A stretch of 64,000 nucleotides of DNA from contig CAZUES010000021.1 of assembly GCA_964619465.1 (NCBI GenBank), forward strand, positions 2,510 to 66,509, given 5' to 3'. This stretch comes from an uncultured Gemmatimonas sp. (GTDB lineage Bacteria > Gemmatimonadota > Gemmatimonadetes > Gemmatimonadales > GWC2-71-9). Below are positions 1 through 64,000 of this stretch, piece after piece (within the stretch, counting starts at the first letter, position 1; each line of letters begins with the position of its first letter). A program made the position numbers and the translations under genes. Below the pieces are notes generated by a model. The model was not told the DNA's origin and did no database searches. It was given only the letters and a program-made list of their open reading frames with translations.

Positions 1-170
1 ACGGGGCATCCCGTCACGATAGGACGGGGCGGGGAAGAATGCAACCAGGCAGGCCCCGATCGGAGCCCCGCCTTGGTGGCTTTGATTTCGGCGATCGTCT
101 ATACTCCACGCGACCATTTGCCGGGTTGCGGAGGACAGGGCGCCCGGTCCGTTCCAGCCGGAGTTGCGCC

Positions 171-1706
171 ATGAAGCTTTCATCCCTCGTCTGCGGTATC
201 GCCCTCGTTCTGCTGCCGCTCGGTCTGACCGCTCAGGAACGGATCGACCAGGCCGCAATTGCGCGGATCAAGCAGGAGGGTTTTGCCCGCTCGCAGGTGA
301 TGGAAACCGCCAGCTGGCTGACCGACGTCTACGGGCCTCGCCTCACCAACTCCCCGATTGCGCGGCAAGCGGGGGACTGGGCCGTCGAGCGGCTGGCCTC
401 CTGGGGCCTCACCAATCCGCACCTCGAGTGGTTCGATTTCGGGCGGGGCTGGATCAACGAACGGTCAGTGGCCCATGTGGTGTCGCCGGTGCCGTATCCG
501 GTGCACCTCTATCCGGGCGCCTGGACGGTGGGCACCAATGGGCCCGGGACCCACGATGTGGTGATCGTCTCGCTCCCCACCGAGCCGACCGAAGCCGACT
601 ACGCCCGCTATCGCGGGACGCTCCGTGGCAAGATCGTGCTGGCCGCGCCGCTACCGGTGGTCACCCCGATGTTCACGCCGCCGGGTCGGCGCCTGACGAC
701 GCGGGATCTCGACTCGCTGGCGGCGGCCACTCCGCAGCCGGCGGCAGCCCCGATGGGTGGCCCGCCGCGTCCCGGCAGCGGACCGACCCTGGCGGAAATC
801 CGGAACCGGTTCTGGGTCGAGGAAGGCGTGGCAGCTGTCTTCGTTCCCGGGGCCGCCCGGGGCAACAGCGGGAGTATTTCGAACGGCCCGACGGGTAATC
901 GCCAGCCGAACCCTCCCGCGAGTGTGCCGCAGCTGGCGGTGGCGACGGAGCACTACGGCCGGATGTATCGTCAGATCCAGAAGGGCGTGCCGATCCGGAT
1001 GGAACTCGAGATTCGGAACCGGTTCACCGACGATCTCCAGGCCTTCAACGTGATTGCCGACCTGCCGGGCAGCGATGCTCGGCTCAAGGACGAAGTGGTG
1101 ATGATCGGGGCACATTTCGATTCGTGGCACCATGCCACCGGCGCCACCGACAACGCCGGTTCGTCCGCGGTGATGATGGAGGCAATGCGGATTCTCAAGG
1201 CGTCGGGTGTGCCGCTCAAGCGCACCGTGCGGCTGGGGCTCTGGACCGGCGAGGAGCAGGGGCTGATCGGGGCGCGCGAATATGTCGCCCAGCATTTCGG
1301 CACGGCGGCGTCGCCCAAGTCGGGGCATGCCAAGCTTTCGGTCTACTTCAATCAGGACAACGGCGCCGGCGCGATTCGGGGCATCTGGGCCCAAGGTAAC
1401 GACGCGGCTGCTGCGGTATTCCGCCAGTGGCTTCCGGCGGTCGATTCCGACAGCATTACGGTCCGGCACATTACCCGGCTCAATACCGGGTCGACCGACC
1501 ACATCGCCTTCGATCGCGCCGGGCTGCCGGGCTTCCAGTTCCTCCAGGATCCGATGGAGTACGGCACCCGGACGCACCACTCGAGTCAGGACTTCTTCGA
1601 ACGGCTGGTCGAGGGCGACATGAAGCACAATGCGGTGCTGGTTGCCATCTTTGCCTACCAGGCTGCCAACCGGGATGGTCTGATACCGCGAAAGCTCATT
1701 CCATAG
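171..1706 (+). CDS. Secreted M28-family zinc aminopeptidase
   Basis: The ATG at 171 gives the signal peptide MKLSSLVCGIALVLLPLGLTAQ. M28 metal-ligand blocks are present: MIGAHFDSWHHATGATDNAGSSAV, GLWTGEEQGLIGAREY and GSTDHIAF. The track ORF start at 39 adds an R/P-rich leader that looks non-coding. Confidence 0.8.
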   Translation: MKLSSLVCGIALVLLPLGLTAQERIDQAAIARIKQEGFARSQVMETASWLTDVYGPRLTNSPIARQAGDWAVERLASWGLTNPHLEWFDFGRGWINERSVAHVVSPVPYPVHLYPGAWTVGTNGPGTHDVVIVSLPTEPTEADYARYRGTLRGKIVLAAPLPVVTPMFTPPGRRLTTRDLDSLAAATPQPAAAPMGGPPRPGSGPTLAEIRNRFWVEEGVAAVFVPGAARGNSGSISNGPTGNRQPNPPASVPQLAVATEHYGRMYRQIQKGVPIRMELEIRNRFTDDLQAFNVIADLPGSDARLKDEVVMIGAHFDSWHHATGATDNAGSSAVMMEAMRILKASGVPLKRTVRLGLWTGEEQGLIGAREYVAQHFGTAASPKSGHAKLSVYFNQDNGAGAIRGIWAQGNDAAAAVFRQWLPAVDSDSITVRHITRLNTGSTDHIAFDRAGLPGFQFLQDPMEYGTRTHHSSQDFFERLVEGDMKHNAVLVAIFAYQAANRDGLIPRKLIP

Positions 1707-1715
1707 CGCAGGTCC

Positions 1716-1789
1716 GGGCCCTTAGCTCAGGCGGTTAGAGCAGCGGACTCATAATCCGTAGGTCCTGGGTTCGAATCCCAGAGGGCCCA
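1716..1789 (+). tRNA. tRNA with CAU anticodon (Met elongator, or Ile2 if lysidine-modified)
   Basis: Perfect cloverleaf: GGGCCCT-TA-GCTC-AGGCGGTTA-GAGC-A-GCGGA-CTCATAA-TCCGT-AGGTC-CTGGG-TTCGAAT-CCCAG-AGGGCCC-A. No CCA is encoded. Confidence 0.85.
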
Positions 1790-1861
1790 TTCAGTTTTCG
1801 TCTCCCGCCGCTCTGTCCTGGCGCAGAGCGGCTTGCCGCTTCGACCGGGATCCCTCAGATC

Positions 1862-2314
1862 ATGCGCCTCTGGACGGTTCATCCCCGGCACCTCGATGTG
1901 CGCGGGCTGGTGGCGTTGTGGCGGGAAGGCCTGTTGGCGCGTGCCGTGCTGCGGAACGAAACGCGCGGCTATCGTAACCATCCGCAACTCGAACGCTTCA
2001 AGGCGGCCGCCGATCCGGTCGGGAGCATCAATGCGTATCTCGCGGCGGTGCTCGACGAGTCCGTCCGCCGCGGATACCAGTTCGACGGCCGCAAGATTCG
2101 AGGCCCTCGGGCTACCGAGCGCATCGTCGAGACACGGGGGCAACTGCGGTACGAGTGGGAGCACTTGCTTCGCAAACTCGCGCTTCGGGATCCCGCGGCA
2201 TTCGAAACCGCCTCGGCGCTGGCGCGACCCGATCCGCACCCGTCCTTTCGGATGGTGGCCGGCGGGGTGCGTTTGTGGGAGCGAATGGAGCCTCCCTGGT
2301 TCGGAGCCATCTAA
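1862..2314 (+). CDS. Pyrimidine-dimer DNA glycosylase family protein (T4 endonuclease V-like)
   Basis: The N-terminus MRLWTVHPRHLDVRGLVALWREGLLARAVL..TRGYRNHPQLERF matches my recollection of the Pyr_excise family signature. Confidence 0.65.
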   Translation: MRLWTVHPRHLDVRGLVALWREGLLARAVLRNETRGYRNHPQLERFKAAADPVGSINAYLAAVLDESVRRGYQFDGRKIRGPRATERIVETRGQLRYEWEHLLRKLALRDPAAFETASALARPDPHPSFRMVAGGVRLWERMEPPWFGAI

Positions 2315-2318
2315 GCGG

Positions 2319-3572
2319 CTATCCGGAGCAGCCGACTCCCGCTGGCTCGAGCATGGCGAACCGGTCCCGAATGCCAGGCGGCGGCCCCGCGCCGCCCGCG
2401 AACGCCGCCGTCCGGAGCATCGCCAGGTGCGCGAGCGTCAGGTCGGGGTCACGGCTGATCAGATCAGCTGCTTGGCGAAGGGCCAGTTCGGCCCGCGCCG
2501 TATCCCGACGAGACACCGCAACCTCGGCCTGCAGGTAGGCCAGCAGTGCGGCGCCCGCCGCGAAGGTTGGGGCTGTCTCGAGCGCCGTCGTCAGGCGGGC
2601 GATGGCCCGGTCGTGGTCGGGCCCGTCACAGCTTCCAACGGTCCGAACCGCCTCGCGATAGGCACTGAAGGTTCGATGCCCCGGCGCCGAGGAGCTTCCC
2701 AGCCAGCGGAGAACCTGCGGATTGGTGAACGCCGAGAGACGGAGGGCCAGGCGGCGACCGTCGCCGGGCAGCGGCTCGGCGCGCATGGTTTCCTGCCACA
2801 GCGCGGCGCCGGTCGCCAGATGACGCAGCGTCACCCTAGTCCCGGTCGACCCGTCGGTCTCGGGGGCGAGCATCAGGCAGAGATGCGCGGCTGCCGGGTC
2901 TCCACAGGCGTCCGGAGCCGGCATGTCGGCCTGGATCGGCAGAACGTGACTCCCGGCCGCCAAGGCATCGACCAGTGCCTGGGCCTCCGGATTGGGCGGG
3001 GCGCCGATCAGGCGGACCCGCAGCGGGACGGGACCGATGGTCGCAGGCGGCGGAGCCCGACGTAGCGCGACTGCGAGGAGGGCTGTTCCCACCAAGAGTC
3101 CGAGCATGAGCAGGGTTCGCTGCCACCAGGTCCGAAGCCGCGGGGGCGCCGACACGGCCGGCGCATCGCTCCGGACGGCCTCGAGCCTGGCCTGGAGTCG
3201 GTATCCTTGTCCCCGGACCGAATCGATCAGCCGCGCCTCGTAGCCCGCCTCCTCCAGCGCCGCCCGAAGCAGGCGGATCCGCTGTTTCACCGTATCACTC
3301 GTAATAAACGTATCCGGCCAGACGGCCTGCTGGAGGTCCGCCCCGCTTACGTAGGCGGGACGCCGCTGGTCCAGCACTTCGAGGACCCGAAGGCTCAGGA
3401 ACGGCAGTTCCACCGGGTGCCCGCTCGGGCCATGGATGAGCCGGGCGGCCTGATCGATTCGAATCGTCTCGGCGGGTTCCTGGCCGTTCGGGGGCGTCAC
3501 CGTCGATTCACCGTTCTTCACGTTGCTTCTCTTGCTCCGACCGAGGCTGCTTCCCAATCTGAGGCCGCGCAT
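2319..3572 (-). CDS. Membrane-anchored CadC/ToxR-like transcriptional regulator (OmpR-type winged helix, one TM helix, periplasmic TPR-like domain)
   Basis: Winged-helix block: LSLRVLEVLDQRRPAYVSGADLQQAVWPDTFITSDTVKQRIRLLRAALEEAGYEARLIDSVRGQGYRL. It is followed by the TM helix TLLMLGLLVGTALLAVAL and a C-terminal domain of about 230 aa. Start chosen at the ATG at 3572; the longer track ORF would overlap the divergent gene. Confidence 0.7.
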   Translation of the reverse strand: MRGLRLGSSLGRSKRSNVKNGESTVTPPNGQEPAETIRIDQAARLIHGPSGHPVELPFLSLRVLEVLDQRRPAYVSGADLQQAVWPDTFITSDTVKQRIRLLRAALEEAGYEARLIDSVRGQGYRLQARLEAVRSDAPAVSAPPRLRTWWQRTLLMLGLLVGTALLAVALRRAPPPATIGPVPLRVRLIGAPPNPEAQALVDALAAGSHVLPIQADMPAPDACGDPAAAHLCLMLAPETDGSTGTRVTLRHLATGAALWQETMRAEPLPGDGRRLALRLSAFTNPQVLRWLGSSSAPGHRTFSAYREAVRTVGSCDGPDHDRAIARLTTALETAPTFAAGAALLAYLQAEVAVSRRDTARAELALRQAADLISRDPDLTLAHLAMLRTAAFAGGAGPPPGIRDRFAMLEPAGVGCSG

Positions 3573-3621
3573 GGTGCCGGCTGGACCGGCGGCTCGATTC
3601 CTTTCACGATGGGAAGCTCGA

Positions 3622-6309
3622 ATGTACTGGAACACGATGGTTCTCGCGCTGGCGGTGGGTGTCTCGGGGACGAGTCGGGACGAGGCCGGGGCCTGTATCA
3701 CCCCGCCGACCCACTGGTCGGACTATTACGGCGCGCTCGCGTTCGTCGAAACGCCCTTCGAAGACATGACCGGGATCCGTCGCCTGACGCGCGCGGAGGC
3801 CCGAGCGCAGAACCACTACCGGTTCGACTACGATCGGGGGGGGCGTCTGATCCGGCTGACCTTCGCGCTCGACGATACCCCGCGCGATCCGAACCATACC
3901 GCGAACTACCTCTACGAGTCGACGACGGTGGAGATTTGCCACGGGGAGGGATGGGAGCACCGCCGATTTCTCGATCGCGCGGGGAATCCGATGCTGGTTC
4001 GCGGTAACATCGCCGAAGAACGGTACACGCTCGACAGCCTCGGGTATCGGACCGGTCTGACCTTTCACGATCCGGACGGGCGTGCCGTCCAGAGCGGTTC
4101 CGGCGCGGCCCGCTTCGTCTGGCGGATGCAGAAGGACGGGACCGTGATCGAGGAACGGTTCGATTCGACCGGGGCCTTGGCCCCGCTGCGGTCGGGGTTG
4201 CCCTTCTATCGGACCCGTCTTCGCTTCGGCCCCAATGGATGGCTTGCTTTGTTCGAGAACGTCGACTCGGCGGGCGGCTTGGTGCGTAACGCGCTCGGCG
4301 CCGCTCAGGACAAGTTGGAGTACCGGAAGAACGGCGACATGATTGCCTGGAACGTCTACGACGAGCAGGAGCGGCGAGTCGAGGGCAACGGGCCGATGGT
4401 CGCGCGCGGGATCCGCGAGATGGATGGGCGCGGCTACGAAGCCGGGTTGTATTTCCAGGATCGGTACGGACGCGCGATGGCGAACGCCTACGGCTTCGAT
4501 CGCACCGAGACCACGTTCGATCGATTCGGCAACATCGTCGAGCGGACCAACTACGACGCGAACGGCCGGGCCGTCGACAACCCGCGCACCGGCTACGCTG
4601 GCTATCGATACCAATGGGACCGCAGCGGTCGTCGCGAGCTGGCCATGGAGTTCTTCGATGCCGGCGGTCGCGTGGTGGCGCATCAGGAGCGCGGGTATGC
4701 CCGAATGGAGCAACGCTACGACCGGCGCGGCAACCGGACCGAGATCCGCTATCTCGACCCGCGCGGCCGCCTGATTGCCAGGACGGACATCGGCGTCGCC
4801 CGGATCGTGATGGAGTACGACAGTCGGGACCGGCTTCGGCGACGGCGTTATCTCGATGCGGCCGGAGCGCCCGTCGCGCTGCGCGGCGCGAGCGAGGAAG
4901 CCTTTGCCTATCGGCCGGACGGATACCTGGATCGGGTCGTTCGGAATTCGTTCGTGGCCGGCGGCGCCGCGCACCAGGCGCGGCGCCCCGGTCCGGACCG
5001 CGTCCCGCTCGATACGGCGCTCGCCGCCGAGCTTGGCGCGATGCTGCTGGATGCTGCGGAGCTGCCCGGATTCGGGGTGGCGGCCCTGCAGGAAGGCAGG
5101 GTCGTCTATGCCCGCGGTTTCGGCTATCGGGATCTGGCCCGGCGGCTTCCCGTCGATTCCGGCACCGCGTTCCGCGCCGCCTCCGTGTCGAAGGTGGTGG
5201 CGGCGACCGCCGCCCTGGCACTCTATCAGCGCGGCGTGCTCGACCTCGATCGGCCTGTCGGACGCCTGCTGCCCGGCTATCCCGACTCGGCGGATGGCAT
5301 CACGGCACGGCGCCTGGCGGCCCATCTCGCCGGCCTGCCGCACTACGAATCCGGCGCCACGACCGACGGCCGCCATTATCCGACGGCCCGGGAGGCGCTC
5401 GGGATCTTTCGCGGCGCGAGGCCGGTCGGTGCGCCGGGAGAGCGATACCACTACAGCACCCACGGTTTCACGCTGCTGTCGGCTATGATGGAAGCCGCGG
5501 CGGACAAGCCAATCCTCGAGATCCTGACCGATGAAGTCCTGACGCCGCTCGGCATGGGGCGGACCGGCGGGGAACAGCGAAGCTCGCTGCCTCCCTACCT
5601 GACGGTTCTCTATCAGCGCGGACAGGGAGGGCTCGTCCCGATCACCCGCCCGACCGACTACAGCTACAGTTGGGCCGGCGCCGGTCTGCTCAGCACGCCG
5701 AGTGATCTGGTCCGGATGACGACGGCCTACTTCGACGGCAGGCTGCACGACTCGACGGTGCGGCTGGCGCTGACCCCGCAGCGGACCGCCGACGGTACCG
5801 ACATCGGGGTGGGCTTCGCCTGGCGCGTGGGCACCGATTGGCGAGGGCGCCGGATTGCGCACCATGCGGGGGTCACGCCGGGAACGCGGAGCGTGGTGCT
5901 GATGTATCCGGATCGCCAGACATCGGTGGCGCTGATGACCAATCGTAACTGGACCTCGTCGATCGAATCGACGGCCATGGTCCTGCTCGAGGCCCTGACC
6001 GCGTCCGAGCGACACGTGACCCATGGACCGGTCTCTACCGCCTGGACCGGGTCGTTCGCGGGCGACTCGGTTGCCGGCCACCTCCACCTGGTCGACGGGG
6101 CGGGGACGGTGACAGTGCCGCCGGTGCTGCGCGCCTTGTTTGCCAGGGACGGCACCGCGCCGGACGTGCTCCAACTGCGTGCAATCCGGAACGACCTCTA
6201 CGCGCTCGTCACGCCGTGGGGGCTGTATCCCGTGGTTGCGGAGCGCTCGGCGGGTCGGTTCCGGCTGCGAACCAACCTGGGCGCCCGCGAATGGATCATC
6301 ACGACCTGA
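3622..6309 (+). CDS. Secreted fusion protein: N-terminal YD/RHS-like repeat module (about 450 aa) plus C-terminal beta-lactamase-fold serine hydrolase
   Basis: Signal peptide MYWNTMVLALAVGVSG. Repeats include RFDYDRGGRLIRL, TTFDRFGNIVERTNYDANGRAV, YRYQWDRSGRRELAMEFFDAGGRVV and MEQRYDRRGNRTEIRYLDPRGRLI. The hydrolase half has S-x-x-K (FRAASVSKVVAAT), YHYSTHGF and HHAGVTPG. Confidence 0.8.
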   Translation: MYWNTMVLALAVGVSGTSRDEAGACITPPTHWSDYYGALAFVETPFEDMTGIRRLTRAEARAQNHYRFDYDRGGRLIRLTFALDDTPRDPNHTANYLYESTTVEICHGEGWEHRRFLDRAGNPMLVRGNIAEERYTLDSLGYRTGLTFHDPDGRAVQSGSGAARFVWRMQKDGTVIEERFDSTGALAPLRSGLPFYRTRLRFGPNGWLALFENVDSAGGLVRNALGAAQDKLEYRKNGDMIAWNVYDEQERRVEGNGPMVARGIREMDGRGYEAGLYFQDRYGRAMANAYGFDRTETTFDRFGNIVERTNYDANGRAVDNPRTGYAGYRYQWDRSGRRELAMEFFDAGGRVVAHQERGYARMEQRYDRRGNRTEIRYLDPRGRLIARTDIGVARIVMEYDSRDRLRRRRYLDAAGAPVALRGASEEAFAYRPDGYLDRVVRNSFVAGGAAHQARRPGPDRVPLDTALAAELGAMLLDAAELPGFGVAALQEGRVVYARGFGYRDLARRLPVDSGTAFRAASVSKVVAATAALALYQRGVLDLDRPVGRLLPGYPDSADGITARRLAAHLAGLPHYESGATTDGRHYPTAREALGIFRGARPVGAPGERYHYSTHGFTLLSAMMEAAADKPILEILTDEVLTPLGMGRTGGEQRSSLPPYLTVLYQRGQGGLVPITRPTDYSYSWAGAGLLSTPSDLVRMTTAYFDGRLHDSTVRLALTPQRTADGTDIGVGFAWRVGTDWRGRRIAHHAGVTPGTRSVVLMYPDRQTSVALMTNRNWTSSIESTAMVLLEALTASERHVTHGPVSTAWTGSFAGDSVAGHLHLVDGAGTVTVPPVLRALFARDGTAPDVLQLRAIRNDLYALVTPWGLYPVVAERSAGRFRLRTNLGAREWIITT

Positions 6310-6462
6310 GGCGCCACGCACTCGGACGTCCGATCGGGCCGATCGCGACCATCGAATCGTCGTGTCGCGATCGTCGTTGTCGCCGTCCCGGTAGGCGCGC
6401 GGCTCGCGCTTCCGTCCTGGTCGTGGACCCCACCGGTCGTCTGGGGTCGATGGCTGGGACCG

Positions 6463-6933
6463 TCAGAAGGGCTGCTGCCGGAAATGGTCCCACCAGCGGT
6501 CGACCCGCCCAGACGCATCGAAACGCATGGTGATGGCAAAGTGGAGATCGAAGCGGGTCCGCTGTCGGTAGAGCGCCGAGAAGCGACCGCGCGCCTCCAG
6601 CGAATCGGACCGGTGCGTCACTACGGAATCGACGTTGAGTCGCATCTCGGTGTAGTCCTGTGCCATTCGGATCATCCCGGCAAGAAACTGCGCCTTGTTC
6701 TGCGGCGGGCCCGGCGGCTCGACTTCGCGGAACTCGAAGCTCTCGGCCAGGTAGCGCGCGATCGAATCGGGTGATCCGATCAGGGACACGAGCCGTCGTG
6801 CGTGGGCGGGGCCGGGGGTCCAGTCGGGTGTTTGCGGCGCCGGGGGCGTTGGTGGGGGAGTCGGGGGCGCCGTCGTTGGAGTGGCGCCGGCGATCATTAT
6901 GGCGAGCAGGCCGCTGCCGAGAAGCAGGTTCAT
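6463..6933 (-). CDS. Secreted NTF2/SnoaL-like fold protein with a Pro/Thr-rich linker
   Basis: N-terminal hydrophobic segment MNLLLGSGLLAIMIAGA, then a TPTTAPPTPPPTPPAPQTP linker. The C-terminal 110 aa or so (FLAGMIRMAQDYTEMRLNVDSV...ITMRFDASGRVDRWWDHF) resembles the NTF2-like superfamily. Confidence 0.5.
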   Translation of the reverse strand: MNLLLGSGLLAIMIAGATPTTAPPTPPPTPPAPQTPDWTPGPAHARRLVSLIGSPDSIARYLAESFEFREVEPPGPPQNKAQFLAGMIRMAQDYTEMRLNVDSVVTHRSDSLEARGRFSALYRQRTRFDLHFAITMRFDASGRVDRWWDHFRQQPF

Positions 6934-7024
6934 CGCGGTTCACCGAAGGCGTGGTTGCGTCGCACGATAGCAGGAGCGGACCGCCGGTTTGCCCGGCCGG
7001 GTGGGAACGGCGGTGCGGTCGTGC

Positions 7025-8047
7025 TCAGCGGTCGTCTGCCAGGCGATGGCGATGGCCACCCCGATGGCGCACCCGGTTGCCGGCGGTGGGGCGGATCTCG
7101 TCTTGGCGGACGCCGTCGACGTCGAGATCAGCAAACGTGACGGGCACGCCTGCGGCCAGGAAGAAGTCCCGCCGGTCTTGCAGGTGGAAATGCAAGTGTG
7201 GCTCGGCACTATGCCCGGTGTGCCCACACCGGCCAAGCAGTTGGCGCGCAGCCACGCGATGGCCCTCCCGCACGGTCACGCTGCCGGTTTCCAGATGGGC
7301 GTAGAGCGAGAATTCCCGCGGCGAGTGCTCCACCACGACATGGTTGCCGAGCACACTGCGGGCCAGCATGTCCACGATGCCGTAGCCGAGCCAGGGCGCC
7401 GGTCCGATGCCGTCGCGGGCCTCGACGACCACACCGGCGGCTGCGGAGCGAACTGGAAGGCCGTGGCAGAAGTAGTCGTCGAGCCGGGTCCCCCGGCCGG
7501 CGTGACGCCGCAACGAATCGTCCGCGACGACGAAGTCGTAGGCGTACCGCTGAGTGAGCACATCCCAGGAGTGGGACGTGACCGGGGTCGTGCCCCCGTT
7601 GTAGACGAACCACTCGCCGTCGAACGGCAGCGTATAGGTGACGTCGTTGACGTACCGGGCGGGGTCGAGTGACGGACCTCTCCGCAGCCGGCGGCTGATC
7701 AGGGCGTTCCCGACGCCTTGACGCACGATTTGGATCAGCTGAAACGGGTTGATCAGGGCAAAGAGTCCCGAGACCGTGAAGATCGCCACTAAGCTGCGCT
7801 GGCCCAGACGGCCGACCGGGCCGGAGGTGGGCCATTCAGCGACGCTGTCGGAGGGAGCCTCGCGATGCCCCGACGTGCCGCGAGATGGGCGGCCGCCCGC
7901 GCCAAGTCGCGAGACGACGGCGGCGAGGACGAGATAGAGCCCGATCGCCCCCCAGTAGGGCAGCCGATAGTCGAATCCGGCGTGCAGGCCCCAGAGCATG
8001 CCGAGGAACAGCACTAGCGGGACGATGAATCGGAAGTCGGCGCGCAT
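7025..8047 (-). CDS. Membrane-anchored M23-family metallopeptidase
   Basis: M23 motifs GNHVVVEH, YAHL and GHTGHSAEPHLHFHL. N-terminal TM helices FIVPLVLFLGMLWGL and GAIGLYLVLAAVV. The ATG at 8047 shares one nucleotide with the upstream stop (TGATG on the minus strand). Confidence 0.8.
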   Translation of the reverse strand: MRADFRFIVPLVLFLGMLWGLHAGFDYRLPYWGAIGLYLVLAAVVSRLGAGGRPSRGTSGHREAPSDSVAEWPTSGPVGRLGQRSLVAIFTVSGLFALINPFQLIQIVRQGVGNALISRRLRRGPSLDPARYVNDVTYTLPFDGEWFVYNGGTTPVTSHSWDVLTQRYAYDFVVADDSLRRHAGRGTRLDDYFCHGLPVRSAAAGVVVEARDGIGPAPWLGYGIVDMLARSVLGNHVVVEHSPREFSLYAHLETGSVTVREGHRVAARQLLGRCGHTGHSAEPHLHFHLQDRRDFFLAAGVPVTFADLDVDGVRQDEIRPTAGNRVRHRGGHRHRLADDR

Positions 8048-9216
8048 CAGTTCGGCAGGTCCAGGGTTCGCCGCACGGTTCGCGCCGTCCCGGTTCCGAA
8101 TCGCGCCGTTACATGGTCGTCGAGCACGCTGAATGCGTAGCGATCGAACTCGAAGAGATGCCACTTGCCATCCGACGCTTCCAGGACGTCATCCGGTTGC
8201 CAGGGCGCCAGCGCCAGGACGTCGTCGGACCGCCGGAGATCGTCCCAGCCCGCCGTCGGTCCGATCACCAGGCCGTGCCGCGTCGTGGTCCAGCGGTCGT
8301 CGCGAGCCACGGTCCGAAGGCTCCGCGGAAAGAGGCGTGCCCAGGTATCCAGCGTGGCGCCGAGGGCGAGCTCGTCGAGGCCGTCGTCGAGCAGGACCGT
8401 GACACGGCCGGTTCCGCCAAAGAGCGCGCGCCGTGCCATCCGCCATTTGTCGCCGGTGGAAATCCCGGGGGCCGGAAAGCTGTCGAGCAGTGCCGGGAAG
8501 GGGTAGGCGATCTCCCGGGCGACCCGTTCGCGCACGGCTGTTCCCAGCAAGCGCTCCACCAGCACTAGGCTGCCTTCGGTGGAGGCAGAGACACCGGCGG
8601 TGGTGATAATGTCGCCGTCTTCTACCCAGCGCGGGCCCCGCTCCCAGCGGGTGTCCCGGTACGCCTTGGCGAGCCCCTTGAGTGCAGCGCTATGGCTGGT
8701 GGCCCGCCGCCCCTCGAGCAGGCCGGCTCGAGCGACGATCCTGGCCCCTTCGCACACCGCGAGTACCCGGGCGCCGCGACCGGCGTGCCGCGCTATCCAG
8801 GCATCGACGGCAGGTTGATCACGGTCGGTGAGATTGGGTACGACGATCGCCGCCGGGACTACGCCACTCGCGTCGAGCTCCGCAAAGGTCAGGTGCGCAC
8901 GGATCGCCAGCCCCCGCCATAGCGGGATCGTGGCGGTATCGCGCGCGATGACCCGCACGTCCAGGGCGCCGGTGCGGGCCAGGATCGCGTAGGGTGCCAT
9001 CAGGTCGAAGATTTCGGTGCCTTCCGAGCCCGCGACGACGACCACCAGCGGAGCGTGACCGAGCCCCGTGCGCGACGCCATCCTCGGCTCGGTGCTGCCC
9101 GCGTAGGGCTGCACGCTGTGGAACTCACTCCATCGAGCGCAGCCCACCGTTGCGGCGGCCGCGAGCAGAATGACGCGGCCGAGGTTTCGGGTACCAGTAA
9201 TGAAAGTCTTTGGCAT
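8047..9216 (-). CDS. Tandem DJ-1/PfpI (class I glutamine amidotransferase-like) protein, probable lipoprotein
   Basis: Lipobox-like LLAAAATVGCA. The first domain has the nucleophile-elbow Cys (VLAVCEGARIVARAGLL) and ITTAGVSAS. The second half (RVTVLLDDGLDELALGATLD) is DJ-1-like but lacks the Cys. Confidence 0.65.
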   Translation of the reverse strand: MPKTFITGTRNLGRVILLAAAATVGCARWSEFHSVQPYAGSTEPRMASRTGLGHAPLVVVVAGSEGTEIFDLMAPYAILARTGALDVRVIARDTATIPLWRGLAIRAHLTFAELDASGVVPAAIVVPNLTDRDQPAVDAWIARHAGRGARVLAVCEGARIVARAGLLEGRRATSHSAALKGLAKAYRDTRWERGPRWVEDGDIITTAGVSASTEGSLVLVERLLGTAVRERVAREIAYPFPALLDSFPAPGISTGDKWRMARRALFGGTGRVTVLLDDGLDELALGATLDTWARLFPRSLRTVARDDRWTTTRHGLVIGPTAGWDDLRRSDDVLALAPWQPDDVLEASDGKWHLFEFDRYAFSVLDDHVTARFGTGTARTVRRTLDLPN

Positions 9217-9385
9217 AGACCTACCAACGGGTTGGCGCGCCCTACGGTTCCTTCGAGGAACGCCCTTGGGACGAACGGCTGCCCGTCGGGGGTAGGTGGG
9301 ACGGGCGCGCTGCTCGACCGGTCGCGCCGGAAGGTCTGGAACGGCCTCACGCTCGCGCTGTTCCAGAATATCGTCTCCGCGTTAT

Positions 9386-9574
9386 CTCGGGAACTCGGAG
9401 ATCGGCGTGATCGCAGCAGGCCGGCGTGCCGACTTGGTGCTGCTCGACAGGAGCCCCTTGGAGGACATTGCCCATGCCGTGACTCTGGCCGGGGTCATGG
9501 TTCACGGGCGCCGGTATTCTCGTGACGATCTCGAGGCGTTCCTCGACGCGGTGGTGCGGAACGTCAATCCGTAG
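9386..9574 (+). pseudogene. C-terminal relic of an amidohydrolase gene
   Basis: LGNSEIGVIAAGRRADLVLLDRSPLEDIAHAVTLAGVMVHGRRY aligns with the C-terminus of the intact amidohydrolase at 13805-15361 (GTVEIGKRADLLIVDRDPRRDASAYDTIRAVILGGRLI). No catalytic N-terminal part lies upstream. Confidence 0.5.
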
Positions 9575-9625
9575 CGACCGGATCCGAGATGGGGAGACTC
9601 GAGTCGAGCGAGTCCCCCGATTAGG

Positions 9626-10138
9626 TCAACGGTCCCGCAGCAGCGCCCGTACCCGGGCCCGGACGGACGCCGTTTCACCGCGCGTGCCAGCCTCGAGGCA
9701 CGCGACGAAGTTGGGGTCGTCGCGGTGAATCACCGCCCAAGCATCCCACGCCCATGCCCGGACGAACGAGCGTGAGCTGGTCACGGCCCGAGCGACGAAA
9801 TGATCGAGCGCGGCCCGGTGGCTCGATTCCCAGCGGAGGTAGCGAAGCAGCTGGCAGCTGTGCAGTACGGCTTGCCAGTCCGCCAGGCGCGACAGGTAGC
9901 CGATCAGACGCGTGGTCTGGCGCTCGGTCGGAGGGTGACCGGACCGCGCCCACGCCAGGAGTAGCCAGGTCGCGCCGTTCTGTTTCCGCTTGTCGCCTAA
10001 GGCTACGAGGTCGAGCAATGTCTCCATCTCGCTCGGCGAGGGCGGTCCGGACGTGACGAGGCGGGTCAGGGAGGCGACTTCCCGGCCGTTCCATCCGAGC
10101 AACGTGTCGATGATGCGAGACATCGGAACTCTCTTCAC
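9626..10138 (-). CDS. Hypothetical cytoplasmic alpha-helical repeat (HEAT / AlkD-like) protein
   Basis: No signal peptide. Helical repeat text includes FVRAWAWDAWAVIHRDDPNFVACLEAGTRGETASVRARVRALL. Its start overlaps the upstream gene stop by 4 nt (ATGA at 10135-10138). Confidence 0.4.
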   Translation of the reverse strand: MKRVPMSRIIDTLLGWNGREVASLTRLVTSGPPSPSEMETLLDLVALGDKRKQNGATWLLLAWARSGHPPTERQTTRLIGYLSRLADWQAVLHSCQLLRYLRWESSHRAALDHFVARAVTSSRSFVRAWAWDAWAVIHRDDPNFVACLEAGTRGETASVRARVRALLRDR

Positions 10139-11079
10139 ATGCCGGATGGGAGGCGGCTCGTGCCATCGATTTGCCGCGGTCGTAGGTAGACCTTGCGTCG
10201 CATATAATCGTAGACGATGTGATAGTCGAGCAGGATGCCCTGGCCAAGGAGCGCTTCGATCGGGTGGGCGGGGCTCGCGACGGTGTTCGGCGTCCCTCGC
10301 ATCAGGACGACCGGCGGCCGCAGGTGCTCAAAGGGGCCGATCCGATACGACGCGAGCGTATCGAGGGCGCTGACGAACGGCTTGTCGTCCGAGCCGCGCT
10401 CGGTGACCTCGGGGTATGTCTTCGCCGGATCGATCAGGCCATACCGCGCCACGGCATCCGAATAGACGCTCGTATGGCGCATCGACCCGGAGTCGAGCAC
10501 AGTGAGGAGGCGCATGACGCGCCCGTCGGCCATGGTGAACGTCGACGTCGTGTAGATCAACCGGTTCGGTGCGATGGTGATATCGAGTGCGGTGTCGGTG
10601 CCGTCGGCGACGTATCGGTCGGCGGCATGGATGCGCATCGTCATGTCGTCGAAGTCGTGCTCGACGACGTAACGGCTGAACAGTTCGTAGCCGATCACTC
10701 CGTCGATCCGCCGGCCCAGAGCGGTGCTCATCGACCCCAGCGGGATGATCGTCAACGTGATCGCGGGGAGCACGACGGATCCGAATGCAACGGTGTTACC
10801 GGCTGACCATCGTGCCGGGATCGAACCGCCGGCGCCGGTGCTCGTGGTGGTACCGTCAACGATCAGACCGATGCGCTCCGCCGCGGACGAATCGATGGCC
10901 GTGCCGCCGGCTCCGCTGTCCAGGATGAACGTGAGGGAGTCCACGCCGTTCACGGCGACCGTGGTAACCACGAGCCGGCGCACCAAGTCGATCGGGCGTT
11001 GCACGGGCGGGGCGGACTCGGTCAGCGCGGTACATGCGGCGAGCATGGCAGCGGCGATGAGCATCGGATGAAGTATCAT
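10135..11079 (-). CDS. Retropepsin-like aspartyl protease lipoprotein with two D-S-G motifs in one chain
   Basis: Lipobox MLIAAAMLAACTA. Two catalytic-type motifs are present: TFILDSGAGGTAID and LTVLDSGSMRHTS. Confidence 0.65.
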   Translation of the reverse strand: MILHPMLIAAAMLAACTALTESAPPVQRPIDLVRRLVVTTVAVNGVDSLTFILDSGAGGTAIDSSAAERIGLIVDGTTTSTGAGGSIPARWSAGNTVAFGSVVLPAITLTIIPLGSMSTALGRRIDGVIGYELFSRYVVEHDFDDMTMRIHAADRYVADGTDTALDITIAPNRLIYTTSTFTMADGRVMRLLTVLDSGSMRHTSVYSDAVARYGLIDPAKTYPEVTERGSDDKPFVSALDTLASYRIGPFEHLRPPVVLMRGTPNTVASPAHPIEALLGQGILLDYHIVYDYMRRKVYLRPRQIDGTSRLPSGM

Positions 11080-11209
11080 CGATCGTTCCGGACGGGTATG
11101 ACTCGTAAATACGCAAACCTCCGACCCTGCGTTTTGCCGTTGGCCCCGGAGGCGCGACCGGTCGGCCCAGGGCGAGGAGATGATGCACGATATCGGATCC
11201 GCTGAGGGT

Positions 11210-11872
11210 TCAAAGCTTGTGACGTGCGGGCTGCCGTCGCAGCAATCCGAGGGCCCAAACGGACACGATCAGAAACCAGGACCCGACGAACGGTCCGCCG
11301 TCGACCAGTCCGGCCTCGCGAGGCGGAATCGGAAACGTCGCGAGGTTGAAGACCAGGGTAACGCCGGCGATGACGAGGCCGATCGCGCCGAGCACCCGCG
11401 CTCGACCGGGGCGGAGCGCAATGACGCCGGCAAAGAGCAGCGAGCCGATCAACACGTAGACGTCCCACGCGACGTCCAAGCCGAGTTGAACGGTCGCGAC
11501 CCCGGCTAGTATCGCGTGCCAGGTGCCAGCTGCGGATTCCGATGCGCCGGCGATCCGCTGGTTGAGGAGGACCACGCCCGAGGACTGGGTCAGGGTCATT
11601 GCCGTAAAGGAAGCGCCTGCGACGATTCCCCACGTCCGCGCGATGGCGAGAACGGCCCGTTGCCACGCGAGTTCCGTGGCCAAGGCCGCTTCCAGACCCA
11701 GGAACCCCGCCATGACCAGTGGACCGAACGCCACGTGAGCCAGGAAATCCACCCGATCGGGGAGGGGAAGGACGCTCCATGCGGTAAAGAGGAGGGCAGC
11801 GGTCAGACCCATCGCCGTGCCGAGGACGGCGAGCGGGCGCCGATCGGAGTCGTCATATCGCTTGCTCGACAT
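11210..11872 (-). CDS. Integral membrane protein (about 6 TM helices), family not recognised
   Basis: Only the last 220 codons of the 850-aa track ORF look coding, with hydrophobic helices such as LAVLGTAMGLTAALLFTAW and VLGAIGLVIAGVTLVFNL. ATG at 11872. An upstream start at MSLAS or MRAPW is possible. Confidence 0.5.
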   Translation of the reverse strand: MSSKRYDDSDRRPLAVLGTAMGLTAALLFTAWSVLPLPDRVDFLAHVAFGPLVMAGFLGLEAALATELAWQRAVLAIARTWGIVAGASFTAMTLTQSSGVVLLNQRIAGASESAAGTWHAILAGVATVQLGLDVAWDVYVLIGSLLFAGVIALRPGRARVLGAIGLVIAGVTLVFNLATFPIPPREAGLVDGGPFVGSWFLIVSVWALGLLRRQPARHKL

Positions 11873-12217
11873 TGGAGTGCTCCCCAGAGGTTCGACGATC
11901 CGGCATGCTGTCGGGGTGATCGGTCCGAGCCCTTCGAGGATCAGGAGCAGGGTGACCAGCCAGGGTGCGCGCATTCGGTCGAGCCGGGATGCGAGGCTCA
12001 TCGCGATCCCGAGTTGCCCTGTCTCACCGATGAGCTCTGCATGCTGATACGTATATCGGCCGACCGATGCTTCGCCGTTCGACCCGGGGCGACATCCGGT
12101 CGGCACACGAACCCATTCGTGGTGCAACAAGCGCGGGCTTCGGTTCGTCTTGCCGACAGCAGCCGGGCGATTCGGTTGCTCGGTACCGTTCGGTAAACCT
12201 ATGATCGGAAGGTGCGA

Positions 12218-13597
12218 ATGCTTCGCCTTACCCTCGTGCTCATTGTCCTCGCACCGGTCGCCGTCCAAGGGCAGGGGCTGCTGACGTGTTCGGCTCCGAC
12301 GGCCCATTGGTCCGACTATTACGCGGCGCTGGCTTTTTCCGAGACCCAGTTCGACGATATCCGGGGCACCCACCGGATGACGGCGGCCGAAGCAGCCGAG
12401 CGCAATCATTTCCGCTTCGACTACGATCGCAATCGCCGGCTGGTACGGGTCACATTCGCCTTGGGCAACACGCCTCGATCCGTCAATAACCACACCAGGA
12501 CATTTTTTTCCGAAACAGCGGTCGTGACGATCTGCCATCACGACGGCATGGAGGTCCGCCATTTCCTCGATGATCGAGGCAATCCGGCGCTGACCAAGGG
12601 CAACGTCGCGGAGGAGCGCTACGTACTCGATAGTCTCGGTTACCGAACGGCGCTCACCTTTCACGATGCCGCCGGCCAGCCCGTTCAGAACGGTTGGGGC
12701 ACGGCCCGGATTACGTGGGAGCGGCGCAAGGATGGAACCGTGATCGAACATCGGGTCGATGCTGCCGGTTCCCCGGCTCCGATCCGTCCCGGGTTTCCGT
12801 TTCACCGCCTTCGCTTCCATTACGGCCACAACGGCTGGCTCGTGCTGATGGAAAACATCGACTCGGCCGGCAACCTGGTACGGAGTCCGCAGCATGCGGC
12901 CCAGGATCATCTCGAATATCGTCCCACCGGCGAGATGCTGGCGTGGAATGTCTACGACGAATACGAAGCACGGGTAGAAGGCAATCCACCCAACGTCGCT
13001 CGCGGCATTCGGATCTACGACACCAACGGGTACCACCAGGAGCTTCGGCATCAGGATCGCCACTTCGGTCCGATGGCGGACGCGGGCGGAGTCGTTCGGT
13101 TGATCCACACGTTCGATCGCTTCGGGAACCTCGCCACTCGCCGCACCGCCGATTCGACGGGCCGAACCGTCATGTTGACGTCGGCCGGTTTCGCCACGGT
13201 GCGCGAAACCTGGGACGCCAGCGGGCTCCGCCATCTCCGGACCGAATTTCTCGATGCGGAGGATCGACCGGTACTGTCGCAGGGAGGGTTCGCGGCGATC
13301 GACCGGATCCATGACGATCGCGGCCTGGTGAGAGAGCTCCGATTCCTTGACGTCACTGGACGGCTCGCCTCGCGGGCCAACGGCGGCGTCGCCATTCAAG
13401 CCTTGGAGTATGATGCGCAGCGTCGTCTCACGCGGGTCCGATATCTGGACGCAAACCGCGCTCCCGTCGCGCTCCAGGGAGTGGCGGAGCAGGAGATCCG
13501 GTATCGACCGAACGGGTACATCGCGGGTGTAGTCCGGCGCGACCGTGAGGGCCGATCGATAGAGCCATCCACACCAGGTAATTCCAGACCGGAGTGA
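12218..13597 (+). CDS. Secreted YD/RHS-like repeat module, paralogue of the N-terminal half of 3622-6309; it lacks a hydrolase domain and is probably 3'-truncated
   Basis: It is co-linear with the 3622 gene from CSAPTAHWSDYYAALAFSETQFDD through RFDYDRNRRLVRVTFAL, ERYVLDSLGYRTALTFHD and FDRFGNL to YRPNGYIAGVV. The last 18 aa or so (DREGRSIEPSTPGNSRPE) have no counterpart. GGAAGG lies 5-6 nt before the ATG at 12218; the GTG at 12212 is an alternative start. Confidence 0.7.
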   Translation: MLRLTLVLIVLAPVAVQGQGLLTCSAPTAHWSDYYAALAFSETQFDDIRGTHRMTAAEAAERNHFRFDYDRNRRLVRVTFALGNTPRSVNNHTRTFFSETAVVTICHHDGMEVRHFLDDRGNPALTKGNVAEERYVLDSLGYRTALTFHDAAGQPVQNGWGTARITWERRKDGTVIEHRVDAAGSPAPIRPGFPFHRLRFHYGHNGWLVLMENIDSAGNLVRSPQHAAQDHLEYRPTGEMLAWNVYDEYEARVEGNPPNVARGIRIYDTNGYHQELRHQDRHFGPMADAGGVVRLIHTFDRFGNLATRRTADSTGRTVMLTSAGFATVRETWDASGLRHLRTEFLDAEDRPVLSQGGFAAIDRIHDDRGLVRELRFLDVTGRLASRANGGVAIQALEYDAQRRLTRVRYLDANRAPVALQGVAEQEIRYRPNGYIAGVVRRDREGRSIEPSTPGNSRPE

Positions 13598-13804
13598 CGG
13601 CGAAGTAACTGGGTGCCGCCTCAGGCCCGACGACCGGTTCGCCGTCGGGGATCTCGCCCCACCCCACCAAGCGATTGCCGGCGATCCGCATCCCGGTGAA
13701 ACGCCGATTCGGCCACACCGTGCCGAGGAATCGATACCGTCGATAGCCGATGTCGAGCACAAGGTTTCGCGAGCGTGGTCATGCGGGGTTCCGCTGAGGA
13801 CCGG

Positions 13805-15361
13805 TCATCGAGCGGTCCGCGTCCACCGAGCCGACAGGGTGTTCCGGTCGATCAGGCGCCCGCCAAGGATCACCGCTCGGATCGTGTCATAGGCGGATGC
13901 GTCCCGCCGCGGATCGCGGTCGACGATCAGCAGGTCGGCACGTTTGCCGATCTCGACGGTTCCGATTTCATGCCCGAGTCCGAATGCGGTTGCATTGCGA
14001 CGCGTCAGCGCGTCGAAGATCTCGAGTGGGGGGATCCCGGCCGCTGCCCAACCCTGGATTTCCAGGTAGCCGTTGAGGCCGGGCGGATTGCCGATGCCGT
14101 CGGCAGCCGGTGTGTCCGTACCGAAGAGCAGGGGGATCCCCGCAGTTCGGTAGCGCCGCATCATGGTGCGAACGCGCGCCCTGAACACCTCCAGGTAGTG
14201 GACGGCCGGCGTGGTGTCGGCGGGAATCAGCTTGGCGTACAGCGCGTGGAGGTCGCGTTGAGCACGGCGGCCGGAATCGGTGCGGGCCCAGGCGATCCAC
14301 ACCGGTGGAAGCACGTCAGGGAGCCCGGGGTGGTCGATCAGCTGCCAGGTCCAGGTGTCGTATTCGCCTTCGATGACGCGGAGGGTCGGTTGTACGGCGA
14401 TCTGGCGCTGCGAGAGTTCGCGAATCACGCGCTCCACGGCTTGCGAAGGGATCGTGTCCAGTCGGGGGCCGGGCCAGTGCCAGAGCCCATGCGCGATGAG
14501 ATCGACTCCGGCCGCGAGTCCGGCCTCGTACCCGTCGAGACCGGTGGCGTGCAACATCAGAGGTAGACGATGTACTCGGGCAGCTCGACCGATCCGTGCC
14601 AGCAGATCCGCCGCCGGCGTCGGCCAGGCGAACGCGCCGCCGAAGCCGGATTCGTGATACGTCTTGATGCATTGTGCCCCCTCGGCCGTCAGGCGGGCGA
14701 CCAGCGCCTCCGGGGTGTGACGCTCGAGATCGACCGAGTCCGGGATGGTCGCTCGCTGGGCATCATCGAAGGTCCAGATCGGGAAGAGTCGTAGGCGCGC
14801 GGCGTTGGGGAACAGCGCGGGGCCGTAGCCGTCGTAGTGCCGGATGCCACGCCCGCAGGAGACGACGGAGGGGACCGCCGACAACGCTTCCCATCTGGCG
14901 CGGGTGCTCGCGCGGAGGTCGGGATCGACCACCGTCGTGAAGCCAAAATAGAGCAGGCTCCGGGGCACCTGGTTGTGATAGCTGCGGACCAGATCCGGGT
15001 GCGACTCGGCCTCGTCGTCCGAGATCGGGAGGTGGCCGATGTGGACGTGGCCGTCGATCAGACCGGGGATGAGAAAACGGCCGCCGAGGTCCAATTCCCG
15101 TACCCCCGACCGGGTGGGAGGCGCGCCGTTCCCGATCCACGCGATGCGACCGTTCTCGATCAGGACCGAGGCGTCCTTCAGCGGCTCGGCGCGCTCGGCC
15201 GACACCACAGTGACGCGTCGAAGGAGCAGGTCGGGCTCCTGGGCTGCGAGTCGCTCCGGCCCGAGCGGGGTGCCTGCTGCTGCGGTACAGGCCGTGGCCA
15301 GACCCCAGCTAAGCTGGCGGAGGCGGGCTCGTGCGCGCGGCCCGATCGTGACGAGAACCAT
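13805..15361 (-). CDS. Secreted metal-dependent amidohydrolase (amidohydrolase_1 superfamily)
   Basis: Signal-like N-terminus, then RVTVVSAE...VLIENGRIAWIG and the HxH metal motif GLIDGHVHIGH. C-terminal block GTVEIGKRADLLIVDRDP. Confidence 0.8.
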   Translation of the reverse strand: MVLVTIGPRARARLRQLSWGLATACTAAAGTPLGPERLAAQEPDLLLRRVTVVSAERAEPLKDASVLIENGRIAWIGNGAPPTRSGVRELDLGGRFLIPGLIDGHVHIGHLPISDDEAESHPDLVRSYHNQVPRSLLYFGFTTVVDPDLRASTRARWEALSAVPSVVSCGRGIRHYDGYGPALFPNAARLRLFPIWTFDDAQRATIPDSVDLERHTPEALVARLTAEGAQCIKTYHESGFGGAFAWPTPAADLLARIGRAARVHRLPLMLHATGLDGYEAGLAAGVDLIAHGLWHWPGPRLDTIPSQAVERVIRELSQRQIAVQPTLRVIEGEYDTWTWQLIDHPGLPDVLPPVWIAWARTDSGRRAQRDLHALYAKLIPADTTPAVHYLEVFRARVRTMMRRYRTAGIPLLFGTDTPAADGIGNPPGLNGYLEIQGWAAAGIPPLEIFDALTRRNATAFGLGHEIGTVEIGKRADLLIVDRDPRRDASAYDTIRAVILGGRLIDRNTLSARWTRTAR

Positions 15362-15760
15362 CCCCTTCTAGACGGAGATGGCGCCGCAGGGTTTCATCCC
15401 GGTCCATGTCGGATCACGAATGGTCGCAGGAGTGGGACGTGAGGGCACTGTGTGATGCGGCGGTGCTTCGTCCTGGTCGCCTCGGAGGGGCATGGGTGCT
15501 CCAGCCACATCGTGATCTGTCGGATCGGACGAAGCTCCGACTTCTCGATCGGGAAAATCGGGAGCGATTTTCCGAATGCGCCGCGGGTCGAGCGGTTGGA
15601 TGGCCGATTCCAACGGGAATAGGGCGATCGAATCGAGGTACTGGCTGTGCTAAGTTCGGGGGGCCGCGGTCCCCGGTCCGACGGTGGTCATTCGACCACA
15701 GATTGCCAGATTGCCGGACTTCGAGATGAACCATATGGACGGTGGGAGTGCCTCGCCGGG

Positions 15761-16768
15761 ATGCTTGCTCATTATTACTTCGATCCGGATGGACCCGGGG
15801 CTGCGCTCGCAGTCGTCAAGGACGGCGCGGCACCGATGGTGGAATGCGTCGGTCTCGCCGATGTCGAGGGCGGGGTCCCGATCACGCCGGACACGGTCTT
15901 CGAGCTCGGCAGCGCTTCCAAGACGTTCACGGCGACGGCCGTCCTGCTGGCGGCCGAGCGCGGCCGCCTCGATCTGAGCTCCCCGGTCGGCGCGTACCTG
16001 CCGATCTGGCGAAATGGCGTTGCGGGACGGCCGGTGACGGTCGCCGATCTGCTCCGGCATACCTCGGGTTTGCATGATTATCTCGAGGCGGGGCCGTACC
16101 AGACGCCGCTCGATGAACTGCGCATGGCGTCGGTGCTCGATCGCCTGCCCGACTGGTCGCATTCGGCCGTGCCGGGGCTCGCCTTCCGCTACTCCAACAC
16201 CAACTACGTCGTGCTTGCCCACCTGCTGGAGACAGTAGTCGGGCAGCCGTTCGCCGAGTTCGTTGCGGACCATCTGATCCGTCCGTTCGGCCTTCGCTCG
16301 ACAGCGGTAGATCCCGAGCGGGTGACCGTTGTCGGTCGGGTGGCTTGCGGCTATCACAACCGGGGCTTCGGGTTTCCGCTTGTGGTGCCCAGTAACCCAT
16401 GTCCTTGCGACACGTACGGCGACGGGGGAATGCTCAGCACGTTGAACGACCTGCTCCGTTGGCAGTCGTGCTTCTGGGAGAGCAAGATCCTGGCGGAGTC
16501 CTCGCTGCGGCTGATGCGAAGCCGGGGACAGTTGGATTCGGGGGAACGGTTCGACTACGGTCTGGGTCTGCAGGTCGAGAAACACGATCAGGACGATGCT
16601 TGGTACGGCCACGGCGGCAGCTGGACCGACACTACCACCCTGATCGGCAGGTACGCGAACGCTCGCACGACCATCATCGTGCTCTCGAACGAGTTCATGG
16701 CGCCGGTGGAGCGCATAGCGCAACGCGCGTTCGCGTTGACGCGAGATCGGGACGAGCGGTCGTTCTGA
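15761..16768 (+). CDS. Beta-lactamase-fold serine hydrolase (class C / esterase-like)
   Basis: S-x-x-K (FELGSASKTFTATAV), Y-x-N (FRYSNTNYVVL) and HGGSW. Start chosen at the ATG at 15761. Confidence 0.8.
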   Translation: MLAHYYFDPDGPGAALAVVKDGAAPMVECVGLADVEGGVPITPDTVFELGSASKTFTATAVLLAAERGRLDLSSPVGAYLPIWRNGVAGRPVTVADLLRHTSGLHDYLEAGPYQTPLDELRMASVLDRLPDWSHSAVPGLAFRYSNTNYVVLAHLLETVVGQPFAEFVADHLIRPFGLRSTAVDPERVTVVGRVACGYHNRGFGFPLVVPSNPCPCDTYGDGGMLSTLNDLLRWQSCFWESKILAESSLRLMRSRGQLDSGERFDYGLGLQVEKHDQDDAWYGHGGSWTDTTTLIGRYANARTTIIVLSNEFMAPVERIAQRAFALTRDRDERSF

Positions 16769-16773
16769 AGCGC

Positions 16774-17925
16774 TTAGATACCGGGTCGTCCCCATCGCTC
16801 GAGGTGCTGGAGGCCGTCCTCATCCTCCCTCGCGACGTAGACCGCGCGTGCCGTCACCGCCACGACTCGACTGCTCGGTGCCAGTTCGACCTGATACCTC
16901 CGCACGCCTTGTCCGTCGAATACGTCGTAGCGCGGGGGCTCGCCGTGGCGCCGATGGCGGAGCACCCAGAGCTCGGTGCCGGGTCCGACGATCACCCCGG
17001 AGGGGTCGAAGGGCGGTTTCTCGTCGGCGATCGGCGGAGTCATGTTGCCCATGATGGACTGCGCATCGATGACTTTCCCGTCCGATCCGCGGACTCGCGG
17101 GCCGCCGCCGGCGAGAGTTGCTCGCTGTCGCCGGATGACGGCGTCGCGATCTTGCCGAGTGACGGGAAGCCGCTCCCAGGTCACGGCCGGCCCGATCACC
17201 GGTGCTCCTTCGGCTCGGTGCCATTCGACATGATACGGGGCGTAGCGCACCAGGGCCAGATCACCATTGTCGGCGAGGGCCCAGCCATCGGCGGGACCGA
17301 AAGACACAGCCAAAAACACGCGGACATTCCCGGCGGCTTCCATGAGACGCCGCTCCTGTGCTTTCAGGGCGGCGATGCCCTCGATCTCCGCGGCAGTCAG
17401 CGGACCGCATGCGACGATGGCGGAGTCGGGCAGCGTTCCTTGTGGTGCCATCGTATTGGGTTGCTGGCAGTATCGCCCCGTCGAAGCGATCTTGGTCCCG
17501 TCTGTCCGGCTGGAGATCGAGGTGCCGACCTGGCCTCTGACGGCGGGGAGGGGCATGGTGCGCCCGGTTGTTCCATCGGGATGGATGACGAGCAGTCGCC
17601 GCAACCCCGGATCGTGGAGCATGGTGGTATCGGCCGGGGCGCCGAAGACCGCGCCGACGCCGCCGTACTCGCCAGGCCCGCCGCCACGGCGTCCGATCGG
17701 TCGGTTGGTGCGAAGATCCGCGCTCAGCAACTGGACGGCTTGATCGCGCGAGTCGGAGACGATGATGCGACCGTCGGAGAGCTCGCGTACGGCGGTCACG
17801 TGCGAGAACTCGTGGGTGGCGCGTGTCATGCCCGCTAAGCGGCGAACCGGTACCTCCTGAGCGGATATCGAGCCGGCGAGGAGCGCGAGCGTGGCGCAGC
17901 ACCGGCCGGTAGAAAGGGAGATCAC
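16774..17925 (-). CDS. Secreted hypothetical protein, probably beta-propeller-like
   Basis: The GTG at 17925 is preceded by GGAGGA (minus strand AACGGAGGACGCGCA-GTG) and followed by the signal peptide VISLSTGRCCATLALLAGSISAQ. The track ORF upstream extension is R/P-rich junk. The fold call is a weak inference from repeated strand-like segments. Confidence 0.5.
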   Translation of the reverse strand: MISLSTGRCCATLALLAGSISAQEVPVRRLAGMTRATHEFSHVTAVRELSDGRIIVSDSRDQAVQLLSADLRTNRPIGRRGGGPGEYGGVGAVFGAPADTTMLHDPGLRRLLVIHPDGTTGRTMPLPAVRGQVGTSISSRTDGTKIASTGRYCQQPNTMAPQGTLPDSAIVACGPLTAAEIEGIAALKAQERRLMEAAGNVRVFLAVSFGPADGWALADNGDLALVRYAPYHVEWHRAEGAPVIGPAVTWERLPVTRQDRDAVIRRQRATLAGGGPRVRGSDGKVIDAQSIMGNMTPPIADEKPPFDPSGVIVGPGTELWVLRHRRHGEPPRYDVFDGQGVRRYQVELAPSSRVVAVTARAVYVAREDEDGLQHLERWGRPGI

Positions 17926-18379
17926 TGCGCGTCCTCCGTTGTCGGGGCAGAACTGCGGGCAATACCGTCGTAGAGGTGGGATGCGTCGGGTCGTCCGGGG
18001 GTGGCTGCTCCGGTGCCGAACCGGGACGAATGGCAAGGATGCCGTGCGGAACGGTCGTCGGCGACCGTATGCAGGCGGGGCGGGGCGGGCCCGGCTCAAG
18101 ACCGATACCAGCCGGGCTCGCCGCCGCCAGCGGTCGTCAGGACCGGCTGGGACGAACGGCGTCCGGCCTGTTCCGATCGGCGAATCTGGCGGTGGAAATG
18201 GGTCGTAAGAAGGGCGGAGAGGAAGCGTCGTCATCTGCCTGGATCGTTGTGGCGTGCCAATCGGGACGGGCAAGTTCCATTGTCTATCGAACCGCAAATT
18301 TCGGCCCGGTGTCGGTACCTCCGATGGTCCCTTGGATCACAGGTTGGGGATATGGAAACGCGATGTTGAGCGGACCGGC

Positions 18380-19525
18380 GTGACGATATCTCGGCGGATC
18401 GTCGATCTCAGACGGCGTTGGCCACCGTGGCCATTGTGGGTGGGGTCCGCCGCGCTCTGGGCCTTCCTCACGGCGACGATCGTGTCATCCAATCTCGAGA
18501 GCGCCACCCGGACGGGGCGGGGCATTTCGATCGTCACCATCACGATCTATGTCTTGATCGGTACCGTTCCGTGGGCGTTTTCGATGCCGCTCCTGGTATG
18601 GTTCTCCGCCAAGCGGCTCGTCGTCGGTCCTCGGCCTTGGCGGCATCTGGTGCAGATCCTCGTCCTCTCCCTGGCCTGGCTCGCCGTGGCAACGATCGCG
18701 ACGCATGCGCTCCGGGCTGCCGTGGCCGGCCGGTCGTTCGGCGAGCAGATCGCACAGTGGGTGGTCTCGAGCGGCTGGGCCACGGTGGTGATCGAGTACT
18801 GGACGCTGGTGCTCTACGCGGTATTCGGACAGGCGATCGGCTTCTGGGATCGAACACGTCAACGGGAGCGCGAGCTGGCACGTGCCGCGACCGAGCGCGC
18901 CGAACTGGCGGGGGCACTCACGCAAGCGCAGCTTGCGAATCTGCGGATGCGGGTGCACCCGCATTTCATCTTCAATTCGCTCAACTCGGTCGCGGCGTTG
19001 ATCCGTCGCGGCGACGATACTAGGGCGGTCGAGATGGTCGTCGGCCTCGCGGACCTGATGCGAGCCGTGCTCAGCGACGGCAGTTTGCCCGTCCATTCCC
19101 TCGGTGAGGAAGTCGCGCTCTTGACGCGTTACCTCGACGTCCAACGCATGCGGTACGGCGATCGGGTCAGTCTCACTATCGTGATTCCGGATGCGCTGCG
19201 GGACAGTTCCATCCCGACGTTGCTACTGCAGCCTCTGGTCGAGAACGCCGTGCGGCACGGGATCGCGGAGTTGCCCGAGGCCGCGGAGATCCGGGTATCC
19301 GCCGAACGGACGCCGGAGCGTCTCGTCGTGACGGTGACCAACGATGGCCCGCCTCTGCCGTCGGGGTTCGATCCGGAGCGCGTCACCGGGCTCGGTCTGG
19401 CGCTGGTCCGCCGCCGCCTCGGCTTGTGGGGCGACCGGTCCGGGACGCTGGCGCTGCGCAATACTCCGACCGGTGTCGAGGCGGCTATATCTCTGCCGGC
19501 AAGCCCCATTGCGGAGCAACCGTGA
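18380..19525 (+). CDS. LytS/YehU-type sensor histidine kinase (His_kinase PF06580 type)
   Basis: Four to five N-terminal TM helices, then the H-box region LRMRVHPHFIFNSLNSVAALI and the ATPase blocks LLLQPLVENAVRHG and GLGLALVRRRL. The start is uncertain: GTG at 18380 or ATG at 18254. Confidence 0.8.
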   Translation: MTISRRIVDLRRRWPPWPLWVGSAALWAFLTATIVSSNLESATRTGRGISIVTITIYVLIGTVPWAFSMPLLVWFSAKRLVVGPRPWRHLVQILVLSLAWLAVATIATHALRAAVAGRSFGEQIAQWVVSSGWATVVIEYWTLVLYAVFGQAIGFWDRTRQRERELARAATERAELAGALTQAQLANLRMRVHPHFIFNSLNSVAALIRRGDDTRAVEMVVGLADLMRAVLSDGSLPVHSLGEEVALLTRYLDVQRMRYGDRVSLTIVIPDALRDSSIPTLLLQPLVENAVRHGIAELPEAAEIRVSAERTPERLVVTVTNDGPPLPSGFDPERVTGLGLALVRRRLGLWGDRSGTLALRNTPTGVEAAISLPASPIAEQP

Positions 19526-20340
19526 TTGATCTCCGGATCCTGATCGTCGACGACGAGCCGCTGGCCCGCGATAACCTCCGCCTCATGCTGGAAAACCGTC
19601 CCGCCTGTCGAGTCATCGGCGAAGCGGCCAATGCGACGGCAGCGTGGCGCTGGCTCGAGAACCATCGGGTGGACGTGGTGTTCCTCGACATTCAGATGCC
19701 GGGGATCAACGGGATCGATCTCGCCAGTACGTTGAGTGGCCCAGCCCGGCCGCTGATCATCTTTGTCACGGCGTACGAGGAGTTTGCATTAGCGGCGTTC
19801 GGCGTGAGCGCCGCGGACTACCTACTCAAGCCCTATGACGAGGCCCGGCTGGCGCTGGCCCTGGAGCGAGCGGCGGAGCGCCACGCTGAGCGGCTCAGCC
19901 ATGCCGCCCTGTCCGCCGTCGACGGCGTGGTCGAAGACCTGCGGACCAACGGATCGGCCGCCCAGCTCGTCTCGGCCGGCGAGGACGGACCGAACGGACC
20001 GTCCGACCGCCGTCTGATCGTTCGTGACGGCCGCCGCGTATTCTATATCCCGTATCGCGAGATTCTCTGGTTCGAGACGTCGCGCAATTATCTCCGGGTC
20101 CATACGGCGCAGCGGTCGCACCTGTTACGCCAGCCGTTACGCGAGCTCGAACAAATCCTCGATCCCGCGCTGTTCATCCGGGTCCATCGCCGAGCCGTTG
20201 TCAATCTGGATCATGTGGCCGAAGTCCGAGCCGGGTTTCGGGGCGACTACCGGATCCGGATGACCTCGGGCGCTTCGGTGACGCTCAGCCGGCGCCGTCG
20301 CGACGCGATCGCGCAGCTGATGGCTCGGCACCGGCCCTGA
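19522..20340 (+). CDS. LytR/AlgR-family response regulator (REC + LytTR DNA-binding domain)
   Basis: GTG start in a GTGA overlap with the kinase stop. REC motifs ILIVDDEP and VVFLDIQMPGINGIDL. LytTR block: RVFYIPYREILWFETSRNYLRVHT...FIRVHRRAVVNLDHV. Confidence 0.85.
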   Translation: MIDLRILIVDDEPLARDNLRLMLENRPACRVIGEAANATAAWRWLENHRVDVVFLDIQMPGINGIDLASTLSGPARPLIIFVTAYEEFALAAFGVSAADYLLKPYDEARLALALERAAERHAERLSHAALSAVDGVVEDLRTNGSAAQLVSAGEDGPNGPSDRRLIVRDGRRVFYIPYREILWFETSRNYLRVHTAQRSHLLRQPLRELEQILDPALFIRVHRRAVVNLDHVAEVRAGFRGDYRIRMTSGASVTLSRRRRDAIAQLMARHRP

Positions 20341-20408
20341 CCGACCGGGCCGCCGGCTGAGGACGTCCGGCGGCGGACCGAACCATGATACCCTCACGCA
20401 GGAGTCCG

Positions 20409-20969
20409 ATGATGTCTCATGTTCGTCGATGGCCTTTGCTCGTTCTCGGTGCGATCCTGGCGCTCGCTCGCCCCGCCGCGGGGCAGGATCGCGCGGCGGG
20501 CACGACGGTGGTCGTCCTGGTGCGCCATGCGGAGCGCGCCTCCGACGGCGGTGCGGATCCGTCGTTGACGGCGGTCGGCCGCGCCCGGGCGGACGAGCTG
20601 GCGGCGCTATTGGGCAAGGCCGAGGTAACCGGGATCCTGACGACGCCTTTTGCCCGGACGCGAGAGACGGCTGCGCCATTGGCACAGGCGCGCGACCTCG
20701 AGGTTCGGGCCGTGCCGGTAGCCGGCGGGCTTACGGCGCACGTCGCTCAGACGGTAGAAGCGATTCGAGGACCGCTCGCCGGCGGCACCGTGCTCGTCGT
20801 CGGTCATGGCAACACGGTGCCGGGAATCCTGAGCGCCCTTGGCGGGCCCGCCATTCCCACGCTGTGCGAGGCGGCCTACGACCGACTCTTCATACTGGTG
20901 CTGGAACCGGGGCAGTCGCCTCGGTTTCTGGAGACGCGGTATGGCGGGCCGAGCGAGGCTTGCAGCTAG
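20409..20969 (+). CDS. Histidine phosphatase superfamily (SixA / PGAM-like) protein with a signal peptide
   Basis: GGAG lies 5 nt before the ATG at 20409. Signal peptide MMSHVRRWPLLVLGAILALARPAAG. Catalytic motifs VVLVRHAER, TRETA and VVGHGNT. Confidence 0.7.
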   Translation: MMSHVRRWPLLVLGAILALARPAAGQDRAAGTTVVVLVRHAERASDGGADPSLTAVGRARADELAALLGKAEVTGILTTPFARTRETAAPLAQARDLEVRAVPVAGGLTAHVAQTVEAIRGPLAGGTVLVVGHGNTVPGILSALGGPAIPTLCEAAYDRLFILVLEPGQSPRFLETRYGGPSEACS

Positions 20970-21164
20970 TGTTGTGTCATACCATTGACGAACGCACTGC
21001 AAGACGCGACATGCAGATCGCGTGCGCCATTCGCGGCGATACCCTGATCGCGAATTCGTACGTCCGCCGTTAGCCCTTCCTTTTAGCCGTTGATCCCTCG
21101 AATGCCGGGCAACAGTAGCTGCTCCGCGGCCTGCCGTGTAGTTAAGAGCCCTCTATCAGTGAGT

Positions 21165-21470
21165 ATGAACGATTCGCCCGCGACCGTCGCCGCAGCGCGT
21201 ATGTCGTGGCTCGTTCCACATCATCGCTCGGAGGCGCCGATGAATGGTGCGCGGTGTGTCATGGAAGTGCGTGCCGTTCTGGTCGCCTACCGGATTGCGG
21301 TCGGCAACGCGCTCTGGGAACAGTGGAAATTCGCCGACTCATACTTCCCCCTTCCGATCGCCCGCTACACTAAAGCCCGCCTTATCCCGGCGGAGGCGCT
21401 GGACGTCGATGATCTGCAGACGGCGGTCAATATCGTTGCCCACCTGCATCAGACTGCCGGGCTCCGATGA
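21165..21470 (+). CDS. Hypothetical protein (weak call)
   Basis: The ORF has G/C-rich third positions and its stop overlaps the next ATG (ATGA at 21467-21470). I recognise no family. Confidence 0.3.
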   Translation: MNDSPATVAAARMSWLVPHHRSEAPMNGARCVMEVRAVLVAYRIAVGNALWEQWKFADSYFPLPIARYTKARLIPAEALDVDDLQTAVNIVAHLHQTAGLR

Positions 21471-21794
21471 CCCTGCGACTGGCAATCGGCGTCGCCGCAC
21501 TCGCGGTGTTCGGTGTTTTGCGGCTTGATGCGCAGCAACGCGGCCCCAGCGTGCCGGCGCCCTACTATCCCGCTCAATCCGGTCTACGTCCTCATGTGGC
21601 GGTTCAACACCGGACGAAAACAACTGCCGGCGGCGCCGGAGCAAAGCTTCTACGCAGCTGGTGGCGGCGGGAACTACCTCTGGGTCGATCCCGAGCACGA
21701 CCCCGTGGTCGTGGTGCGATGGGTTCCCGACTTGAACGGTGTGGTCGAACGGGTGCTCGCGGCACTCGAACCGGTGGCCCGCCGCGGACCATGA
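21467..21794 (+). pseudogene. Beta-lactamase-fold hydrolase relic with a large internal deletion and frameshift
   Basis: One frame (from 21467) encodes a signal peptide plus APYYP, as in the paralogue at 23312 (MTLRLAIGVAALAVFGVLRLDAQ..PAPYYP versus VAALWAGGVAIAVAQPAPYYP). From about 21560 another frame encodes only the family C-terminus: SFYAAGGGGNYLWVDPEHDPVVVVRW versus SYAMRGGGGFYCWIDPVNELVIVVKA. Confidence 0.6.
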
Positions 21795-22195
21795 CGCTTG
21801 AGCGGCGCGGGTTTCTCCGATTGGCGGCGCTCGGAGCGGTCCTCCCGTGGGTTGCATCGGAGTCCGACCAGGGTGGCGTACTCAAGATCCGGTTGCGGGA
21901 CCATCCGAATCTCGCGACGCCCCAGGGTGCCTTGCGTGTGCAACCACCTGGGATGAAAGGGCCGCTCGATATCCTGGTGCTGCCGGAGGGTGGCTATGCA
22001 GCCGTGTGGCCAGTGTGCACCCACAACGGATGTCAGGTCCGTCCCGAGGGGTGGGAGCTCTTCTGCCCGTGTCACGGCTCGATCTTCGCCCGAGACGGCC
22101 GGGTGCTGAGCGGGCCCGCCCTGAAGCCGTTGCGGCGCCTGCCGCTCGTCGAAACCGCCAGCGGCGAGCTGCACATCACCTTGCAGGAACTCTGA
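21791..22195 (+). CDS. Tat-exported Rieske [2Fe-2S] domain protein
   Basis: Twin-arginine signal MTLERRGFLRLAALGAV. Rieske ligand boxes CTHNGCQV and CPCHGSIF. The ATG overlaps the preceding ORF stop (ATGA). Confidence 0.8.
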   Translation: MTLERRGFLRLAALGAVLPWVASESDQGGVLKIRLRDHPNLATPQGALRVQPPGMKGPLDILVLPEGGYAAVWPVCTHNGCQVRPEGWELFCPCHGSIFARDGRVLSGPALKPLRRLPLVETASGELHITLQEL

Positions 22196-22247
22196 TCCGA
22201 CCGGGTCCGAGTGACGATAGTCTTCAGCCTAGCGGAGTAGAGGCACC

Positions 22248-23315
22248 ATGAGCATGGTATTCGATGGCACTCGGCGCTTGGCGCGATCCGGCGGGCTCGC
22301 GATCGCATTGACCGCCTTGGCGGCAGGATGCGATCCGGCGCAGGGACAGGAGTACCTGTACGTCCAGAACAGTCGCGGCGGCGACATCACCGTCATCTCG
22401 ATTCCCCGACACGAGATCGTCGGCACCATCCCCGCCTCCAAGGTCGGCAAGGTGCCCGACGACGTAGTACCCTCGACCGACGGCACCAAACTGTTCATTC
22501 CGCGGATCGAAGGCGAGGATGTCCTCGTCATCAGTACCGAAACCGAAGAAGTGTTGTATACCGTTCCAGTCGGCGGGACGCCGCATCACGTCACGGTCTC
22601 CCGCGACGATCGGTTTCTGTACGTGCCGATCTTCAACGATGCGTTCGTTGAGGTCATCGACCTTGAGCAGCGGAAAGTCGTAGCCCGCGTGCCGGTCGGG
22701 TACGGCCCGCATGGAACGATTCTGTCCGCCGACGGCAAGCGCGTCTATGTCGGGAACATTCTGAGCGAGCGGATGGCCGTGATCGAAGTCGGGACGCACC
22801 GGCTGGTCAAGGGGATCGAGATGCCCGAAGGCGTTCGGCCGTTCCAGGTCGCGCGAGACGAGAAGAAACTTTGGGCTCAGATCTCCAAGATGCACGGGTT
22901 CGTCGAGGTCGATCTCGCAACCGACCGCGTCACCAAGACGATTCATCTTCCCACCCTCGGAAAGACGGTGCCTGTCGAGGCCTACGCCGCCTTCCCTCAT
23001 ACCATCGGGCACGGGATGTGGCTGACCGGCGACGGGAAGCTACTGTTCGTGGCCGCCACGCTCTATGACTTCGCGGCGGTCTACTCGGTTCCAACGATGG
23101 ATCTCGTGGCGACGATCCCGACCGGGAAAGAGCCCGGGTGGATGGCCTGCAACCGGAGCAGCACCTACTGCTATACCTCGAACCGTGGTGACAACACCCT
23201 GTCCGTCATCTCGGTGGCCGAGAAGAAGGAGATCAAGCGGCTCGACGTCGGGAATTTTCCGCAACGGATGAACACGGCGTTGGTGCCGCGGCGCGCGGTG
23301 AGGAGTGACCGATGA
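22248..23315 (+). CDS. YVTN/YncE-type beta-propeller repeat lipoprotein
   Basis: Lipobox LTALAAGCD. Repeated blocks of about 40 residues: YVQNSRGGDITVISIP, VVPSTDGTKLFIP, VTVSRDDRFLYVP, ILSADGKRVYVGN and YTSNRGDNTLSVISV. Confidence 0.75.
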   Translation: MSMVFDGTRRLARSGGLAIALTALAAGCDPAQGQEYLYVQNSRGGDITVISIPRHEIVGTIPASKVGKVPDDVVPSTDGTKLFIPRIEGEDVLVISTETEEVLYTVPVGGTPHHVTVSRDDRFLYVPIFNDAFVEVIDLEQRKVVARVPVGYGPHGTILSADGKRVYVGNILSERMAVIEVGTHRLVKGIEMPEGVRPFQVARDEKKLWAQISKMHGFVEVDLATDRVTKTIHLPTLGKTVPVEAYAAFPHTIGHGMWLTGDGKLLFVAATLYDFAAVYSVPTMDLVATIPTGKEPGWMACNRSSTYCYTSNRGDNTLSVISVAEKKEIKRLDVGNFPQRMNTALVPRRAVRSDR

Positions 23316-24484
23316 ATGGGATGGCGCGCAGGATCGTGACGGTCGCGGCGCTCTGGGCGGGGGGCGTCGCGATCGCTGTTGCGCAGCCGGCGCCGTACTA
23401 TCCGGGGGCGGCGCCGAACTGGGAGCGCCGGTCGCCCGCGGCCGTGGGGATGGACTCGATTGCGCTGCGCCAGGCGATCGCCTACGCGCTGGCCAACCCG
23501 TCCGGGCTTCTCCGGGCCCAAACGGTCGAGGAGGCAATCGCCACGCAGGAGCGCGGGCTCGCGGCCTCGAACGAGCCCGACCCCAAAGTGATCGGGCCGA
23601 TGATGGTCCACAAGAATGTCAACGGGCTCGTGATCCGGCGCGGGTACATCGTGGCGGAGTTTGGCGATACCAAGTTCGTCGATCTCACGGCGAGTCTCAC
23701 CAAGAGCATTCTGTCGCTGACGGCCGGTGTCACGTTCGATCAGGGGTTGATCCGGCACCTCGACGATCGCGTCGGCGAGTCGATTCGCGATGGCGGGTTC
23801 GATTCGCCCCACAACGCCAAGATCACATGGCGGCAGCTGCTGCAGCAAACCAGCGAGTGGGAAGGGACGCTGTGGGGCAAACCCGATCTGAACGATCGAA
23901 GGACCCGGCGCGGTAAACCGCATAATCTCGGGGAGCCGGGCACGTTCTGGGACTACAACGATGTCCGGGTCAATCGCCTGGCACTGGCGCTCCTCCGTCT
24001 CTGGCAGCAACCGCTGCCCCAGGTCCTGGCCGAGCACATCATGACGCCCATCGGCGCCACGCCGACCTGGGAGTGGCACGGCTACGACAATTCGTGGGTC
24101 AAGATCCGCGGTGTGAATGTGCAATCCGTGAGCGGCGGGGCGCACTGGGGCGGCGGGTTCTGGGTGAGCGCCGAAGACCTCGGCCGGATCGGCCTCCTTT
24201 TCCTGCGAAACGGCAAATGGAACGATCGGCAGCTTCTTTCGCCCGAATGGATCCGGATGTCCGTCACGCCGACCGAGATCCGACGCGATTATGGGTTTTT
24301 GTGGTGGCTCAATACGGATCACCGGTTCTCCAAGAGGAGCCCGACGTCGTCGTACGCGATGCGAGGTGGCGGCGGCTTCTATTGCTGGATCGATCCGGTC
24401 AACGAGCTCGTCATCGTGGTGAAGGCGCTCGGCGGAGATCTCGGCCAGTTCGTCGATCTCATCACGGCGTCGATCGTACAATGA
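23312..24484 (+). CDS. Secreted beta-lactamase-fold serine hydrolase
   Basis: ATGA overlap with the propeller gene. Signal peptide, S-x-x-K (DLTASLTKSILSL) and the C-terminal family block SYAMRGGGGFYCWIDPVNELVIVV. Confidence 0.8.
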   Translation: MNGMARRIVTVAALWAGGVAIAVAQPAPYYPGAAPNWERRSPAAVGMDSIALRQAIAYALANPSGLLRAQTVEEAIATQERGLAASNEPDPKVIGPMMVHKNVNGLVIRRGYIVAEFGDTKFVDLTASLTKSILSLTAGVTFDQGLIRHLDDRVGESIRDGGFDSPHNAKITWRQLLQQTSEWEGTLWGKPDLNDRRTRRGKPHNLGEPGTFWDYNDVRVNRLALALLRLWQQPLPQVLAEHIMTPIGATPTWEWHGYDNSWVKIRGVNVQSVSGGAHWGGGFWVSAEDLGRIGLLFLRNGKWNDRQLLSPEWIRMSVTPTEIRRDYGFLWWLNTDHRFSKRSPTSSYAMRGGGGFYCWIDPVNELVIVVKALGGDLGQFVDLITASIVQ

Positions 24485-24641
24485 CCGTGCTGCGTGCGGT
24501 GGCGCTCATCAGCGGATCACGGTTCGAGGCAACGTTGGGAATCTGTTCGATGTGGCCTTTTCACGAAGCGCCCTTCATTTATCCCGGTTCGGCCATCTGG
24601 CCGAGTGACGGGCGCACCGCTCAGTTGTCTGCGGAGGTGCA

Positions 24642-26234
24642 ATGGTAGGGAAATATCTTGCCATCCATGGCGTGCTGGCGACCGCGGCGGTCGGCGGTGT
24701 TGCGGCGCAGGCGCCGCGGTTCGCCGTCGACTACAAGCTCAATCTCACCACCAAGATTCTCTGCTCGGCGGTGTTCGTGTCGGAGCGCGATCCGGTAGAG
24801 GCAATCTGGAACAGCGCCCACTTGATCGACTTTTCCCACGAGCCCGCCGCGCTGGCGGTCGAGCGCGGGACGGAGTTCGTCCATTTGCGATACCGGCTCG
24901 ACGGCGAGCGGGTCCGACGCTTCGTGACGCCGCGCATCCTGACTGAGCCCGAAAGTTATGACGGGGCCTGGTTAGACGTGGTGGTCGACCGGCGGACGCG
25001 AATTGTCACGAGCGAGCTTCGGGGGCATCGGGCCAAGGCACGGTTCTGGGGCGATCAGGGGTGCGTCGCGCATCCGATGAGCCAGGACAGTGTCTTCTTC
25101 GTACCGCGACGAATCGCCAGCAAGCTGCCGTCCGCCGTATCGCAACCCTGGCCGTGGGGCGACGCCGCGCCGGTAAGCGCGGAAGCCTCGTCGATTCCGA
25201 AGGAAACCGTCGAACGGGTGCTCGATCTGGGTTTCGGACCGAACGCCTATACCGCGGCCATGGTCATCCTGCATCGCGGCCGGATCGTCGGCGAACGTTA
25301 CGCCCAGGGAGCGAACCAGGACATGCAGCTGGAAAGCTGGTCCATGGGCAAGAGCATTACGTCCACGCTACTCGGTGTCCTGATCGCAGATGGCCGCTTC
25401 AAACTGGAGGATCCCGCCCCGGTGCCGACCTGGTACGTGCGCGAGGATGACCCTCGGCAGCGGATCCGGATCGCTGATCTTGTGCGCATGAGCAGCGGCT
25501 TGCGCTTCACCAACGAGGAGCCTCCGCAGACCTGGTCGCGCCTGGAGTCCGATCATCTCTATGTCTATTCCGGTTTGGCCGATGTGTTCCAGCACGCCAT
25601 CATCCAGCCGGTCGAGCACCCGCCCAATACTGTGGGCCGCTATCGCAACTCCGATCCTCTCACGCTCGGCTACCTGATCCGCCGGGCCGTCGAGGAGCGG
25701 GGAGAGGACTATCTGACCTGGCCCCAGCGCGCGCTCTTCGACCGGATCGGGATCCGCCGGCAGGTGCTGGAGCCCGATCTCTATGGCAACTTCGTGCTCA
25801 CGGGTTACGACTACGGCACGCCGAGAAATTGGGCTCGGTTGGGATTGCTGTATCTCCGTGATGGGGTCTGGGACGGTCAGCGCATCCTGCCGGTCGGTTT
25901 CGTCGACTTCGTCCGTGCCCCCGCTCCCGCATGGAGCCAGCCCGTCTATGGCGGCCAGTTCTGGCTCAACGGCGATTGTGTGCCGCGGCCCGATGTCCGG
26001 CCTTGCCGCCACCCGGAGGACGCGCCGTCCCGGCCCGACTTCGCTGCGCGGCGGTGGAACCTGCCGGGCGACGCCTACTACATGGCCGGCGGGGGCGGCC
26101 AGTTCGTCTTCGTCGTGCCGAGCTTGGATCTGGTCGTGGTCCGGATGGGGCACTGGCGGGGTATCGCCCAGTCAGAGCGGACCCTGAATCGCGCGTTCGG
26201 CGCGCTGTCAGAGGCGTTGCTTACCGAGCGGTGA
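24642..26234 (+). CDS. Beta-lactamase-fold serine hydrolase with an N-terminal extension of about 200 aa
   Basis: GGAGG lies 4-5 nt before the ATG. S-x-x-K (ESWSMGKSITSTLLGV) and C-terminal YYMAGGGGQFVFVVPSLDLVVVRMG. Confidence 0.8.
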   Translation: MVGKYLAIHGVLATAAVGGVAAQAPRFAVDYKLNLTTKILCSAVFVSERDPVEAIWNSAHLIDFSHEPAALAVERGTEFVHLRYRLDGERVRRFVTPRILTEPESYDGAWLDVVVDRRTRIVTSELRGHRAKARFWGDQGCVAHPMSQDSVFFVPRRIASKLPSAVSQPWPWGDAAPVSAEASSIPKETVERVLDLGFGPNAYTAAMVILHRGRIVGERYAQGANQDMQLESWSMGKSITSTLLGVLIADGRFKLEDPAPVPTWYVREDDPRQRIRIADLVRMSSGLRFTNEEPPQTWSRLESDHLYVYSGLADVFQHAIIQPVEHPPNTVGRYRNSDPLTLGYLIRRAVEERGEDYLTWPQRALFDRIGIRRQVLEPDLYGNFVLTGYDYGTPRNWARLGLLYLRDGVWDGQRILPVGFVDFVRAPAPAWSQPVYGGQFWLNGDCVPRPDVRPCRHPEDAPSRPDFAARRWNLPGDAYYMAGGGGQFVFVVPSLDLVVVRMGHWRGIAQSERTLNRAFGALSEALLTER

Positions 26235-26789
26235 TCGGTCGAGGCGGCCCCCATGCCTGCCTGTTGATTTGGCGCCGCCCCGATCGAACGGGCACAGTCG
26301 CAATTGGCTGGCGAGCTCGAGCAGCGAGATGGCCGAGGATCCCCCGAGTTTTTTGATGACCCCAACGCCTCGAAAGATCTCTGATGAGGCGGCCTCTAAA
26401 AATCGCCGAGCCTTGAGCGCTCGTCGCTGGTGTAATCCAGATCTCCCAATGGATACCCATTGATCGCCCCCTCGGAAGGTCTGATGCCCAGCTTGGGGGA
26501 CGAGCGGACAGACACGAGGGGCGGATGGATTAGTTCGCTCGCCGCCTTCTAGCTAACCTATCAGTATCTGATCCTCACGTGTAACTCCGACGCCGTTTTG
26601 CGGAGTAGGCCCCCGGGCCACGCACCAAGCACACGCGCCGATTCGGTAGCTGTGGAGCGGGACGGTCGACGCTGGCCACGCGTCGACCCGAATACCGCAC
26701 CTTGGCACGCCTGAGGAGCAGCGCTTCGCCTCTGCCGACGACGTGGCATCCGCGGCGGGCTCGTCACCTTCAACGCAAGGATTCGAACC

Positions 26790-29700
26790 ATGAAGCACCA
26801 GCTTCGTTGGATCGGAGCGCTCTGGGCCCTCGTGGCCGCGGCGCCTCCGCTCGCCGGCCAACAGACTTCGGGAACGGTTTCTGGAACCGTGACGGATCAA
26901 GCGACCGGCCAGCCGCTGGCCGACGCGCGGATCAGCGTGGCCGGATCGGTACTCCACAGCACGACCGACACCCGCGGCAGCTACCGAATTGTCAACGTAC
27001 CGATCGGCCAGGTCACCCTCTCTGTTCGCCGGATCGGCTATCGCGGCGGCGACCAGACGGTGACGCTGGCCGCCGGCCAGACGGCCACTGCCAACTTTGC
27101 GCTCACCGCATCGGTGATCACGCTGGATGAAGTGATCGTCTCGGGCACGGCCGGCGACACTCGGCGTAGCGCGCAGGCCGCCGCGGTCGCGGAAATCGGC
27201 GTGACGGACATCGCCCGCACCGCGCCGATCCGGACCTTCGCCGAGATCCTGCAAGGGCGTGTGCCTGGTGTGCAGGTGAGCGCGGGCTCCGGCACATCCG
27301 GCGTCGCATCGCAGATCCGGATCCGCGGCGGTGCGTCGCTCTCGCTCTCGAACGAGCCGCTCATCATCATCGACGGCGTCATGGTCGCCAACACCAACCC
27401 GTCGCAGTACGGGGTAGGTGGGCAGGGCTCCTCGCGACTGAGCGAGCTCGACCCCAAGGAGATCGAGTCGATGGAGGTCGTGAAAGGTCCGGCGGCGAGC
27501 GCCCTCTACGGCGCCGATGCCGCGGCCGGCGTGATCCAGATCATCACCAAGCGCGGACGGATTGGCAGCAACCGGTTCTCGCAGGAAGTCGGCCTCGAGT
27601 ATCACTCCATCGGCGCCAATTTCCGGCCGCTCGACAACTTCGGACTCTGCACCGCAGCGGCCTCGGCGCCGACCAGCCCGAATCCGCTGTGTCGGGGGAA
27701 GGCGGTCGGCACGTTGGTGAGCGACAATCCGCTCGAACGCTCCAACGCGCTGCGCACCGGCGATACTAAAGGCATCTCCTGGAGCGGCTCCGGCGGCAAC
27801 GGCACCAACTTCGGCTACTTCCTGCACGGCGGCTACGAGACGGAACGCGGCACCACGCTCAACAACGCGTTCGACCGCCGCAACGGGCGCGTGAACCTGA
27901 ACTGGACACCTTCCTCCAAGCTGACGCTCAACGCCAGCGTCGGGATGAACCGGGCCGACATCTTCCTACCGCAGAACGACAACAACGTCTACGGCTGGCT
28001 GGGTGGTAGTCACCTCGGCTCGCCGCTCACGCGCGACGATGTCTCGCCCGAAACGTCGGCCGACGGCTGGTTCGGTGCCGCCCGGCATGTCGCGGCCATC
28101 GCGGCGATCGAGAATCACCGTCAGACCCACCGGACCATCACCTCGTTTCAGGCCAACTTCGTACCGACCGCATGGTGGAGCAACCGCCTGACCGTGGGTG
28201 CCGACTGGATCCGGGATCAGCAGAGCGAATTCTTCCCGAAAAACTCTATCGGCATGTACCAGGGCACTTTGAATACGGGGCAGATCCGCGAGCTGCGCAA
28301 CGGCGAAGAGCGCTACACGGTCGACTACCTGAGCGATATCCGCCTCAGCACCGGCCGGCACCTTGCGCACAATCTTTCGGCCGGGCTCCAGCTGGTCGAC
28401 CGCCGTTTCGACCAGATTCTAACTACTGGTCTTGGCCTCACGGTCAACAGCAACAACACGGTAGGATCCGCCGCGAGCCAGAGCGCCGACCAGGACTATA
28501 TCCGGAGCAAATCGGTAGGCTTCTTCGGTCAGTGGCAGACGACGTTCAATGACCGCCTCACGCTCAACGTCGGCGCCCGGATGGACGCCAATTCCTCGTT
28601 CGGTAATACCTCGGAGTGGTTCTTCCTGCCCAAGGCCGGTATCTCGTACGTGATCTCGCAGGAGCCCTGGTGGGATCTCGGATTCGTCAACACGTTGCGG
28701 TTGCGGGCTGCGTACGGCGTGTCGGGTCGGGCGCCGAACGCGGGGGCGTCGCTCACGACACTCGATGCCTTGCCGTACGTCACCACGGCGGGCGCGGTGG
28801 AGCCCGGCGCCATCCTGCAGAATCCGGGTAACGACAGCCTCAAAGCGGAACGCGGCGAAGAGTTTGAATTCGGCTTCGACGCTGGCTTCCTGAATGATCG
28901 GGTCGGGCTCGAGGTCACCTACTACGCCAAGACGTCCAAGGATCTGTTGTTGCAACGCCCGTTGCCTGGCTCGCTCGGGTACACGCAGAACCCCTTCGTC
29001 AACATCGGCGCGCTCAAGAACAAAGGACTCGAGGTGGCCTTCACAGCCCAGCCGATCACCTCGCGCAATCTGAGCTGGGATCTCCGCATCGGGTTTTCGA
29101 CGCTCGACAGCAAGATCACCGACATGGGCGGGGTTGCTCCGTTCGGAACGACCAACCGCTTCATGGAGGGCGAGCAGCCCGGCGTCTTCGTCGGCAACCG
29201 GATCCGGACTATCGATGAGGCGAGCGGCGTCGTGATCGTCTCCGACGATCTCGAGCCGATCGGTAACCTGGCCCCGTCGTACGAGGGCAATATCTCGTCC
29301 AACCTGACGTTGTTCGGAAACCTTCGACTCTATGCGTCGCTCGACGGGAAGGGCGATTTCTATATCCTCAACCAGACGGCCCATTTCCGCGAGACCCAGT
29401 CGCTCCGGAGCGACAATCGGCTCGACCCGACCAAGCTGTCGCGCCTGGAGCGACTCCGCCGGTACGGGAACGACGCCACTGGCCAGCCCGCGTTCGTACG
29501 CGAAGGCGTCAAACCCGGCTTCCCCGCTACTGCCACCGTCAACGAAGTGCGTGACGGCTTCATCGAGCAAGGCGACTTCCTCAAACTGCGTGAGGTTTCG
29601 CTCACCTACACTCTGCCGACCACCCTGGCATCGGCGATCAGCGCGTCGGGCGCCAGCGTCACGCTGGCCGGGCAGAACCTGGCGCTCTGGACCAAATACT

Positions 29701-29825
29701 CGGGCTTCGACCCCGAGGTCATCTCGAACGTCATCGGAACGGGCTTCAACTCGTTCTCGCGGACCGACTTCCTGACCATGCCGCCCACCCGGCGGTTCCT
29801 GGTTCGTCTCAACCTGCAGTTCTAA
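26790..29825 (+). CDS. SusC/RagA-family TonB-dependent outer-membrane transporter
   Basis: Signal peptide; carboxypeptidase-regulatory-like domain (GTVSGTVTDQATGQPLADARISV...SYRIVNVPIGQVTLSVRRIGY); plug (EIESMEVVKGPAASALYGADAAAGVIQIITKRG); 1011 aa; terminal aromatic ...RLNLQF. Confidence 0.9.
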   Translation: MKHQLRWIGALWALVAAAPPLAGQQTSGTVSGTVTDQATGQPLADARISVAGSVLHSTTDTRGSYRIVNVPIGQVTLSVRRIGYRGGDQTVTLAAGQTATANFALTASVITLDEVIVSGTAGDTRRSAQAAAVAEIGVTDIARTAPIRTFAEILQGRVPGVQVSAGSGTSGVASQIRIRGGASLSLSNEPLIIIDGVMVANTNPSQYGVGGQGSSRLSELDPKEIESMEVVKGPAASALYGADAAAGVIQIITKRGRIGSNRFSQEVGLEYHSIGANFRPLDNFGLCTAAASAPTSPNPLCRGKAVGTLVSDNPLERSNALRTGDTKGISWSGSGGNGTNFGYFLHGGYETERGTTLNNAFDRRNGRVNLNWTPSSKLTLNASVGMNRADIFLPQNDNNVYGWLGGSHLGSPLTRDDVSPETSADGWFGAARHVAAIAAIENHRQTHRTITSFQANFVPTAWWSNRLTVGADWIRDQQSEFFPKNSIGMYQGTLNTGQIRELRNGEERYTVDYLSDIRLSTGRHLAHNLSAGLQLVDRRFDQILTTGLGLTVNSNNTVGSAASQSADQDYIRSKSVGFFGQWQTTFNDRLTLNVGARMDANSSFGNTSEWFFLPKAGISYVISQEPWWDLGFVNTLRLRAAYGVSGRAPNAGASLTTLDALPYVTTAGAVEPGAILQNPGNDSLKAERGEEFEFGFDAGFLNDRVGLEVTYYAKTSKDLLLQRPLPGSLGYTQNPFVNIGALKNKGLEVAFTAQPITSRNLSWDLRIGFSTLDSKITDMGGVAPFGTTNRFMEGEQPGVFVGNRIRTIDEASGVVIVSDDLEPIGNLAPSYEGNISSNLTLFGNLRLYASLDGKGDFYILNQTAHFRETQSLRSDNRLDPTKLSRLERLRRYGNDATGQPAFVREGVKPGFPATATVNEVRDGFIEQGDFLKLREVSLTYTLPTTLASAISASGASVTLAGQNLALWTKYSGFDPEVISNVIGTGFNSFSRTDFLTMPPTRRFLVRLNLQF

Positions 29826-29843
29826 CCAGGAGATCTCACACTC

Positions 29844-31100
29844 ATGTCTCGTCTTTCGACGATCATCCGCATGCTCGTAATCGCTGCTCTCAGCATCGGC
29901 GCGGGCGCGTGTACCGAATATCTTCAGGTCGAGAACCCCACAGTGATCGACATCAACGTCACCAATCCGGCCGAGGATGCGCCGATCCTCGCCAGCTCCG
30001 CGGTGCAGTCGTTTGTCGCGTCGTACGGCTGGATGGTCATGTACTCCGGATGGTTCAGCGGCGAATCCGATGTGTCGGAAACCTTTCCGACTCGAAATGA
30101 GTTCGGCCGGCGGGCGGTCGATCCGACCAATCTCAGCCATCGCGACGATGTCTGGAACCCGCTCCATCAGGGCATCGCCCAGGCATATTTGGTGCTCGGG
30201 CTCGACCTGCCCAACGCTGCGTCCAACATCGCCTACGTGCGCTCTCACCACGCCTTGGCCTGGTCGTACCTGCAGATGGCCGAACACTTCTGCTCGGGCG
30301 TGGTGATCAGCGGTCCCGAGCTGTCGACCGCGCAGATGCTGGACTCCGCGATTGCCCACTTCACGGCCGCCAACACGCAGGGCATGGCCGTCGGTGGCGC
30401 GGAAGCGACCGGCATCGCGAATGCCGCGATTCTCGGCCGCGCGAGGGCCGGGCTCCAGGCCGGCAACAAAGCCGCGGCCCTGACCGACGCCAACGCGGTC
30501 GCGGCAGGGTTCGTCTTCAACGCCACATACTTCGACGACCTGGCCAACCGCACGCGGCTCAGCAATCGGATCTGGCAGTTCATCGCGGATCGCGGGTCCA
30601 ATGCCGTCCCTCCGGCCTATCGCGTCGATGATCCCCGGCTCCCGTGGCGGGTCGCGCCCTCCAATTTGCTCCCGCAGGACGTCGCGTACGCCACAGATCG
30701 CGGCATGCCCTACGCGATCCAGAACAAGTACTCCGGCTTTGCATCGCCGATACGCCTCGCCTCCAGGCTCGAGGCCGACTACATCGCGGCCGAAGCGACG
30801 GGCAGCGCCGCGATGCTCGACCTGATCCAGGCTCGCCGAGCCGCCAATGATCAGCCGACATACAGTGGCAACACGGATGACGCCAGCGTGTTAACCGAGT
30901 TCGAGGAGCAGCGCGCCGTGGAGTTCTATCTGGAAGGGAAGCGCTTGGGCGACATGCGGCGGAACGGCGCCGCCGTCCGGAACGTTCCTGTTACGGGAAG
31001 CACGTATTGGAAGCCCGGCTTCGCGCCCGTCGGCAACCAGACCTGCTACCCCATCCCGAAGACCGAGCGGGACAACAATCCAAATCTCGGAGAGATCTGA
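29844..31100 (+). CDS. SusD/RagB-family outer-membrane lipoprotein
   Basis: Begins 18 nt after susC. Lipobox LSIGAGACTE. The alpha-helical TPR-like body and the C-terminal block EQRAVEFYLEGKRLGDMRR are typical of the family. Confidence 0.8.
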   Translation: MSRLSTIIRMLVIAALSIGAGACTEYLQVENPTVIDINVTNPAEDAPILASSAVQSFVASYGWMVMYSGWFSGESDVSETFPTRNEFGRRAVDPTNLSHRDDVWNPLHQGIAQAYLVLGLDLPNAASNIAYVRSHHALAWSYLQMAEHFCSGVVISGPELSTAQMLDSAIAHFTAANTQGMAVGGAEATGIANAAILGRARAGLQAGNKAAALTDANAVAAGFVFNATYFDDLANRTRLSNRIWQFIADRGSNAVPPAYRVDDPRLPWRVAPSNLLPQDVAYATDRGMPYAIQNKYSGFASPIRLASRLEADYIAAEATGSAAMLDLIQARRAANDQPTYSGNTDDASVLTEFEEQRAVEFYLEGKRLGDMRRNGAAVRNVPVTGSTYWKPGFAPVGNQTCYPIPKTERDNNPNLGEI

Positions 31101-31124
31101 TCTTCACCTTGCCAAGCTAGTGAG

Positions 31125-31161
31125 CGACGGGGAGCCTGTCCGGCTCCCCGTCGGCTTTGGT
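31125..31161 (+). terminator. Probable intrinsic terminator after susD
   Basis: A 12-bp perfect stem CGACGGGGAGCC / GGCTCCCCGTCG with a 5-nt loop, followed by GCTTTGGT (a weak U-tract). Confidence 0.5.
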
Positions 31162-31292
31162 GCACGCAGCCGTTGGCGTCGAGATGCATTGCACAGCTGA
31201 TACATCGCCGATTGGGCGTGGCAACGCGGCGGCGGCGCGTGACGTTGATGCTGCGCGCCGCAGGGGGCGTTGCGGGCCCTCCTGACCTGACA

Positions 31293-33809
31293 TCATTCGG
31301 CCCGGAGCGCTTCGGTCGGTGGGACACGAGCGGCTCGGCGGGCAGGCAGGTAGCCGGCTGCCATGGCGACCCCTGCGATAACCAGGGCAGCCCCGCCAAA
31401 GGCCAGCAGGTCGAACGATGCGAGCCCGAACAGCAGTGATTGGGCGGCTCGGCCGATGACAAAAGCTGCAGCCAGACCAAGGACGCTGCCGATTGCCGTC
31501 ATGATGCCGACCTGGCGGACGATGAGGGCCTGTACTCGTCCGGCGTCGGCACCCAGCGCGATCCGTACCCCGATTTCACGGGTGCGGAGCGTCACGTTGT
31601 ACGCCAGCACGCCATACAGTCCGACGGCAGCAAGCAGCGTGGCGAGAAAACCGAACGCGGTCGAAAGCGTCGTGATCATCCGGTCGAGATAGACGTTGTC
31701 GCGCGCCTGCTGCTCCATCGTCCTGAGTTCGGTGACGGGCAGGTCGGGTGCCAGTTTGGCAACGAGCGGCGGTACGGCACGCAGCACCGGCACCGGAGAG
31801 CCGGAACTGCGGGCGTAAAACACCAGCCGGCCGGCGAGTGTATCCTGATGCACCGCCCGGAAAATCAACGGCCGAGGGTCGGCCTTGACGTTGTCGTACG
31901 CGGCGTTCTGAACCAGGCCAATGATCTGATACCAGGTTACCTGGGCGTCCGGCGCACGCGAGAGGCGGTTGCCGAAGGAGACACGTCGCCCGATCACCTC
32001 GTTGCCGAGTTTGAACTTCCGGGCGAACTCCTCATTGACGACTACCACGCGTGGGGCCCCTGCGTCGTCCGCGGTCGTGAATTCGCGACCCATCAGCACG
32101 CTGGTGCCGAGCGTCTTGAAGTAGTCGGGGCCAACCCAGTTGCTGCGGCTGTTGACGTCGGTATCGGGAGTGACTTCGAACCCTTCGATATCGACGTCAT
32201 TCCCGTTGCTCCACCCGACCAGTATCGGCACCTGGGCCGACGTCACGCCGGTAACCCCGGGGATGCCCGCCAGCGCGGTTTCGACCTGGCGGAACAGGTT
32301 GCGACGCTCGACCGGTGTGTAGCCCATCTGGATCGGCGACAGGGCGAATGACACCACGTTTTCGGTGCGGACGCCGAGTTCGACCCGATTGACGTTGATC
32401 AGGCTGCGAAGGAAGAGGCCGGCTGCGCAGAGCAGGGCCATCGAAAGGCCGATCTGCGCTGTGACCAGGGCGCCGCGGAAGCGCGTAGCGCGCCGGGTGC
32501 CGGCGTTGCGTCCGGAATTGGCTTTGATCACGCCCAGCAGGTCGGCGCGGGTGGCCTGCAGCGCGGGGAGCAATCCGAAGATGAAGGTGGTGCCGAGGGA
32601 AAGGGCTCCCGCAAACAGCAGGACCGATCCGTCCATCCCAAGCTCCATGCTGCGGGTCACTTCTGCCGGCAGCAAAGAGATGATCAAACCGAGGGTTGCC
32701 TGGGCCACGACGAGACTGGCCCCGCCGGCGACGACAGCCAGGATGGCCGATTCGGTCAGCAGCTGGCCCACCAGTTGCCCTCTTTGCGCGCCAAGCGATG
32801 ACCGGATCGCCATCTCGGCCGAACGGTTGGCGGCGCGGGCCAGCAGCAGATTGGCCACGTTGGTACAGGCCACCAGCAGGACGATACCGGTCACCACCAG
32901 CAGCAGCATCAAGGGGGTGGTGGTCTGGGCGTGGATCGTACTCTGTCCCTGATGGCCCGGTTCGACCTGAACGACTTTGGCTTTGAACCGGTTCATCAGG
33001 TCGTCGGAGACGCCCACCAGCTGGGGTGCTTCGATCTCGCGGATGATCGGCTGATAGATGCTGTTGAGGTGTCGCGCCGCTGCCTCCGGCGTGCCGCCGG
33101 CTGCGAGTCGACCGAAGACGTAGAGCCAGTAATTGTTCCGTTGCTCGTAGAAGCCGAGCCAGCCGGTCAGAATCCGCGACATCGTGATCGGCGCGAAGAT
33201 TCGAGGACGGACACTGAGTGTGGTTCCCTCGAACCCTTCGGGCCCGACACCGACGATCGTCATGCTTTCGCCGTTGACCAGGATAGTCTGGTCGAGCACG
33301 GAAGGATCCGAGCCAAGTTCGTTGGTCCAATAGCGGTGGCTGAGCACGACGATCGGATGGCCGCCGACGGTACGATCGTCTTCGGGGCCCAGCAGGCGGC
33401 CCAAAGCGGGTCGGAGGCCGAGCACCGTGAAGTAGGATCCGGAGACGAGCATGCCGTCTCCGCTGACGGTTTTATTCCGGAACGACAGGTCGGCGCCGAT
33501 GGTCCGATGCGCGGCTATACCCGCCAGGGCCGTCTGATCCTTCTCCAGATCCCGATACATGGGATAGCTGAAGATGACGGCGCAGCCTCCTGCCTGGCTG
33601 CAGCTCTGCGACCCCGGGTTGGGGCCCTGCGCGTGGATGTTGACCAGTTGTGACGGCTGATTGACCGGAAGCGAACGCAGCAGCAGCCGCTGGATCAACG
33701 AGAAGATGGCCGTATTCGCGCCGATACCGAGGGCCAGTGACGCGATGGCAACGCCCGTCACGAACGGAGTGCGGATCAGAGTACGGACGGCAAGTTTCAG
33801 ATCGGGCAT
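31293..33809 (-). CDS. ADOP-family duplicated MacB/FtsX-type ABC permease (no adjacent ATPase)
   Basis: N-terminus MPDLKLAVRTLIRTPFVTGVAIASLALGIGANTAIFSLI. Two MacB periplasmic-domain plus FtsX 4-TM halves in 838 aa. Confidence 0.85.
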   Translation of the reverse strand: MPDLKLAVRTLIRTPFVTGVAIASLALGIGANTAIFSLIQRLLLRSLPVNQPSQLVNIHAQGPNPGSQSCSQAGGCAVIFSYPMYRDLEKDQTALAGIAAHRTIGADLSFRNKTVSGDGMLVSGSYFTVLGLRPALGRLLGPEDDRTVGGHPIVVLSHRYWTNELGSDPSVLDQTILVNGESMTIVGVGPEGFEGTTLSVRPRIFAPITMSRILTGWLGFYEQRNNYWLYVFGRLAAGGTPEAAARHLNSIYQPIIREIEAPQLVGVSDDLMNRFKAKVVQVEPGHQGQSTIHAQTTTPLMLLLVVTGIVLLVACTNVANLLLARAANRSAEMAIRSSLGAQRGQLVGQLLTESAILAVVAGGASLVVAQATLGLIISLLPAEVTRSMELGMDGSVLLFAGALSLGTTFIFGLLPALQATRADLLGVIKANSGRNAGTRRATRFRGALVTAQIGLSMALLCAAGLFLRSLINVNRVELGVRTENVVSFALSPIQMGYTPVERRNLFRQVETALAGIPGVTGVTSAQVPILVGWSNGNDVDIEGFEVTPDTDVNSRSNWVGPDYFKTLGTSVLMGREFTTADDAGAPRVVVVNEEFARKFKLGNEVIGRRVSFGNRLSRAPDAQVTWYQIIGLVQNAAYDNVKADPRPLIFRAVHQDTLAGRLVFYARSSGSPVPVLRAVPPLVAKLAPDLPVTELRTMEQQARDNVYLDRMITTLSTAFGFLATLLAAVGLYGVLAYNVTLRTREIGVRIALGADAGRVQALIVRQVGIMTAIGSVLGLAAAFVIGRAAQSLLFGLASFDLLAFGGAALVIAGVAMAAGYLPARRAARVPPTEALRAE

Positions 33810-33893
33810 GTGGTCTACCAGTCAGCGGAGAACGTCGGACCTGACTCCGCTTAGACTCCATCCTGATCGAAAACGTTGCTTGCTGCCGGAACC

Positions 33894-34397
33894 TCAGCCC
33901 GGCGGCTTGACCGTCACTACCGAAATCTTGCTGATTTGCCGGACCCAGCGTGCCGCACGCTTCTCCTCGGGCACGACCAGACGCCACGGTCCGGCTTCGG
34001 AGTCCAGGGGCTTACCGTCCCTCCGGTCGACCAGGAGGACCTGCTTCTCGCGAAAACCGGTGTCGAGTTCGGCGAGGGCAAAGACTGCCCGATAGCCGTC
34101 CCGGGCCTCGATCAGCACCACCTGGGCCAGCCGCGGACCCCGAACCGTGTTACCGAGCACCACACCGGCCAGTTTGAGCACGTCGGTCAGATCGACCCCC
34201 TCATACCGGGCGGCGCCTCCGTGATCGGTCGCGGTGACGTGGTGGCGGGGCAGGGCAGCCAGTTCTTTCGCCGTGACGGTGATCGGATTCGGAACCTCGC
34301 CGCCGATGGTGATGGTGGCGTCCTGGGCGGCGGATGGGGCGGCTGCCAGCAAAAGAACGGCAGTCGTCGTCAACAACCGGGCAATGGTACGTTGCAT
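33894..34397 (-). CDS. Small secreted molybdopterin-binding (Oxidored_molyb-like) domain protein
   Basis: ATG at 34397. Signal peptide MQRTIARLLTTTAVLLLAAAPSAAQ. Domain text: VTAKELAALP...YEGVDLTDVLKLAGV...VLIEARDGYRAVFALAEL. Confidence 0.6.
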   Translation of the reverse strand: MQRTIARLLTTTAVLLLAAAPSAAQDATITIGGEVPNPITVTAKELAALPRHHVTATDHGGAARYEGVDLTDVLKLAGVVLGNTVRGPRLAQVVLIEARDGYRAVFALAELDTGFREKQVLLVDRRDGKPLDSEAGPWRLVVPEEKRAARWVRQISKISVVTVKPPG

Positions 34398-34521
34398 GGG
34401 CGTGTAACCGTGCGATTGAGAGGGTTGGCAGCTTCCGGAGGAGAGTAACCCGCGGTCCGGCTTGACCGCAATGCGCGGTGCCGGCATACTCCGCCCGCCT
34501 GCGGGGCCTCTCCTGCCGGGC

Positions 34522-35793
34522 ATGCCATTTCGAGGTAGCGACGTTGTGACTCTTATACCCGCTGATGTCCTGGCCGCTCGCGATCGCCTGCGCGACGCGG
34601 TATTGCGTACCCCCTGTGTCGCATCGCCGGCGCTCAGTGCGCTGACGGGAATCGATATCCACCTCAAGCTCGAGTATCTCCAGCGGACCGGCAGCTTCAA
34701 AGAGCGGGGCGCCTGCAATGCGCTGCTCCTGCTCGACGAAGCCACTCGGCGCCGCGGCGTGATCGCGGCCTCGGCCGGGAACCACGCGCTGGCCCTGGCC
34801 TATCACGGCAAGCGGCTGGGCATCCCGGTGACCGTCGTGATGCCGGTGCATGCGCCGCTCATCAAGCAGACCCGCTGCCGCTCGATGGGGGCGGAAGTCA
34901 TCCTGCTGGGCGATACCATCGCCGACGCCAAGGTTGAGGCCGAGCGGATCCTGGCGGCGAGGGGTTTGAGCTATGTGCACGGCTTCGACGGCCTGGAGGT
35001 GATAGCCGGGCAGGGCACGGTCGGGCTCGAAATTGCCGAGCAGGTGCCCGATGCCGATGCGATCGTCTGTCCGGTCGGCGGCGGGGGGCTGATTGCCGGG
35101 ATTGCGCTTGGGCTGGATGCGGTCGGCGCCCGGTTCGACCTGATCGGTGTGGAACCGGCCCGAGCCGCCAGCTACGAAGCGGCGTTGGCGGCAGGCGCCC
35201 CGGTCCGGATTGCCGTGAGCCCGACCCTGGCGGATGGTCTGGCCGTGCCGGAAGTCGGGCACAACGCGTTCGCGATTGCCAAGGACCGAGTCCGGCGAGT
35301 GGTTACGGTCGAAGAACGGAGTCTGGCATTGGCGGTACTCCGATTGGCCGAACTCGAAAAGGGCGTCGTCGAAGGGGCGGGGGCGTCCCCGCTCGCTGCG
35401 CTGATCGAGGGCCGGCTGCCGGAACTCCTCGGCAAGCGGGTGGTGCTGGTCTTGTGCGGCGGGAATATCGATCCGGCCGTACTCTGCCGGGTAATCGAGT
35501 TCGGACTGGTGGCCGACAGCCGGCTGGTGCAGTTCGTGGCGGTCATCTCGGATCGTCCGGGTGGGATGGCGGAGTTTGCCACCGTGGTGGCGTCGGTCGG
35601 GGCGAGCATCAAGCAGGTGGAGCACGACCGTGCTTTTGGCAGTGCGGACGTGTCGCGCGTGCGGGTGCTGTCGACCATCGAGATCCGCGATGCGGAGCAC
35701 CGGGATCGGCTCTTCGACGCGCTGCGCAAGAAGGGCATCGACGTCGAGCCGACCGCGTTTCAGGCGGAGCACGTCGCCCCGATCGCGACCTAA
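34522..35793 (+). CDS. ilvA: Threonine ammonia-lyase (threonine dehydratase), PLP-dependent, with a C-terminal ACT-like domain
   Basis: PLP-lysine motif LKLEYLQRTGSFKERGACNA and glycine loop VCPVGGGGLIAG. The start is ambiguous: 34522, 34471 or 34462. Confidence 0.8.
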   Translation: MPFRGSDVVTLIPADVLAARDRLRDAVLRTPCVASPALSALTGIDIHLKLEYLQRTGSFKERGACNALLLLDEATRRRGVIAASAGNHALALAYHGKRLGIPVTVVMPVHAPLIKQTRCRSMGAEVILLGDTIADAKVEAERILAARGLSYVHGFDGLEVIAGQGTVGLEIAEQVPDADAIVCPVGGGGLIAGIALGLDAVGARFDLIGVEPARAASYEAALAAGAPVRIAVSPTLADGLAVPEVGHNAFAIAKDRVRRVVTVEERSLALAVLRLAELEKGVVEGAGASPLAALIEGRLPELLGKRVVLVLCGGNIDPAVLCRVIEFGLVADSRLVQFVAVISDRPGGMAEFATVVASVGASIKQVEHDRAFGSADVSRVRVLSTIEIRDAEHRDRLFDALRKKGIDVEPTAFQAEHVAPIAT

Positions 35794-36311
35794 CGCAGCG
35801 GTGTCTCGCGCAGGCGAAGGCGCGTGTCATAGCTCCACCGGCGCACCTTGGTGATGCGGAGCGAAGCCGCGTCGGCGTGCTCCGGGTTGATCAGCAGGTT
35901 GGCCTCCTCCGGCACGATGACGGACGGTACCTCCGCGATCAGCGAGGCTCTGTCCCGAGCCCACCTGGTGCCCCAGGTGATCGAGACCATTCCCGGTGGC
36001 TCGGCATCCCACCCGACGTGGTTGTCAGCCTTGAAGAGGGTACGGGCCGACCAGGCGGCGGCGGGTACCTCGATGGCCACGAGATAGCGGTTGAGCGGCA
36101 AATCGTTTGCTTCGAGTTGAGCCAGGGTCTCCAGGCACGCGAGTCCGCGAGAGGTGGAGGCGTAAAGCAGCGGCGTGCCGCGTCGGTTCCAGCGTCCTCC
36201 GTAGCGGCGCGCGCCTGCGCCGGAAAGGTCGTCGGCGGTATGTCGCGGGGTATCGGCGCCGATCCGCCAGAGGGTGACGGGAGCCGGAACCGATACCCCC
36301 GCCACGATCAC
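35790..36311 (-). CDS. RES-domain toxin (MbcT/ParT class)
   Basis: RES signature: RYGGRWNRRGTPLLYASTSRGLACLE (Arg...Glu) and IAEVPSVIVPEEANLLINPEH (Ser). The GTG start overlaps the antitoxin stop (GTGA at 36308-36311). Confidence 0.85.
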   Translation of the reverse strand: MIVAGVSVPAPVTLWRIGADTPRHTADDLSGAGARRYGGRWNRRGTPLLYASTSRGLACLETLAQLEANDLPLNRYLVAIEVPAAAWSARTLFKADNHVGWDAEPPGMVSITWGTRWARDRASLIAEVPSVIVPEEANLLINPEHADAASLRITKVRRWSYDTRLRLRETPLR

Positions 36312-36874
36312 CAGTAGGCTCCCGACTGGAACGCATCGACCAGGCCGTAGACGAGTTCGCGCCCGTCGGCCGAGCCCATGAAGGTGCTCGGGCGCCTGCC
36401 ACCGAGGGCGGGGACCGGGCGCTCCAGCCAGTCGGCCACCCACGTCGCGGCGTCGAAACCCTCTGGGTTGCCCGATTCCTGCACGATCAGCTCGACCTGC
36501 CCGATCACACGGGCAATGCCGATGAGGCGCTCGCTCTCGTCCTGACTGAGACGCGCCTTGTTGCGGAGCTTCCGTTCCATGGTTGCGCGCGGGACTCCCA
36601 GCGTCTGGTAAAGGTGATTGCGGGTGACTCCCATGGCGCCCGCCAGGTCACTCAGCGCGCCCGAAGGCACCCCTTCCATGACCATGCCGATCCGATGGAT
36701 CGGGTCCATCGTGTTGAGCACACTGAAGGATCGGCGGTCGCCGACGAGCCGCTCCCAAGCTGTTTCATGTGCCCGGTCGGTCATGAGAGTGCCTGAAGGT
36801 TCCGAGGGCGTGGCGACTCGCTTGGTTTTCCGACCCTGGTGCACCGGGCGATCGGACCTCGAGGATCGAGGCAT
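36308..36874 (-). CDS. Xre-like HTH / DUF2384 antitoxin (MbcA/ParS class)
   Basis: HTH text LSDLAGAMGVTRNHLYQTLGVPRATMERKL. DUF2384 block: LSQDESERLIGIARVIGQVELIV...AATWVADWLERPVPALGGRRPSTFM. The ATG at 36874 has AGGCAGGTG just upstream and fits the promoter at 36898-36932. The ATG at 36784 is an alternative start. Confidence 0.8.
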   Translation of the reverse strand: MPRSSRSDRPVHQGRKTKRVATPSEPSGTLMTDRAHETAWERLVGDRRSFSVLNTMDPIHRIGMVMEGVPSGALSDLAGAMGVTRNHLYQTLGVPRATMERKLRNKARLSQDESERLIGIARVIGQVELIVQESGNPEGFDAATWVADWLERPVPALGGRRPSTFMGSADGRELVYGLVDAFQSGAYW

Positions 36875-36897
36875 TAGCACCTGCCTGCGGTTCAAGT

Positions 36898-36932
36898 GAG
36901 ACAATTATATGTCTCCTTTGATACTCAGGCAA
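36898..36932 (-). promoter_or_regulatory. Putative sigma70-type promoter with an embedded palindromic operator for the RES/Xre operon
   Basis: The minus strand reads TTGCCT-N17-TATAAT. The -10 hexamer is the spacer of a perfect inverted repeat, GAGACA-TATAAT-TGTCTC (plus strand 36898-36915). Confidence 0.5.
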
Positions 36933-37135
36933 GAGGCAGTCAAAACGATCCAACGCCCGAACACTACGATCCGGACATCAACCGCCGATCAAGAGCCCGA
37001 CGCCGGCACCGCCGTGAAGGCAAACGTGCGCCGGATTTCCGCCATCGGCTCCCACCAGCAGGCCGTGGGCAATTCCCGCAGTTCGATTGTGGCGAACTGG
37101 GTTCCGAACGACGGCGCCTGCGGCCTGACGAGCGC

Positions 37136-38080
37136 CTACCGCCCGACGAACACGAAGCCGTGCGCACCGGCATACCGCTTTTCCCCGGCGCGGATGGCGA
37201 TCGGCAGGATGTTCTCCGAGACCGGGAGTGGGCAGGTCGCATAGGCGGTGAAGGCGCACGGCGGATTATAGGCGCGGTTGAAGTCGATCACTGTCACGCC
37301 GTGCTCGTCGGGGGCGGGAACCTGGAGGAATCGCGCGGCCTGGTAGGTCTCGGTCTTGCTCGTCGCGTCGCGGAACACCACGAACAGCCCGTCGCTCCGG
37401 CCCTGCTGCGTCGCCACCAGGTTCACGATCTGCCCACCGAGTCGGAATCGGAGCACACCAGGCGAGACGTGCTCTTCGATCTGCCCGACGATATTGGCGA
37501 CCCGCACGGTGCGCGGCTCGTCGTGGCGATCGAGGTACGCCGCAACCCGCGCCGCCGTATCGGCCGGGAAGTAGTCGAGGCCGAGAAAGCCGGTGCGGAC
37601 AGGGCTCGCGGAGTCTTTGACGCGCACGGCGAGCTTGCCGCCACGTTCGATGATGCGAAAGGTGACCGATCCCGTCTGGAGCACGGTCGGGCGGCCGCCC
37701 TTGTCCGTGGCCAGCGTCACGGTATCGACCGGCGTCGTATCACGAAAGACCGCCGCACCCGGCGCCGCCTCGAACCGAATGGTCCCGTCCGCCACGATCA
37801 GCGTGCCTAACGATCCGGGGGCATGGCCCTCCGGCAGCACGATGTCGTGCTGCACCTCGGCGCCGATGCTGAACCGGCTCCCCTCGAGCCAGTGGAGCCC
37901 GGCGAGCGTAGCCCACCCGTCCGGGCCGGCGATGGCCTCGCGGCGGTCGGCCTTCCACATGGCCAGTTCTTGCGCATAGGCCTCCGGGTCGACCGGCGGC
38001 GCCGGTTGCTCCGGAACTGGGGCCGTGCAGGCGAGGCTTGCGGCCGCAAGCGCCGCGAAGGGCAGGCGAAGGGCAGACAT
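37136..38080 (-). CDS. DUF1684 domain lipoprotein
   Basis: Lipobox AAASLACTA. The C-terminal signature FNRAYNPPCAFTAYATCPLPVSENILPIAIRAGEK is typical of DUF1684. Confidence 0.75.
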   Translation of the reverse strand: MSALRLPFAALAAASLACTAPVPEQPAPPVDPEAYAQELAMWKADRREAIAGPDGWATLAGLHWLEGSRFSIGAEVQHDIVLPEGHAPGSLGTLIVADGTIRFEAAPGAAVFRDTTPVDTVTLATDKGGRPTVLQTGSVTFRIIERGGKLAVRVKDSASPVRTGFLGLDYFPADTAARVAAYLDRHDEPRTVRVANIVGQIEEHVSPGVLRFRLGGQIVNLVATQQGRSDGLFVVFRDATSKTETYQAARFLQVPAPDEHGVTVIDFNRAYNPPCAFTAYATCPLPVSENILPIAIRAGEKRYAGAHGFVFVGR

Positions 38081-38122
38081 GATCGATTCTTTCCTCAGTA
38101 CTGACGGTTCATGGCAACAATG

Positions 38123-38155
38123 AAAAAACGCCCGTGAGCCAGGCTCACGGGCGTT
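38123..38155 (-). terminator. Rho-independent terminator (minus strand)
   Basis: The minus strand reads ACGCCCGTGAG-CCTGG-CTCACGGGCGT followed by TTTTTT (11-bp perfect stem). Confidence 0.75.
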
Positions 38156-38418
38156 GCCGAATACGATGATCCGAATCGAACGCGCTTAGGCCGGGCTCCT
38201 CGAAATGGAGGCCCGACAACACGCCATCACGGCGGCGGCAGCGCGAATACGGCTCATCGATTCAAGCTAGTCGCGTTTTTGCGGCATTGGCAAGCCCCGA
38301 TCCTGGCAGGTTGCGAATCAGCTGAGGCACCATTTTTGGCACAACAGATCCAGATGCCCCTCACATGCTACTTGAATGAGGGGCGGTAACTGGCAGTTGG
38401 ACTGGTAATTTGGGGGAG

Positions 38419-38492
38419 TGGGCGGTGAGGGGATCGAACCCCCGACCTCTGGTATGTGAGACCAGCGCTCTAACCGGCTGAGCTAACCGCCC
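38419..38492 (-). tRNA. tRNA-Val (CAC)
   Basis: The minus strand reads GGGCGGT-TA-GCTC-AGCCGGTTA-GAGC-G-CTGGT-CTCACAT-ACCAG-AGGTC-GGGGG-TTCGATC-CCCTC-ACCGCCC-A. No CCA is encoded. Confidence 0.85.
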
Positions 38493-38555
38493 GTGCGGGG
38501 GCATAGTCTAATCGCGACGAGGCCGCTCGGGCAAGCAGTATTGCCCGTGACCCCG

Positions 38556-39593
38556 TCAGATCAGGCCCCCGCGACGCAAGCGGCCGATCGCATCGTGCTC
38601 GGCGTCGTAGGTCCGAAGCACTTCGGCCGGCACCACCGTCGCCACGCCCGCCTTCGCCACCTCGAGCCCTGCGGCATAGTTGGCCAGGTACGCGGCTTCG
38701 TCGACGGTCGCGCCGGCAGCCAGCGCCACCGCCACCCAAGCGGTCACGGTATCGCCGGCTCCGGAGACGTCGAAGACCTCGCGGGCGCGGCTCGGGATAT
38801 GGCGGGGCGGAGCATTCGGACTGCTCAGCACCATGCCATCGGCTCCCAGGGTGACGAGCAGGTGATCGACGCCAAGTCGCTCGCGTGCTGCCGCCAGCGC
38901 CTCCGGTTCGACGGCGAAGTTGACCTCCGCACCAAGCGCGGCTTCGAGTTCGCGCCGGTTGGGCTTGAAGACCGTGGCCCCGCGATACTCGAAGAAATGG
39001 TGGTACTTGGGGTCGACCACGATCGGGATGGCCCGGCGCTCGGCCGCCTCGATCGCCCGGCGGATCAGGCTCGGCGTCAGCGTCCCCTTGTTGTAGTCCT
39101 CGAGGACCAGCGCGTCGGCCGAGGCGAGCAGCGCCTCCACGGCAGTCCAGACCTTTTCCGTATCGCCGGCGTCGAGCGGCCGATCCGATTCTTCATCGAT
39201 GCGTACCACCTGTTGTCCACGGGCCACTACCCGCGTTTTGGTGGTGGTCGGTCGATCGGTCACCTCGACCAGATAGCCGTCCGCCAGGTTGGAGGTAGCC
39301 AACTCGGCGCGAATCTGATTGGCGTGGTCGTCGGCGCCGACCACGCCGGTCAGCAGGGCCTGGCTGCCGATGGCGACGATGTTGGCCGCGACGTTGGCGG
39401 CGCCTCCCAGCGCCGATCGGCTGCTGCGCACCGTCACCACCGGCACCGGCGCCTCGGGTGAGAGCCGATCGGTATCGCCGATCAGATACCGGTCCAGCAT
39501 CACGTCGCCGATGACGACGACCCGACGGCCCGCCATGGCGTCGAGCAGGGCGGTGACACGGTCGCGGGGCAGCACGGGAAGGGTCGCGGTCAT
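38556..39593 (-). CDS. hldA: D-glycero-beta-D-manno-heptose-7-phosphate kinase (RfaE domain I only, PfkB family)
   Basis: RVVVIGDVMLDRYLIGDTDRLSPEAPVPVVTV, GGAANVAANI and VSGAGDTV. At 345 aa it has no adenylyltransferase domain. ATGA overlap with wzi. Confidence 0.75.
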   Translation of the reverse strand: MTATLPVLPRDRVTALLDAMAGRRVVVIGDVMLDRYLIGDTDRLSPEAPVPVVTVRSSRSALGGAANVAANIVAIGSQALLTGVVGADDHANQIRAELATSNLADGYLVEVTDRPTTTKTRVVARGQQVVRIDEESDRPLDAGDTEKVWTAVEALLASADALVLEDYNKGTLTPSLIRRAIEAAERRAIPIVVDPKYHHFFEYRGATVFKPNRRELEAALGAEVNFAVEPEALAAARERLGVDHLLVTLGADGMVLSSPNAPPRHIPSRAREVFDVSGAGDTVTAWVAVALAAGATVDEAAYLANYAAGLEVAKAGVATVVPAEVLRTYDAEHDAIGRLRRGGLI

Positions 39594-41116
39594 CGAACGG
39601 GTCCTTGGTGCGAGATGCCGATCGTCGCTTTGATCCGGGCCTCGAAGCGGTTGCGATCGAGCCCCGGCGTGTGGTCGGCGTTTCGGGTCATGAAGTACCC
39701 TCCGGTGCCGCTCAGCTGCAGGGCCCCGACGCCGCCCGATGCCGTGAGGCCCAACCGAACGGTGGTCGACGGCTGGCCGATAAACAGCTCCGGAGTGACA
39801 GGTAGCTCCGCATTGGTCGGGAACTGGGTGGTGATCCGACCCTCGCCCTGCTTGAGGAAAGTGACGTCCGGCTGGACCAGCCAACGCTCCATCACGGGAA
39901 ACGCCAGGCTGGCGCCGAGAATCAGTTGATCGGGGAAGTTGGGCCCGATCCCTACACCGCGGTCGAGGAAGCTCTGGGCCGAGTCGATGGTGCGGTAGGC
40001 CAGACTGTTGACCACGCTGAAGTGAGTCCGCAGCGATGCGGAGCTGCCGACGGCCAGGGTGGCCGCGCCGGTCACCGCCCAGCGTCCGGGATGCTTGGGC
40101 TCACCGGTGCCGTCGGGGTCGTCGTGGAGCCGCCAGCGGTCGTCGATCATGGCCTGGCCCTCGAGCAGCAGCCCGTCGACCGGGCGCCAGGCCATGTCGC
40201 CCCCGATGATGGTGTTCCGCGTGTCGGGAAGGCCGAACTGGATCGGAAACGAGAGCAGCACGAACGGATTCCGGAAGGTCGGGTCGAACGACTGATTCTC
40301 ACTGGCCAGAATGCCGGTTTCCCAGATGGCCAGGTTGAGCCGCTTGGTGAGTCGGACGTTGAGCCGGTGGGCCATGAAGTATCGCTTGTATCGCCGGTCG
40401 GTGACCGAGACCATCTCGTTGAGTTCGGTTGCCACGACGTTGAGCTGGAAGTCGCGGAACATCAGGTCGAAGCCCAGCTCGGTGCGCGGATAGGCATAGT
40501 CCGCAATCGAGAGCCCGAGCGAACCAACCGGCCCCCAGTTCCGGTTCATCTTGCCGAAGTAGAGCCGGGCGTGTTCGAACTGCGCCGAGAGATACCCTTC
40601 GATGAACCGGTAGGCCTGGTTCTTCCGGTTCTGGAAGTCTCCACCTGCCCAGTCCGGGTCGAGCTTGAGCCGGTTTTCGGCGGCGGGCCGGCTCCCGATG
40701 ACTACCGGGCCGAATCGACCCTGGACCGGCAGTTCGGCGTAGAACCGGGCTCCGCCATCGCCGGCCGGGTGCAGCAGGTCGCGCCGGGCTCGACTGAAGG
40801 CATCGAAGCCGCCCCGTACCTCGCCGCGCACCCAATTGTCCTCCTCCGGGTCGGCAAATGCCTGGGTCAGTCGCTGAGCGACTCGGCCCGAGGGCGTGGC
40901 GGGGTCGAGATCCGCCTGCTCGATCGCGTGGAGCAGATCGGAACGGCGGAACGGGCGGGACATCGGACTCGGGTCCGTAATGTCGCCACGGCCAATCAGA
41001 TACTCGGCCAGCGGCAACAGGGGGTGATCGAGCGGGATGTACGGAGATGGCCGAGGTTGCGCCATTAGGCCGGGAGCCGCGGCGGCGGCCAGCAGAAAGA
41101 TCAGGAGTGCGCGCAC
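39590..41116 (-). CDS. wzi: Capsule-assembly Wzi-family outer-membrane protein
   Basis: Signal peptide MRALLIFLLAAAAAPGLMAQ. N-terminal helical text (LLPLAEYLIGRGDI...RPFRRSDL) and a long beta-barrel-like body consistent with Caps_assemb_Wzi. The family call is from recollection, not a search. Confidence 0.6.
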   Translation of the reverse strand: MRALLIFLLAAAAAPGLMAQPRPSPYIPLDHPLLPLAEYLIGRGDITDPSPMSRPFRRSDLLHAIEQADLDPATPSGRVAQRLTQAFADPEEDNWVRGEVRGGFDAFSRARRDLLHPAGDGGARFYAELPVQGRFGPVVIGSRPAAENRLKLDPDWAGGDFQNRKNQAYRFIEGYLSAQFEHARLYFGKMNRNWGPVGSLGLSIADYAYPRTELGFDLMFRDFQLNVVATELNEMVSVTDRRYKRYFMAHRLNVRLTKRLNLAIWETGILASENQSFDPTFRNPFVLLSFPIQFGLPDTRNTIIGGDMAWRPVDGLLLEGQAMIDDRWRLHDDPDGTGEPKHPGRWAVTGAATLAVGSSASLRTHFSVVNSLAYRTIDSAQSFLDRGVGIGPNFPDQLILGASLAFPVMERWLVQPDVTFLKQGEGRITTQFPTNAELPVTPELFIGQPSTTVRLGLTASGGVGALQLSGTGGYFMTRNADHTPGLDRNRFEARIKATIGISHQGPVR

Positions 41117-41143
41117 CTCGGGAATCTACACCGGCGACCCGCT

Positions 41144-42175
41144 ATGTTTCCCGCGCTTATGAATCCACTTCGCGTCGAAGTCACCCGGGGTTCCCTGGTC
41201 GAGTCGGTGCATCATGTTTCTGTCGCGGTCGTAACGGCCGACGACCAGTTGGTTGCCGCAGCCGGCAATCCCGATCTGGTCACCTTTTGGCGATCCGCAG
41301 CCAAGCCCTTCCAAGCCATACCGCTGATCGAGGATGGCGTCGCCGAGCGGTTCGGTCTGACCGACGACGAACTGGCGCTGGCGTGCGCCTCGCACTCGAG
41401 TGAGCCTTTTCATCTCGAGGGGGTCGACCGATTCCTTGCCAAGGTCGGGGTCGAGGAACGGGATCTGGCCTGCGGGCCTCATCCGCCGTTGTCACCGGAG
41501 GTGGCCCGCGCGGTTGCCCGGGACGGCATCGTGATGACGCCCCGCTGGAGCAACTGTTCGGGCAAGCACACCGGCATGCTCGCGACGGCCAGGCATCACG
41601 ACTGGACGCTGACCGGATACGAGCGGGCGGGGCATCCGCTGCAGGACCGGTTGCTCGAGTCGGTCGCGCAATGGTCCGGGGTGGATCGCGACCAGATCGT
41701 GCTGGGCGTCGACGGGTGCACCACGGTCTGCTATGCCATGCCGCTTCGGGCCATGGCGCTGGCCTACGCCCGCTTTGCCGTGGCGGAGGATCCGGCGCCG
41801 CGCCGCCTCTACCGCGCCATGACGGAGCATCCGGAGCTGGTGGCCGGGACGCATCGGCTCTGTACCGACCTGATGCGGGCCTGGGAAGGCGCCGTGGTGG
41901 CCAAGGTCGGGGCCGAAGGTGTCTACAGCGCCGCTCTGCCGAGCTTGCGGATAGGCATCGCGATCAAAGTGATGGATGGCGACCTGCGATCGGTCGGGAT
42001 CGCGCTGATCTCGGTGCTTCGGCAGGTGCTCGAGCGGAGTCCGCGCTATGGTGCGGCTGAGGAAGCCCGCTTTGCCTCGCTGGCCACGCATGCCGAGCCG
42101 GTGGTCCGGCATACCCGCGGGGGCGTCGTGGGCGGGATCCGGGGTGCGGGCGAACTGCAGTTTTTTCGGGCCTGA
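41144..42175 (+). CDS. Asparaginase II-family (PF06089-type) protein
   Basis: VESVHHVSVAVV, RSAAKPFQAIPL and SNCSGKHTGMLA. The ATG at 41159 is an alternative start. Confidence 0.7.
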   Translation: MFPALMNPLRVEVTRGSLVESVHHVSVAVVTADDQLVAAAGNPDLVTFWRSAAKPFQAIPLIEDGVAERFGLTDDELALACASHSSEPFHLEGVDRFLAKVGVEERDLACGPHPPLSPEVARAVARDGIVMTPRWSNCSGKHTGMLATARHHDWTLTGYERAGHPLQDRLLESVAQWSGVDRDQIVLGVDGCTTVCYAMPLRAMALAYARFAVAEDPAPRRLYRAMTEHPELVAGTHRLCTDLMRAWEGAVVAKVGAEGVYSAALPSLRIGIAIKVMDGDLRSVGIALISVLRQVLERSPRYGAAEEARFASLATHAEPVVRHTRGGVVGGIRGAGELQFFRA

Positions 42176-42218
42176 TGAGCGCTGAATTGGTACGCCTTTT
42201 CTGGATCGACCGTCTATC

Positions 42219-42854
42219 ATGAGCGCGCTCGATCAGCGGACTCGCGCGTTCGTGGTGTTGTCGGCAGCGGTAGCGGTCGGCAACGAGGCGGCCCTTCGTG
42301 TCCGCGCCGAAGAGGCCGTGGCCGCCGGGGTTCCGGTGCTGTGGGGTGACGAGCTGGTGCTGCAGTCGGTCCTGATGGTGGGGTATCCGCGAGCCTTGGT
42401 TGCGGCGTCCGTCTGGCGGGCCGTCACGGGGCAACCGGCTGCCTCTCTGGAAGCGGGAGACGACTTCTCCCAGGTTCCCGACTGGGCCGAACGGGGCGAG
42501 CGGACCTGCCGGACCATCTATGGCGCCAACTATGACAAGTTGCGCCGCAACGTCCGGGCGCTGCATCCGGCGTTGGATGCGTGGATGGTCATGGAAGGGT
42601 ACGGCCGGACCTTGTCGCGGCCCGGTCTCGACCTGGCGCAGCGCGAATTGGGCGTGGTGGCGCAGGTGCTGGTGCTTGGTGCGGAGCGGCAGTTGCACTC
42701 CCACTTGCGCGGCGCCCGGCATGCCGGAGCCAGCGACGCGATGCTCGACGAGGTAATCGAACTGGCCGGTGCGCAGGCGGCGCCGGAGGCGTATCGGATG
42801 GGGCAGGCGCTGTGGCAGCGGATTCGGGGAACGCAGGAGTCGGGACAGGAATGA
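42219..42854 (+). CDS. Carboxymuconolactone decarboxylase (AhpD-like) family protein
   Basis: Two CMD-like halves: LDQRTRAFVVLSAAVAVG and LDLAQRELGVVAQVLVLGAERQLHSHLRGARHAGAS. Confidence 0.65.
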   Translation: MSALDQRTRAFVVLSAAVAVGNEAALRVRAEEAVAAGVPVLWGDELVLQSVLMVGYPRALVAASVWRAVTGQPAASLEAGDDFSQVPDWAERGERTCRTIYGANYDKLRRNVRALHPALDAWMVMEGYGRTLSRPGLDLAQRELGVVAQVLVLGAERQLHSHLRGARHAGASDAMLDEVIELAGAQAAPEAYRMGQALWQRIRGTQESGQE

Positions 42855-42855
42855 C

Positions 42856-43902
42856 ATGAATTTCGTCGATCGGGTCGAGGTCCAGGTAGCGGGGGGCGCC
42901 GGAGGGTCGGGCGTGGCCTCCTTTGCGCGTTTCAAGTTCGTGCCCAAAGGCGGGCCGGACGGCGGCGACGGCGGTCATGGCGGCAACGTCGAGGTGCGCG
43001 CCGATGCGAACCTGGCGACGCTGCTCGACTACCGCTACCGGAACCTCTGGAAGGCGCAGAACGGCCAGAACGGCAAGGGCAAGAACATGACCGGTGCTAC
43101 GGGCGATGACATCGTCCTGCCGGTACCCCCCGGGACGGTCATTCGCGATCACAAGTCGGGCGAGGTGATCGGCGAAGTGCTCCGCCACGGCGAATCGATC
43201 CGGGTAGCCCGGGGCGGAAAAGGGGGGCGGGGCAATACCCGATTTGCTACCTCGACGCACCAGGCGCCGCGTGAGTTCGAGCCGGGCCGCCCGGGCGAAG
43301 AGCGCCACCTCGAACTCGAACTCAAGCTGATTGCCGATATCGGCCTGGTGGGCGAGCCCAACGCCGGGAAAAGCACGCTGCTGTCCGTCGTGTCGGCCGC
43401 GCGTCCCAAGATTGCGGACTATCCGTTCACCACCCTCGAGCCCAATCTTGGCGTCGTCTCGATGGGCGACAGCCGGACCTTCGTGGTCGCCGATATTCCC
43501 GGCATCATCGAAGGCGCCCATGTGGGCAAGGGGCTCGGCCTGCAGTTCCTCCGCCACGTCGAACGGACCCGGGTGCTGGCGTTCATGGTTCCGCTCGACG
43601 CCGAGGATCCCCAGGCGGTCTATGACCGGCTGCGGCGCGAAATTGCGGCCTACAGCGAACCGCTCTTCCATAAACCGCACGTGGTGGTGCTCTCGAAGAG
43701 CGACCTGCATGCTCCCTATGAGCCCATGCCTGTGCTCGAGGCGCCGGACGCCGCCGGCGTCGTGGCAATTTCGGCGGCAGCCGCGCATGGTCTGGACGAA
43801 CTCAAGCGGCTCCTGTGGCAGTTGATCCAGGTGGCCAAGGCGGCAGATCCCGACCTGCAACTCCAGGTCGGTAACGAGGTGGGCGATGAGGATATCCCCT
43901 GA
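42856..43902 (+). CDS. obg: GTPase Obg/CgtA
   Basis: MNFVDRVEVQVAGGAGGSGVASFARFKFVPKGGPDGGDGGHGGNV; G1 motif GEPNAGKST; DIPG. Confidence 0.9.
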   Translation: MNFVDRVEVQVAGGAGGSGVASFARFKFVPKGGPDGGDGGHGGNVEVRADANLATLLDYRYRNLWKAQNGQNGKGKNMTGATGDDIVLPVPPGTVIRDHKSGEVIGEVLRHGESIRVARGGKGGRGNTRFATSTHQAPREFEPGRPGEERHLELELKLIADIGLVGEPNAGKSTLLSVVSAARPKIADYPFTTLEPNLGVVSMGDSRTFVVADIPGIIEGAHVGKGLGLQFLRHVERTRVLAFMVPLDAEDPQAVYDRLRREIAAYSEPLFHKPHVVVLSKSDLHAPYEPMPVLEAPDAAGVVAISAAAAHGLDELKRLLWQLIQVAKAADPDLQLQVGNEVGDEDIP

Positions 43903-44995
43903 GGAGCGCCGCGCCTATCTGGCGCTCGCGCTCGTGCCCGGGGTTGGTGCGGCACGACTCGATACACTCAGATCCGCCTGCGGATCCTGGATCGGCGCCC
44001 TCGAGGCGCCGATTGCGTTTTTACGCACCATCCCGTCGATGTCTCTTGCGGTGGCGACCGCTATTGCGCACCGCGATCGTGACACGGTCGATCGTCTGGA
44101 AGCCGCACTCCACACCTTGGGAGCCTTTCACCTGACCCCGTTCGACGCCGACTATCCGGCCTTGTTCCGACACATCGACGAGCCGCCGCCGGTGCTCTTC
44201 GGGCGCGGTCGCCGCGAGCGGCTTGCCCAGCCGTCGGTCGCGGTCGTCGGCAGCCGGCATCCCACGTCGTATGGCGTCGAGGTCACGGCCGCGCTGGCTG
44301 CCGGTCTGTCGCAGGCCGGGATCGTGGTGGTGAGCGGGATGGCGCGAGGGCTGGACGCGGTGGCCCATTGGGCCGCGGTTCGGAACGACGGTCTCACCGT
44401 CGGAATCCTGGGCAATGGGCTTGGCGTGATCTATCCGGCCGCCAATGCGGCGCTGTACCAGCGGGTGGGAGACGAGGGCTTACTCCTGACGGAGTTCCCC
44501 CCGGGAGAGCGGCCGCACGCCGGGTCGTTCCCTCGCCGGAATCGCCTGATCAGCGGACTGGCTCGCGTCACGGTCGTGGTGGAGGCCGCCGAGCGGTCCG
44601 GCACCCTGCGGACCGCGTCTGCTGCGCTCGATCAGGGACGCGAAGTCCTGGCGGTGCCCGGGCCGATTACCAGCCGCACCAGTGTGGGGACCAATCAGTT
44701 GCTGCGCTCTTCCGGGGCTGCTCCCTATCTGCAACTCGACGACGTGCTGGCGTTCTTCCCCGGGGTGGGCGTGTCTGCCTTGCCCGCTGGCGGTGGCGCC
44801 TCATTGGCCGGCGCCGCCGCGCTGCGCGACGATCTTCGTCTGGTATTCGACGCGCTCGATGGCGCGGTGCGAACGGTCGACGGCCTGGCTGACGAACTTC
44901 GGCTCGAGCCGGCGACGGTGCTCCGCGCGGTGTCGGAACTGGAGATCGTCGGCCTGGCCGAAGGCGGGGCAGGAGGGTTCCGCCGAGCCCGGTAG
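43886..44995 (+). CDS. dprA: DNA-processing protein DprA
   Basis: VAVVGSRHPTSYG, VSGMARGLDAVAH and FPRRNRLISGLA. Overlaps the obg 3' end by 17 nt. Confidence 0.85.
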   Translation: MRISPEERRAYLALALVPGVGAARLDTLRSACGSWIGALEAPIAFLRTIPSMSLAVATAIAHRDRDTVDRLEAALHTLGAFHLTPFDADYPALFRHIDEPPPVLFGRGRRERLAQPSVAVVGSRHPTSYGVEVTAALAAGLSQAGIVVVSGMARGLDAVAHWAAVRNDGLTVGILGNGLGVIYPAANAALYQRVGDEGLLLTEFPPGERPHAGSFPRRNRLISGLARVTVVVEAAERSGTLRTASAALDQGREVLAVPGPITSRTSVGTNQLLRSSGAAPYLQLDDVLAFFPGVGVSALPAGGGASLAGAAALRDDLRLVFDALDGAVRTVDGLADELRLEPATVLRAVSELEIVGLAEGGAGGFRRAR

Positions 44996-45026
44996 TGTTG
45001 CGGCCCTGAGTCCGACATGTTTCGGC

Positions 45027-46133
45027 GTGCATCTCTATGTCCACGTGCCCTTTTGTGCCCGCCGCTGCTCGTACTGCGACTTTTCCATCGCGGTTCGGAA
45101 CCAGGTGCCGTCGAGCCAGTTTGCCGGGCTGATTGGTGCGGAATGGCATCGCTGGCAGGACGCGCCATGGTGGGGTGAGGTCGGGGCCATCGAGACCATC
45201 TACTTCGGCGGCGGGACGCCCTCGCTGGTCGATCCCGAAGCGATCGCCGCCATCATCGCGAACATCCGCCAGGATCGCCCGGTGGCGCCCGATGCGGAGC
45301 TGACGATCGAGGCCAACCCCGAGGATGTCACCCCGGCCCGGGCCGATGCCTGGGTCTCGGCCGGCATCAATCGGATCTCACTCGGGGTTCAGTCGTTCGA
45401 TCCGGCGGTGCTGGCCTGGATGCACCGGGTGCATGGGTCGGAACGTCCCGAGGAGGCGGTGCGGACCCTGCAGTCAGCCGGGCTCGCCAACCTCTCGGTC
45501 GATCTGATCTACGCCGTGCCCGATGCGCTGGACCGCGACTGGGCCCGTGACCTCGAGCTCGCCATTGCGCTCGAGCCCAAACACATCTCCCTCTACGGGC
45601 TGACCGTCGAAGCGCGGACCCCGCTGGCCCGGTGGGTCGAACGCGGCTCGGCGCTGCCGGCGGCGGACACCCGCGCCGAGTCCGAGTATCTGGAAGCCAA
45701 CCATCGGCTGACTGCGGCGGGGTTCCGGCACTACGAGGTCTCCAACGCCGCCATGCCCGGATTCGAATCGCGCCACAATCGGGCCTATTGGCGGAGGGCG
45801 CCCTACCTGGGCCTTGGCCCCTCGGCTCACAGCGCGGTGGGGCATCACCGCTGGTGGAACATCCGGGACTGGGAAGCCTATCGCCAGGCGGGATTGGCTG
45901 GGGCCACGCTCGTGGCCGGGGAGGAGCACCTTACGCCGGACCAGGTCCGGCTCGAAGATCTCTACCTGGGACTTCGGACTGACAGCGGCATTCCGGCATC
46001 ATCCCTGCTTCCCTCTGAGGGGGATGCCTGGGAAACTGCCGGATGGGCCGGCCGAGTTGGCAGTCACCTCGTCTTGAGGCCGTTGGGCTGGCTTCGACTC
46101 GACGCCTTGGTAAGTCGGGTCGCTCGCTCCTAA
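45027..46133 (+). CDS. hemW: Radical-SAM heme chaperone HemW (oxygen-independent coproporphyrinogen oxidase-like)
   Basis: LYVHVPFCARRCSYCDF (CxxxCxxC). The GTG at 45027 is the only plausible in-frame start close to the motif. Confidence 0.8.
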   Translation: MHLYVHVPFCARRCSYCDFSIAVRNQVPSSQFAGLIGAEWHRWQDAPWWGEVGAIETIYFGGGTPSLVDPEAIAAIIANIRQDRPVAPDAELTIEANPEDVTPARADAWVSAGINRISLGVQSFDPAVLAWMHRVHGSERPEEAVRTLQSAGLANLSVDLIYAVPDALDRDWARDLELAIALEPKHISLYGLTVEARTPLARWVERGSALPAADTRAESEYLEANHRLTAAGFRHYEVSNAAMPGFESRHNRAYWRRAPYLGLGPSAHSAVGHHRWWNIRDWEAYRQAGLAGATLVAGEEHLTPDQVRLEDLYLGLRTDSGIPASSLLPSEGDAWETAGWAGRVGSHLVLRPLGWLRLDALVSRVARS

Positions 46134-46136
46134 ATT

Positions 46137-47186
46137 ATGGTAATGCCGAGACTTGAAGAGCTTTCCGAGCGCGAAGCCCGGATTCTGGACACCATCATCC
46201 AGCTGTACGTAGAGCATGCCGAACCGGCCGGAAGTCAGGCCGTAGCGGTTCGCTCGGAGCTCGGTGTCTCGTCTGCGACGGTGCGCAACACGATGAGCGA
46301 CCTCGAGGCACGGGGTTACCTGTTCCATCCCCATACCTCGAGTGGCCGAGTTCCGACCGATCTGGCCTACCGGGTCTATGTCGACCGGCTGATGCGGCAT
46401 GCCCCTCCGAGCGAGGCGGCGGTCGAACGGCTCAAGACCGAAGTCGGGGCGGTCAGCGTGGGTGGCGGCCCGATCGAGGAGATTCTGCGACGGGCCGCGC
46501 AGGTGCTCGGTGTGCTGACCCAGGAGTTGGGTGTCGCCGTGGCGCCGGCGCTCGACCGGGCCATCCTGGAACGGCTCGAACTGGTGCGGGTGAGTTCCGA
46601 GCGTCTGCTGGTAGTCCTGACCCTCGAAAGCGGATTCGTCCGCACCATCTTCGTGGAAGTGCCCACAGCGGTTGCTGCGGAGGTCGTCGAACACGTCACC
46701 AGGATTCTCAACGAACGGCTGGCCGGACTGCCGCTCAGGGAAATCCGGGCGTCGGTCCAGGAGCGGCTGCGGGATGCCGACGGCACCGGACGCGCCGCCG
46801 GATTACTCAACGTCTTCGTGGCCCAGCGCGAAGGGGTTTTCGATGCCGAACCCAACGACGGCGTGCTGCTCGGCAGTGCCCAGTTGCTGGCTGAGCAGCC
46901 GGAGTTTGCTTCCAACGAACGGATGCGCGCGCTGCTGGAACTGACCGAGCGCCGGGATCTGCTGCGCGACGCCTTTGAGAATCATCGCCGCCGCGGCGTG
47001 CGGATTACCATCGGCGCCGAGAACGATGATCCCAAGCTGGCGGGGCTCACGGTCGTCACGGCCACCTACCGGCGGGGCGATCTGACCGGGGTGGTCGGCG
47101 TTCTGGGCCCGACCCGAATGCCCTACGATAAGATCATCGGCCTGGTGGATCACACCAGCCGATTAGTGGAAGGATTGTTGACGTGA
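46137..47186 (+). CDS. hrcA: Heat-inducible transcriptional repressor HrcA
   Basis: [28 protein letters not shown] and [18 protein letters not shown]. Begins 3 nt after hemW. Confidence 0.85.
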
Positions 47187-48322
47187 GCGAGTATTACGAT
47201 CTGCTGGGCGTTGCTCGAGACGCTTCGGACGACGATATCAAGAAGGCCTACCGCAAGGCGGCCATGCAGTATCACCCGGATCGCAACCGGGAATCCGATG
47301 CCGAGGCCAGGTTCAAGGAAGTCGCCGAGGCGTATGAAGTGCTGCGCGACCCGCAGAAGCGGGCTGCCTACGATCGCTATGGCAAGGAGGGAGTCAACGG
47401 CCGGAGCGGCATGGGTAACGCCGGCTACGGACACATCGACCTCAACGAAGCGCTCAACATCTTCATGCGGGATCTGGGCGGCTTCGGCGGCTTCGAGCAG
47501 ATGTTCGGGGGGGGGCGGGCCGATCCGTCCGAAGCCAAGCGCGGCCAGGACATGCGGGTCACCGTCCGTCTCACGCTGGTCGAAGTGGCCACCGGCGCCA
47601 AGCGGACGGTCAAGCTCAAGACCTACGTCGGCTGCACCAACTGCGCCAACAGCGGCGGTGCCAAGGGCACCCGTCCTTCCCGCTGCAGTACCTGCGGAGG
47701 CTCGGGCGAGGTCCGCCGCGCCGCCCGCAGCATGTTCGGCCAGTTCATTTCGGTGGCGCCATGCCCCACCTGTCACGGTGAAGGGTCCGTGATCACCGAC
47801 CCGTGCGAAGTCTGCCGTGGCGAAGGACGGGTGCGCGGCGAGCGGACCGTCCCGGTCGAGGTGCCCCCCGGAGTCTCGAGCAACAACTACATCACGCTGC
47901 GCGGCCAGGGCGCCGTCGGGCCTCGCGGCGGACCGGCGGGCGACCTCCTGGTGCTGATCGAGGTGAAGGACGACGATCGGTTCGAGCGCCAGGGCGATGA
48001 CCTGTTCTACGACCTGCCTCTCTCATTCTCGCAAGCTGCGCTAGGCGCGTCGGTGGTGGTGCCGACGCCGTACGGTGAGGAAAAAGTCACCGTGCCCTCC
48101 GGTGTCCAGTCCGGCACCGTGCTGCGCCTCAAAGGGAAGGGGCTGCCGCGGCTGGGCCAGGGAAGCACTGGGGACCTCAACGTTCGCGTCTCGATCTGGA
48201 CGCCCGAGAGCTTGAACGACGAGCAGCGGCGTCTCTTCGAAGAACTGGCGGCCATCGAGGGCGACCCGCCCCGCGCCTCCTCCGGCTTCTGGTCCAAGCT
48301 CAAAGAAGCACTCGGCGCATGA
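47183..48322 (+). CDS. dnaJ: Molecular chaperone DnaJ
   Basis: J domain YYDLLGV...HPDRN. Four CxxCxG zinc motifs: [25 protein letters not shown] and [11 protein letters not shown] start in a GTGA overlap with hrcA. Confidence 0.9.
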
Positions 48323-49143
48323 GCTGGTGGCTGATCGAAGTCGGCGCGCCGGGCGGCAATGCGGAGTCGGTTGCCCGCGCGCTGGTCGAGGTCAGTGGCC
48401 AGGCCGTCGAGGAACGGGACGGCCGGGTGCTGGGCTATGCTGCCGACCAGGACGCCGCGCTGGCGGTGGAGCGTTCGATCCGGGATCGGTTCGGCGCGGA
48501 TGTCGAAATCAAGCTGGGTCCGGTCGGCGACGCGGACTGGGCTACGGCGTGGCGCGAAGGGCTTTCCGTCCGTACCGTCGGGCGACTGCGTCTCGGTCCA
48601 TCCTGGCTGCTCGAGCCGGCACGGGATGCCATCGTGATCGATCCCGAGACGGCCTTCGGGAGCGGCGAGCACGGTTCGACGCGGGGCGCGCTCAGTCTGC
48701 TGGAACGCCATCTGGTTCCCGGCGGCACGGTGCTCGATCTGGGCAGCGGCAGCGGGATTCTCACCATCGCGGCGCGGAAGCTTGGTGCGGAGGCGGCGCT
48801 GGGCATTGAAGTCGATGACGAAGCGGTGCCGGTGGCCGAGGTCAATGCCGAGCGGAACGATGTGAGCGACCGGGTTCGCTTCGTCACGGGCGACGCGGCC
48901 GCGCTTGCTCCGCTTGCCGGGCCGGCCTCCATCGTGGTCTCGAATATTCTCCGTAACGTCAACGAGACGTTGCTCGAACCGATTGCTGCGGCCCTCGAGC
49001 CGGGAGGCCTGGCCATCTTTGCCGGCATGGAAACACCGGAGGCGGAGCTGTTCCGTCCGGTGCTAATCGATGCCGGTTGGACCGTCGTCGATGAGGTGGT
49101 CGACGAGGGATGGTGGTCGGTCGCCGCGCGCCGAAGGATCTGA
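48319..49143 (+). CDS. prmA: Ribosomal protein L11 methyltransferase PrmA
   Basis: ETAFGSGEH and the SAM motif [19 protein letters not shown] overlap with dnaJ. Confidence 0.8.
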
Positions 49144-49146
49144 TCG

Positions 49147-49857
49147 GTGCATCGGATCGTCCTGCCCGGGCCGTTTGCGCCCGAGACTCGGCTCGATCTC
49201 CCCGCAGAAGAGCGACACCATCTGGAAGTCCGACGGGCCAAGCCGGGGGATCCGGTCGAATTGCTCGACGGCGCCGGCGCCGTCGGGCAGGGGGTTCTGG
49301 TCGCGGACGGCCGCAGCTGGCAGGTCGAGCTTTCCGCCGTGGTGCGCCGACCCGAACCGCCCGCGCTGGCACTGCTGGTCGGGGCCGGTGACCGGGACCG
49401 TTTTACCTGGCTGGTCGAGAAGGCCGTGGAACTCGGCGTGACCCGACTTACTCCGCTTGATACGGTCCGGAGCCGAAATGTGGCCACTCGGATCCGGGCC
49501 AATCATCGTGACAAGCTGGAACGCCGGGCCGTCGAGGCGCTGAAGCAGAGCGGCGGTGCCTGGGCGCTTGGCATTGCCGAGCCGACGCCAGTGGCCGATG
49601 CGGCGGAGTCCGCGAGGGAGCCGGTCAGATGGCTGGCGGATCCGGCGGGACAAGTGCCCGGGCCGGTCGGTCCTGATACACCGATTGCCATTGCCGTCGG
49701 TCCGGAGGGGGGCTTCGTCGATGAGGAGCGCGAGGTGCTGATCCAGCACGGGTTCCTGCCCGTGCGGCTGGGGCCGCGGGTGCTTCGTTTCGAAACGGCT
49801 GCGTTGGCCGCGGCCGTATTGGCGGGCGCGTTCAGAAAGGAAGAGAACGAACCATGA
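49147..49857 (+). CDS. rsmE: 16S rRNA (uracil1498-N3)-methyltransferase RsmE
   Basis: HHLEVRRAKPGD, FTWLVEKAVELGV and IAVGPEGGF. The dnaJ-prmA-rsmE order is conserved. Confidence 0.8.
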   Translation: MHRIVLPGPFAPETRLDLPAEERHHLEVRRAKPGDPVELLDGAGAVGQGVLVADGRSWQVELSAVVRRPEPPALALLVGAGDRDRFTWLVEKAVELGVTRLTPLDTVRSRNVATRIRANHRDKLERRAVEALKQSGGAWALGIAEPTPVADAAESAREPVRWLADPAGQVPGPVGPDTPIAIAVGPEGGFVDEEREVLIQHGFLPVRLGPRVLRFETAALAAAVLAGAFRKEENEP

Positions 49858-50201
49858 CGGATTGCATTTTCTGTCGGATTGCTGCCGGTGAGATCCCGGC
49901 CACCATCGTTGCCAGGAACGAACATGCCGTGGCCTTTCGGGATCTCAATCCGCAGGCGCCGGTTCACATCCTGGTCATTCCGAACCAGCATATCGCCAGC
50001 CTGACCGACGCGGATTCGGACACCGCCGAACTGGCACTCGGGCGGGCGGTCCGGCTGGCGATCCAGGTGGCGAAAGCCGAGGGACTGGACGACGATGGTT
50101 ACCGGCTGGTCGTCAATGCGGGGCGGGATGGCGGGCAGTCGGTCGGGCATGTTCATGTCCACCTCCTGGCAGGCCGCCGTCTGGGCTGGCCTCCGGGATG
50201 A
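49854..50201 (+). CDS. HIT-family (histidine triad) nucleotide hydrolase
   Basis: CIFCRI and the triad HVHVHLL. Confidence 0.85.
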   Translation: MTDCIFCRIAAGEIPATIVARNEHAVAFRDLNPQAPVHILVIPNQHIASLTDADSDTAELALGRAVRLAIQVAKAEGLDDDGYRLVVNAGRDGGQSVGHVHVHLLAGRRLGWPPG

Positions 50202-50352
50202 CGCTGCTTGTCCCCTTACCGGCGGTCCGATAAATTGGCTGGTGACAATGAGTTCCCGTGGCGGTCGTGATGCAGGCCCCGCCGCGGCTCGTATCGCGTC
50301 GTCAACCCGAGAAACCTGGTGCCAGTCGAAGAGCTCCCCGATACAAAGCGCG

Positions 50353-52791
50353 ATGGTGATGAGCTCCGGGCAGGGTAAGAGCGGGGTGCAGGCGCGAAGC
50401 GCCAGCACCCCGCTCCCTTTTCAGGGGGAAGCGGGCGTCGCATCGCTTGCTGCGCTTGAGTTTCCGGCCGTCCTCGATGTGGTGGCAGGTTGGGCCAAAG
50501 GGTCGCTTGGTGCGGAGAGTGTGCGGGCGCGTCGACCGGCCACCGACCCGTCGGCCATCGCGGCCGATCTCCGTCCTCTCGATGAACTCCTGATTCTCTG
50601 GCGCCGTGGTGAGCGGGTGGACATTCCTCCCGTGCCGGCGCTCGGCGACGTGCTGTCCCGGCTGGGTGTGGCGGGCAGCGTTCTCAACGGTTCTGAACTC
50701 CTGCGGGTCCGCCAGACCGTGTCGGCCGCCCGGATTACGGTGACCGAACTGACCCGGGTCGCGTCGGATGCTCCATCGGCAGCTCTGCTGGTGGCGCCGT
50801 TGCCGGATCGCGCCGTCGACCGACGATTGCTCGAATCGATCGGTGACGAGGGCGAGGTGCTCGATACGGCCAGCCCGGCCCTCTTCCGCGCTCGCCGGGA
50901 TATTCACGCCGCGCGGGAACGGCTGGTCAAGAAGCTCGAATCCATTCTGCGCAGCGCCGAGGTGCAGGCGGTTCCCCAAGGTGCGCAGGTTACGATGCGG
51001 GAAGACCGCTACGTCATCCCGATTCGCCGGGATGCCCGGCAGCGGCCCGAAGGCATCATTCACGGCGAGTCCGGCAGCGCCGGGACGCTCTTCATCGAAC
51101 CGACCGCCGCGATCGAGTCGGGCAACGCGCTGCGCAGCGCCATCGCCCGCGCTGAACAGGAGGAGCTGGCGGTACTCCGCGAGTTGACCGAACTGGTGCG
51201 GCCGGAGCGTCGAGTGCTCGGTGCCGTACACACCATGTGCGTCGACGGCGATGATTTGTTGGCCCGGGTTCGCTACGCCCACGCGGTCGAGGCCTCGGTT
51301 CCGGAGGTCGGGACCGATCAGATCGAGCTGCGGCAGGCCCGTCACCCGCTGCTGCTGGCGCGCGGACTCGAGGTAGTGCCGTTCGACCTGATGCTTGCCC
51401 CCGAGGAGCGGACCCTGCTGATCAGCGGACCGAATGCTGGCGGTAAGACGGTCCTGCTCAAGACCAGCGGTCTCGCGATGGTGCTGGCGCAGGCAGGCAT
51501 TGCTCCGCCGGTCGGCCCGGGCACCAAGCTACCCATCATCGACGGCATTTTCGTCGACATCGGTGATCATCAGTCGATTGCTGCCGACCTGTCGACCTTC
51601 AGCGCGCATGTCGTGGCCTTGCGGGAAATCCTGGCGACGGCCGGCTCCGATACGCTGGTGCTGATGGACGAGATCGGGAGCGGCACCGACCCGGCAGAGG
51701 GCGGCGCTCTGGCGGCGGCAACCCTTCGCGCCCTGACTGCTCGCGGAGTCCGTACCATCGTGACGACTCACCTGGGCGCCCTCAAGTCGTTGGCGAGCGA
51801 AGTGCCCGGCATCGTCAACGGCTCGCTCGAGTTCGATGCCGAAGGGCTCCAGCCGACGTTCCGGTTCCGGAAAGGCGTCCCGGGGCGGAGTTACGGTCTG
51901 GCCATTGCCCGCCGCCTGGCCATCGATCCTGAGGTGCTCCGGACCGCCGAAGCGCTGGTACCCAAGCAGGAACGGTTGCTCGACGAGTTGCTGGCCCAGG
52001 TGGAGCAACGGACTCGCGATCTGGAACAGCGCGAGACGAGCCTGGCCGATCGGGAGTTCGAGGTCGGCAATCGCGAAGCCGTCGCGGCGGCCACCGCCGA
52101 GTCGCAGGGGGTTCGCGAGCGCGAACTCAAGCGGCGTGAAAAGGAAGCCGATCGGCAGGCACGCGAAACTGCGCGGCGGCATCTTCTCGATGCCCGGGCC
52201 ACCGTCGAGGAGGCACTCCGGCTGGCGCGTGGCGCGGCCGACAGCGCCGAAGCGAAGGAAGCGCGCCGCTTGATCGAAGAGGCGGCCGGTCGTGAACGCG
52301 CGGCTCTGGAAGCGGGTCGGGCAGGGGCCGACGTCGGGTCGGGCAGCGGCGGCGAGTTGACCGTCGGCGCTCGGGTCCGGCTTCCGTCGGGCAGTGCCGG
52401 CGTCGTTCAGGAGCTGCGCGGCGACGGCAAAGCGGTGGTGACCGTCGGCGCGGTCAAACTCGTCGCGGCAGCTGCGGAGCTGACGCCTGTGGCCGAAGCG
52501 CCGGCGCCGCGGCGGCAGACGGCGGTCTACGATGCCCCGTCTGCGCCGTTCGAGGTCGATTTGCGCGGCATGCGTGGCGACGAGGCGGCCGTGGTCGCAA
52601 CGGCCGCGCTCGATGCGGCCGTGCTGGCCGAAAACCCCTACTTGCGCATCATCCACGGGATCGGAACCGGAGTGGTGCGCGACCGGGTACGCCAGATCCT
52701 CAAGTCCGATCGGCGGGTAGCCCACTTTGCCTACGCACCGCCCAACCAGGGCGGATCCGGCGTGACCATTGCCGAATTCGCGGCGGGCTGA
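50353..52791 (+). CDS. mutS2: Endonuclease MutS2 (MutS domain V ATPase + Smr)
   Basis: Walker A ISGPNAGGKT, MDEIGSGTDP, a coiled-coil region, and the C-terminal Smr block VDLRGMRGDEA...IIHGIGTGVVR. The ATG at 50353 or 50359 was chosen because the track start at 50095 overlaps the HIT gene. Confidence 0.85.
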   Translation: MVMSSGQGKSGVQARSASTPLPFQGEAGVASLAALEFPAVLDVVAGWAKGSLGAESVRARRPATDPSAIAADLRPLDELLILWRRGERVDIPPVPALGDVLSRLGVAGSVLNGSELLRVRQTVSAARITVTELTRVASDAPSAALLVAPLPDRAVDRRLLESIGDEGEVLDTASPALFRARRDIHAARERLVKKLESILRSAEVQAVPQGAQVTMREDRYVIPIRRDARQRPEGIIHGESGSAGTLFIEPTAAIESGNALRSAIARAEQEELAVLRELTELVRPERRVLGAVHTMCVDGDDLLARVRYAHAVEASVPEVGTDQIELRQARHPLLLARGLEVVPFDLMLAPEERTLLISGPNAGGKTVLLKTSGLAMVLAQAGIAPPVGPGTKLPIIDGIFVDIGDHQSIAADLSTFSAHVVALREILATAGSDTLVLMDEIGSGTDPAEGGALAAATLRALTARGVRTIVTTHLGALKSLASEVPGIVNGSLEFDAEGLQPTFRFRKGVPGRSYGLAIARRLAIDPEVLRTAEALVPKQERLLDELLAQVEQRTRDLEQRETSLADREFEVGNREAVAAATAESQGVRERELKRREKEADRQARETARRHLLDARATVEEALRLARGAADSAEAKEARRLIEEAAGRERAALEAGRAGADVGSGSGGELTVGARVRLPSGSAGVVQELRGDGKAVVTVGAVKLVAAAAELTPVAEAPAPRRQTAVYDAPSAPFEVDLRGMRGDEAAVVATAALDAAVLAENPYLRIIHGIGTGVVRDRVRQILKSDRRVAHFAYAPPNQGGSGVTIAEFAAG

Positions 52792-52794
52792 GCG

Positions 52795-54591
52795 ATGATA
52801 CCGGACGAGCTGATCGAACAGGTGCGCGATTCGGCCGATCTGGTCGAGCTGATCGGCGAGGCGGTCAGCTTGAAGCGGACCGGCGCCGATTGGCGGGGGC
52901 CCTGTCCCTTCCATGGTGGTACCCATCGCAACTTTGCCGTCGTGCCCAAGAAGGGGCTCTACTACTGCTACGTCTGCCATGCCGCCGGAGACGTCTTCAC
53001 CTTTCTGATGAAGCGTTTCGGGATGGACTATCCCACGGCGGTTCGTGAGATCGCCCGCCGGGTCGGCATCGCGATTCCCGAGCAGGGGGCGCGCGAGGGA
53101 CCGGATCCGCGGGAACCGCTCTACGGCGCGATGAGCGTGGCGCAGGAATGGTTTGCCACCCGCCTGCGCGAAGGCCCCGATGCGGAGCAGGCGCGGCAGT
53201 ATCTCGAGTCGCGCGAATTGCCGCTCACCGTTGCGGCCGAGTGGGGGCTTGGCTTCGCCCCGCGCAATCGGGCCTTTGCCGACGCGATGCGCCAGCTCGG
53301 TCTCGACGAACGGGTGATGCTCGACGTCGGTCTGCTGGTCCGGCGAGACGACGGTACGCTGGTGCCGCGGTTTCGCGGCCGGCTGCTCTTTCCCATCCGC
53401 GATCAGCGGGGACGGGTGGTAGCGTTCGGCGGGCGGATTCTGGGGTCGGGCGAGCCCAAGTATCTCAACAGTCCGGAGTCGCCGATCTTTCACAAAGGGA
53501 CTGGGCTCTACAACCTGCACCAGGCCAAGCATGCCATTCGCAAGGATGGGCATGCGATCGTGGTCGAGGGATACTTCGATGTGATCCGCCTGGTCGAAGC
53601 CGGGATCGAGTCGGTCGTGGCTCCGCTGGGAACGGCGCTAACTGCGGACCAGGCGGTGCTGCTGCGCCGCTTTGCGCCGACCGTGATCATGCTCTACGAC
53701 TCCGATGCGGCCGGACTGCGTGCCACGTTCCGGGCCGGCGACGAATGCCTGCGCAACGGACTCCGCGTCCGGGTTGCCACCCTGCCGGAGGGCGAGGATC
53801 CGGATACCCTGGTGCGCACCGGGGGCGCGGCGGCACTCGGCCGGATTCTCGAGGATGCGGTCGATGTGGTCGAACGGAAGATCCAGTTGCTCGAACGGCG
53901 CGGCTGGTTCGAGGGCGTCGAGCGCCGCCGCGATGCGTTGGATCGCCTGCTGCCCACCATTCGCGCAGCCAGCGACCCGATTGCCCGGGATCTCTATATC
54001 GGCCGGGTTGCGGAGCGGGTCGGGCTGACGCGCGCCGTCCTGGAACAGGAGTTGACGGCCGCCCCGAAACCTTCGGCGCAGCGGCCGCCGTCGCGCCCGG
54101 TGCCGCCGTCGGTCGATCGCCGGCCGGCGCGTCCGGAGCGGCGCCGGACCGGCTCGCGGGCGGAAGCGGTGCTGCTCCAGCTGATGATCCTTGACGGCGG
54201 CTGGCGGGCTCGGGCGGGGCGCGACTTGGCGGTCGACCGTTTCGAAGTCCCGACCTTCCGGGAAATCTACGGCGCCTTGGTGGCGCTGTCGGACGCATCC
54301 CCGGCAAGCGATGCACTCGGGGCGGTTTCGGAGTCGGCGGCCGCGGCGTGGCAGCGCCTGGCGGAGCAGGCGGCCGCGCTCGAAGGGCAGGATCTCGACG
54401 CCGTCTACGCGGCTGCCGTGACCCGCCTGGATGAACGCGACGCGCTTCAGGCCCTGCCGCCGCCGATCGAAATCGGTCCCCGTTCGATGTCCAAGCAGCA
54501 ACTCTCTCCAACGGCCAAAGCCCGGTTCGTCTGGGAGAAACAGAAGGCCAATTCCCCATCGCGTCCACCGGACGCTCGACGTGAAAGATGA
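52795..54591 (+). CDS. dnaG: DNA primase DnaG
   Basis: Zinc finger CPFHGGTHRNFAVVPKKGLYYCYVCHAAGD; TOPRIM motifs VVEGYFDV and LYDSDAAG. Confidence 0.9.
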   Translation: MIPDELIEQVRDSADLVELIGEAVSLKRTGADWRGPCPFHGGTHRNFAVVPKKGLYYCYVCHAAGDVFTFLMKRFGMDYPTAVREIARRVGIAIPEQGAREGPDPREPLYGAMSVAQEWFATRLREGPDAEQARQYLESRELPLTVAAEWGLGFAPRNRAFADAMRQLGLDERVMLDVGLLVRRDDGTLVPRFRGRLLFPIRDQRGRVVAFGGRILGSGEPKYLNSPESPIFHKGTGLYNLHQAKHAIRKDGHAIVVEGYFDVIRLVEAGIESVVAPLGTALTADQAVLLRRFAPTVIMLYDSDAAGLRATFRAGDECLRNGLRVRVATLPEGEDPDTLVRTGGAAALGRILEDAVDVVERKIQLLERRGWFEGVERRRDALDRLLPTIRAASDPIARDLYIGRVAERVGLTRAVLEQELTAAPKPSAQRPPSRPVPPSVDRRPARPERRRTGSRAEAVLLQLMILDGGWRARAGRDLAVDRFEVPTFREIYGALVALSDASPASDALGAVSESAAAAWQRLAEQAAALEGQDLDAVYAAAVTRLDERDALQALPPPIEIGPRSMSKQQLSPTAKARFVWEKQKANSPSRPPDARRER

Positions 54592-54598
54592 CGTAATC

Positions 54599-55312
54599 AT
54601 GCATGCTGAACTGACCAAATTGCTCGATCTGCAAACCCGCGACCTCAGCCTGTTCGAGGTCGATACCCGACTCAAGTCGATCCTGGCGGAAATTGCCAAG
54701 CTGGATGCGGAGCTCGATGCGGGCCGGCGGGAAATCCAGGTGGCGGAGAAGCGACTGGCCGACGGAGTGACCAAGCGCGGCGACCTGGAAGGGCGGATCG
54801 AGGGATATCGTGCCGTCGAGGCTCGGCGGAAGGAACGGCTCGAGTTGGCCCGCGGTGCCCGTGAGGCGCAGGCGGTCATGACCGAAGTCGAGATGGCGCG
54901 AGCCGTGCTGGCGCGCGAGGAGCAGGAATGGGTCAAGGTTGCCGAAGGGGTGACCGATCTCGAGCGCAGCGCCAAGACCAGCCGGGAACGCCTCGCGGAA
55001 ATCGAAACCAAGCAGGCGGAAGAGCGGGCTCGCCTCGCTACCGAGCAGGCGGCGCTGGAAGGCGAGCGTGATGCCGCGCGCAGCGAGCGCAACGACGTGG
55101 CGTCGAAGATCGATCGGGTGCTGCGGGCCCGCTATGACCGGCTCCGTTCGGCCCGGACCGTTGCCGTCGTGGTGCCGCTTCGCGGGGAAGCCTGTGGCGC
55201 GTGTTACACTTCGGTGCCGCGCAACCGCCGGACTCAGATCCGGGCCGGGATTCTGCTCGACAATTGCGAGGCGTGCGGCGTGATCCTGTTCGCGGAGGAT
55301 TTCTCCTCGTGA
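54599..55312 (+). CDS. Coiled-coil protein with a C-terminal C4 zinc ribbon (COG1579-like)
   Basis: About 190 aa of heptad-rich sequence, then CGACYTSVP...CEACGVIL. Confidence 0.7.
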   Translation: MHAELTKLLDLQTRDLSLFEVDTRLKSILAEIAKLDAELDAGRREIQVAEKRLADGVTKRGDLEGRIEGYRAVEARRKERLELARGAREAQAVMTEVEMARAVLAREEQEWVKVAEGVTDLERSAKTSRERLAEIETKQAEERARLATEQAALEGERDAARSERNDVASKIDRVLRARYDRLRSARTVAVVVPLRGEACGACYTSVPRNRRTQIRAGILLDNCEACGVILFAEDFSS

Positions 55313-57048
55313 CGCAACCCGTGCTGCGTTGGCGGGTGGCGCCGGCTCCCGATCCCGACACAGCTCGGCAACTGGCCAGTTCGCTCGATCTTCCTCCTGC
55401 GCTTGCTCGGCTGCTTGCGCAGCGCGGCTACGGCGATCTGGAGACGGCCAAACGGTTCCTCCGGCCGGAACTTCAGTCGCTCTCGGATCCCTATGCACTG
55501 GCCGGAATGGCCGATGCCGTGGAGGTCGTGGTGCGAACCATTCGCGCCGGGCATCGGATCCTGGTGCACGGCGACTACGACGTCGACGGCCAGTGCGCCT
55601 CCGCACTGCTGACCCGCGCCCTCCGAGCGGCCGGGGCACATGTCGAAGCATTCGTCCCCCATCGGATGCGGGACGGCTACGACTTCGGCCCGGCGGGGCT
55701 GGCGCGCGCCCAGGAAATCGGCGCCCGATTGATCCTGACCTGTGATTGCGGCATCACGGCCGTCGAGACGGTCCGGCAGGCCAGGGAGGCCGGCCTCGAT
55801 GTCGTCGTGACCGACCATCACTTGCTGGGCCCGACACCGCCACCGGCCAATGCGATCCTCGACCCGCAGCGTCCCGACGACAACTCGGGGCTCGGCACGT
55901 TGTGCGGAACTGGCGTCGCTTTCAAGCTGGTGCAAGCCTTGGTCGAACCGCTCGGGCTGCCGCCGTCGTTCCCGATGCATTTTCTCGACTTCGTGGCCGT
56001 CGCCACGGTGGCCGACGTGGTGCCATTGATCGGAGAGAATCGGGTTCTGGTCCGCCACGGACTCAAGGTGCTCAATCGATCGCGCTGGCCCGGCTTCCGG
56101 GCGCTGATCCAGAGCGCCGGCCTCGGCGCCGGAGAAGTTCGCTCGTCGCACGTGGGGTTCGTGCTCGGCCCCCGACTCAACGCCGCCGGGCGGATCGGTG
56201 ATGCCAACGACGGATTGCGTCTCCTGCTCACCGACTCCGAGGCCGAAGCCCAGGCGCTGGCCGGCCAGCTCGAAAAGCTCAATACCGAGCGGCAGGACAT
56301 CGATCAGCGGATTCTGGCGCAAGCGATCGAACGAGTGGAGCGCACCGTCGACCTCGATCGCACGGCCGGATTGGTACTGGCCTCGGACGGATGGCACCCG
56401 GGCGTGGTCGGCATCGTCGCGTCGCGGGTGGTCGAGCGATTCGGTCGTCCCGCATTCCTGATTGGCCTGGCCGGCGACATCGGCAAGGGATCGGGGCGGA
56501 GCATCTCCCGTTTCGATCTCCACGGCGCCCTGCAGCAGTGCGGCGATCTGCTCGAACGATTCGGCGGGCACCGCATGGCGGCCGGTCTCACGCTGCGGCG
56601 CGATCGGGTCGAGCAGTTTGCCGAGCGGTTCGCGGCCGTCTGCGGCGAGCGGTTGCTGCCGAGCGACCTGGGGCCTGAACAACGAGTCGATCTGGAGATC
56701 GCACTCGACGAAGCGACGCCCGACCTGGAACGGCTCTGTCGCCACCTCGAACCGTGCGGGATGGGCAATCCGGGACCGGTCTTTCTGACCCGTGATGCCC
56801 GGTTGGTCAGCTGGAGCTACATTGGGGCCAAGAGTGAGCACCTGCGCGGCGTGCTCAAGACCGATCGCGGCCGACTCGATGTGATCGGCTTCCAGTTTGC
56901 CGACCGGACCGGTTGGTTGGGCAACGATCCCGTCGATGCCGCATTCCGCCTCGAGCGGAACGTTTTTCGGGGGCAGGAACAGCTGCAGGCAAAGCTGGTG
57001 GGCATCACGCCGGCAACGGGCCGGGTCGCCGATCTCGAACCGGTGTGA
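55309..57048 (+). CDS. recJ: Single-stranded-DNA-specific exonuclease RecJ
   Basis: ILVHGDYDVDG, CDCGI, VVTDHH and GGHRMAAG. GTG start in a GTGA overlap, with GGAGGA 10 nt upstream. Confidence 0.9.
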   Translation: MTQPVLRWRVAPAPDPDTARQLASSLDLPPALARLLAQRGYGDLETAKRFLRPELQSLSDPYALAGMADAVEVVVRTIRAGHRILVHGDYDVDGQCASALLTRALRAAGAHVEAFVPHRMRDGYDFGPAGLARAQEIGARLILTCDCGITAVETVRQAREAGLDVVVTDHHLLGPTPPPANAILDPQRPDDNSGLGTLCGTGVAFKLVQALVEPLGLPPSFPMHFLDFVAVATVADVVPLIGENRVLVRHGLKVLNRSRWPGFRALIQSAGLGAGEVRSSHVGFVLGPRLNAAGRIGDANDGLRLLLTDSEAEAQALAGQLEKLNTERQDIDQRILAQAIERVERTVDLDRTAGLVLASDGWHPGVVGIVASRVVERFGRPAFLIGLAGDIGKGSGRSISRFDLHGALQQCGDLLERFGGHRMAAGLTLRRDRVEQFAERFAAVCGERLLPSDLGPEQRVDLEIALDEATPDLERLCRHLEPCGMGNPGPVFLTRDARLVSWSYIGAKSEHLRGVLKTDRGRLDVIGFQFADRTGWLGNDPVDAAFRLERNVFRGQEQLQAKLVGITPATGRVADLEPV

Positions 57049-57563
57049 CGCGGATCATCAGCGGCGAGTTCGGTGGGCGTCGTCTGGTCACGCCGGCGGA
57101 TCGCCGGGTGCGGCCGACCGCCGATCGAGTGCGGGAAGCCTGGTTCAGCATCCTGGGCCCTCGGATCGTCGACGCGGTCGTCGCCGACTTGTTCGCCGGC
57201 AGCGGGGCGTTAGGCTTAGAGGCTATATCGCGGGGTGCGCGCCATGCCACTCTGGTCGACCTCAACCGGCCGTCGCTCGAGGCCATCCGGGCCAACGTGG
57301 AGGCGCTGGGCGTCGGCGACCGGGTCAGTGTCGTGCGTGGCGACGTGTTTCGGTTTCTGGCGGGGATATCCGGCCGCGCCTTTACGGTTGCGCTGGCCGA
57401 TCCTCCCTACGGACTCGGCCTGGCGGAGCGAGTCGTGGCCCGATTCCGCGACGCGCCGTTTGCGGACCTGCTGGCTATCGAACACCGGACCGATGATATC
57501 CTCCCCGAGGGAAGTACCCGGGGCTACGGAGACACCGCAGTAACTTTCTATGAGGCGACATGA
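57045..57563 (+). CDS. rsmD: 16S rRNA (guanine966-N2)-methyltransferase RsmD
   Basis: RIISGEFGGRRL, DLFAGSGALGLEAISRGA and ADPPY. GTGA overlap with recJ. Confidence 0.85.
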   Translation: MTRIISGEFGGRRLVTPADRRVRPTADRVREAWFSILGPRIVDAVVADLFAGSGALGLEAISRGARHATLVDLNRPSLEAIRANVEALGVGDRVSVVRGDVFRFLAGISGRAFTVALADPPYGLGLAERVVARFRDAPFADLLAIEHRTDDILPEGSTRGYGDTAVTFYEAT

Positions 57564-58039
57564 GCCGAATCGGCCTGTACGCTGGATCGTTCGACCCGCC
57601 GACGCGCGGCCATGAAGACCTGATCCGGCGGGCTGCGCCGTTGGTCGACCGACTGGTCGTGGCTATTGCGGTCAATCCCAACAAGCAGCCGGTGCTTCCG
57701 CTCGACGAGCGTCTCTCGCTGTTTCGCCGGATCATCGAGCTGCCCAATGTGACGTTCGAGGCATTCGAGGGTCTGCTGGCCGATCGGGCGCGGGCACTTG
57801 GTGCCACCGTGCTGATCCGCGGTGTGCGTAACGCCGCCGACTTGGGTCACGAAGCGCCGATGGCGGTGATGAATCGCCGCTTGCTCCCCGGTCTCGAGAC
57901 GATTTTCCTGACACCGTCGCCGGAGGTGAGCTTTGTGAGCGGGACGCTGGTGCGCGAAGTGGCTCGCTTCGGCGGCGACGTGACCCCGATGGTCCATCCG
58001 GCCGTGGCCGAGGCGCTTGCTGCGCGGATGGCCCGATGA
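57560..58039 (+). CDS. coaD: Phosphopantetheine adenylyltransferase CoaD
   Basis: YAGSFDPPTRGHEDL and RGVRNAADL. ATGA overlap with rsmD. Confidence 0.9.
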   Translation: MSRIGLYAGSFDPPTRGHEDLIRRAAPLVDRLVVAIAVNPNKQPVLPLDERLSLFRRIIELPNVTFEAFEGLLADRARALGATVLIRGVRNAADLGHEAPMAVMNRRLLPGLETIFLTPSPEVSFVSGTLVREVARFGGDVTPMVHPAVAEALAARMAR

Positions 58040-58935
58040 CGCCTGTCGAAGCGATCATCGCGCGGGCCGCCGAGCGCCGCGGCCGACTCGTCATGATCGA
58101 TCAGGAGGACGGATCGATCGAGCGGGCGGCCGAGCTGCTCAGGCAGCAGGGCGTCGATTCGATCACCCTGATCGGGCGCGCCGGCATCGATCCCGCCACC
58201 GACCCGCGCCTGGGGGAGGTTGCCGCCGTGCTGCGGGACTGCTGGCCGGAGCGGGTCCGCGATGGCATTCACGCCCTCGATCTGGCCGCGCACCCGTTGC
58301 TCTTTGCCGCCGGGCTGACCGCCCTGGGACACGCCGATGTCTGCCTGGCCGGCACCGCCGTACCGATGGACGCTGTCGAAGAGGCTGCTCGCTGGATCCT
58401 CGGCCCCGATCGGAACCGGGTCCGCGGCCATCTTGCGTACCTGCTCACAATGGACGATCGTCTTTCGACGTTGGCAATTCCCGATTCGGCTGGGCCGCTG
58501 GACGCCCGGGCCATGGCGGAACTGGTCATGACGGCGGCGGGCCACCGGACGCGGGTTGTCGGCGACCAGTCCCGGGTCGGCTTCCTGGTGCCGCCGCCGA
58601 GCCAGGACGCCAGCCATGCGGATGCCGAGGTGGCCCTGAACGAACTCCGAACCCTGGCGCCCGGGATTGCGGCCTCGGTCGAATGGGGCTGGACCACCCC
58701 GTCGGATGGGACGGAATCGGGCCGATTCCGCTCGGGGCCCAATGTTCTCATATTTCCGGATCCCGTTTCGGGTCACGTGGCCCAATTGGTGCTGCGGGAC
58801 ACGGTCGGGCGCAAAGCATGGGGACCATTGTTTCCGGGAGGACGCTGGACTCTGGCAGGCGTACCCGAAGGTGCGAGTCCCACGGACATCGTCGCGGTCG
58901 CGGCCCTCGCGCTCGCTGGCGTGTCCGGGGCCTAA
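58036..58935 (+). CDS. Phosphate acetyl/butyryl-transferase (PTA_PTB)-like protein, divergent
   Basis: Length and layout resemble the Pta C-terminal domain (GRLVMIDQEDGSIERAAELL...DVCLAGTAVP...NVLIFPD). The match is weak and from recollection only. ATGA overlap with coaD. Confidence 0.45.
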   Translation: MTPVEAIIARAAERRGRLVMIDQEDGSIERAAELLRQQGVDSITLIGRAGIDPATDPRLGEVAAVLRDCWPERVRDGIHALDLAAHPLLFAAGLTALGHADVCLAGTAVPMDAVEEAARWILGPDRNRVRGHLAYLLTMDDRLSTLAIPDSAGPLDARAMAELVMTAAGHRTRVVGDQSRVGFLVPPPSQDASHADAEVALNELRTLAPGIAASVEWGWTTPSDGTESGRFRSGPNVLIFPDPVSGHVAQLVLRDTVGRKAWGPLFPGGRWTLAGVPEGASPTDIVAVAALALAGVSGA

Positions 58936-58948
58936 CGGGAGAAGATTC

Positions 58949-59284
58949 ATGGGCTTTACCAAGACGGCCAATGGCAGCGGCGTTACCGTGGTGCGGATCG
59001 AGGGCCAGCTCATCGTCGGTAATCGGCAAGAGCTCAAGGCATTGATCCAGGATTCGCTCGAGGCCGGTGACCGGAAGTTCCTGATCGACTGCAGCCAGAC
59101 GGCCTACATCGATTCGTCCGGCCTCGGCGCCCTGGTGACGATCTCCAAGAAGGTCCGCGAAAACGGAGGCGATCTCCGGCTCGCCGGCCTCAACGACGAT
59201 CTCCGGTCGCTCTTCGAGCTCACCAAGCTCGACGCGCTCTTCACCATCGTGCCGACCGTCGACGACGGTCTGGCCGGGTTCTGA
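58949..59284 (+). CDS. STAS-domain anti-sigma-factor antagonist (SpoIIAA/RsbV-like)
   Basis: FLIDCSQTAYIDSSGLGALV (phosphorylatable Ser context) and LFELTKLDALF. Confidence 0.8.
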   Translation: MGFTKTANGSGVTVVRIEGQLIVGNRQELKALIQDSLEAGDRKFLIDCSQTAYIDSSGLGALVTISKKVRENGGDLRLAGLNDDLRSLFELTKLDALFTIVPTVDDGLAGF

Positions 59285-59294
59285 CGACATCGCC

Positions 59295-59756
59295 GTGTCC
59301 TTCCGTCTGACCATCCACCGGACCGAGCCCGCGCCGAGCGAGGTGGGGCCGGTGGCTGTCGACCTCGCGATGCCGAGCGATGTCGATAAGGTCGGGACGG
59401 TGGTGGAGCTAATGGCGGGGCAGTGTTTTGCGGGGCAGGCGCCCTGCGCGCGGACCGCCTTCCGGCTCAAGGTCACCCTCGCAGAAGCCCTGAGCAATGC
59501 CATCCTGCGCGGCAACGGGGCCGATCCGGACAAGCAGGTCTTCGTCCATGCGGAGCTGACCTCGGAGGTCATCCGCCTCTCGGTTCAGGATCAAGGCCCC
59601 GGACTCGACCCCGCGCGCTGGGAGGCGGGTCCGATCCTGCCCGAGGAACTCGAGTCCGAAGGTGGCCGCGGGCTTTTCATCATCAAGCATCTCGCCGATC
59701 AGGTTGGCTTCAGCGACCAGGGGAACACGATCTGGATGACGCTGCCGCGCAGCTGA
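59295..59756 (+). CDS. Anti-sigma regulatory serine kinase (RsbW/SpoIIAB-like, HATPase_c_2)
   Basis: N-box LAEALSNAILRGN, G-box VQDQGPGLD and GGRGLFIIKHLAD. GTG start. Confidence 0.75.
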   Translation: MSFRLTIHRTEPAPSEVGPVAVDLAMPSDVDKVGTVVELMAGQCFAGQAPCARTAFRLKVTLAEALSNAILRGNGADPDKQVFVHAELTSEVIRLSVQDQGPGLDPARWEAGPILPEELESEGGRGLFIIKHLADQVGFSDQGNTIWMTLPRS

Positions 59757-59854
59757 GGCGCCTCAGGCCGGCCCTCGACGCGCTCGACGGAACTCTGCTT
59801 GCCCCGGAGCGCCTCTGGCGTTTCGGGGAGGAAACGCATGTCCTGATCGGGCGC

Positions 59855-61321
59855 GTGCCGGAGTGGGTGCCGGCAACCCCCGGTCTGGCCGGTCTGGTCG
59901 AAACGCCCGAGGGTCCCAGGTGGTTCGCGCCGATCACGGAGGAGCCGGGGCTCTGGATCGAGGGCGACCCCGCCCCAACCGAGGAGCTGCGGCACGCCTC
60001 CGCGGCCGCGATGATCGACCACCTGCTTCGGGTCGAGCGCGAAGTCGGACGCCTCTCGCAGGAACTGGCCAGCCGCTACGAAGAAATCGATCTGCTCTAC
60101 ACCATCAGCGAAATCCTGGGCCAGACGGTTCGCCTGGAACAGGCGTCGCGCACCATCATTCGCGCCGTCAGTAGCGTGGTCGGTGCGCGCCGGGCCTCCA
60201 TCATGGTCCACGACGACGACCAGGGGATCCTGCGGACGGTCGCTTCGCAGGGGATTCCGCCGGGCCGATCGGGCATCGTATCGGTCGACGATCCGATTTC
60301 GGTTGCCGCGCGCGTCTTCCGGACTCAGCGCCCCCTGGTCGGTGACCCCACCGAAGGCATCATCTCCTCGGCGGGCACCGAGGAGCGCGGCTACCAGGGC
60401 GTCGCCTTCATGAGCGTGCCGATTACCTATGCCGCGCCGGGGGCGCCGGTCCGCTGCATCGGGGTCGTCAATCTGACCGATCGGGTCGGCGGCGACCGGT
60501 TCGGGCTGACCGATCGCAAGCTGGTCGCGGCGGTCGCCAACCAGATCGGCGCGGCGCTGGAGAATGCCCGGCTGGCGGAGCGTGAACGGGAACAGGAACG
60601 TCTCGAACGCGAACTCGAACTCGCCTCCACCCTGCAGCAGGGGCTGCTCCCGTCGCCGGACGTACTCTCGGGTGATGCCGCCGTCGGGGTCCAGTGCGTG
60701 CCCCTCGAGTCCGTCGGCGGCGACTTCTACGGATTCAATCGGCTGGGCGGCGGTGCGGTCGGCGTCATGGTGGGCGACGTGAGTTCCCACGGTTTCTCCG
60801 CAGCCCTCCTGATGGCCTCGGCGGTCGGCACCGCCGGTCTTCACGCAGCTGCCGCGGCCGGCGCTCCCGATGTGGTGCTTTCGGCGCTGCGGGCAACGCT
60901 TGCCGGGCAACTGACGTCGACCGAGAGCTTCATCACCATGGTGTATGCCCGGATCGACCCCGCCGCCGGTCGACTCGTTTTTGCCAACGCGGGTCACCCC
61001 CATGTCTTTCGGATCGGCGGCTCGGGTGAGTCATGGCGCCTCGAAGCTACCGCGCCGCCGCTCGGCCTGGGCGACGACGCCATCGGCCATCAGACCTCGC
61101 CCTGGGTCGCAGGCGAGGATCTGCTCTGCATCTTTACCGACGGCGTCAGCGACAGCACTAACGCCGCTGGCGAACGGTTCGGCGAGCGGCGGGTGCTCGA
61201 TGCCGTCGTGACTCGGCGCGAACAGCACCCGTCGGATATCGTCGATGCGGTCATGGCGTTGGTGGAGGCGTTCGGTCCCGAAGCCGCCGACGATCGCACC
61301 CTGCTGGTGCTCAAGGTCTGA
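59855..61321 (+). CDS. GAF-domain PP2C (SpoIIE/RsbU-type) serine phosphatase
   Basis: GAF region LLYTISEILGQ...ASIMVHD. PP2C motifs GGDFYGF, MVGDVSSHG, FTDGVSD and DDRTLLVLKV. The coding-looking sequence extends upstream to about 59732, but the only canonical in-frame start there is the GTG at 59855. Confidence 0.8.
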   Translation: MPEWVPATPGLAGLVETPEGPRWFAPITEEPGLWIEGDPAPTEELRHASAAAMIDHLLRVEREVGRLSQELASRYEEIDLLYTISEILGQTVRLEQASRTIIRAVSSVVGARRASIMVHDDDQGILRTVASQGIPPGRSGIVSVDDPISVAARVFRTQRPLVGDPTEGIISSAGTEERGYQGVAFMSVPITYAAPGAPVRCIGVVNLTDRVGGDRFGLTDRKLVAAVANQIGAALENARLAEREREQERLERELELASTLQQGLLPSPDVLSGDAAVGVQCVPLESVGGDFYGFNRLGGGAVGVMVGDVSSHGFSAALLMASAVGTAGLHAAAAAGAPDVVLSALRATLAGQLTSTESFITMVYARIDPAAGRLVFANAGHPHVFRIGGSGESWRLEATAPPLGLGDDAIGHQTSPWVAGEDLLCIFTDGVSDSTNAAGERFGERRVLDAVVTRREQHPSDIVDAVMALVEAFGPEAADDRTLLVLKV

Positions 61322-61336
61322 TCGGTTCACCTCGAC

Positions 61337-62146
61337 GTGGCCAAGAAGTTTCTCGGGCAACACTTCCTTTCCGACCCGCGGATCCTCAATCGGATCGCGG
61401 CAGCGCTGCCCGCCGAGCCGGGAGATGCCGTTCTCGAAATCGGGCCGGGGAAGGGGGCGCTGACTGCGGCCCTGCTGGAGCGCGGACTCCGGGTCACGGC
61501 AATCGAGCGCGACCGCGATTTGATCCCGGTGCTCCGGGCCCGCTGGCCCGAACTCGCCTTGGTCGAGGGGGATGCGCTCGAGGTCGACTGGCCGGGGCTG
61601 ATCGGCGCCACCGAGCGCCCGCGCTGGTTCGTGGCCGGCAATATTCCCTACAACATCACCTCGCCCCTGATCGACCGCGCCCTGATGGCCAGGCCGCTCC
61701 CCGCAGCTATCGTGTTCCTGGTCCAGAAGGAAGTCGCGCTCCGTCTGGCGGCAAAGCCGGGCACCTCGGACTACGGTGCGTTATCGGTAGGTGCACAGTC
61801 GACCGCGGTGATCGAGCGGCTCTTCAACGTCCCGGCCGGCGCCTTTCACCCGCCGCCCAAGGTCGACAGCGCCGTGGTCCGCCTGGTGCCCAGGCCCGAG
61901 CACGAGCGATCGCCCGATCAGGCGGGGTTCCGGAGAATGGTGGTCGGGCTCTTCGCGTCACGACGGAAACAACTCGGTCGAGCGGTCAGGACGTTGCTGG
62001 ATCTCGATGCGACCCGAGCCGAGGCCCTCCTGACCGACACCGGCCTGGATCCGTCCCACCGGGCCGAGACGCTTACGGTGGCCGAGTTCCGCCGACTTCA
62101 TGAACGGATGATTGACGAGGGGCTGGGCGACCGACTAACATTGTGA
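61337..62146 (+). CDS. rsmA: 16S rRNA (adenine1518/1519-N6)-dimethyltransferase RsmA/KsgA
   Basis: KKFLGQHFL, EIGPGKGALT and GNIPYNITSP. GTG start. Confidence 0.9.
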   Translation: MAKKFLGQHFLSDPRILNRIAAALPAEPGDAVLEIGPGKGALTAALLERGLRVTAIERDRDLIPVLRARWPELALVEGDALEVDWPGLIGATERPRWFVAGNIPYNITSPLIDRALMARPLPAAIVFLVQKEVALRLAAKPGTSDYGALSVGAQSTAVIERLFNVPAGAFHPPPKVDSAVVRLVPRPEHERSPDQAGFRRMVVGLFASRRKQLGRAVRTLLDLDATRAEALLTDTGLDPSHRAETLTVAEFRRLHERMIDEGLGDRLTL

Positions 62147-62158
62147 AAACTTTCACAT
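62141..62158 (+). promoter_or_regulatory. Rex operator (ROP box)
   Basis: TTGTGAAAACTTTCACAT matches the consensus TTGTGAA-N4-TTCACAA at 13 of 14 specified positions. The left half contains the rsmA stop codon and the right half abuts the rex ATG at 62157. Confidence 0.7.
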
Positions 62159-62783
62159 GCTTATGCGGACTGTCGCCGATAATACTGTACGTCGCCTCTC
62201 GCTCTACCTCAGGTTCCTGGAGGATTTCCAGCACCAGGGGGCGACTACGGTCAGTTCCGAGGCGCTGGCCGCCCGCGGGGGGACCACGTCCGCCCAGGTC
62301 CGCAAAGATCTTTCGTTCTTCGGATCATTCGGCAAGCGGGGGCTGGGGTACTCGGTTCCACAGCTGATCAAGCGACTGCGGGAAATCCTCGGTCTTGGGC
62401 GCCAGTATCGGGTGGTCCTGGTCGGTGCCGGCAAAGTGGGCAGCGCCCTGGTCCAGTATCCGGGCTTTCGGGACCGGGGCTTCGAGATCGTCGCGATTTA
62501 CGACCATGATACCGGGAAGATCGGGCAGTCGTGGGATGGCCTGGTGGTTCGGGATGCCCGCGACCTGGAACGTGATTGTGGAGTGCTGGCCCCCGATATC
62601 GGCGTCATCGTAACCCCGGCGGAGGCCGCTCAGGGCATTGCCGATCGTCTTGTTGGGTGCGGCGTCAAGGCGATCCTCAACTTCGCCCCGGTCCAGCTTC
62701 AGGTTCCAGACAGTGTCACTGTCAAGACGGTCAACCTGGTCCTCGAACTGGAAGCGTTGAGCTACGCGCTGGCGAGTCGATAG
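62157..62783 (+). CDS. rex: Redox-sensing transcriptional repressor Rex
   Basis: RRLSLYLRFLE, SSEALA...SAQVRKDLSFFG and the Rossmann motif VLVGAGKVGSAL. Confidence 0.9.
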   Translation: MLMRTVADNTVRRLSLYLRFLEDFQHQGATTVSSEALAARGGTTSAQVRKDLSFFGSFGKRGLGYSVPQLIKRLREILGLGRQYRVVLVGAGKVGSALVQYPGFRDRGFEIVAIYDHDTGKIGQSWDGLVVRDARDLERDCGVLAPDIGVIVTPAEAAQGIADRLVGCGVKAILNFAPVQLQVPDSVTVKTVNLVLELEALSYALASR

Positions 62784-62805
62784 CACGCTTCGGTAGTTTC
62801 CTGCC

Positions 62806-64000
62806 ATGCCTTCAATACGTGTTACCTCTGAGATCGGTCCTCTCGAGGCGGTCCTCGTTCATACCCCGGGTCGGGAGCTCGAGGCCGTCACGCCCAGCAC
62901 CCGGGCGGCGTATCTCTATGATGATCTGATCGGACTGGAAACCTCGGTACGGGAACACCGGCGGCTGGTATCGGTGCTCGAAAAGTCGGCCCAGGTCTTC
63001 GAAATCGGCAGCTTGCTCGAAGACGTCCTGGCCCTGGACGAAGCGCGCGAGTTCCTGATCACCAGCACCATGGACGTGGTGCCGTCAGAGCCGCTTGCGC
63101 AGCAACTTGCTGCGCTGACGCCGAAGGAGCTGGTCCGGCTGCTGATCGAAGGGAGTGAGGAGCCGGGCGGCCCGATTTCGCGGACCGTCAATGAGGTGGG
63201 CTTCGTGCTGCCGCCCTTGCCGAATCTCTTTTTTCCCCGCGATATCGGGATGGTCATCGGTGATCATGCGGTGGTCGGCGCCATGCGGCACGAGATCCGC
63301 TGGACCGAAGAACTCCTGATCAAGACCATTTTCCAGTTCCATCCGGAACTTGGCAATGCCGGGATTCTCTACGACGGCTCCGAAGAGCGGCGCAGCAATT
63401 ACACGCTCGAGGGCGGCGACGTCCATGTCGCGCGCCCCGATTTGCTGGTCCTGGGCTTTTCGCAGCGCTCCTCGCCTGCGGCGCTCGACCGTCTGGTCGA
63501 CGACCTCTTTGCCACCACCCCGGTGACCGATGCCATCGTCGTGGTGATGCCGCGCGAACCGACCGCGATCCATCTCGACATGCTGTTCACCCAGCTCGAT
63601 CGGGATCTCTGCGCCGTCTATCCGCCGGCCTTCGTCGGTCCCGAGCGACTCACCATTCTGCATCGCAAGAAGGGGCGGAAGACAGTCAAGGAGCGGAGCG
63701 ATCTGTTCACCGCCCTGAAGCAGGTCGGCTTGCCGCTTGCTCCGGTATTCACCGGGGGAAAACGGCGCTCGTCCCAGGAGCGGGAGCAGTGGGCCAGCGG
63801 CTGTAACTTCCTGGCGGTCCGCCCCGGTCATGTCCTCAGCTATCAGCGGAACGAGGCCACCCTGAGGGAACTCGAAGCCAACGGCTTTGCCATCGTCCCG
63901 AATCAGGACTATCTGGCGTTCGACGATTGGGACGATTCGCGCGGCCGCGTGGCCGTCACGATTCCGGGCGGCGAGCTGGTCCGCGGCGGCGGTGGACCGC
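62806..64000 (+). CDS. arcA: Arginine deiminase (3' end truncated by the window edge)
   Basis: This is my own translation; the ORF is absent from the track because no stop is reached. It reads MPSIRVTSEIGPLEAVLVHTPG..., LPNLFFPRDIGMV, TLEGGDVHV, TAIHLDMLF, SGCNFLAV, and ends at ...GGELVRGGGGP, just before the expected catalytic Cys. Confidence 0.85.
   Translation, partial: MPSIRVTSEIGPLEAVLVHTPGRELEAVTPSTRAAYLYDDLIGLETSVREHRRLVSVLEKSAQVFEIGSLLEDVLALDEAREFLITSTMDVVPSEPLAQQLAALTPKELVRLLIEGSEEPGGPISRTVNEVGFVLPPLPNLFFPRDIGMVIGDHAVVGAMRHEIRWTEELLIKTIFQFHPELGNAGILYDGSEERRSNYTLEGGDVHVARPDLLVLGFSQRSSPAALDRLVDDLFATTPVTDAIVVVMPREPTAIHLDMLFTQLDRDLCAVYPPAFVGPERLTILHRKKGRKTVKERSDLFTALKQVGLPLAPVFTGGKRRSSQEREQWASGCNFLAVRPGHVLSYQRNEATLRELEANGFAIVPNQDYLAFDDWDDSRGRVAVTIPGGELVRGGGGP

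Follow-up and report, generated by a model that had tools for sequence, protein, structure and literature searches.

The 64,000-nucleotide stretch of DNA analysed here (the window) encodes a real, exported protein of two parts, in which a short strip of YD-type repeats is joined to a serine hydrolase of the beta-lactamase fold. This architecture is rare and, as the initial annotation had already supposed, uncharacterised. No source holds a functional annotation of it, and the sole name found is 'serine hydrolase domain-containing protein'; the literature held nothing relevant on an architecture of YD repeat and beta-lactamase, nor on YD repeats in Gemmatimonadetes. The two halves are normally separate exported proteins of approximately 440 and 475 aa with genes lying side by side, two genes being the rule and the fusion the exception. 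They have been fused at least three independent times, and in both domain orders. To our knowledge, almost everything understood about YD/RHS repeats concerns closed shells, either toxin-encapsulating as in Rhs and Tc toxins or forming the teneurin shell. What is new here is a predicted open YD strip of approximately 420 aa that occurs as a stand-alone secreted protein, linked genetically to a LACTB/Pab87-like hydrolase and, in most cases, to a dedicated regulator as well. Its repeated joining to the hydrolase, in either order, offers a testable case of YD repeats as an enzyme accessory module.

The fused gene lies on the + strand at 3622..6309 (895 aa plus stop). Its frame is open from 3523 to 6309, and GC3 is 0.82 over the whole stop-to-stop frame. 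Two in-frame ATG codons are candidates for the start, at 3622 (895 aa) and at 3571 (912 aa, i.e., 17 aa longer). A putative N-terminal export signal spans aa 1-24 (3622..3693, + strand); it is weak, with the short hydrophobic core MVLALAVGV, and the homologs all have clear signal peptides. The protein begins with MYW, which resembles the MYR[FLY] at the N-terminus of a number of unfused hydrolases, a likeness of three residues only.

The YD-type beta-hairpin strip covers aa 25-443 (3694..4950, + strand). In the N-terminal half, 14 motifs of the form [YFWLH]Dxx[GDNR] were counted against 2.5 ± 1.5 in shuffled sequences (14 was reached in 0 of 2000 shuffles), and 17 DxxG motifs against 3.5 ± 1.7. 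For comparison, the C-terminal half has one and two, respectively. The NCBIfam model TIGR01643 (YD_repeat_2x) scored above its cut-off on three stretches of the fused protein (23.4 bits, cut-off 15.8). A Pfam check of both halves had been proposed initially, and it succeeded for the hydrolase but not for the repeats, where RHS_repeat (PF05593) stayed below its gathering score in the fused protein (16.7 bits against 22). However, the same model exceeds this score in the unfused YD paralog of the window (25.4 bits), and it is precomputed for approximately half of the YD homologs. Lag autocorrelation of the N-terminal half gave best lags of 65, 34, 67, and 33 and was marginal (−0.43 against a shuffle maximum of −0.49). 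As sequence periodicity alone is weak, the repeat claim is carried by the motif counts and the predicted model. AlphaFold2 placed 13 beta-hairpins with a period of approximately 32-33 aa into aa 32-443 (pLDDT 88.6, pTM 0.85). The initial annotation had described at least nine YD repeats at aa ~25-470; the repeats themselves are confirmed by TIGR01643 and the motif counts, while their number was an undercount.

According to this model, the YD half would form an open single-layer strip of hairpins rather than an Rhs shell. The best Foldseek matches are the shells of Rhs proteins, Tc toxins (BC), and teneurins (E from 2e-13 to 3e-7, most with probability 1.0), with which the strip shares the TIGR01643 signature and, in the predicted model, the local beta-hairpin arrangement. 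The local match is good, but the global curvature of the predicted model is different (TMq 0.29 or lower, rmsd 12-27 Å). Whereas the matched chains have 660 to about 2,150 residues, approximately 410 aa and 13 hairpins are present here, and the early statement that the module is too short for a shell holds. Unlike Rhs and Tc proteins, this one has no Rhs core, aspartyl autoprotease, plug, PAAR/VgrG/TcA partner, or encapsulated toxin. The motif DPxG[LWI] occurs nowhere in the 895 aa, the Rhs-core model did not match the N-terminal half, for which TIGR01643 was the only NCBIfam match, and no PAAR, VgrG, TcA, or downstream immunity gene was found among the window neighbours tested, in agreement with what had first been reported for the core, the autoproteolysis motif, and the gene surroundings. 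With the strip too short and the core, the DPxGL motif, and the PAAR/VgrG partner missing, the assignment as an Rhs toxin was rejected.

A further difference from Rhs, Tc, and teneurin repeats is that approximately the N-terminal two thirds of the YD module carry a family-specific, non-repetitive signature. Its invariant residues include F41, E43, H65, E177, R179, R190, D230, W243, and N256, and at every invariant column (F41, E43, H65, AAQD, GNGPxVARG, and others) the shared residue is present in the window protein. The fused protein contains only two cysteines, C25 and C106, and their columns appear and vanish together across the YD family, a pattern that suggests a disulfide between them. 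A lipoprotein was considered and rejected, since the residues ahead of C25 form no lipobox that is consistent in the family and C25 appears together with C106.

The PF00144/S12 serine hydrolase domain of the beta-lactamase fold was assigned to aa 465-795 (5014..6006, + strand) based on Pfam, motifs, and structure matches. PF00144 itself covers aa 478-777 with 199 bits (gathering score 27, E 1.5e-58). The initial annotation had recognised the PBP/beta-lactamase fold correctly, but its range of aa 520-895 has to be revised, as aa 804-894 (6031..6303, + strand) form a separate, lipocalin-like beta domain of eight strands in the model. This end domain is found throughout the hydrolase family of approximately 475 aa. 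The catalytic motifs S521-V-S-K524 (codons at 5182..5193, + strand; predicted nucleophile serine and general-base lysine), Y611-S-T, and H748-A-G are intact, as noted before: they line up with ASISK, YST, and HTG of LACTB, and their columns are invariant in an 18-sequence family alignment. We predict an intact S12-family serine hydrolase, similar to LACTB, Pab87, and D-aminopeptidase. An AmpC-type resistance enzyme was rejected, with NCBIfam bla_class_C at 50.5 bits against a cut-off of 415 and every named AmpC family far below its cut-off. The models for D-aminopeptidase (77 bits) and AmpH (62 bits) scored above bla_class_C, though both below their own cut-offs.

The best structural matches of the hydrolase with its end domain include the two-domain enzymes Pab87, SurE, DAP, and IS11. 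Pab87 (a CubicO peptidase, PDB 2qmi) is the top match across both domains and, like the Ochrobactrum D-aminopeptidase DAP (1ei5) and SurE (6ksu), has the PF00144 fold, the SxxK, Yxx, and Hxx-G motifs, and a C-terminal lipocalin-like beta domain. However, identity to these three is only approximately 20%, the enzyme of the window is exported, and none of them has a YD partner. The best PDB sequence match is LACTB (7v21, 7ulw; E 6e-27), a mitochondrial serine beta-lactamase-like protease with aligning motifs, and several members of the hydrolase family are labelled 'LACTB' by JGI. LACTB differs in being eukaryotic and filament-forming and in lacking both the C-terminal beta domain and a YD module. 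The secreted S12 DL-peptidases Lip3 and Lip7 of Paenibacillus (PDB 9sn1) illustrate by functional analogy how an additional beta module can serve a PF00144 catalytic domain: they act on lipopeptides, show no beta-lactamase activity, and have an accessory beta-rich domain that helps to form the substrate cavity (PMC12903863). There, this domain has no relation to YD repeats and is always a C-terminal fusion, and motif III is KGG instead of HAG.

Both halves are connected by a disordered linker of approximately 20 aa (aa 444-464; 4951..5013, + strand) with a pLDDT below 50 at aa 445-459. It consists of the C-terminal tail of a YD protein and the mature N-terminal tail of a hydrolase, whose signal peptide is gone; two genes have been joined here by the loss of this signal peptide. 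The full-length AlphaFold2 model (pLDDT 92.3, pTM 0.66) has no confident interface between the halves, with an unpaired alignment as input and a disordered linker.

For the YD half, 30 homologs (P0001-P0030) of 406-468 aa were found, of which none is fused; they share 34-55% identity with the window protein over 77-92% of the query. Based on these sequences, the YD module belongs to an unnamed, uncharacterised stand-alone secreted family of approximately 410-460 aa with a conserved, non-repetitive N-terminal half. The hydrolase homologs have 317-550 aa and are likewise unfused among the 120 matches listed; the only one of these with any YD sequence is P0033, a relative with a short in-frame remnant that is discussed below (locus L001).

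Genomes were searched for YD loci with a profile built from an 11-sequence subset of the 31-sequence alignment. In the metagenome collection, the same profile yielded only two loci, and one of these probably duplicates L004. Over 19 YD loci, a PF00144 gene is fused to the YD gene in three, adjacent in seven, one gene away in two, and absent in seven. The order regulator, YD, hydrolase was found in L006, L008, L009, and L012, and regulator, hydrolase, YD in L002, while L014 reads Trans_reg_C, YD, PF00144 and L011 reads AraC, YD, PF00144, PF00144. Stop and start codons of the paired genes often overlap, with a 4-nt overlap of YD stop and hydrolase start in L006, L009, and L012, and many pairs would be coupled in translation. 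Adjacency is kept in four phyla. A regulator gene directly beside the cassette is present in most loci; it is ToxR-like (Trans_reg_C) in Gemmatimonadota, Alphaproteobacteria, and Acidobacteriota and of the AraC or LytS/LytTR type elsewhere. This variety of regulator types fits a YD gene that is controlled as an output rather than serving as co-sensor for a single kind of regulator. Where no PF00144 gene is nearby, the YD gene stands beside GH18 and PIG-L genes, beside DUF418 and S9 peptidase genes, or alone with a regulator. These seven loci imply that the strip has a function of its own.

The three fusions sit at three separate places in the YD-module tree. Besides that of the window, with the order YD-hydrolase, a clade of 11 Acidobacteriota proteins has the same order (46-53% identical to P0196), and a Gemmatimonas MAG (L005) has the reverse order in one 885-aa ORF, from which the signal peptide of the YD part is deleted. 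In every fusion the internal signal peptide is missing, which argues against read-through or assembly error. In L001, a syntenic relative of the window locus, approximately 410 aa of the YD part are deleted in frame and the hydrolase is kept. A dN/dS of 0.16 between the two hydrolase halves indicates purifying selection. Since the YD part was lost and the hydrolase retained, the module is dispensable, in cis at least.

Within the window, the divergent gene of a ToxR-like regulator (2319..3572, − strand; start candidates 3572, 3557, and 3521) lies immediately upstream of the fused gene, and such a gene is kept beside the cassette in related loci. Like one-component regulators of the ToxR/CadC type, its product has an N-terminal winged helix (Trans_reg_C), a single membrane-like segment at aa 139-158 (numbering for 404 aa), and a C-terminal extracytoplasmic part, here of approximately 245 aa; no curated model matched this sensor domain. 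An unfused YD paralog (P0005, 459 aa, 12218..13597, + strand) has its own signal peptide, is 55% identical to the fused module, and is its closest relative in the YD-module tree. It is followed by an amidohydrolase gene (13805-15361, − strand) and a plain PF00144 gene (15647..16768, + strand) with 25% identity to the fused hydrolase half. The neighbours tested comprised genes for an M28 peptidase, the ToxR-like regulator, a SnoaL-like protein, an M23 peptidase, a DJ-1/PfpI protein, an aspartyl protease, the amidohydrolase, and PF00144 proteins. The initial annotation had mentioned neither the regulator, the paralog, and the stand-alone YD family nor the lipocalin-like end domain and the exceptional status of the fusion.

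With regard to function, it is very likely that strip and hydrolase work together. The initial suggestion of a YD module acting for a secreted hydrolase is strengthened by the adjacency conserved in four phyla and by at least three independent fusions in both orders. Beyond this, we infer a physical interaction of the halves, a binding role of the strip, the class of substrate, and the regulatory link. In the best overall explanation, a regulated, exported YD strip acts as a partner of the hydrolase that binds or targets without being catalytic itself, and we consider this as a whole about equally likely to be right or wrong. An envelope or extracellular cue would cause the regulator to turn on the cassette, the strip would bind or present the substrate or position the enzyme, and the hydrolase would cut an amide or ester bond via Ser521. 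The most likely substrate would be a D-amino-acid-containing peptide from peptidoglycan or a secreted non-ribosomal peptide or lipopeptide.

Two other readings question whether the fused protein is what it seems. An assembly error, an indel merging adjacent genes, or a decaying gene might be suspected, as no collection searched contains the exact protein of the window and its relative in L001 has large deletions. Nonetheless, we regard this as very improbable: the hydrolase signal peptide, absent from the junction, would still be there after a simple frameshift or the loss of a stop codon, the L001 ortholog relies on the shared N-terminal signal for export of its hydrolase and has both deletions in frame, every YD-family invariant column is matched, GC3 is 0.82 for the frame as a whole, and independent fusions exist elsewhere. 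Even less credible, to the point of being nearly dismissible, is a miniature Rhs/Tc-type toxin whose YD repeats enclose or deliver the C-terminal domain as cargo. The shells among the top Foldseek matches would suit it, but the low TM-scores, the small number of hairpins relative to the matched chains, and the missing DPxGL motif, Rhs core, and PAAR, VgrG, or TcA genes all oppose it. Moreover, the supposed cargo is a folded enzyme of 430 aa that normally has its own signal peptide, and the parts also occur as separate genes and in reverse order.

The remaining alternatives concern the role of the strip. It could mainly bind or trap a molecule outside the cell or in the periplasm (glycan, peptidoglycan fragment, or antimicrobial peptide) and itself be the regulated output, with the hydrolase as one of several interchangeable enzymes that were recruited into this locus. 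The regulator gene adjoins the YD gene rather than the hydrolase gene in most loci, other partners are GH18 with PIG-L and DUF418 with S9, a GH85 gene lies upstream in L019, and the invariant polar signature lies outside the generic repeats. The conserved polar residues in the N-terminal half of the strip could form a specific site, for activity or for binding, that has nothing to do with the hydrolase. However, the covalent fusions arose three times independently and always with one and the same LACTB-like subfamily, which points to a specific partnership, and we consider this reading unlikely. BLIP and BLIP-II are secreted proteinaceous inhibitors of beta-lactamase-fold enzymes, and following this precedent the strip might be a latency or inhibitor module, pro-domain- or BLIP-like, that would keep the hydrolase masked up to the moment of export, proteolytic release, or ligand binding and so shield the envelope of the producer. 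Operon overlap and fusion would provide stoichiometric coupling, and the L001 hydrolase presumably still works without the module, since purifying selection on it has continued after the loss. Against inhibition speak the YD genes without a nearby hydrolase gene, the fusion in either order by way of a flexible linker in which no cleavage site can be recognised, and the lack of a confident interface in the unpaired-alignment model; we hold it to be rather improbable.

Returning to the strip as binding partner of the hydrolase, a broader version is conceivable, though decidedly speculative and as a whole rather doubtful. Regulator, YD strip, and S12 hydrolase may constitute an unrecognised, widespread extracytoplasmic module of Gemmatimonadota, Alphaproteobacteria, Acidobacteriota, and Bacteroidota, in which the short open strip would capture a D-amino-acid peptide or a cell-wall-derived polymer, e.g., the lipopeptide or peptide antibiotic of a competitor, and pass it to the hydrolase, while the membrane-anchored regulator would sense the same molecule. 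If the capture role is true, YD repeats have a second, non-encapsulating role as modular ligand-binding partners of secreted enzymes. The pairing also provides a way into the function of a large uncharacterised 'beta-lactamase family' group in soil and marine bacteria that is routinely taken wrongly for resistance genes. Apart from the short family, the search brought up thousands of long proteins of the same 33-aa hairpin, which are barely covered by current Pfam models.

The C-terminal half of the fused protein matched PF00144 (aa 478-777, E 1.5e-58), and its S521-V-S-K524, Y611-S-T and H748-A-G motifs align with their catalytic counterparts in human LACTB and are invariant across the family alignment, which bears out the beta-lactamase fold with intact motifs proposed in the initial annotation. 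The full-length AlphaFold2 model has an eight-strand beta domain at residues 804-894, and its best structural matches were the two-domain enzymes Pab87, Lip3, SurE, IS11 and DAP, together with LACTB and the R61 DD-peptidase. The 120 closest hydrolase homologs listed have 317-550 aa, mostly around 470-490 aa with signal peptides of their own. None of them carries the fusion, and a short YD remnant was found in P0033 alone, the counterpart of the fused protein in the syntenic relative L001.

For the N-terminal half, 14 [YFWLH]Dxx[GDNR] motifs were counted, compared to 2.5 ± 1.5 in shuffled sequences (0 of 2000 shuffles reached 14). The YD/RHS-like character assigned to this half earlier was borne out: NCBIfam YD_repeat_2x was passed (23.4 bits, cut-off 15.8), although Pfam RHS_repeat remained below its threshold on the fused protein (16.7 bits vs. 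22). RHS_repeat was passed by the unfused YD paralog of the window. An AlphaFold2 model built from a 31-sequence alignment was confidently all-beta (pLDDT 88.6, pTM 0.85), with 13 hairpins across residues 32-443 and a period of approximately 32-33 aa. Foldseek against the PDB ranked Rhs effectors, Tc BC cocoons and teneurins highest (E 2e-13 to 3e-7), followed by engineered OspA single-layer sheets. However, the TM-scores to the Rhs, Tc and teneurin structures did not exceed 0.29, so the modeled half would locally be a strip of YD hairpins that superposes on no stretch of a shell.

This YD strip also exists as a separate family. A homology search with the module returned 30 proteins of 406-468 aa with 34-56% identity over nearly its full length, each with its own signal peptide and none with PF00144; one of them is the paralog P0005, encoded within the window itself (12218-13597, + strand). 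With a profile of the module, 4,915 matches were obtained among 1.84 billion representatives. Those spanning the whole module in one stretch were proteins of approximately 370-465 aa, and most of the top matches were proteins of 1,000-3,000 aa that aligned repeatedly at profile positions of about 260-437 only. The alignments thus point to a bipartite module, with a family-specific first part of some two thirds, which holds the invariant residues (F41, E43, H65, E177, R179, R190, D230, W243, N256) and the motifs AAQD and GNGPxVARG, and a generic YD-like tail in the last third. P0153 and approximately 100 other profile matches of 1,000-3,000 aa consist almost wholly of the module's ~33-aa hairpin (GYA...YD..G...Y.D..G.P) in 7-18 stretches. 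Three of four such arrays scanned with Pfam fell below every gathering score, and the remaining one, P0270, barely reached those of RHS_repeat and DUF1508; these arrays look like a large repeat class poorly covered by Pfam. P0031 (690 aa, Methylacidiphilales MAG) is a distant homolog of the strip (24% identity), whose C-terminal ~230 aa resemble several membrane-spanning segments and may anchor it in the membrane.

Gene order was derived from tblastn of three window proteins against the fetched loci and from the called genes of further contigs. Relative to YD, PF00144 was fused in three of 19 loci, adjacent in seven, one gene apart in two and absent from seven. A divergent ToxR-like regulator (-) precedes hydrolase and YD in L002 (metagenome contig), YD and hydrolase in L006, L008, L009 and L012 (Maricaulis, Marinicaulis and Alphaproteobacteria MAGs), and YD only in L003 and L004 (the latter probably the same as L017; Gemmatimonadaceae and Gemmatimonadales MAGs). 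The YD and hydrolase genes share an ATGA stop/start overlap in L006, L009 and L012. The metagenome contig L014 has a same-strand Trans_reg_C gene (638 aa), YD and hydrolase; the Allomuricauda MAG L011 has AraC, YD and two consecutive PF00144 genes; and the Cyclobacteriaceae MAG L010 has PF00144 with a T9SS sorting domain, a beta-propeller, YD, a 199-aa ORF, YD and an amidohydrolase. YD follows a LytS-type kinase and LytTR (-) in the metagenome contigs L013 and L015, and AraC in L016 (metagenome contig; then GH18 and PIG-L) and in L007 (Bacteroidia MAG; then DUF418 and an S9 peptidase). In most loci, a regulator gene thus directly flanks the YD gene or the hydrolase-YD pair, and since these regulators are of three unrelated types, the arrangement argues for the YD gene as a regulated output rather than a ToxS-like co-sensor. 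Near YD or fused genes, GlcNAc-related enzymes recur, with GH18 and PIG-L directly 3' of YD in L016 (6322-8535) and, in L019, GH85 (762-2840) lying two genes 5' of the fused gene; a link to glycans or the cell wall may be hinted at by this. In the Marinicaulis MAG L012, the YD gene (9878-11264) is broken up, through a frameshift or else a sequencing error, into two ORFs that overlap (9878-10570 and 10392-11264), and a second, distant YD-like gene is present (19588-20820).

The fusion itself arose in both orders. The window protein reads signal peptide, YD, hydrolase, whereas a single 885-aa ORF in L005 (uncultured Gemmatimonas MAG) has the reversed order signal peptide, hydrolase, YD; there, the natural hydrolase end ...REWVMEA directly joins the mature YD start DGLLTCAP..., without the YD signal peptide. 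In Acidobacteriota, the MAG protein P0196 (848 aa) shares 32% identity with the window protein over its length and is one hairpin shorter; it has ten further fused relatives (811-935 aa, 46-53% identity to P0196). P0196 and P0307, the two members whose context was examined, both have a Trans_reg_C gene of 548-640 aa immediately upstream. In a neighbor-joining tree of YD modules, fused proteins occupy three separate positions. The Acidobacteriota members form one monophyletic group, the module of the window protein has the unfused paralog from the window as its sister, and that of L005 pairs with an unfused protein. Against an artefact, a frameshift or lost stop codon would have left an internal signal peptide, which is missing from every fusion. 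On this sequence evidence, the fusions are real and have been long maintained in one clade. The strip can also be lost again. In L001, where M28 peptidase, regulator and fused-gene ortholog are syntenic with the window, P0033 (488 aa, 9486-10952) retains the signal sequence, ~30 YD residues and the entire hydrolase, while ~410 aa of the YD module were removed by two in-frame deletions, the first spanning roughly C25 to C106 and the second, 3' one bounded by two CTCGA microhomologies. The strip is thus dispensable in cis in this lineage, and the hydrolase is under purifying selection, with a dN/dS of 0.16 at a dS of 0.68 between the window and L001 halves.

A functional coupling of strip and hydrolase is well supported by their conserved adjacency, by translational coupling and by three fusions that arose independently and in either order, and a physical coupling is probable. 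We favor the reading that the strip would serve the hydrolase as a non-catalytic partner in binding, targeting or substrate presentation. One analogy is offered by the S12 DL-peptidases Lip3 and Lip7, whose accessory beta domain builds the substrate cavity and which are without beta-lactamase activity (PMC12903863); the fused protein might act as an accessory-domain S12 hydrolase. Against a coupled partner stands the absence of a hydrolase gene from a third of the YD loci. The strip might alternatively be an inhibitor or latency module of the hydrolase, or an independent ligand trap, and its conserved polar signature may mark a site with a separate function. The full-length model, computed from an unpaired alignment, placed no confident interface between the halves (pTM 0.66, linker pLDDT below 50). 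A miniature Rhs toxin, for all the Rhs and Tc structures among the top matches, would lack what defines Rhs/Tc toxins: neither a DPxGL motif nor an Rhs-core match was found in the fused protein, and no PAAR, VgrG or TcA gene among the neighbors tested, so that the initial observation of a missing core, autoproteolysis motif and PAAR/VgrG holds in motif, model and neighborhood alike.

By sequence, the fused protein belongs to PF00144 and to the YD-repeat class, and has the defining features of neither an Rhs/Tc toxin nor an AmpC beta-lactamase (class C equivalog 50 bits, cut-off 415). The fusion is rare in public databases, where it is present only as unnamed or 'serine hydrolase domain-containing protein' entries, and our literature search brought up no paper about it. 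For both halves, Gemmatimonadota MAGs supplied the closest homologs; together with a G+C content of 63-69%, this makes that phylum the probable origin of the window.

The frame of the fused gene is open on the + strand from 3523 to 6309, with a GC3 of 0.82 from stop to stop. The start chosen initially, ATG 3622, gives the 895-aa product, and an alternative in-frame ATG at 3571, also in frame in L001 with a 9-nt indel, would add 17 residues. A CATG palindrome (3570-3573) holds candidate ATGs for both the regulator (-, 3572) and the fused gene (+, 3571), so that the two genes may adjoin or overlap where their coding regions begin. The hydrophobic core at the N-terminus is short (MVLALAVGV only). 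All homologs of either half have clear signal peptides, and the only cysteines, C25 and C106, occupy alignment columns in which Cys comes and goes jointly across the family, from which we infer that the protein is likely exported with one disulfide.

The window carries three further PF00144 genes besides the fused one within 26 kb, all on the + strand (15647-16768, 23309-24484 and 24609-26234); a YNCE/lactonase-like beta-propeller gene (22233-23315) continues directly into the second of these. Exported hydrolases are unusually frequent in this region (M28, M23, DJ-1/PfpI, aspartyl protease, amidohydrolase). A LytS-type histidine kinase (PF06580, 18254-19525, +) and a LytTR response regulator (19426-20340, +) represent the regulator type that adjoins the stand-alone YD genes in L013 and L015. 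ARAGORN called a 94-nt tRNA-Gln (10805-10898, -) within the aspartyl-protease ORF (10135-11079), which is probably a false positive, since the Rfam tRNA model had no match there; for tRNA-Met (1716-1789) and tRNA-Val (38418-38492), both methods agree.
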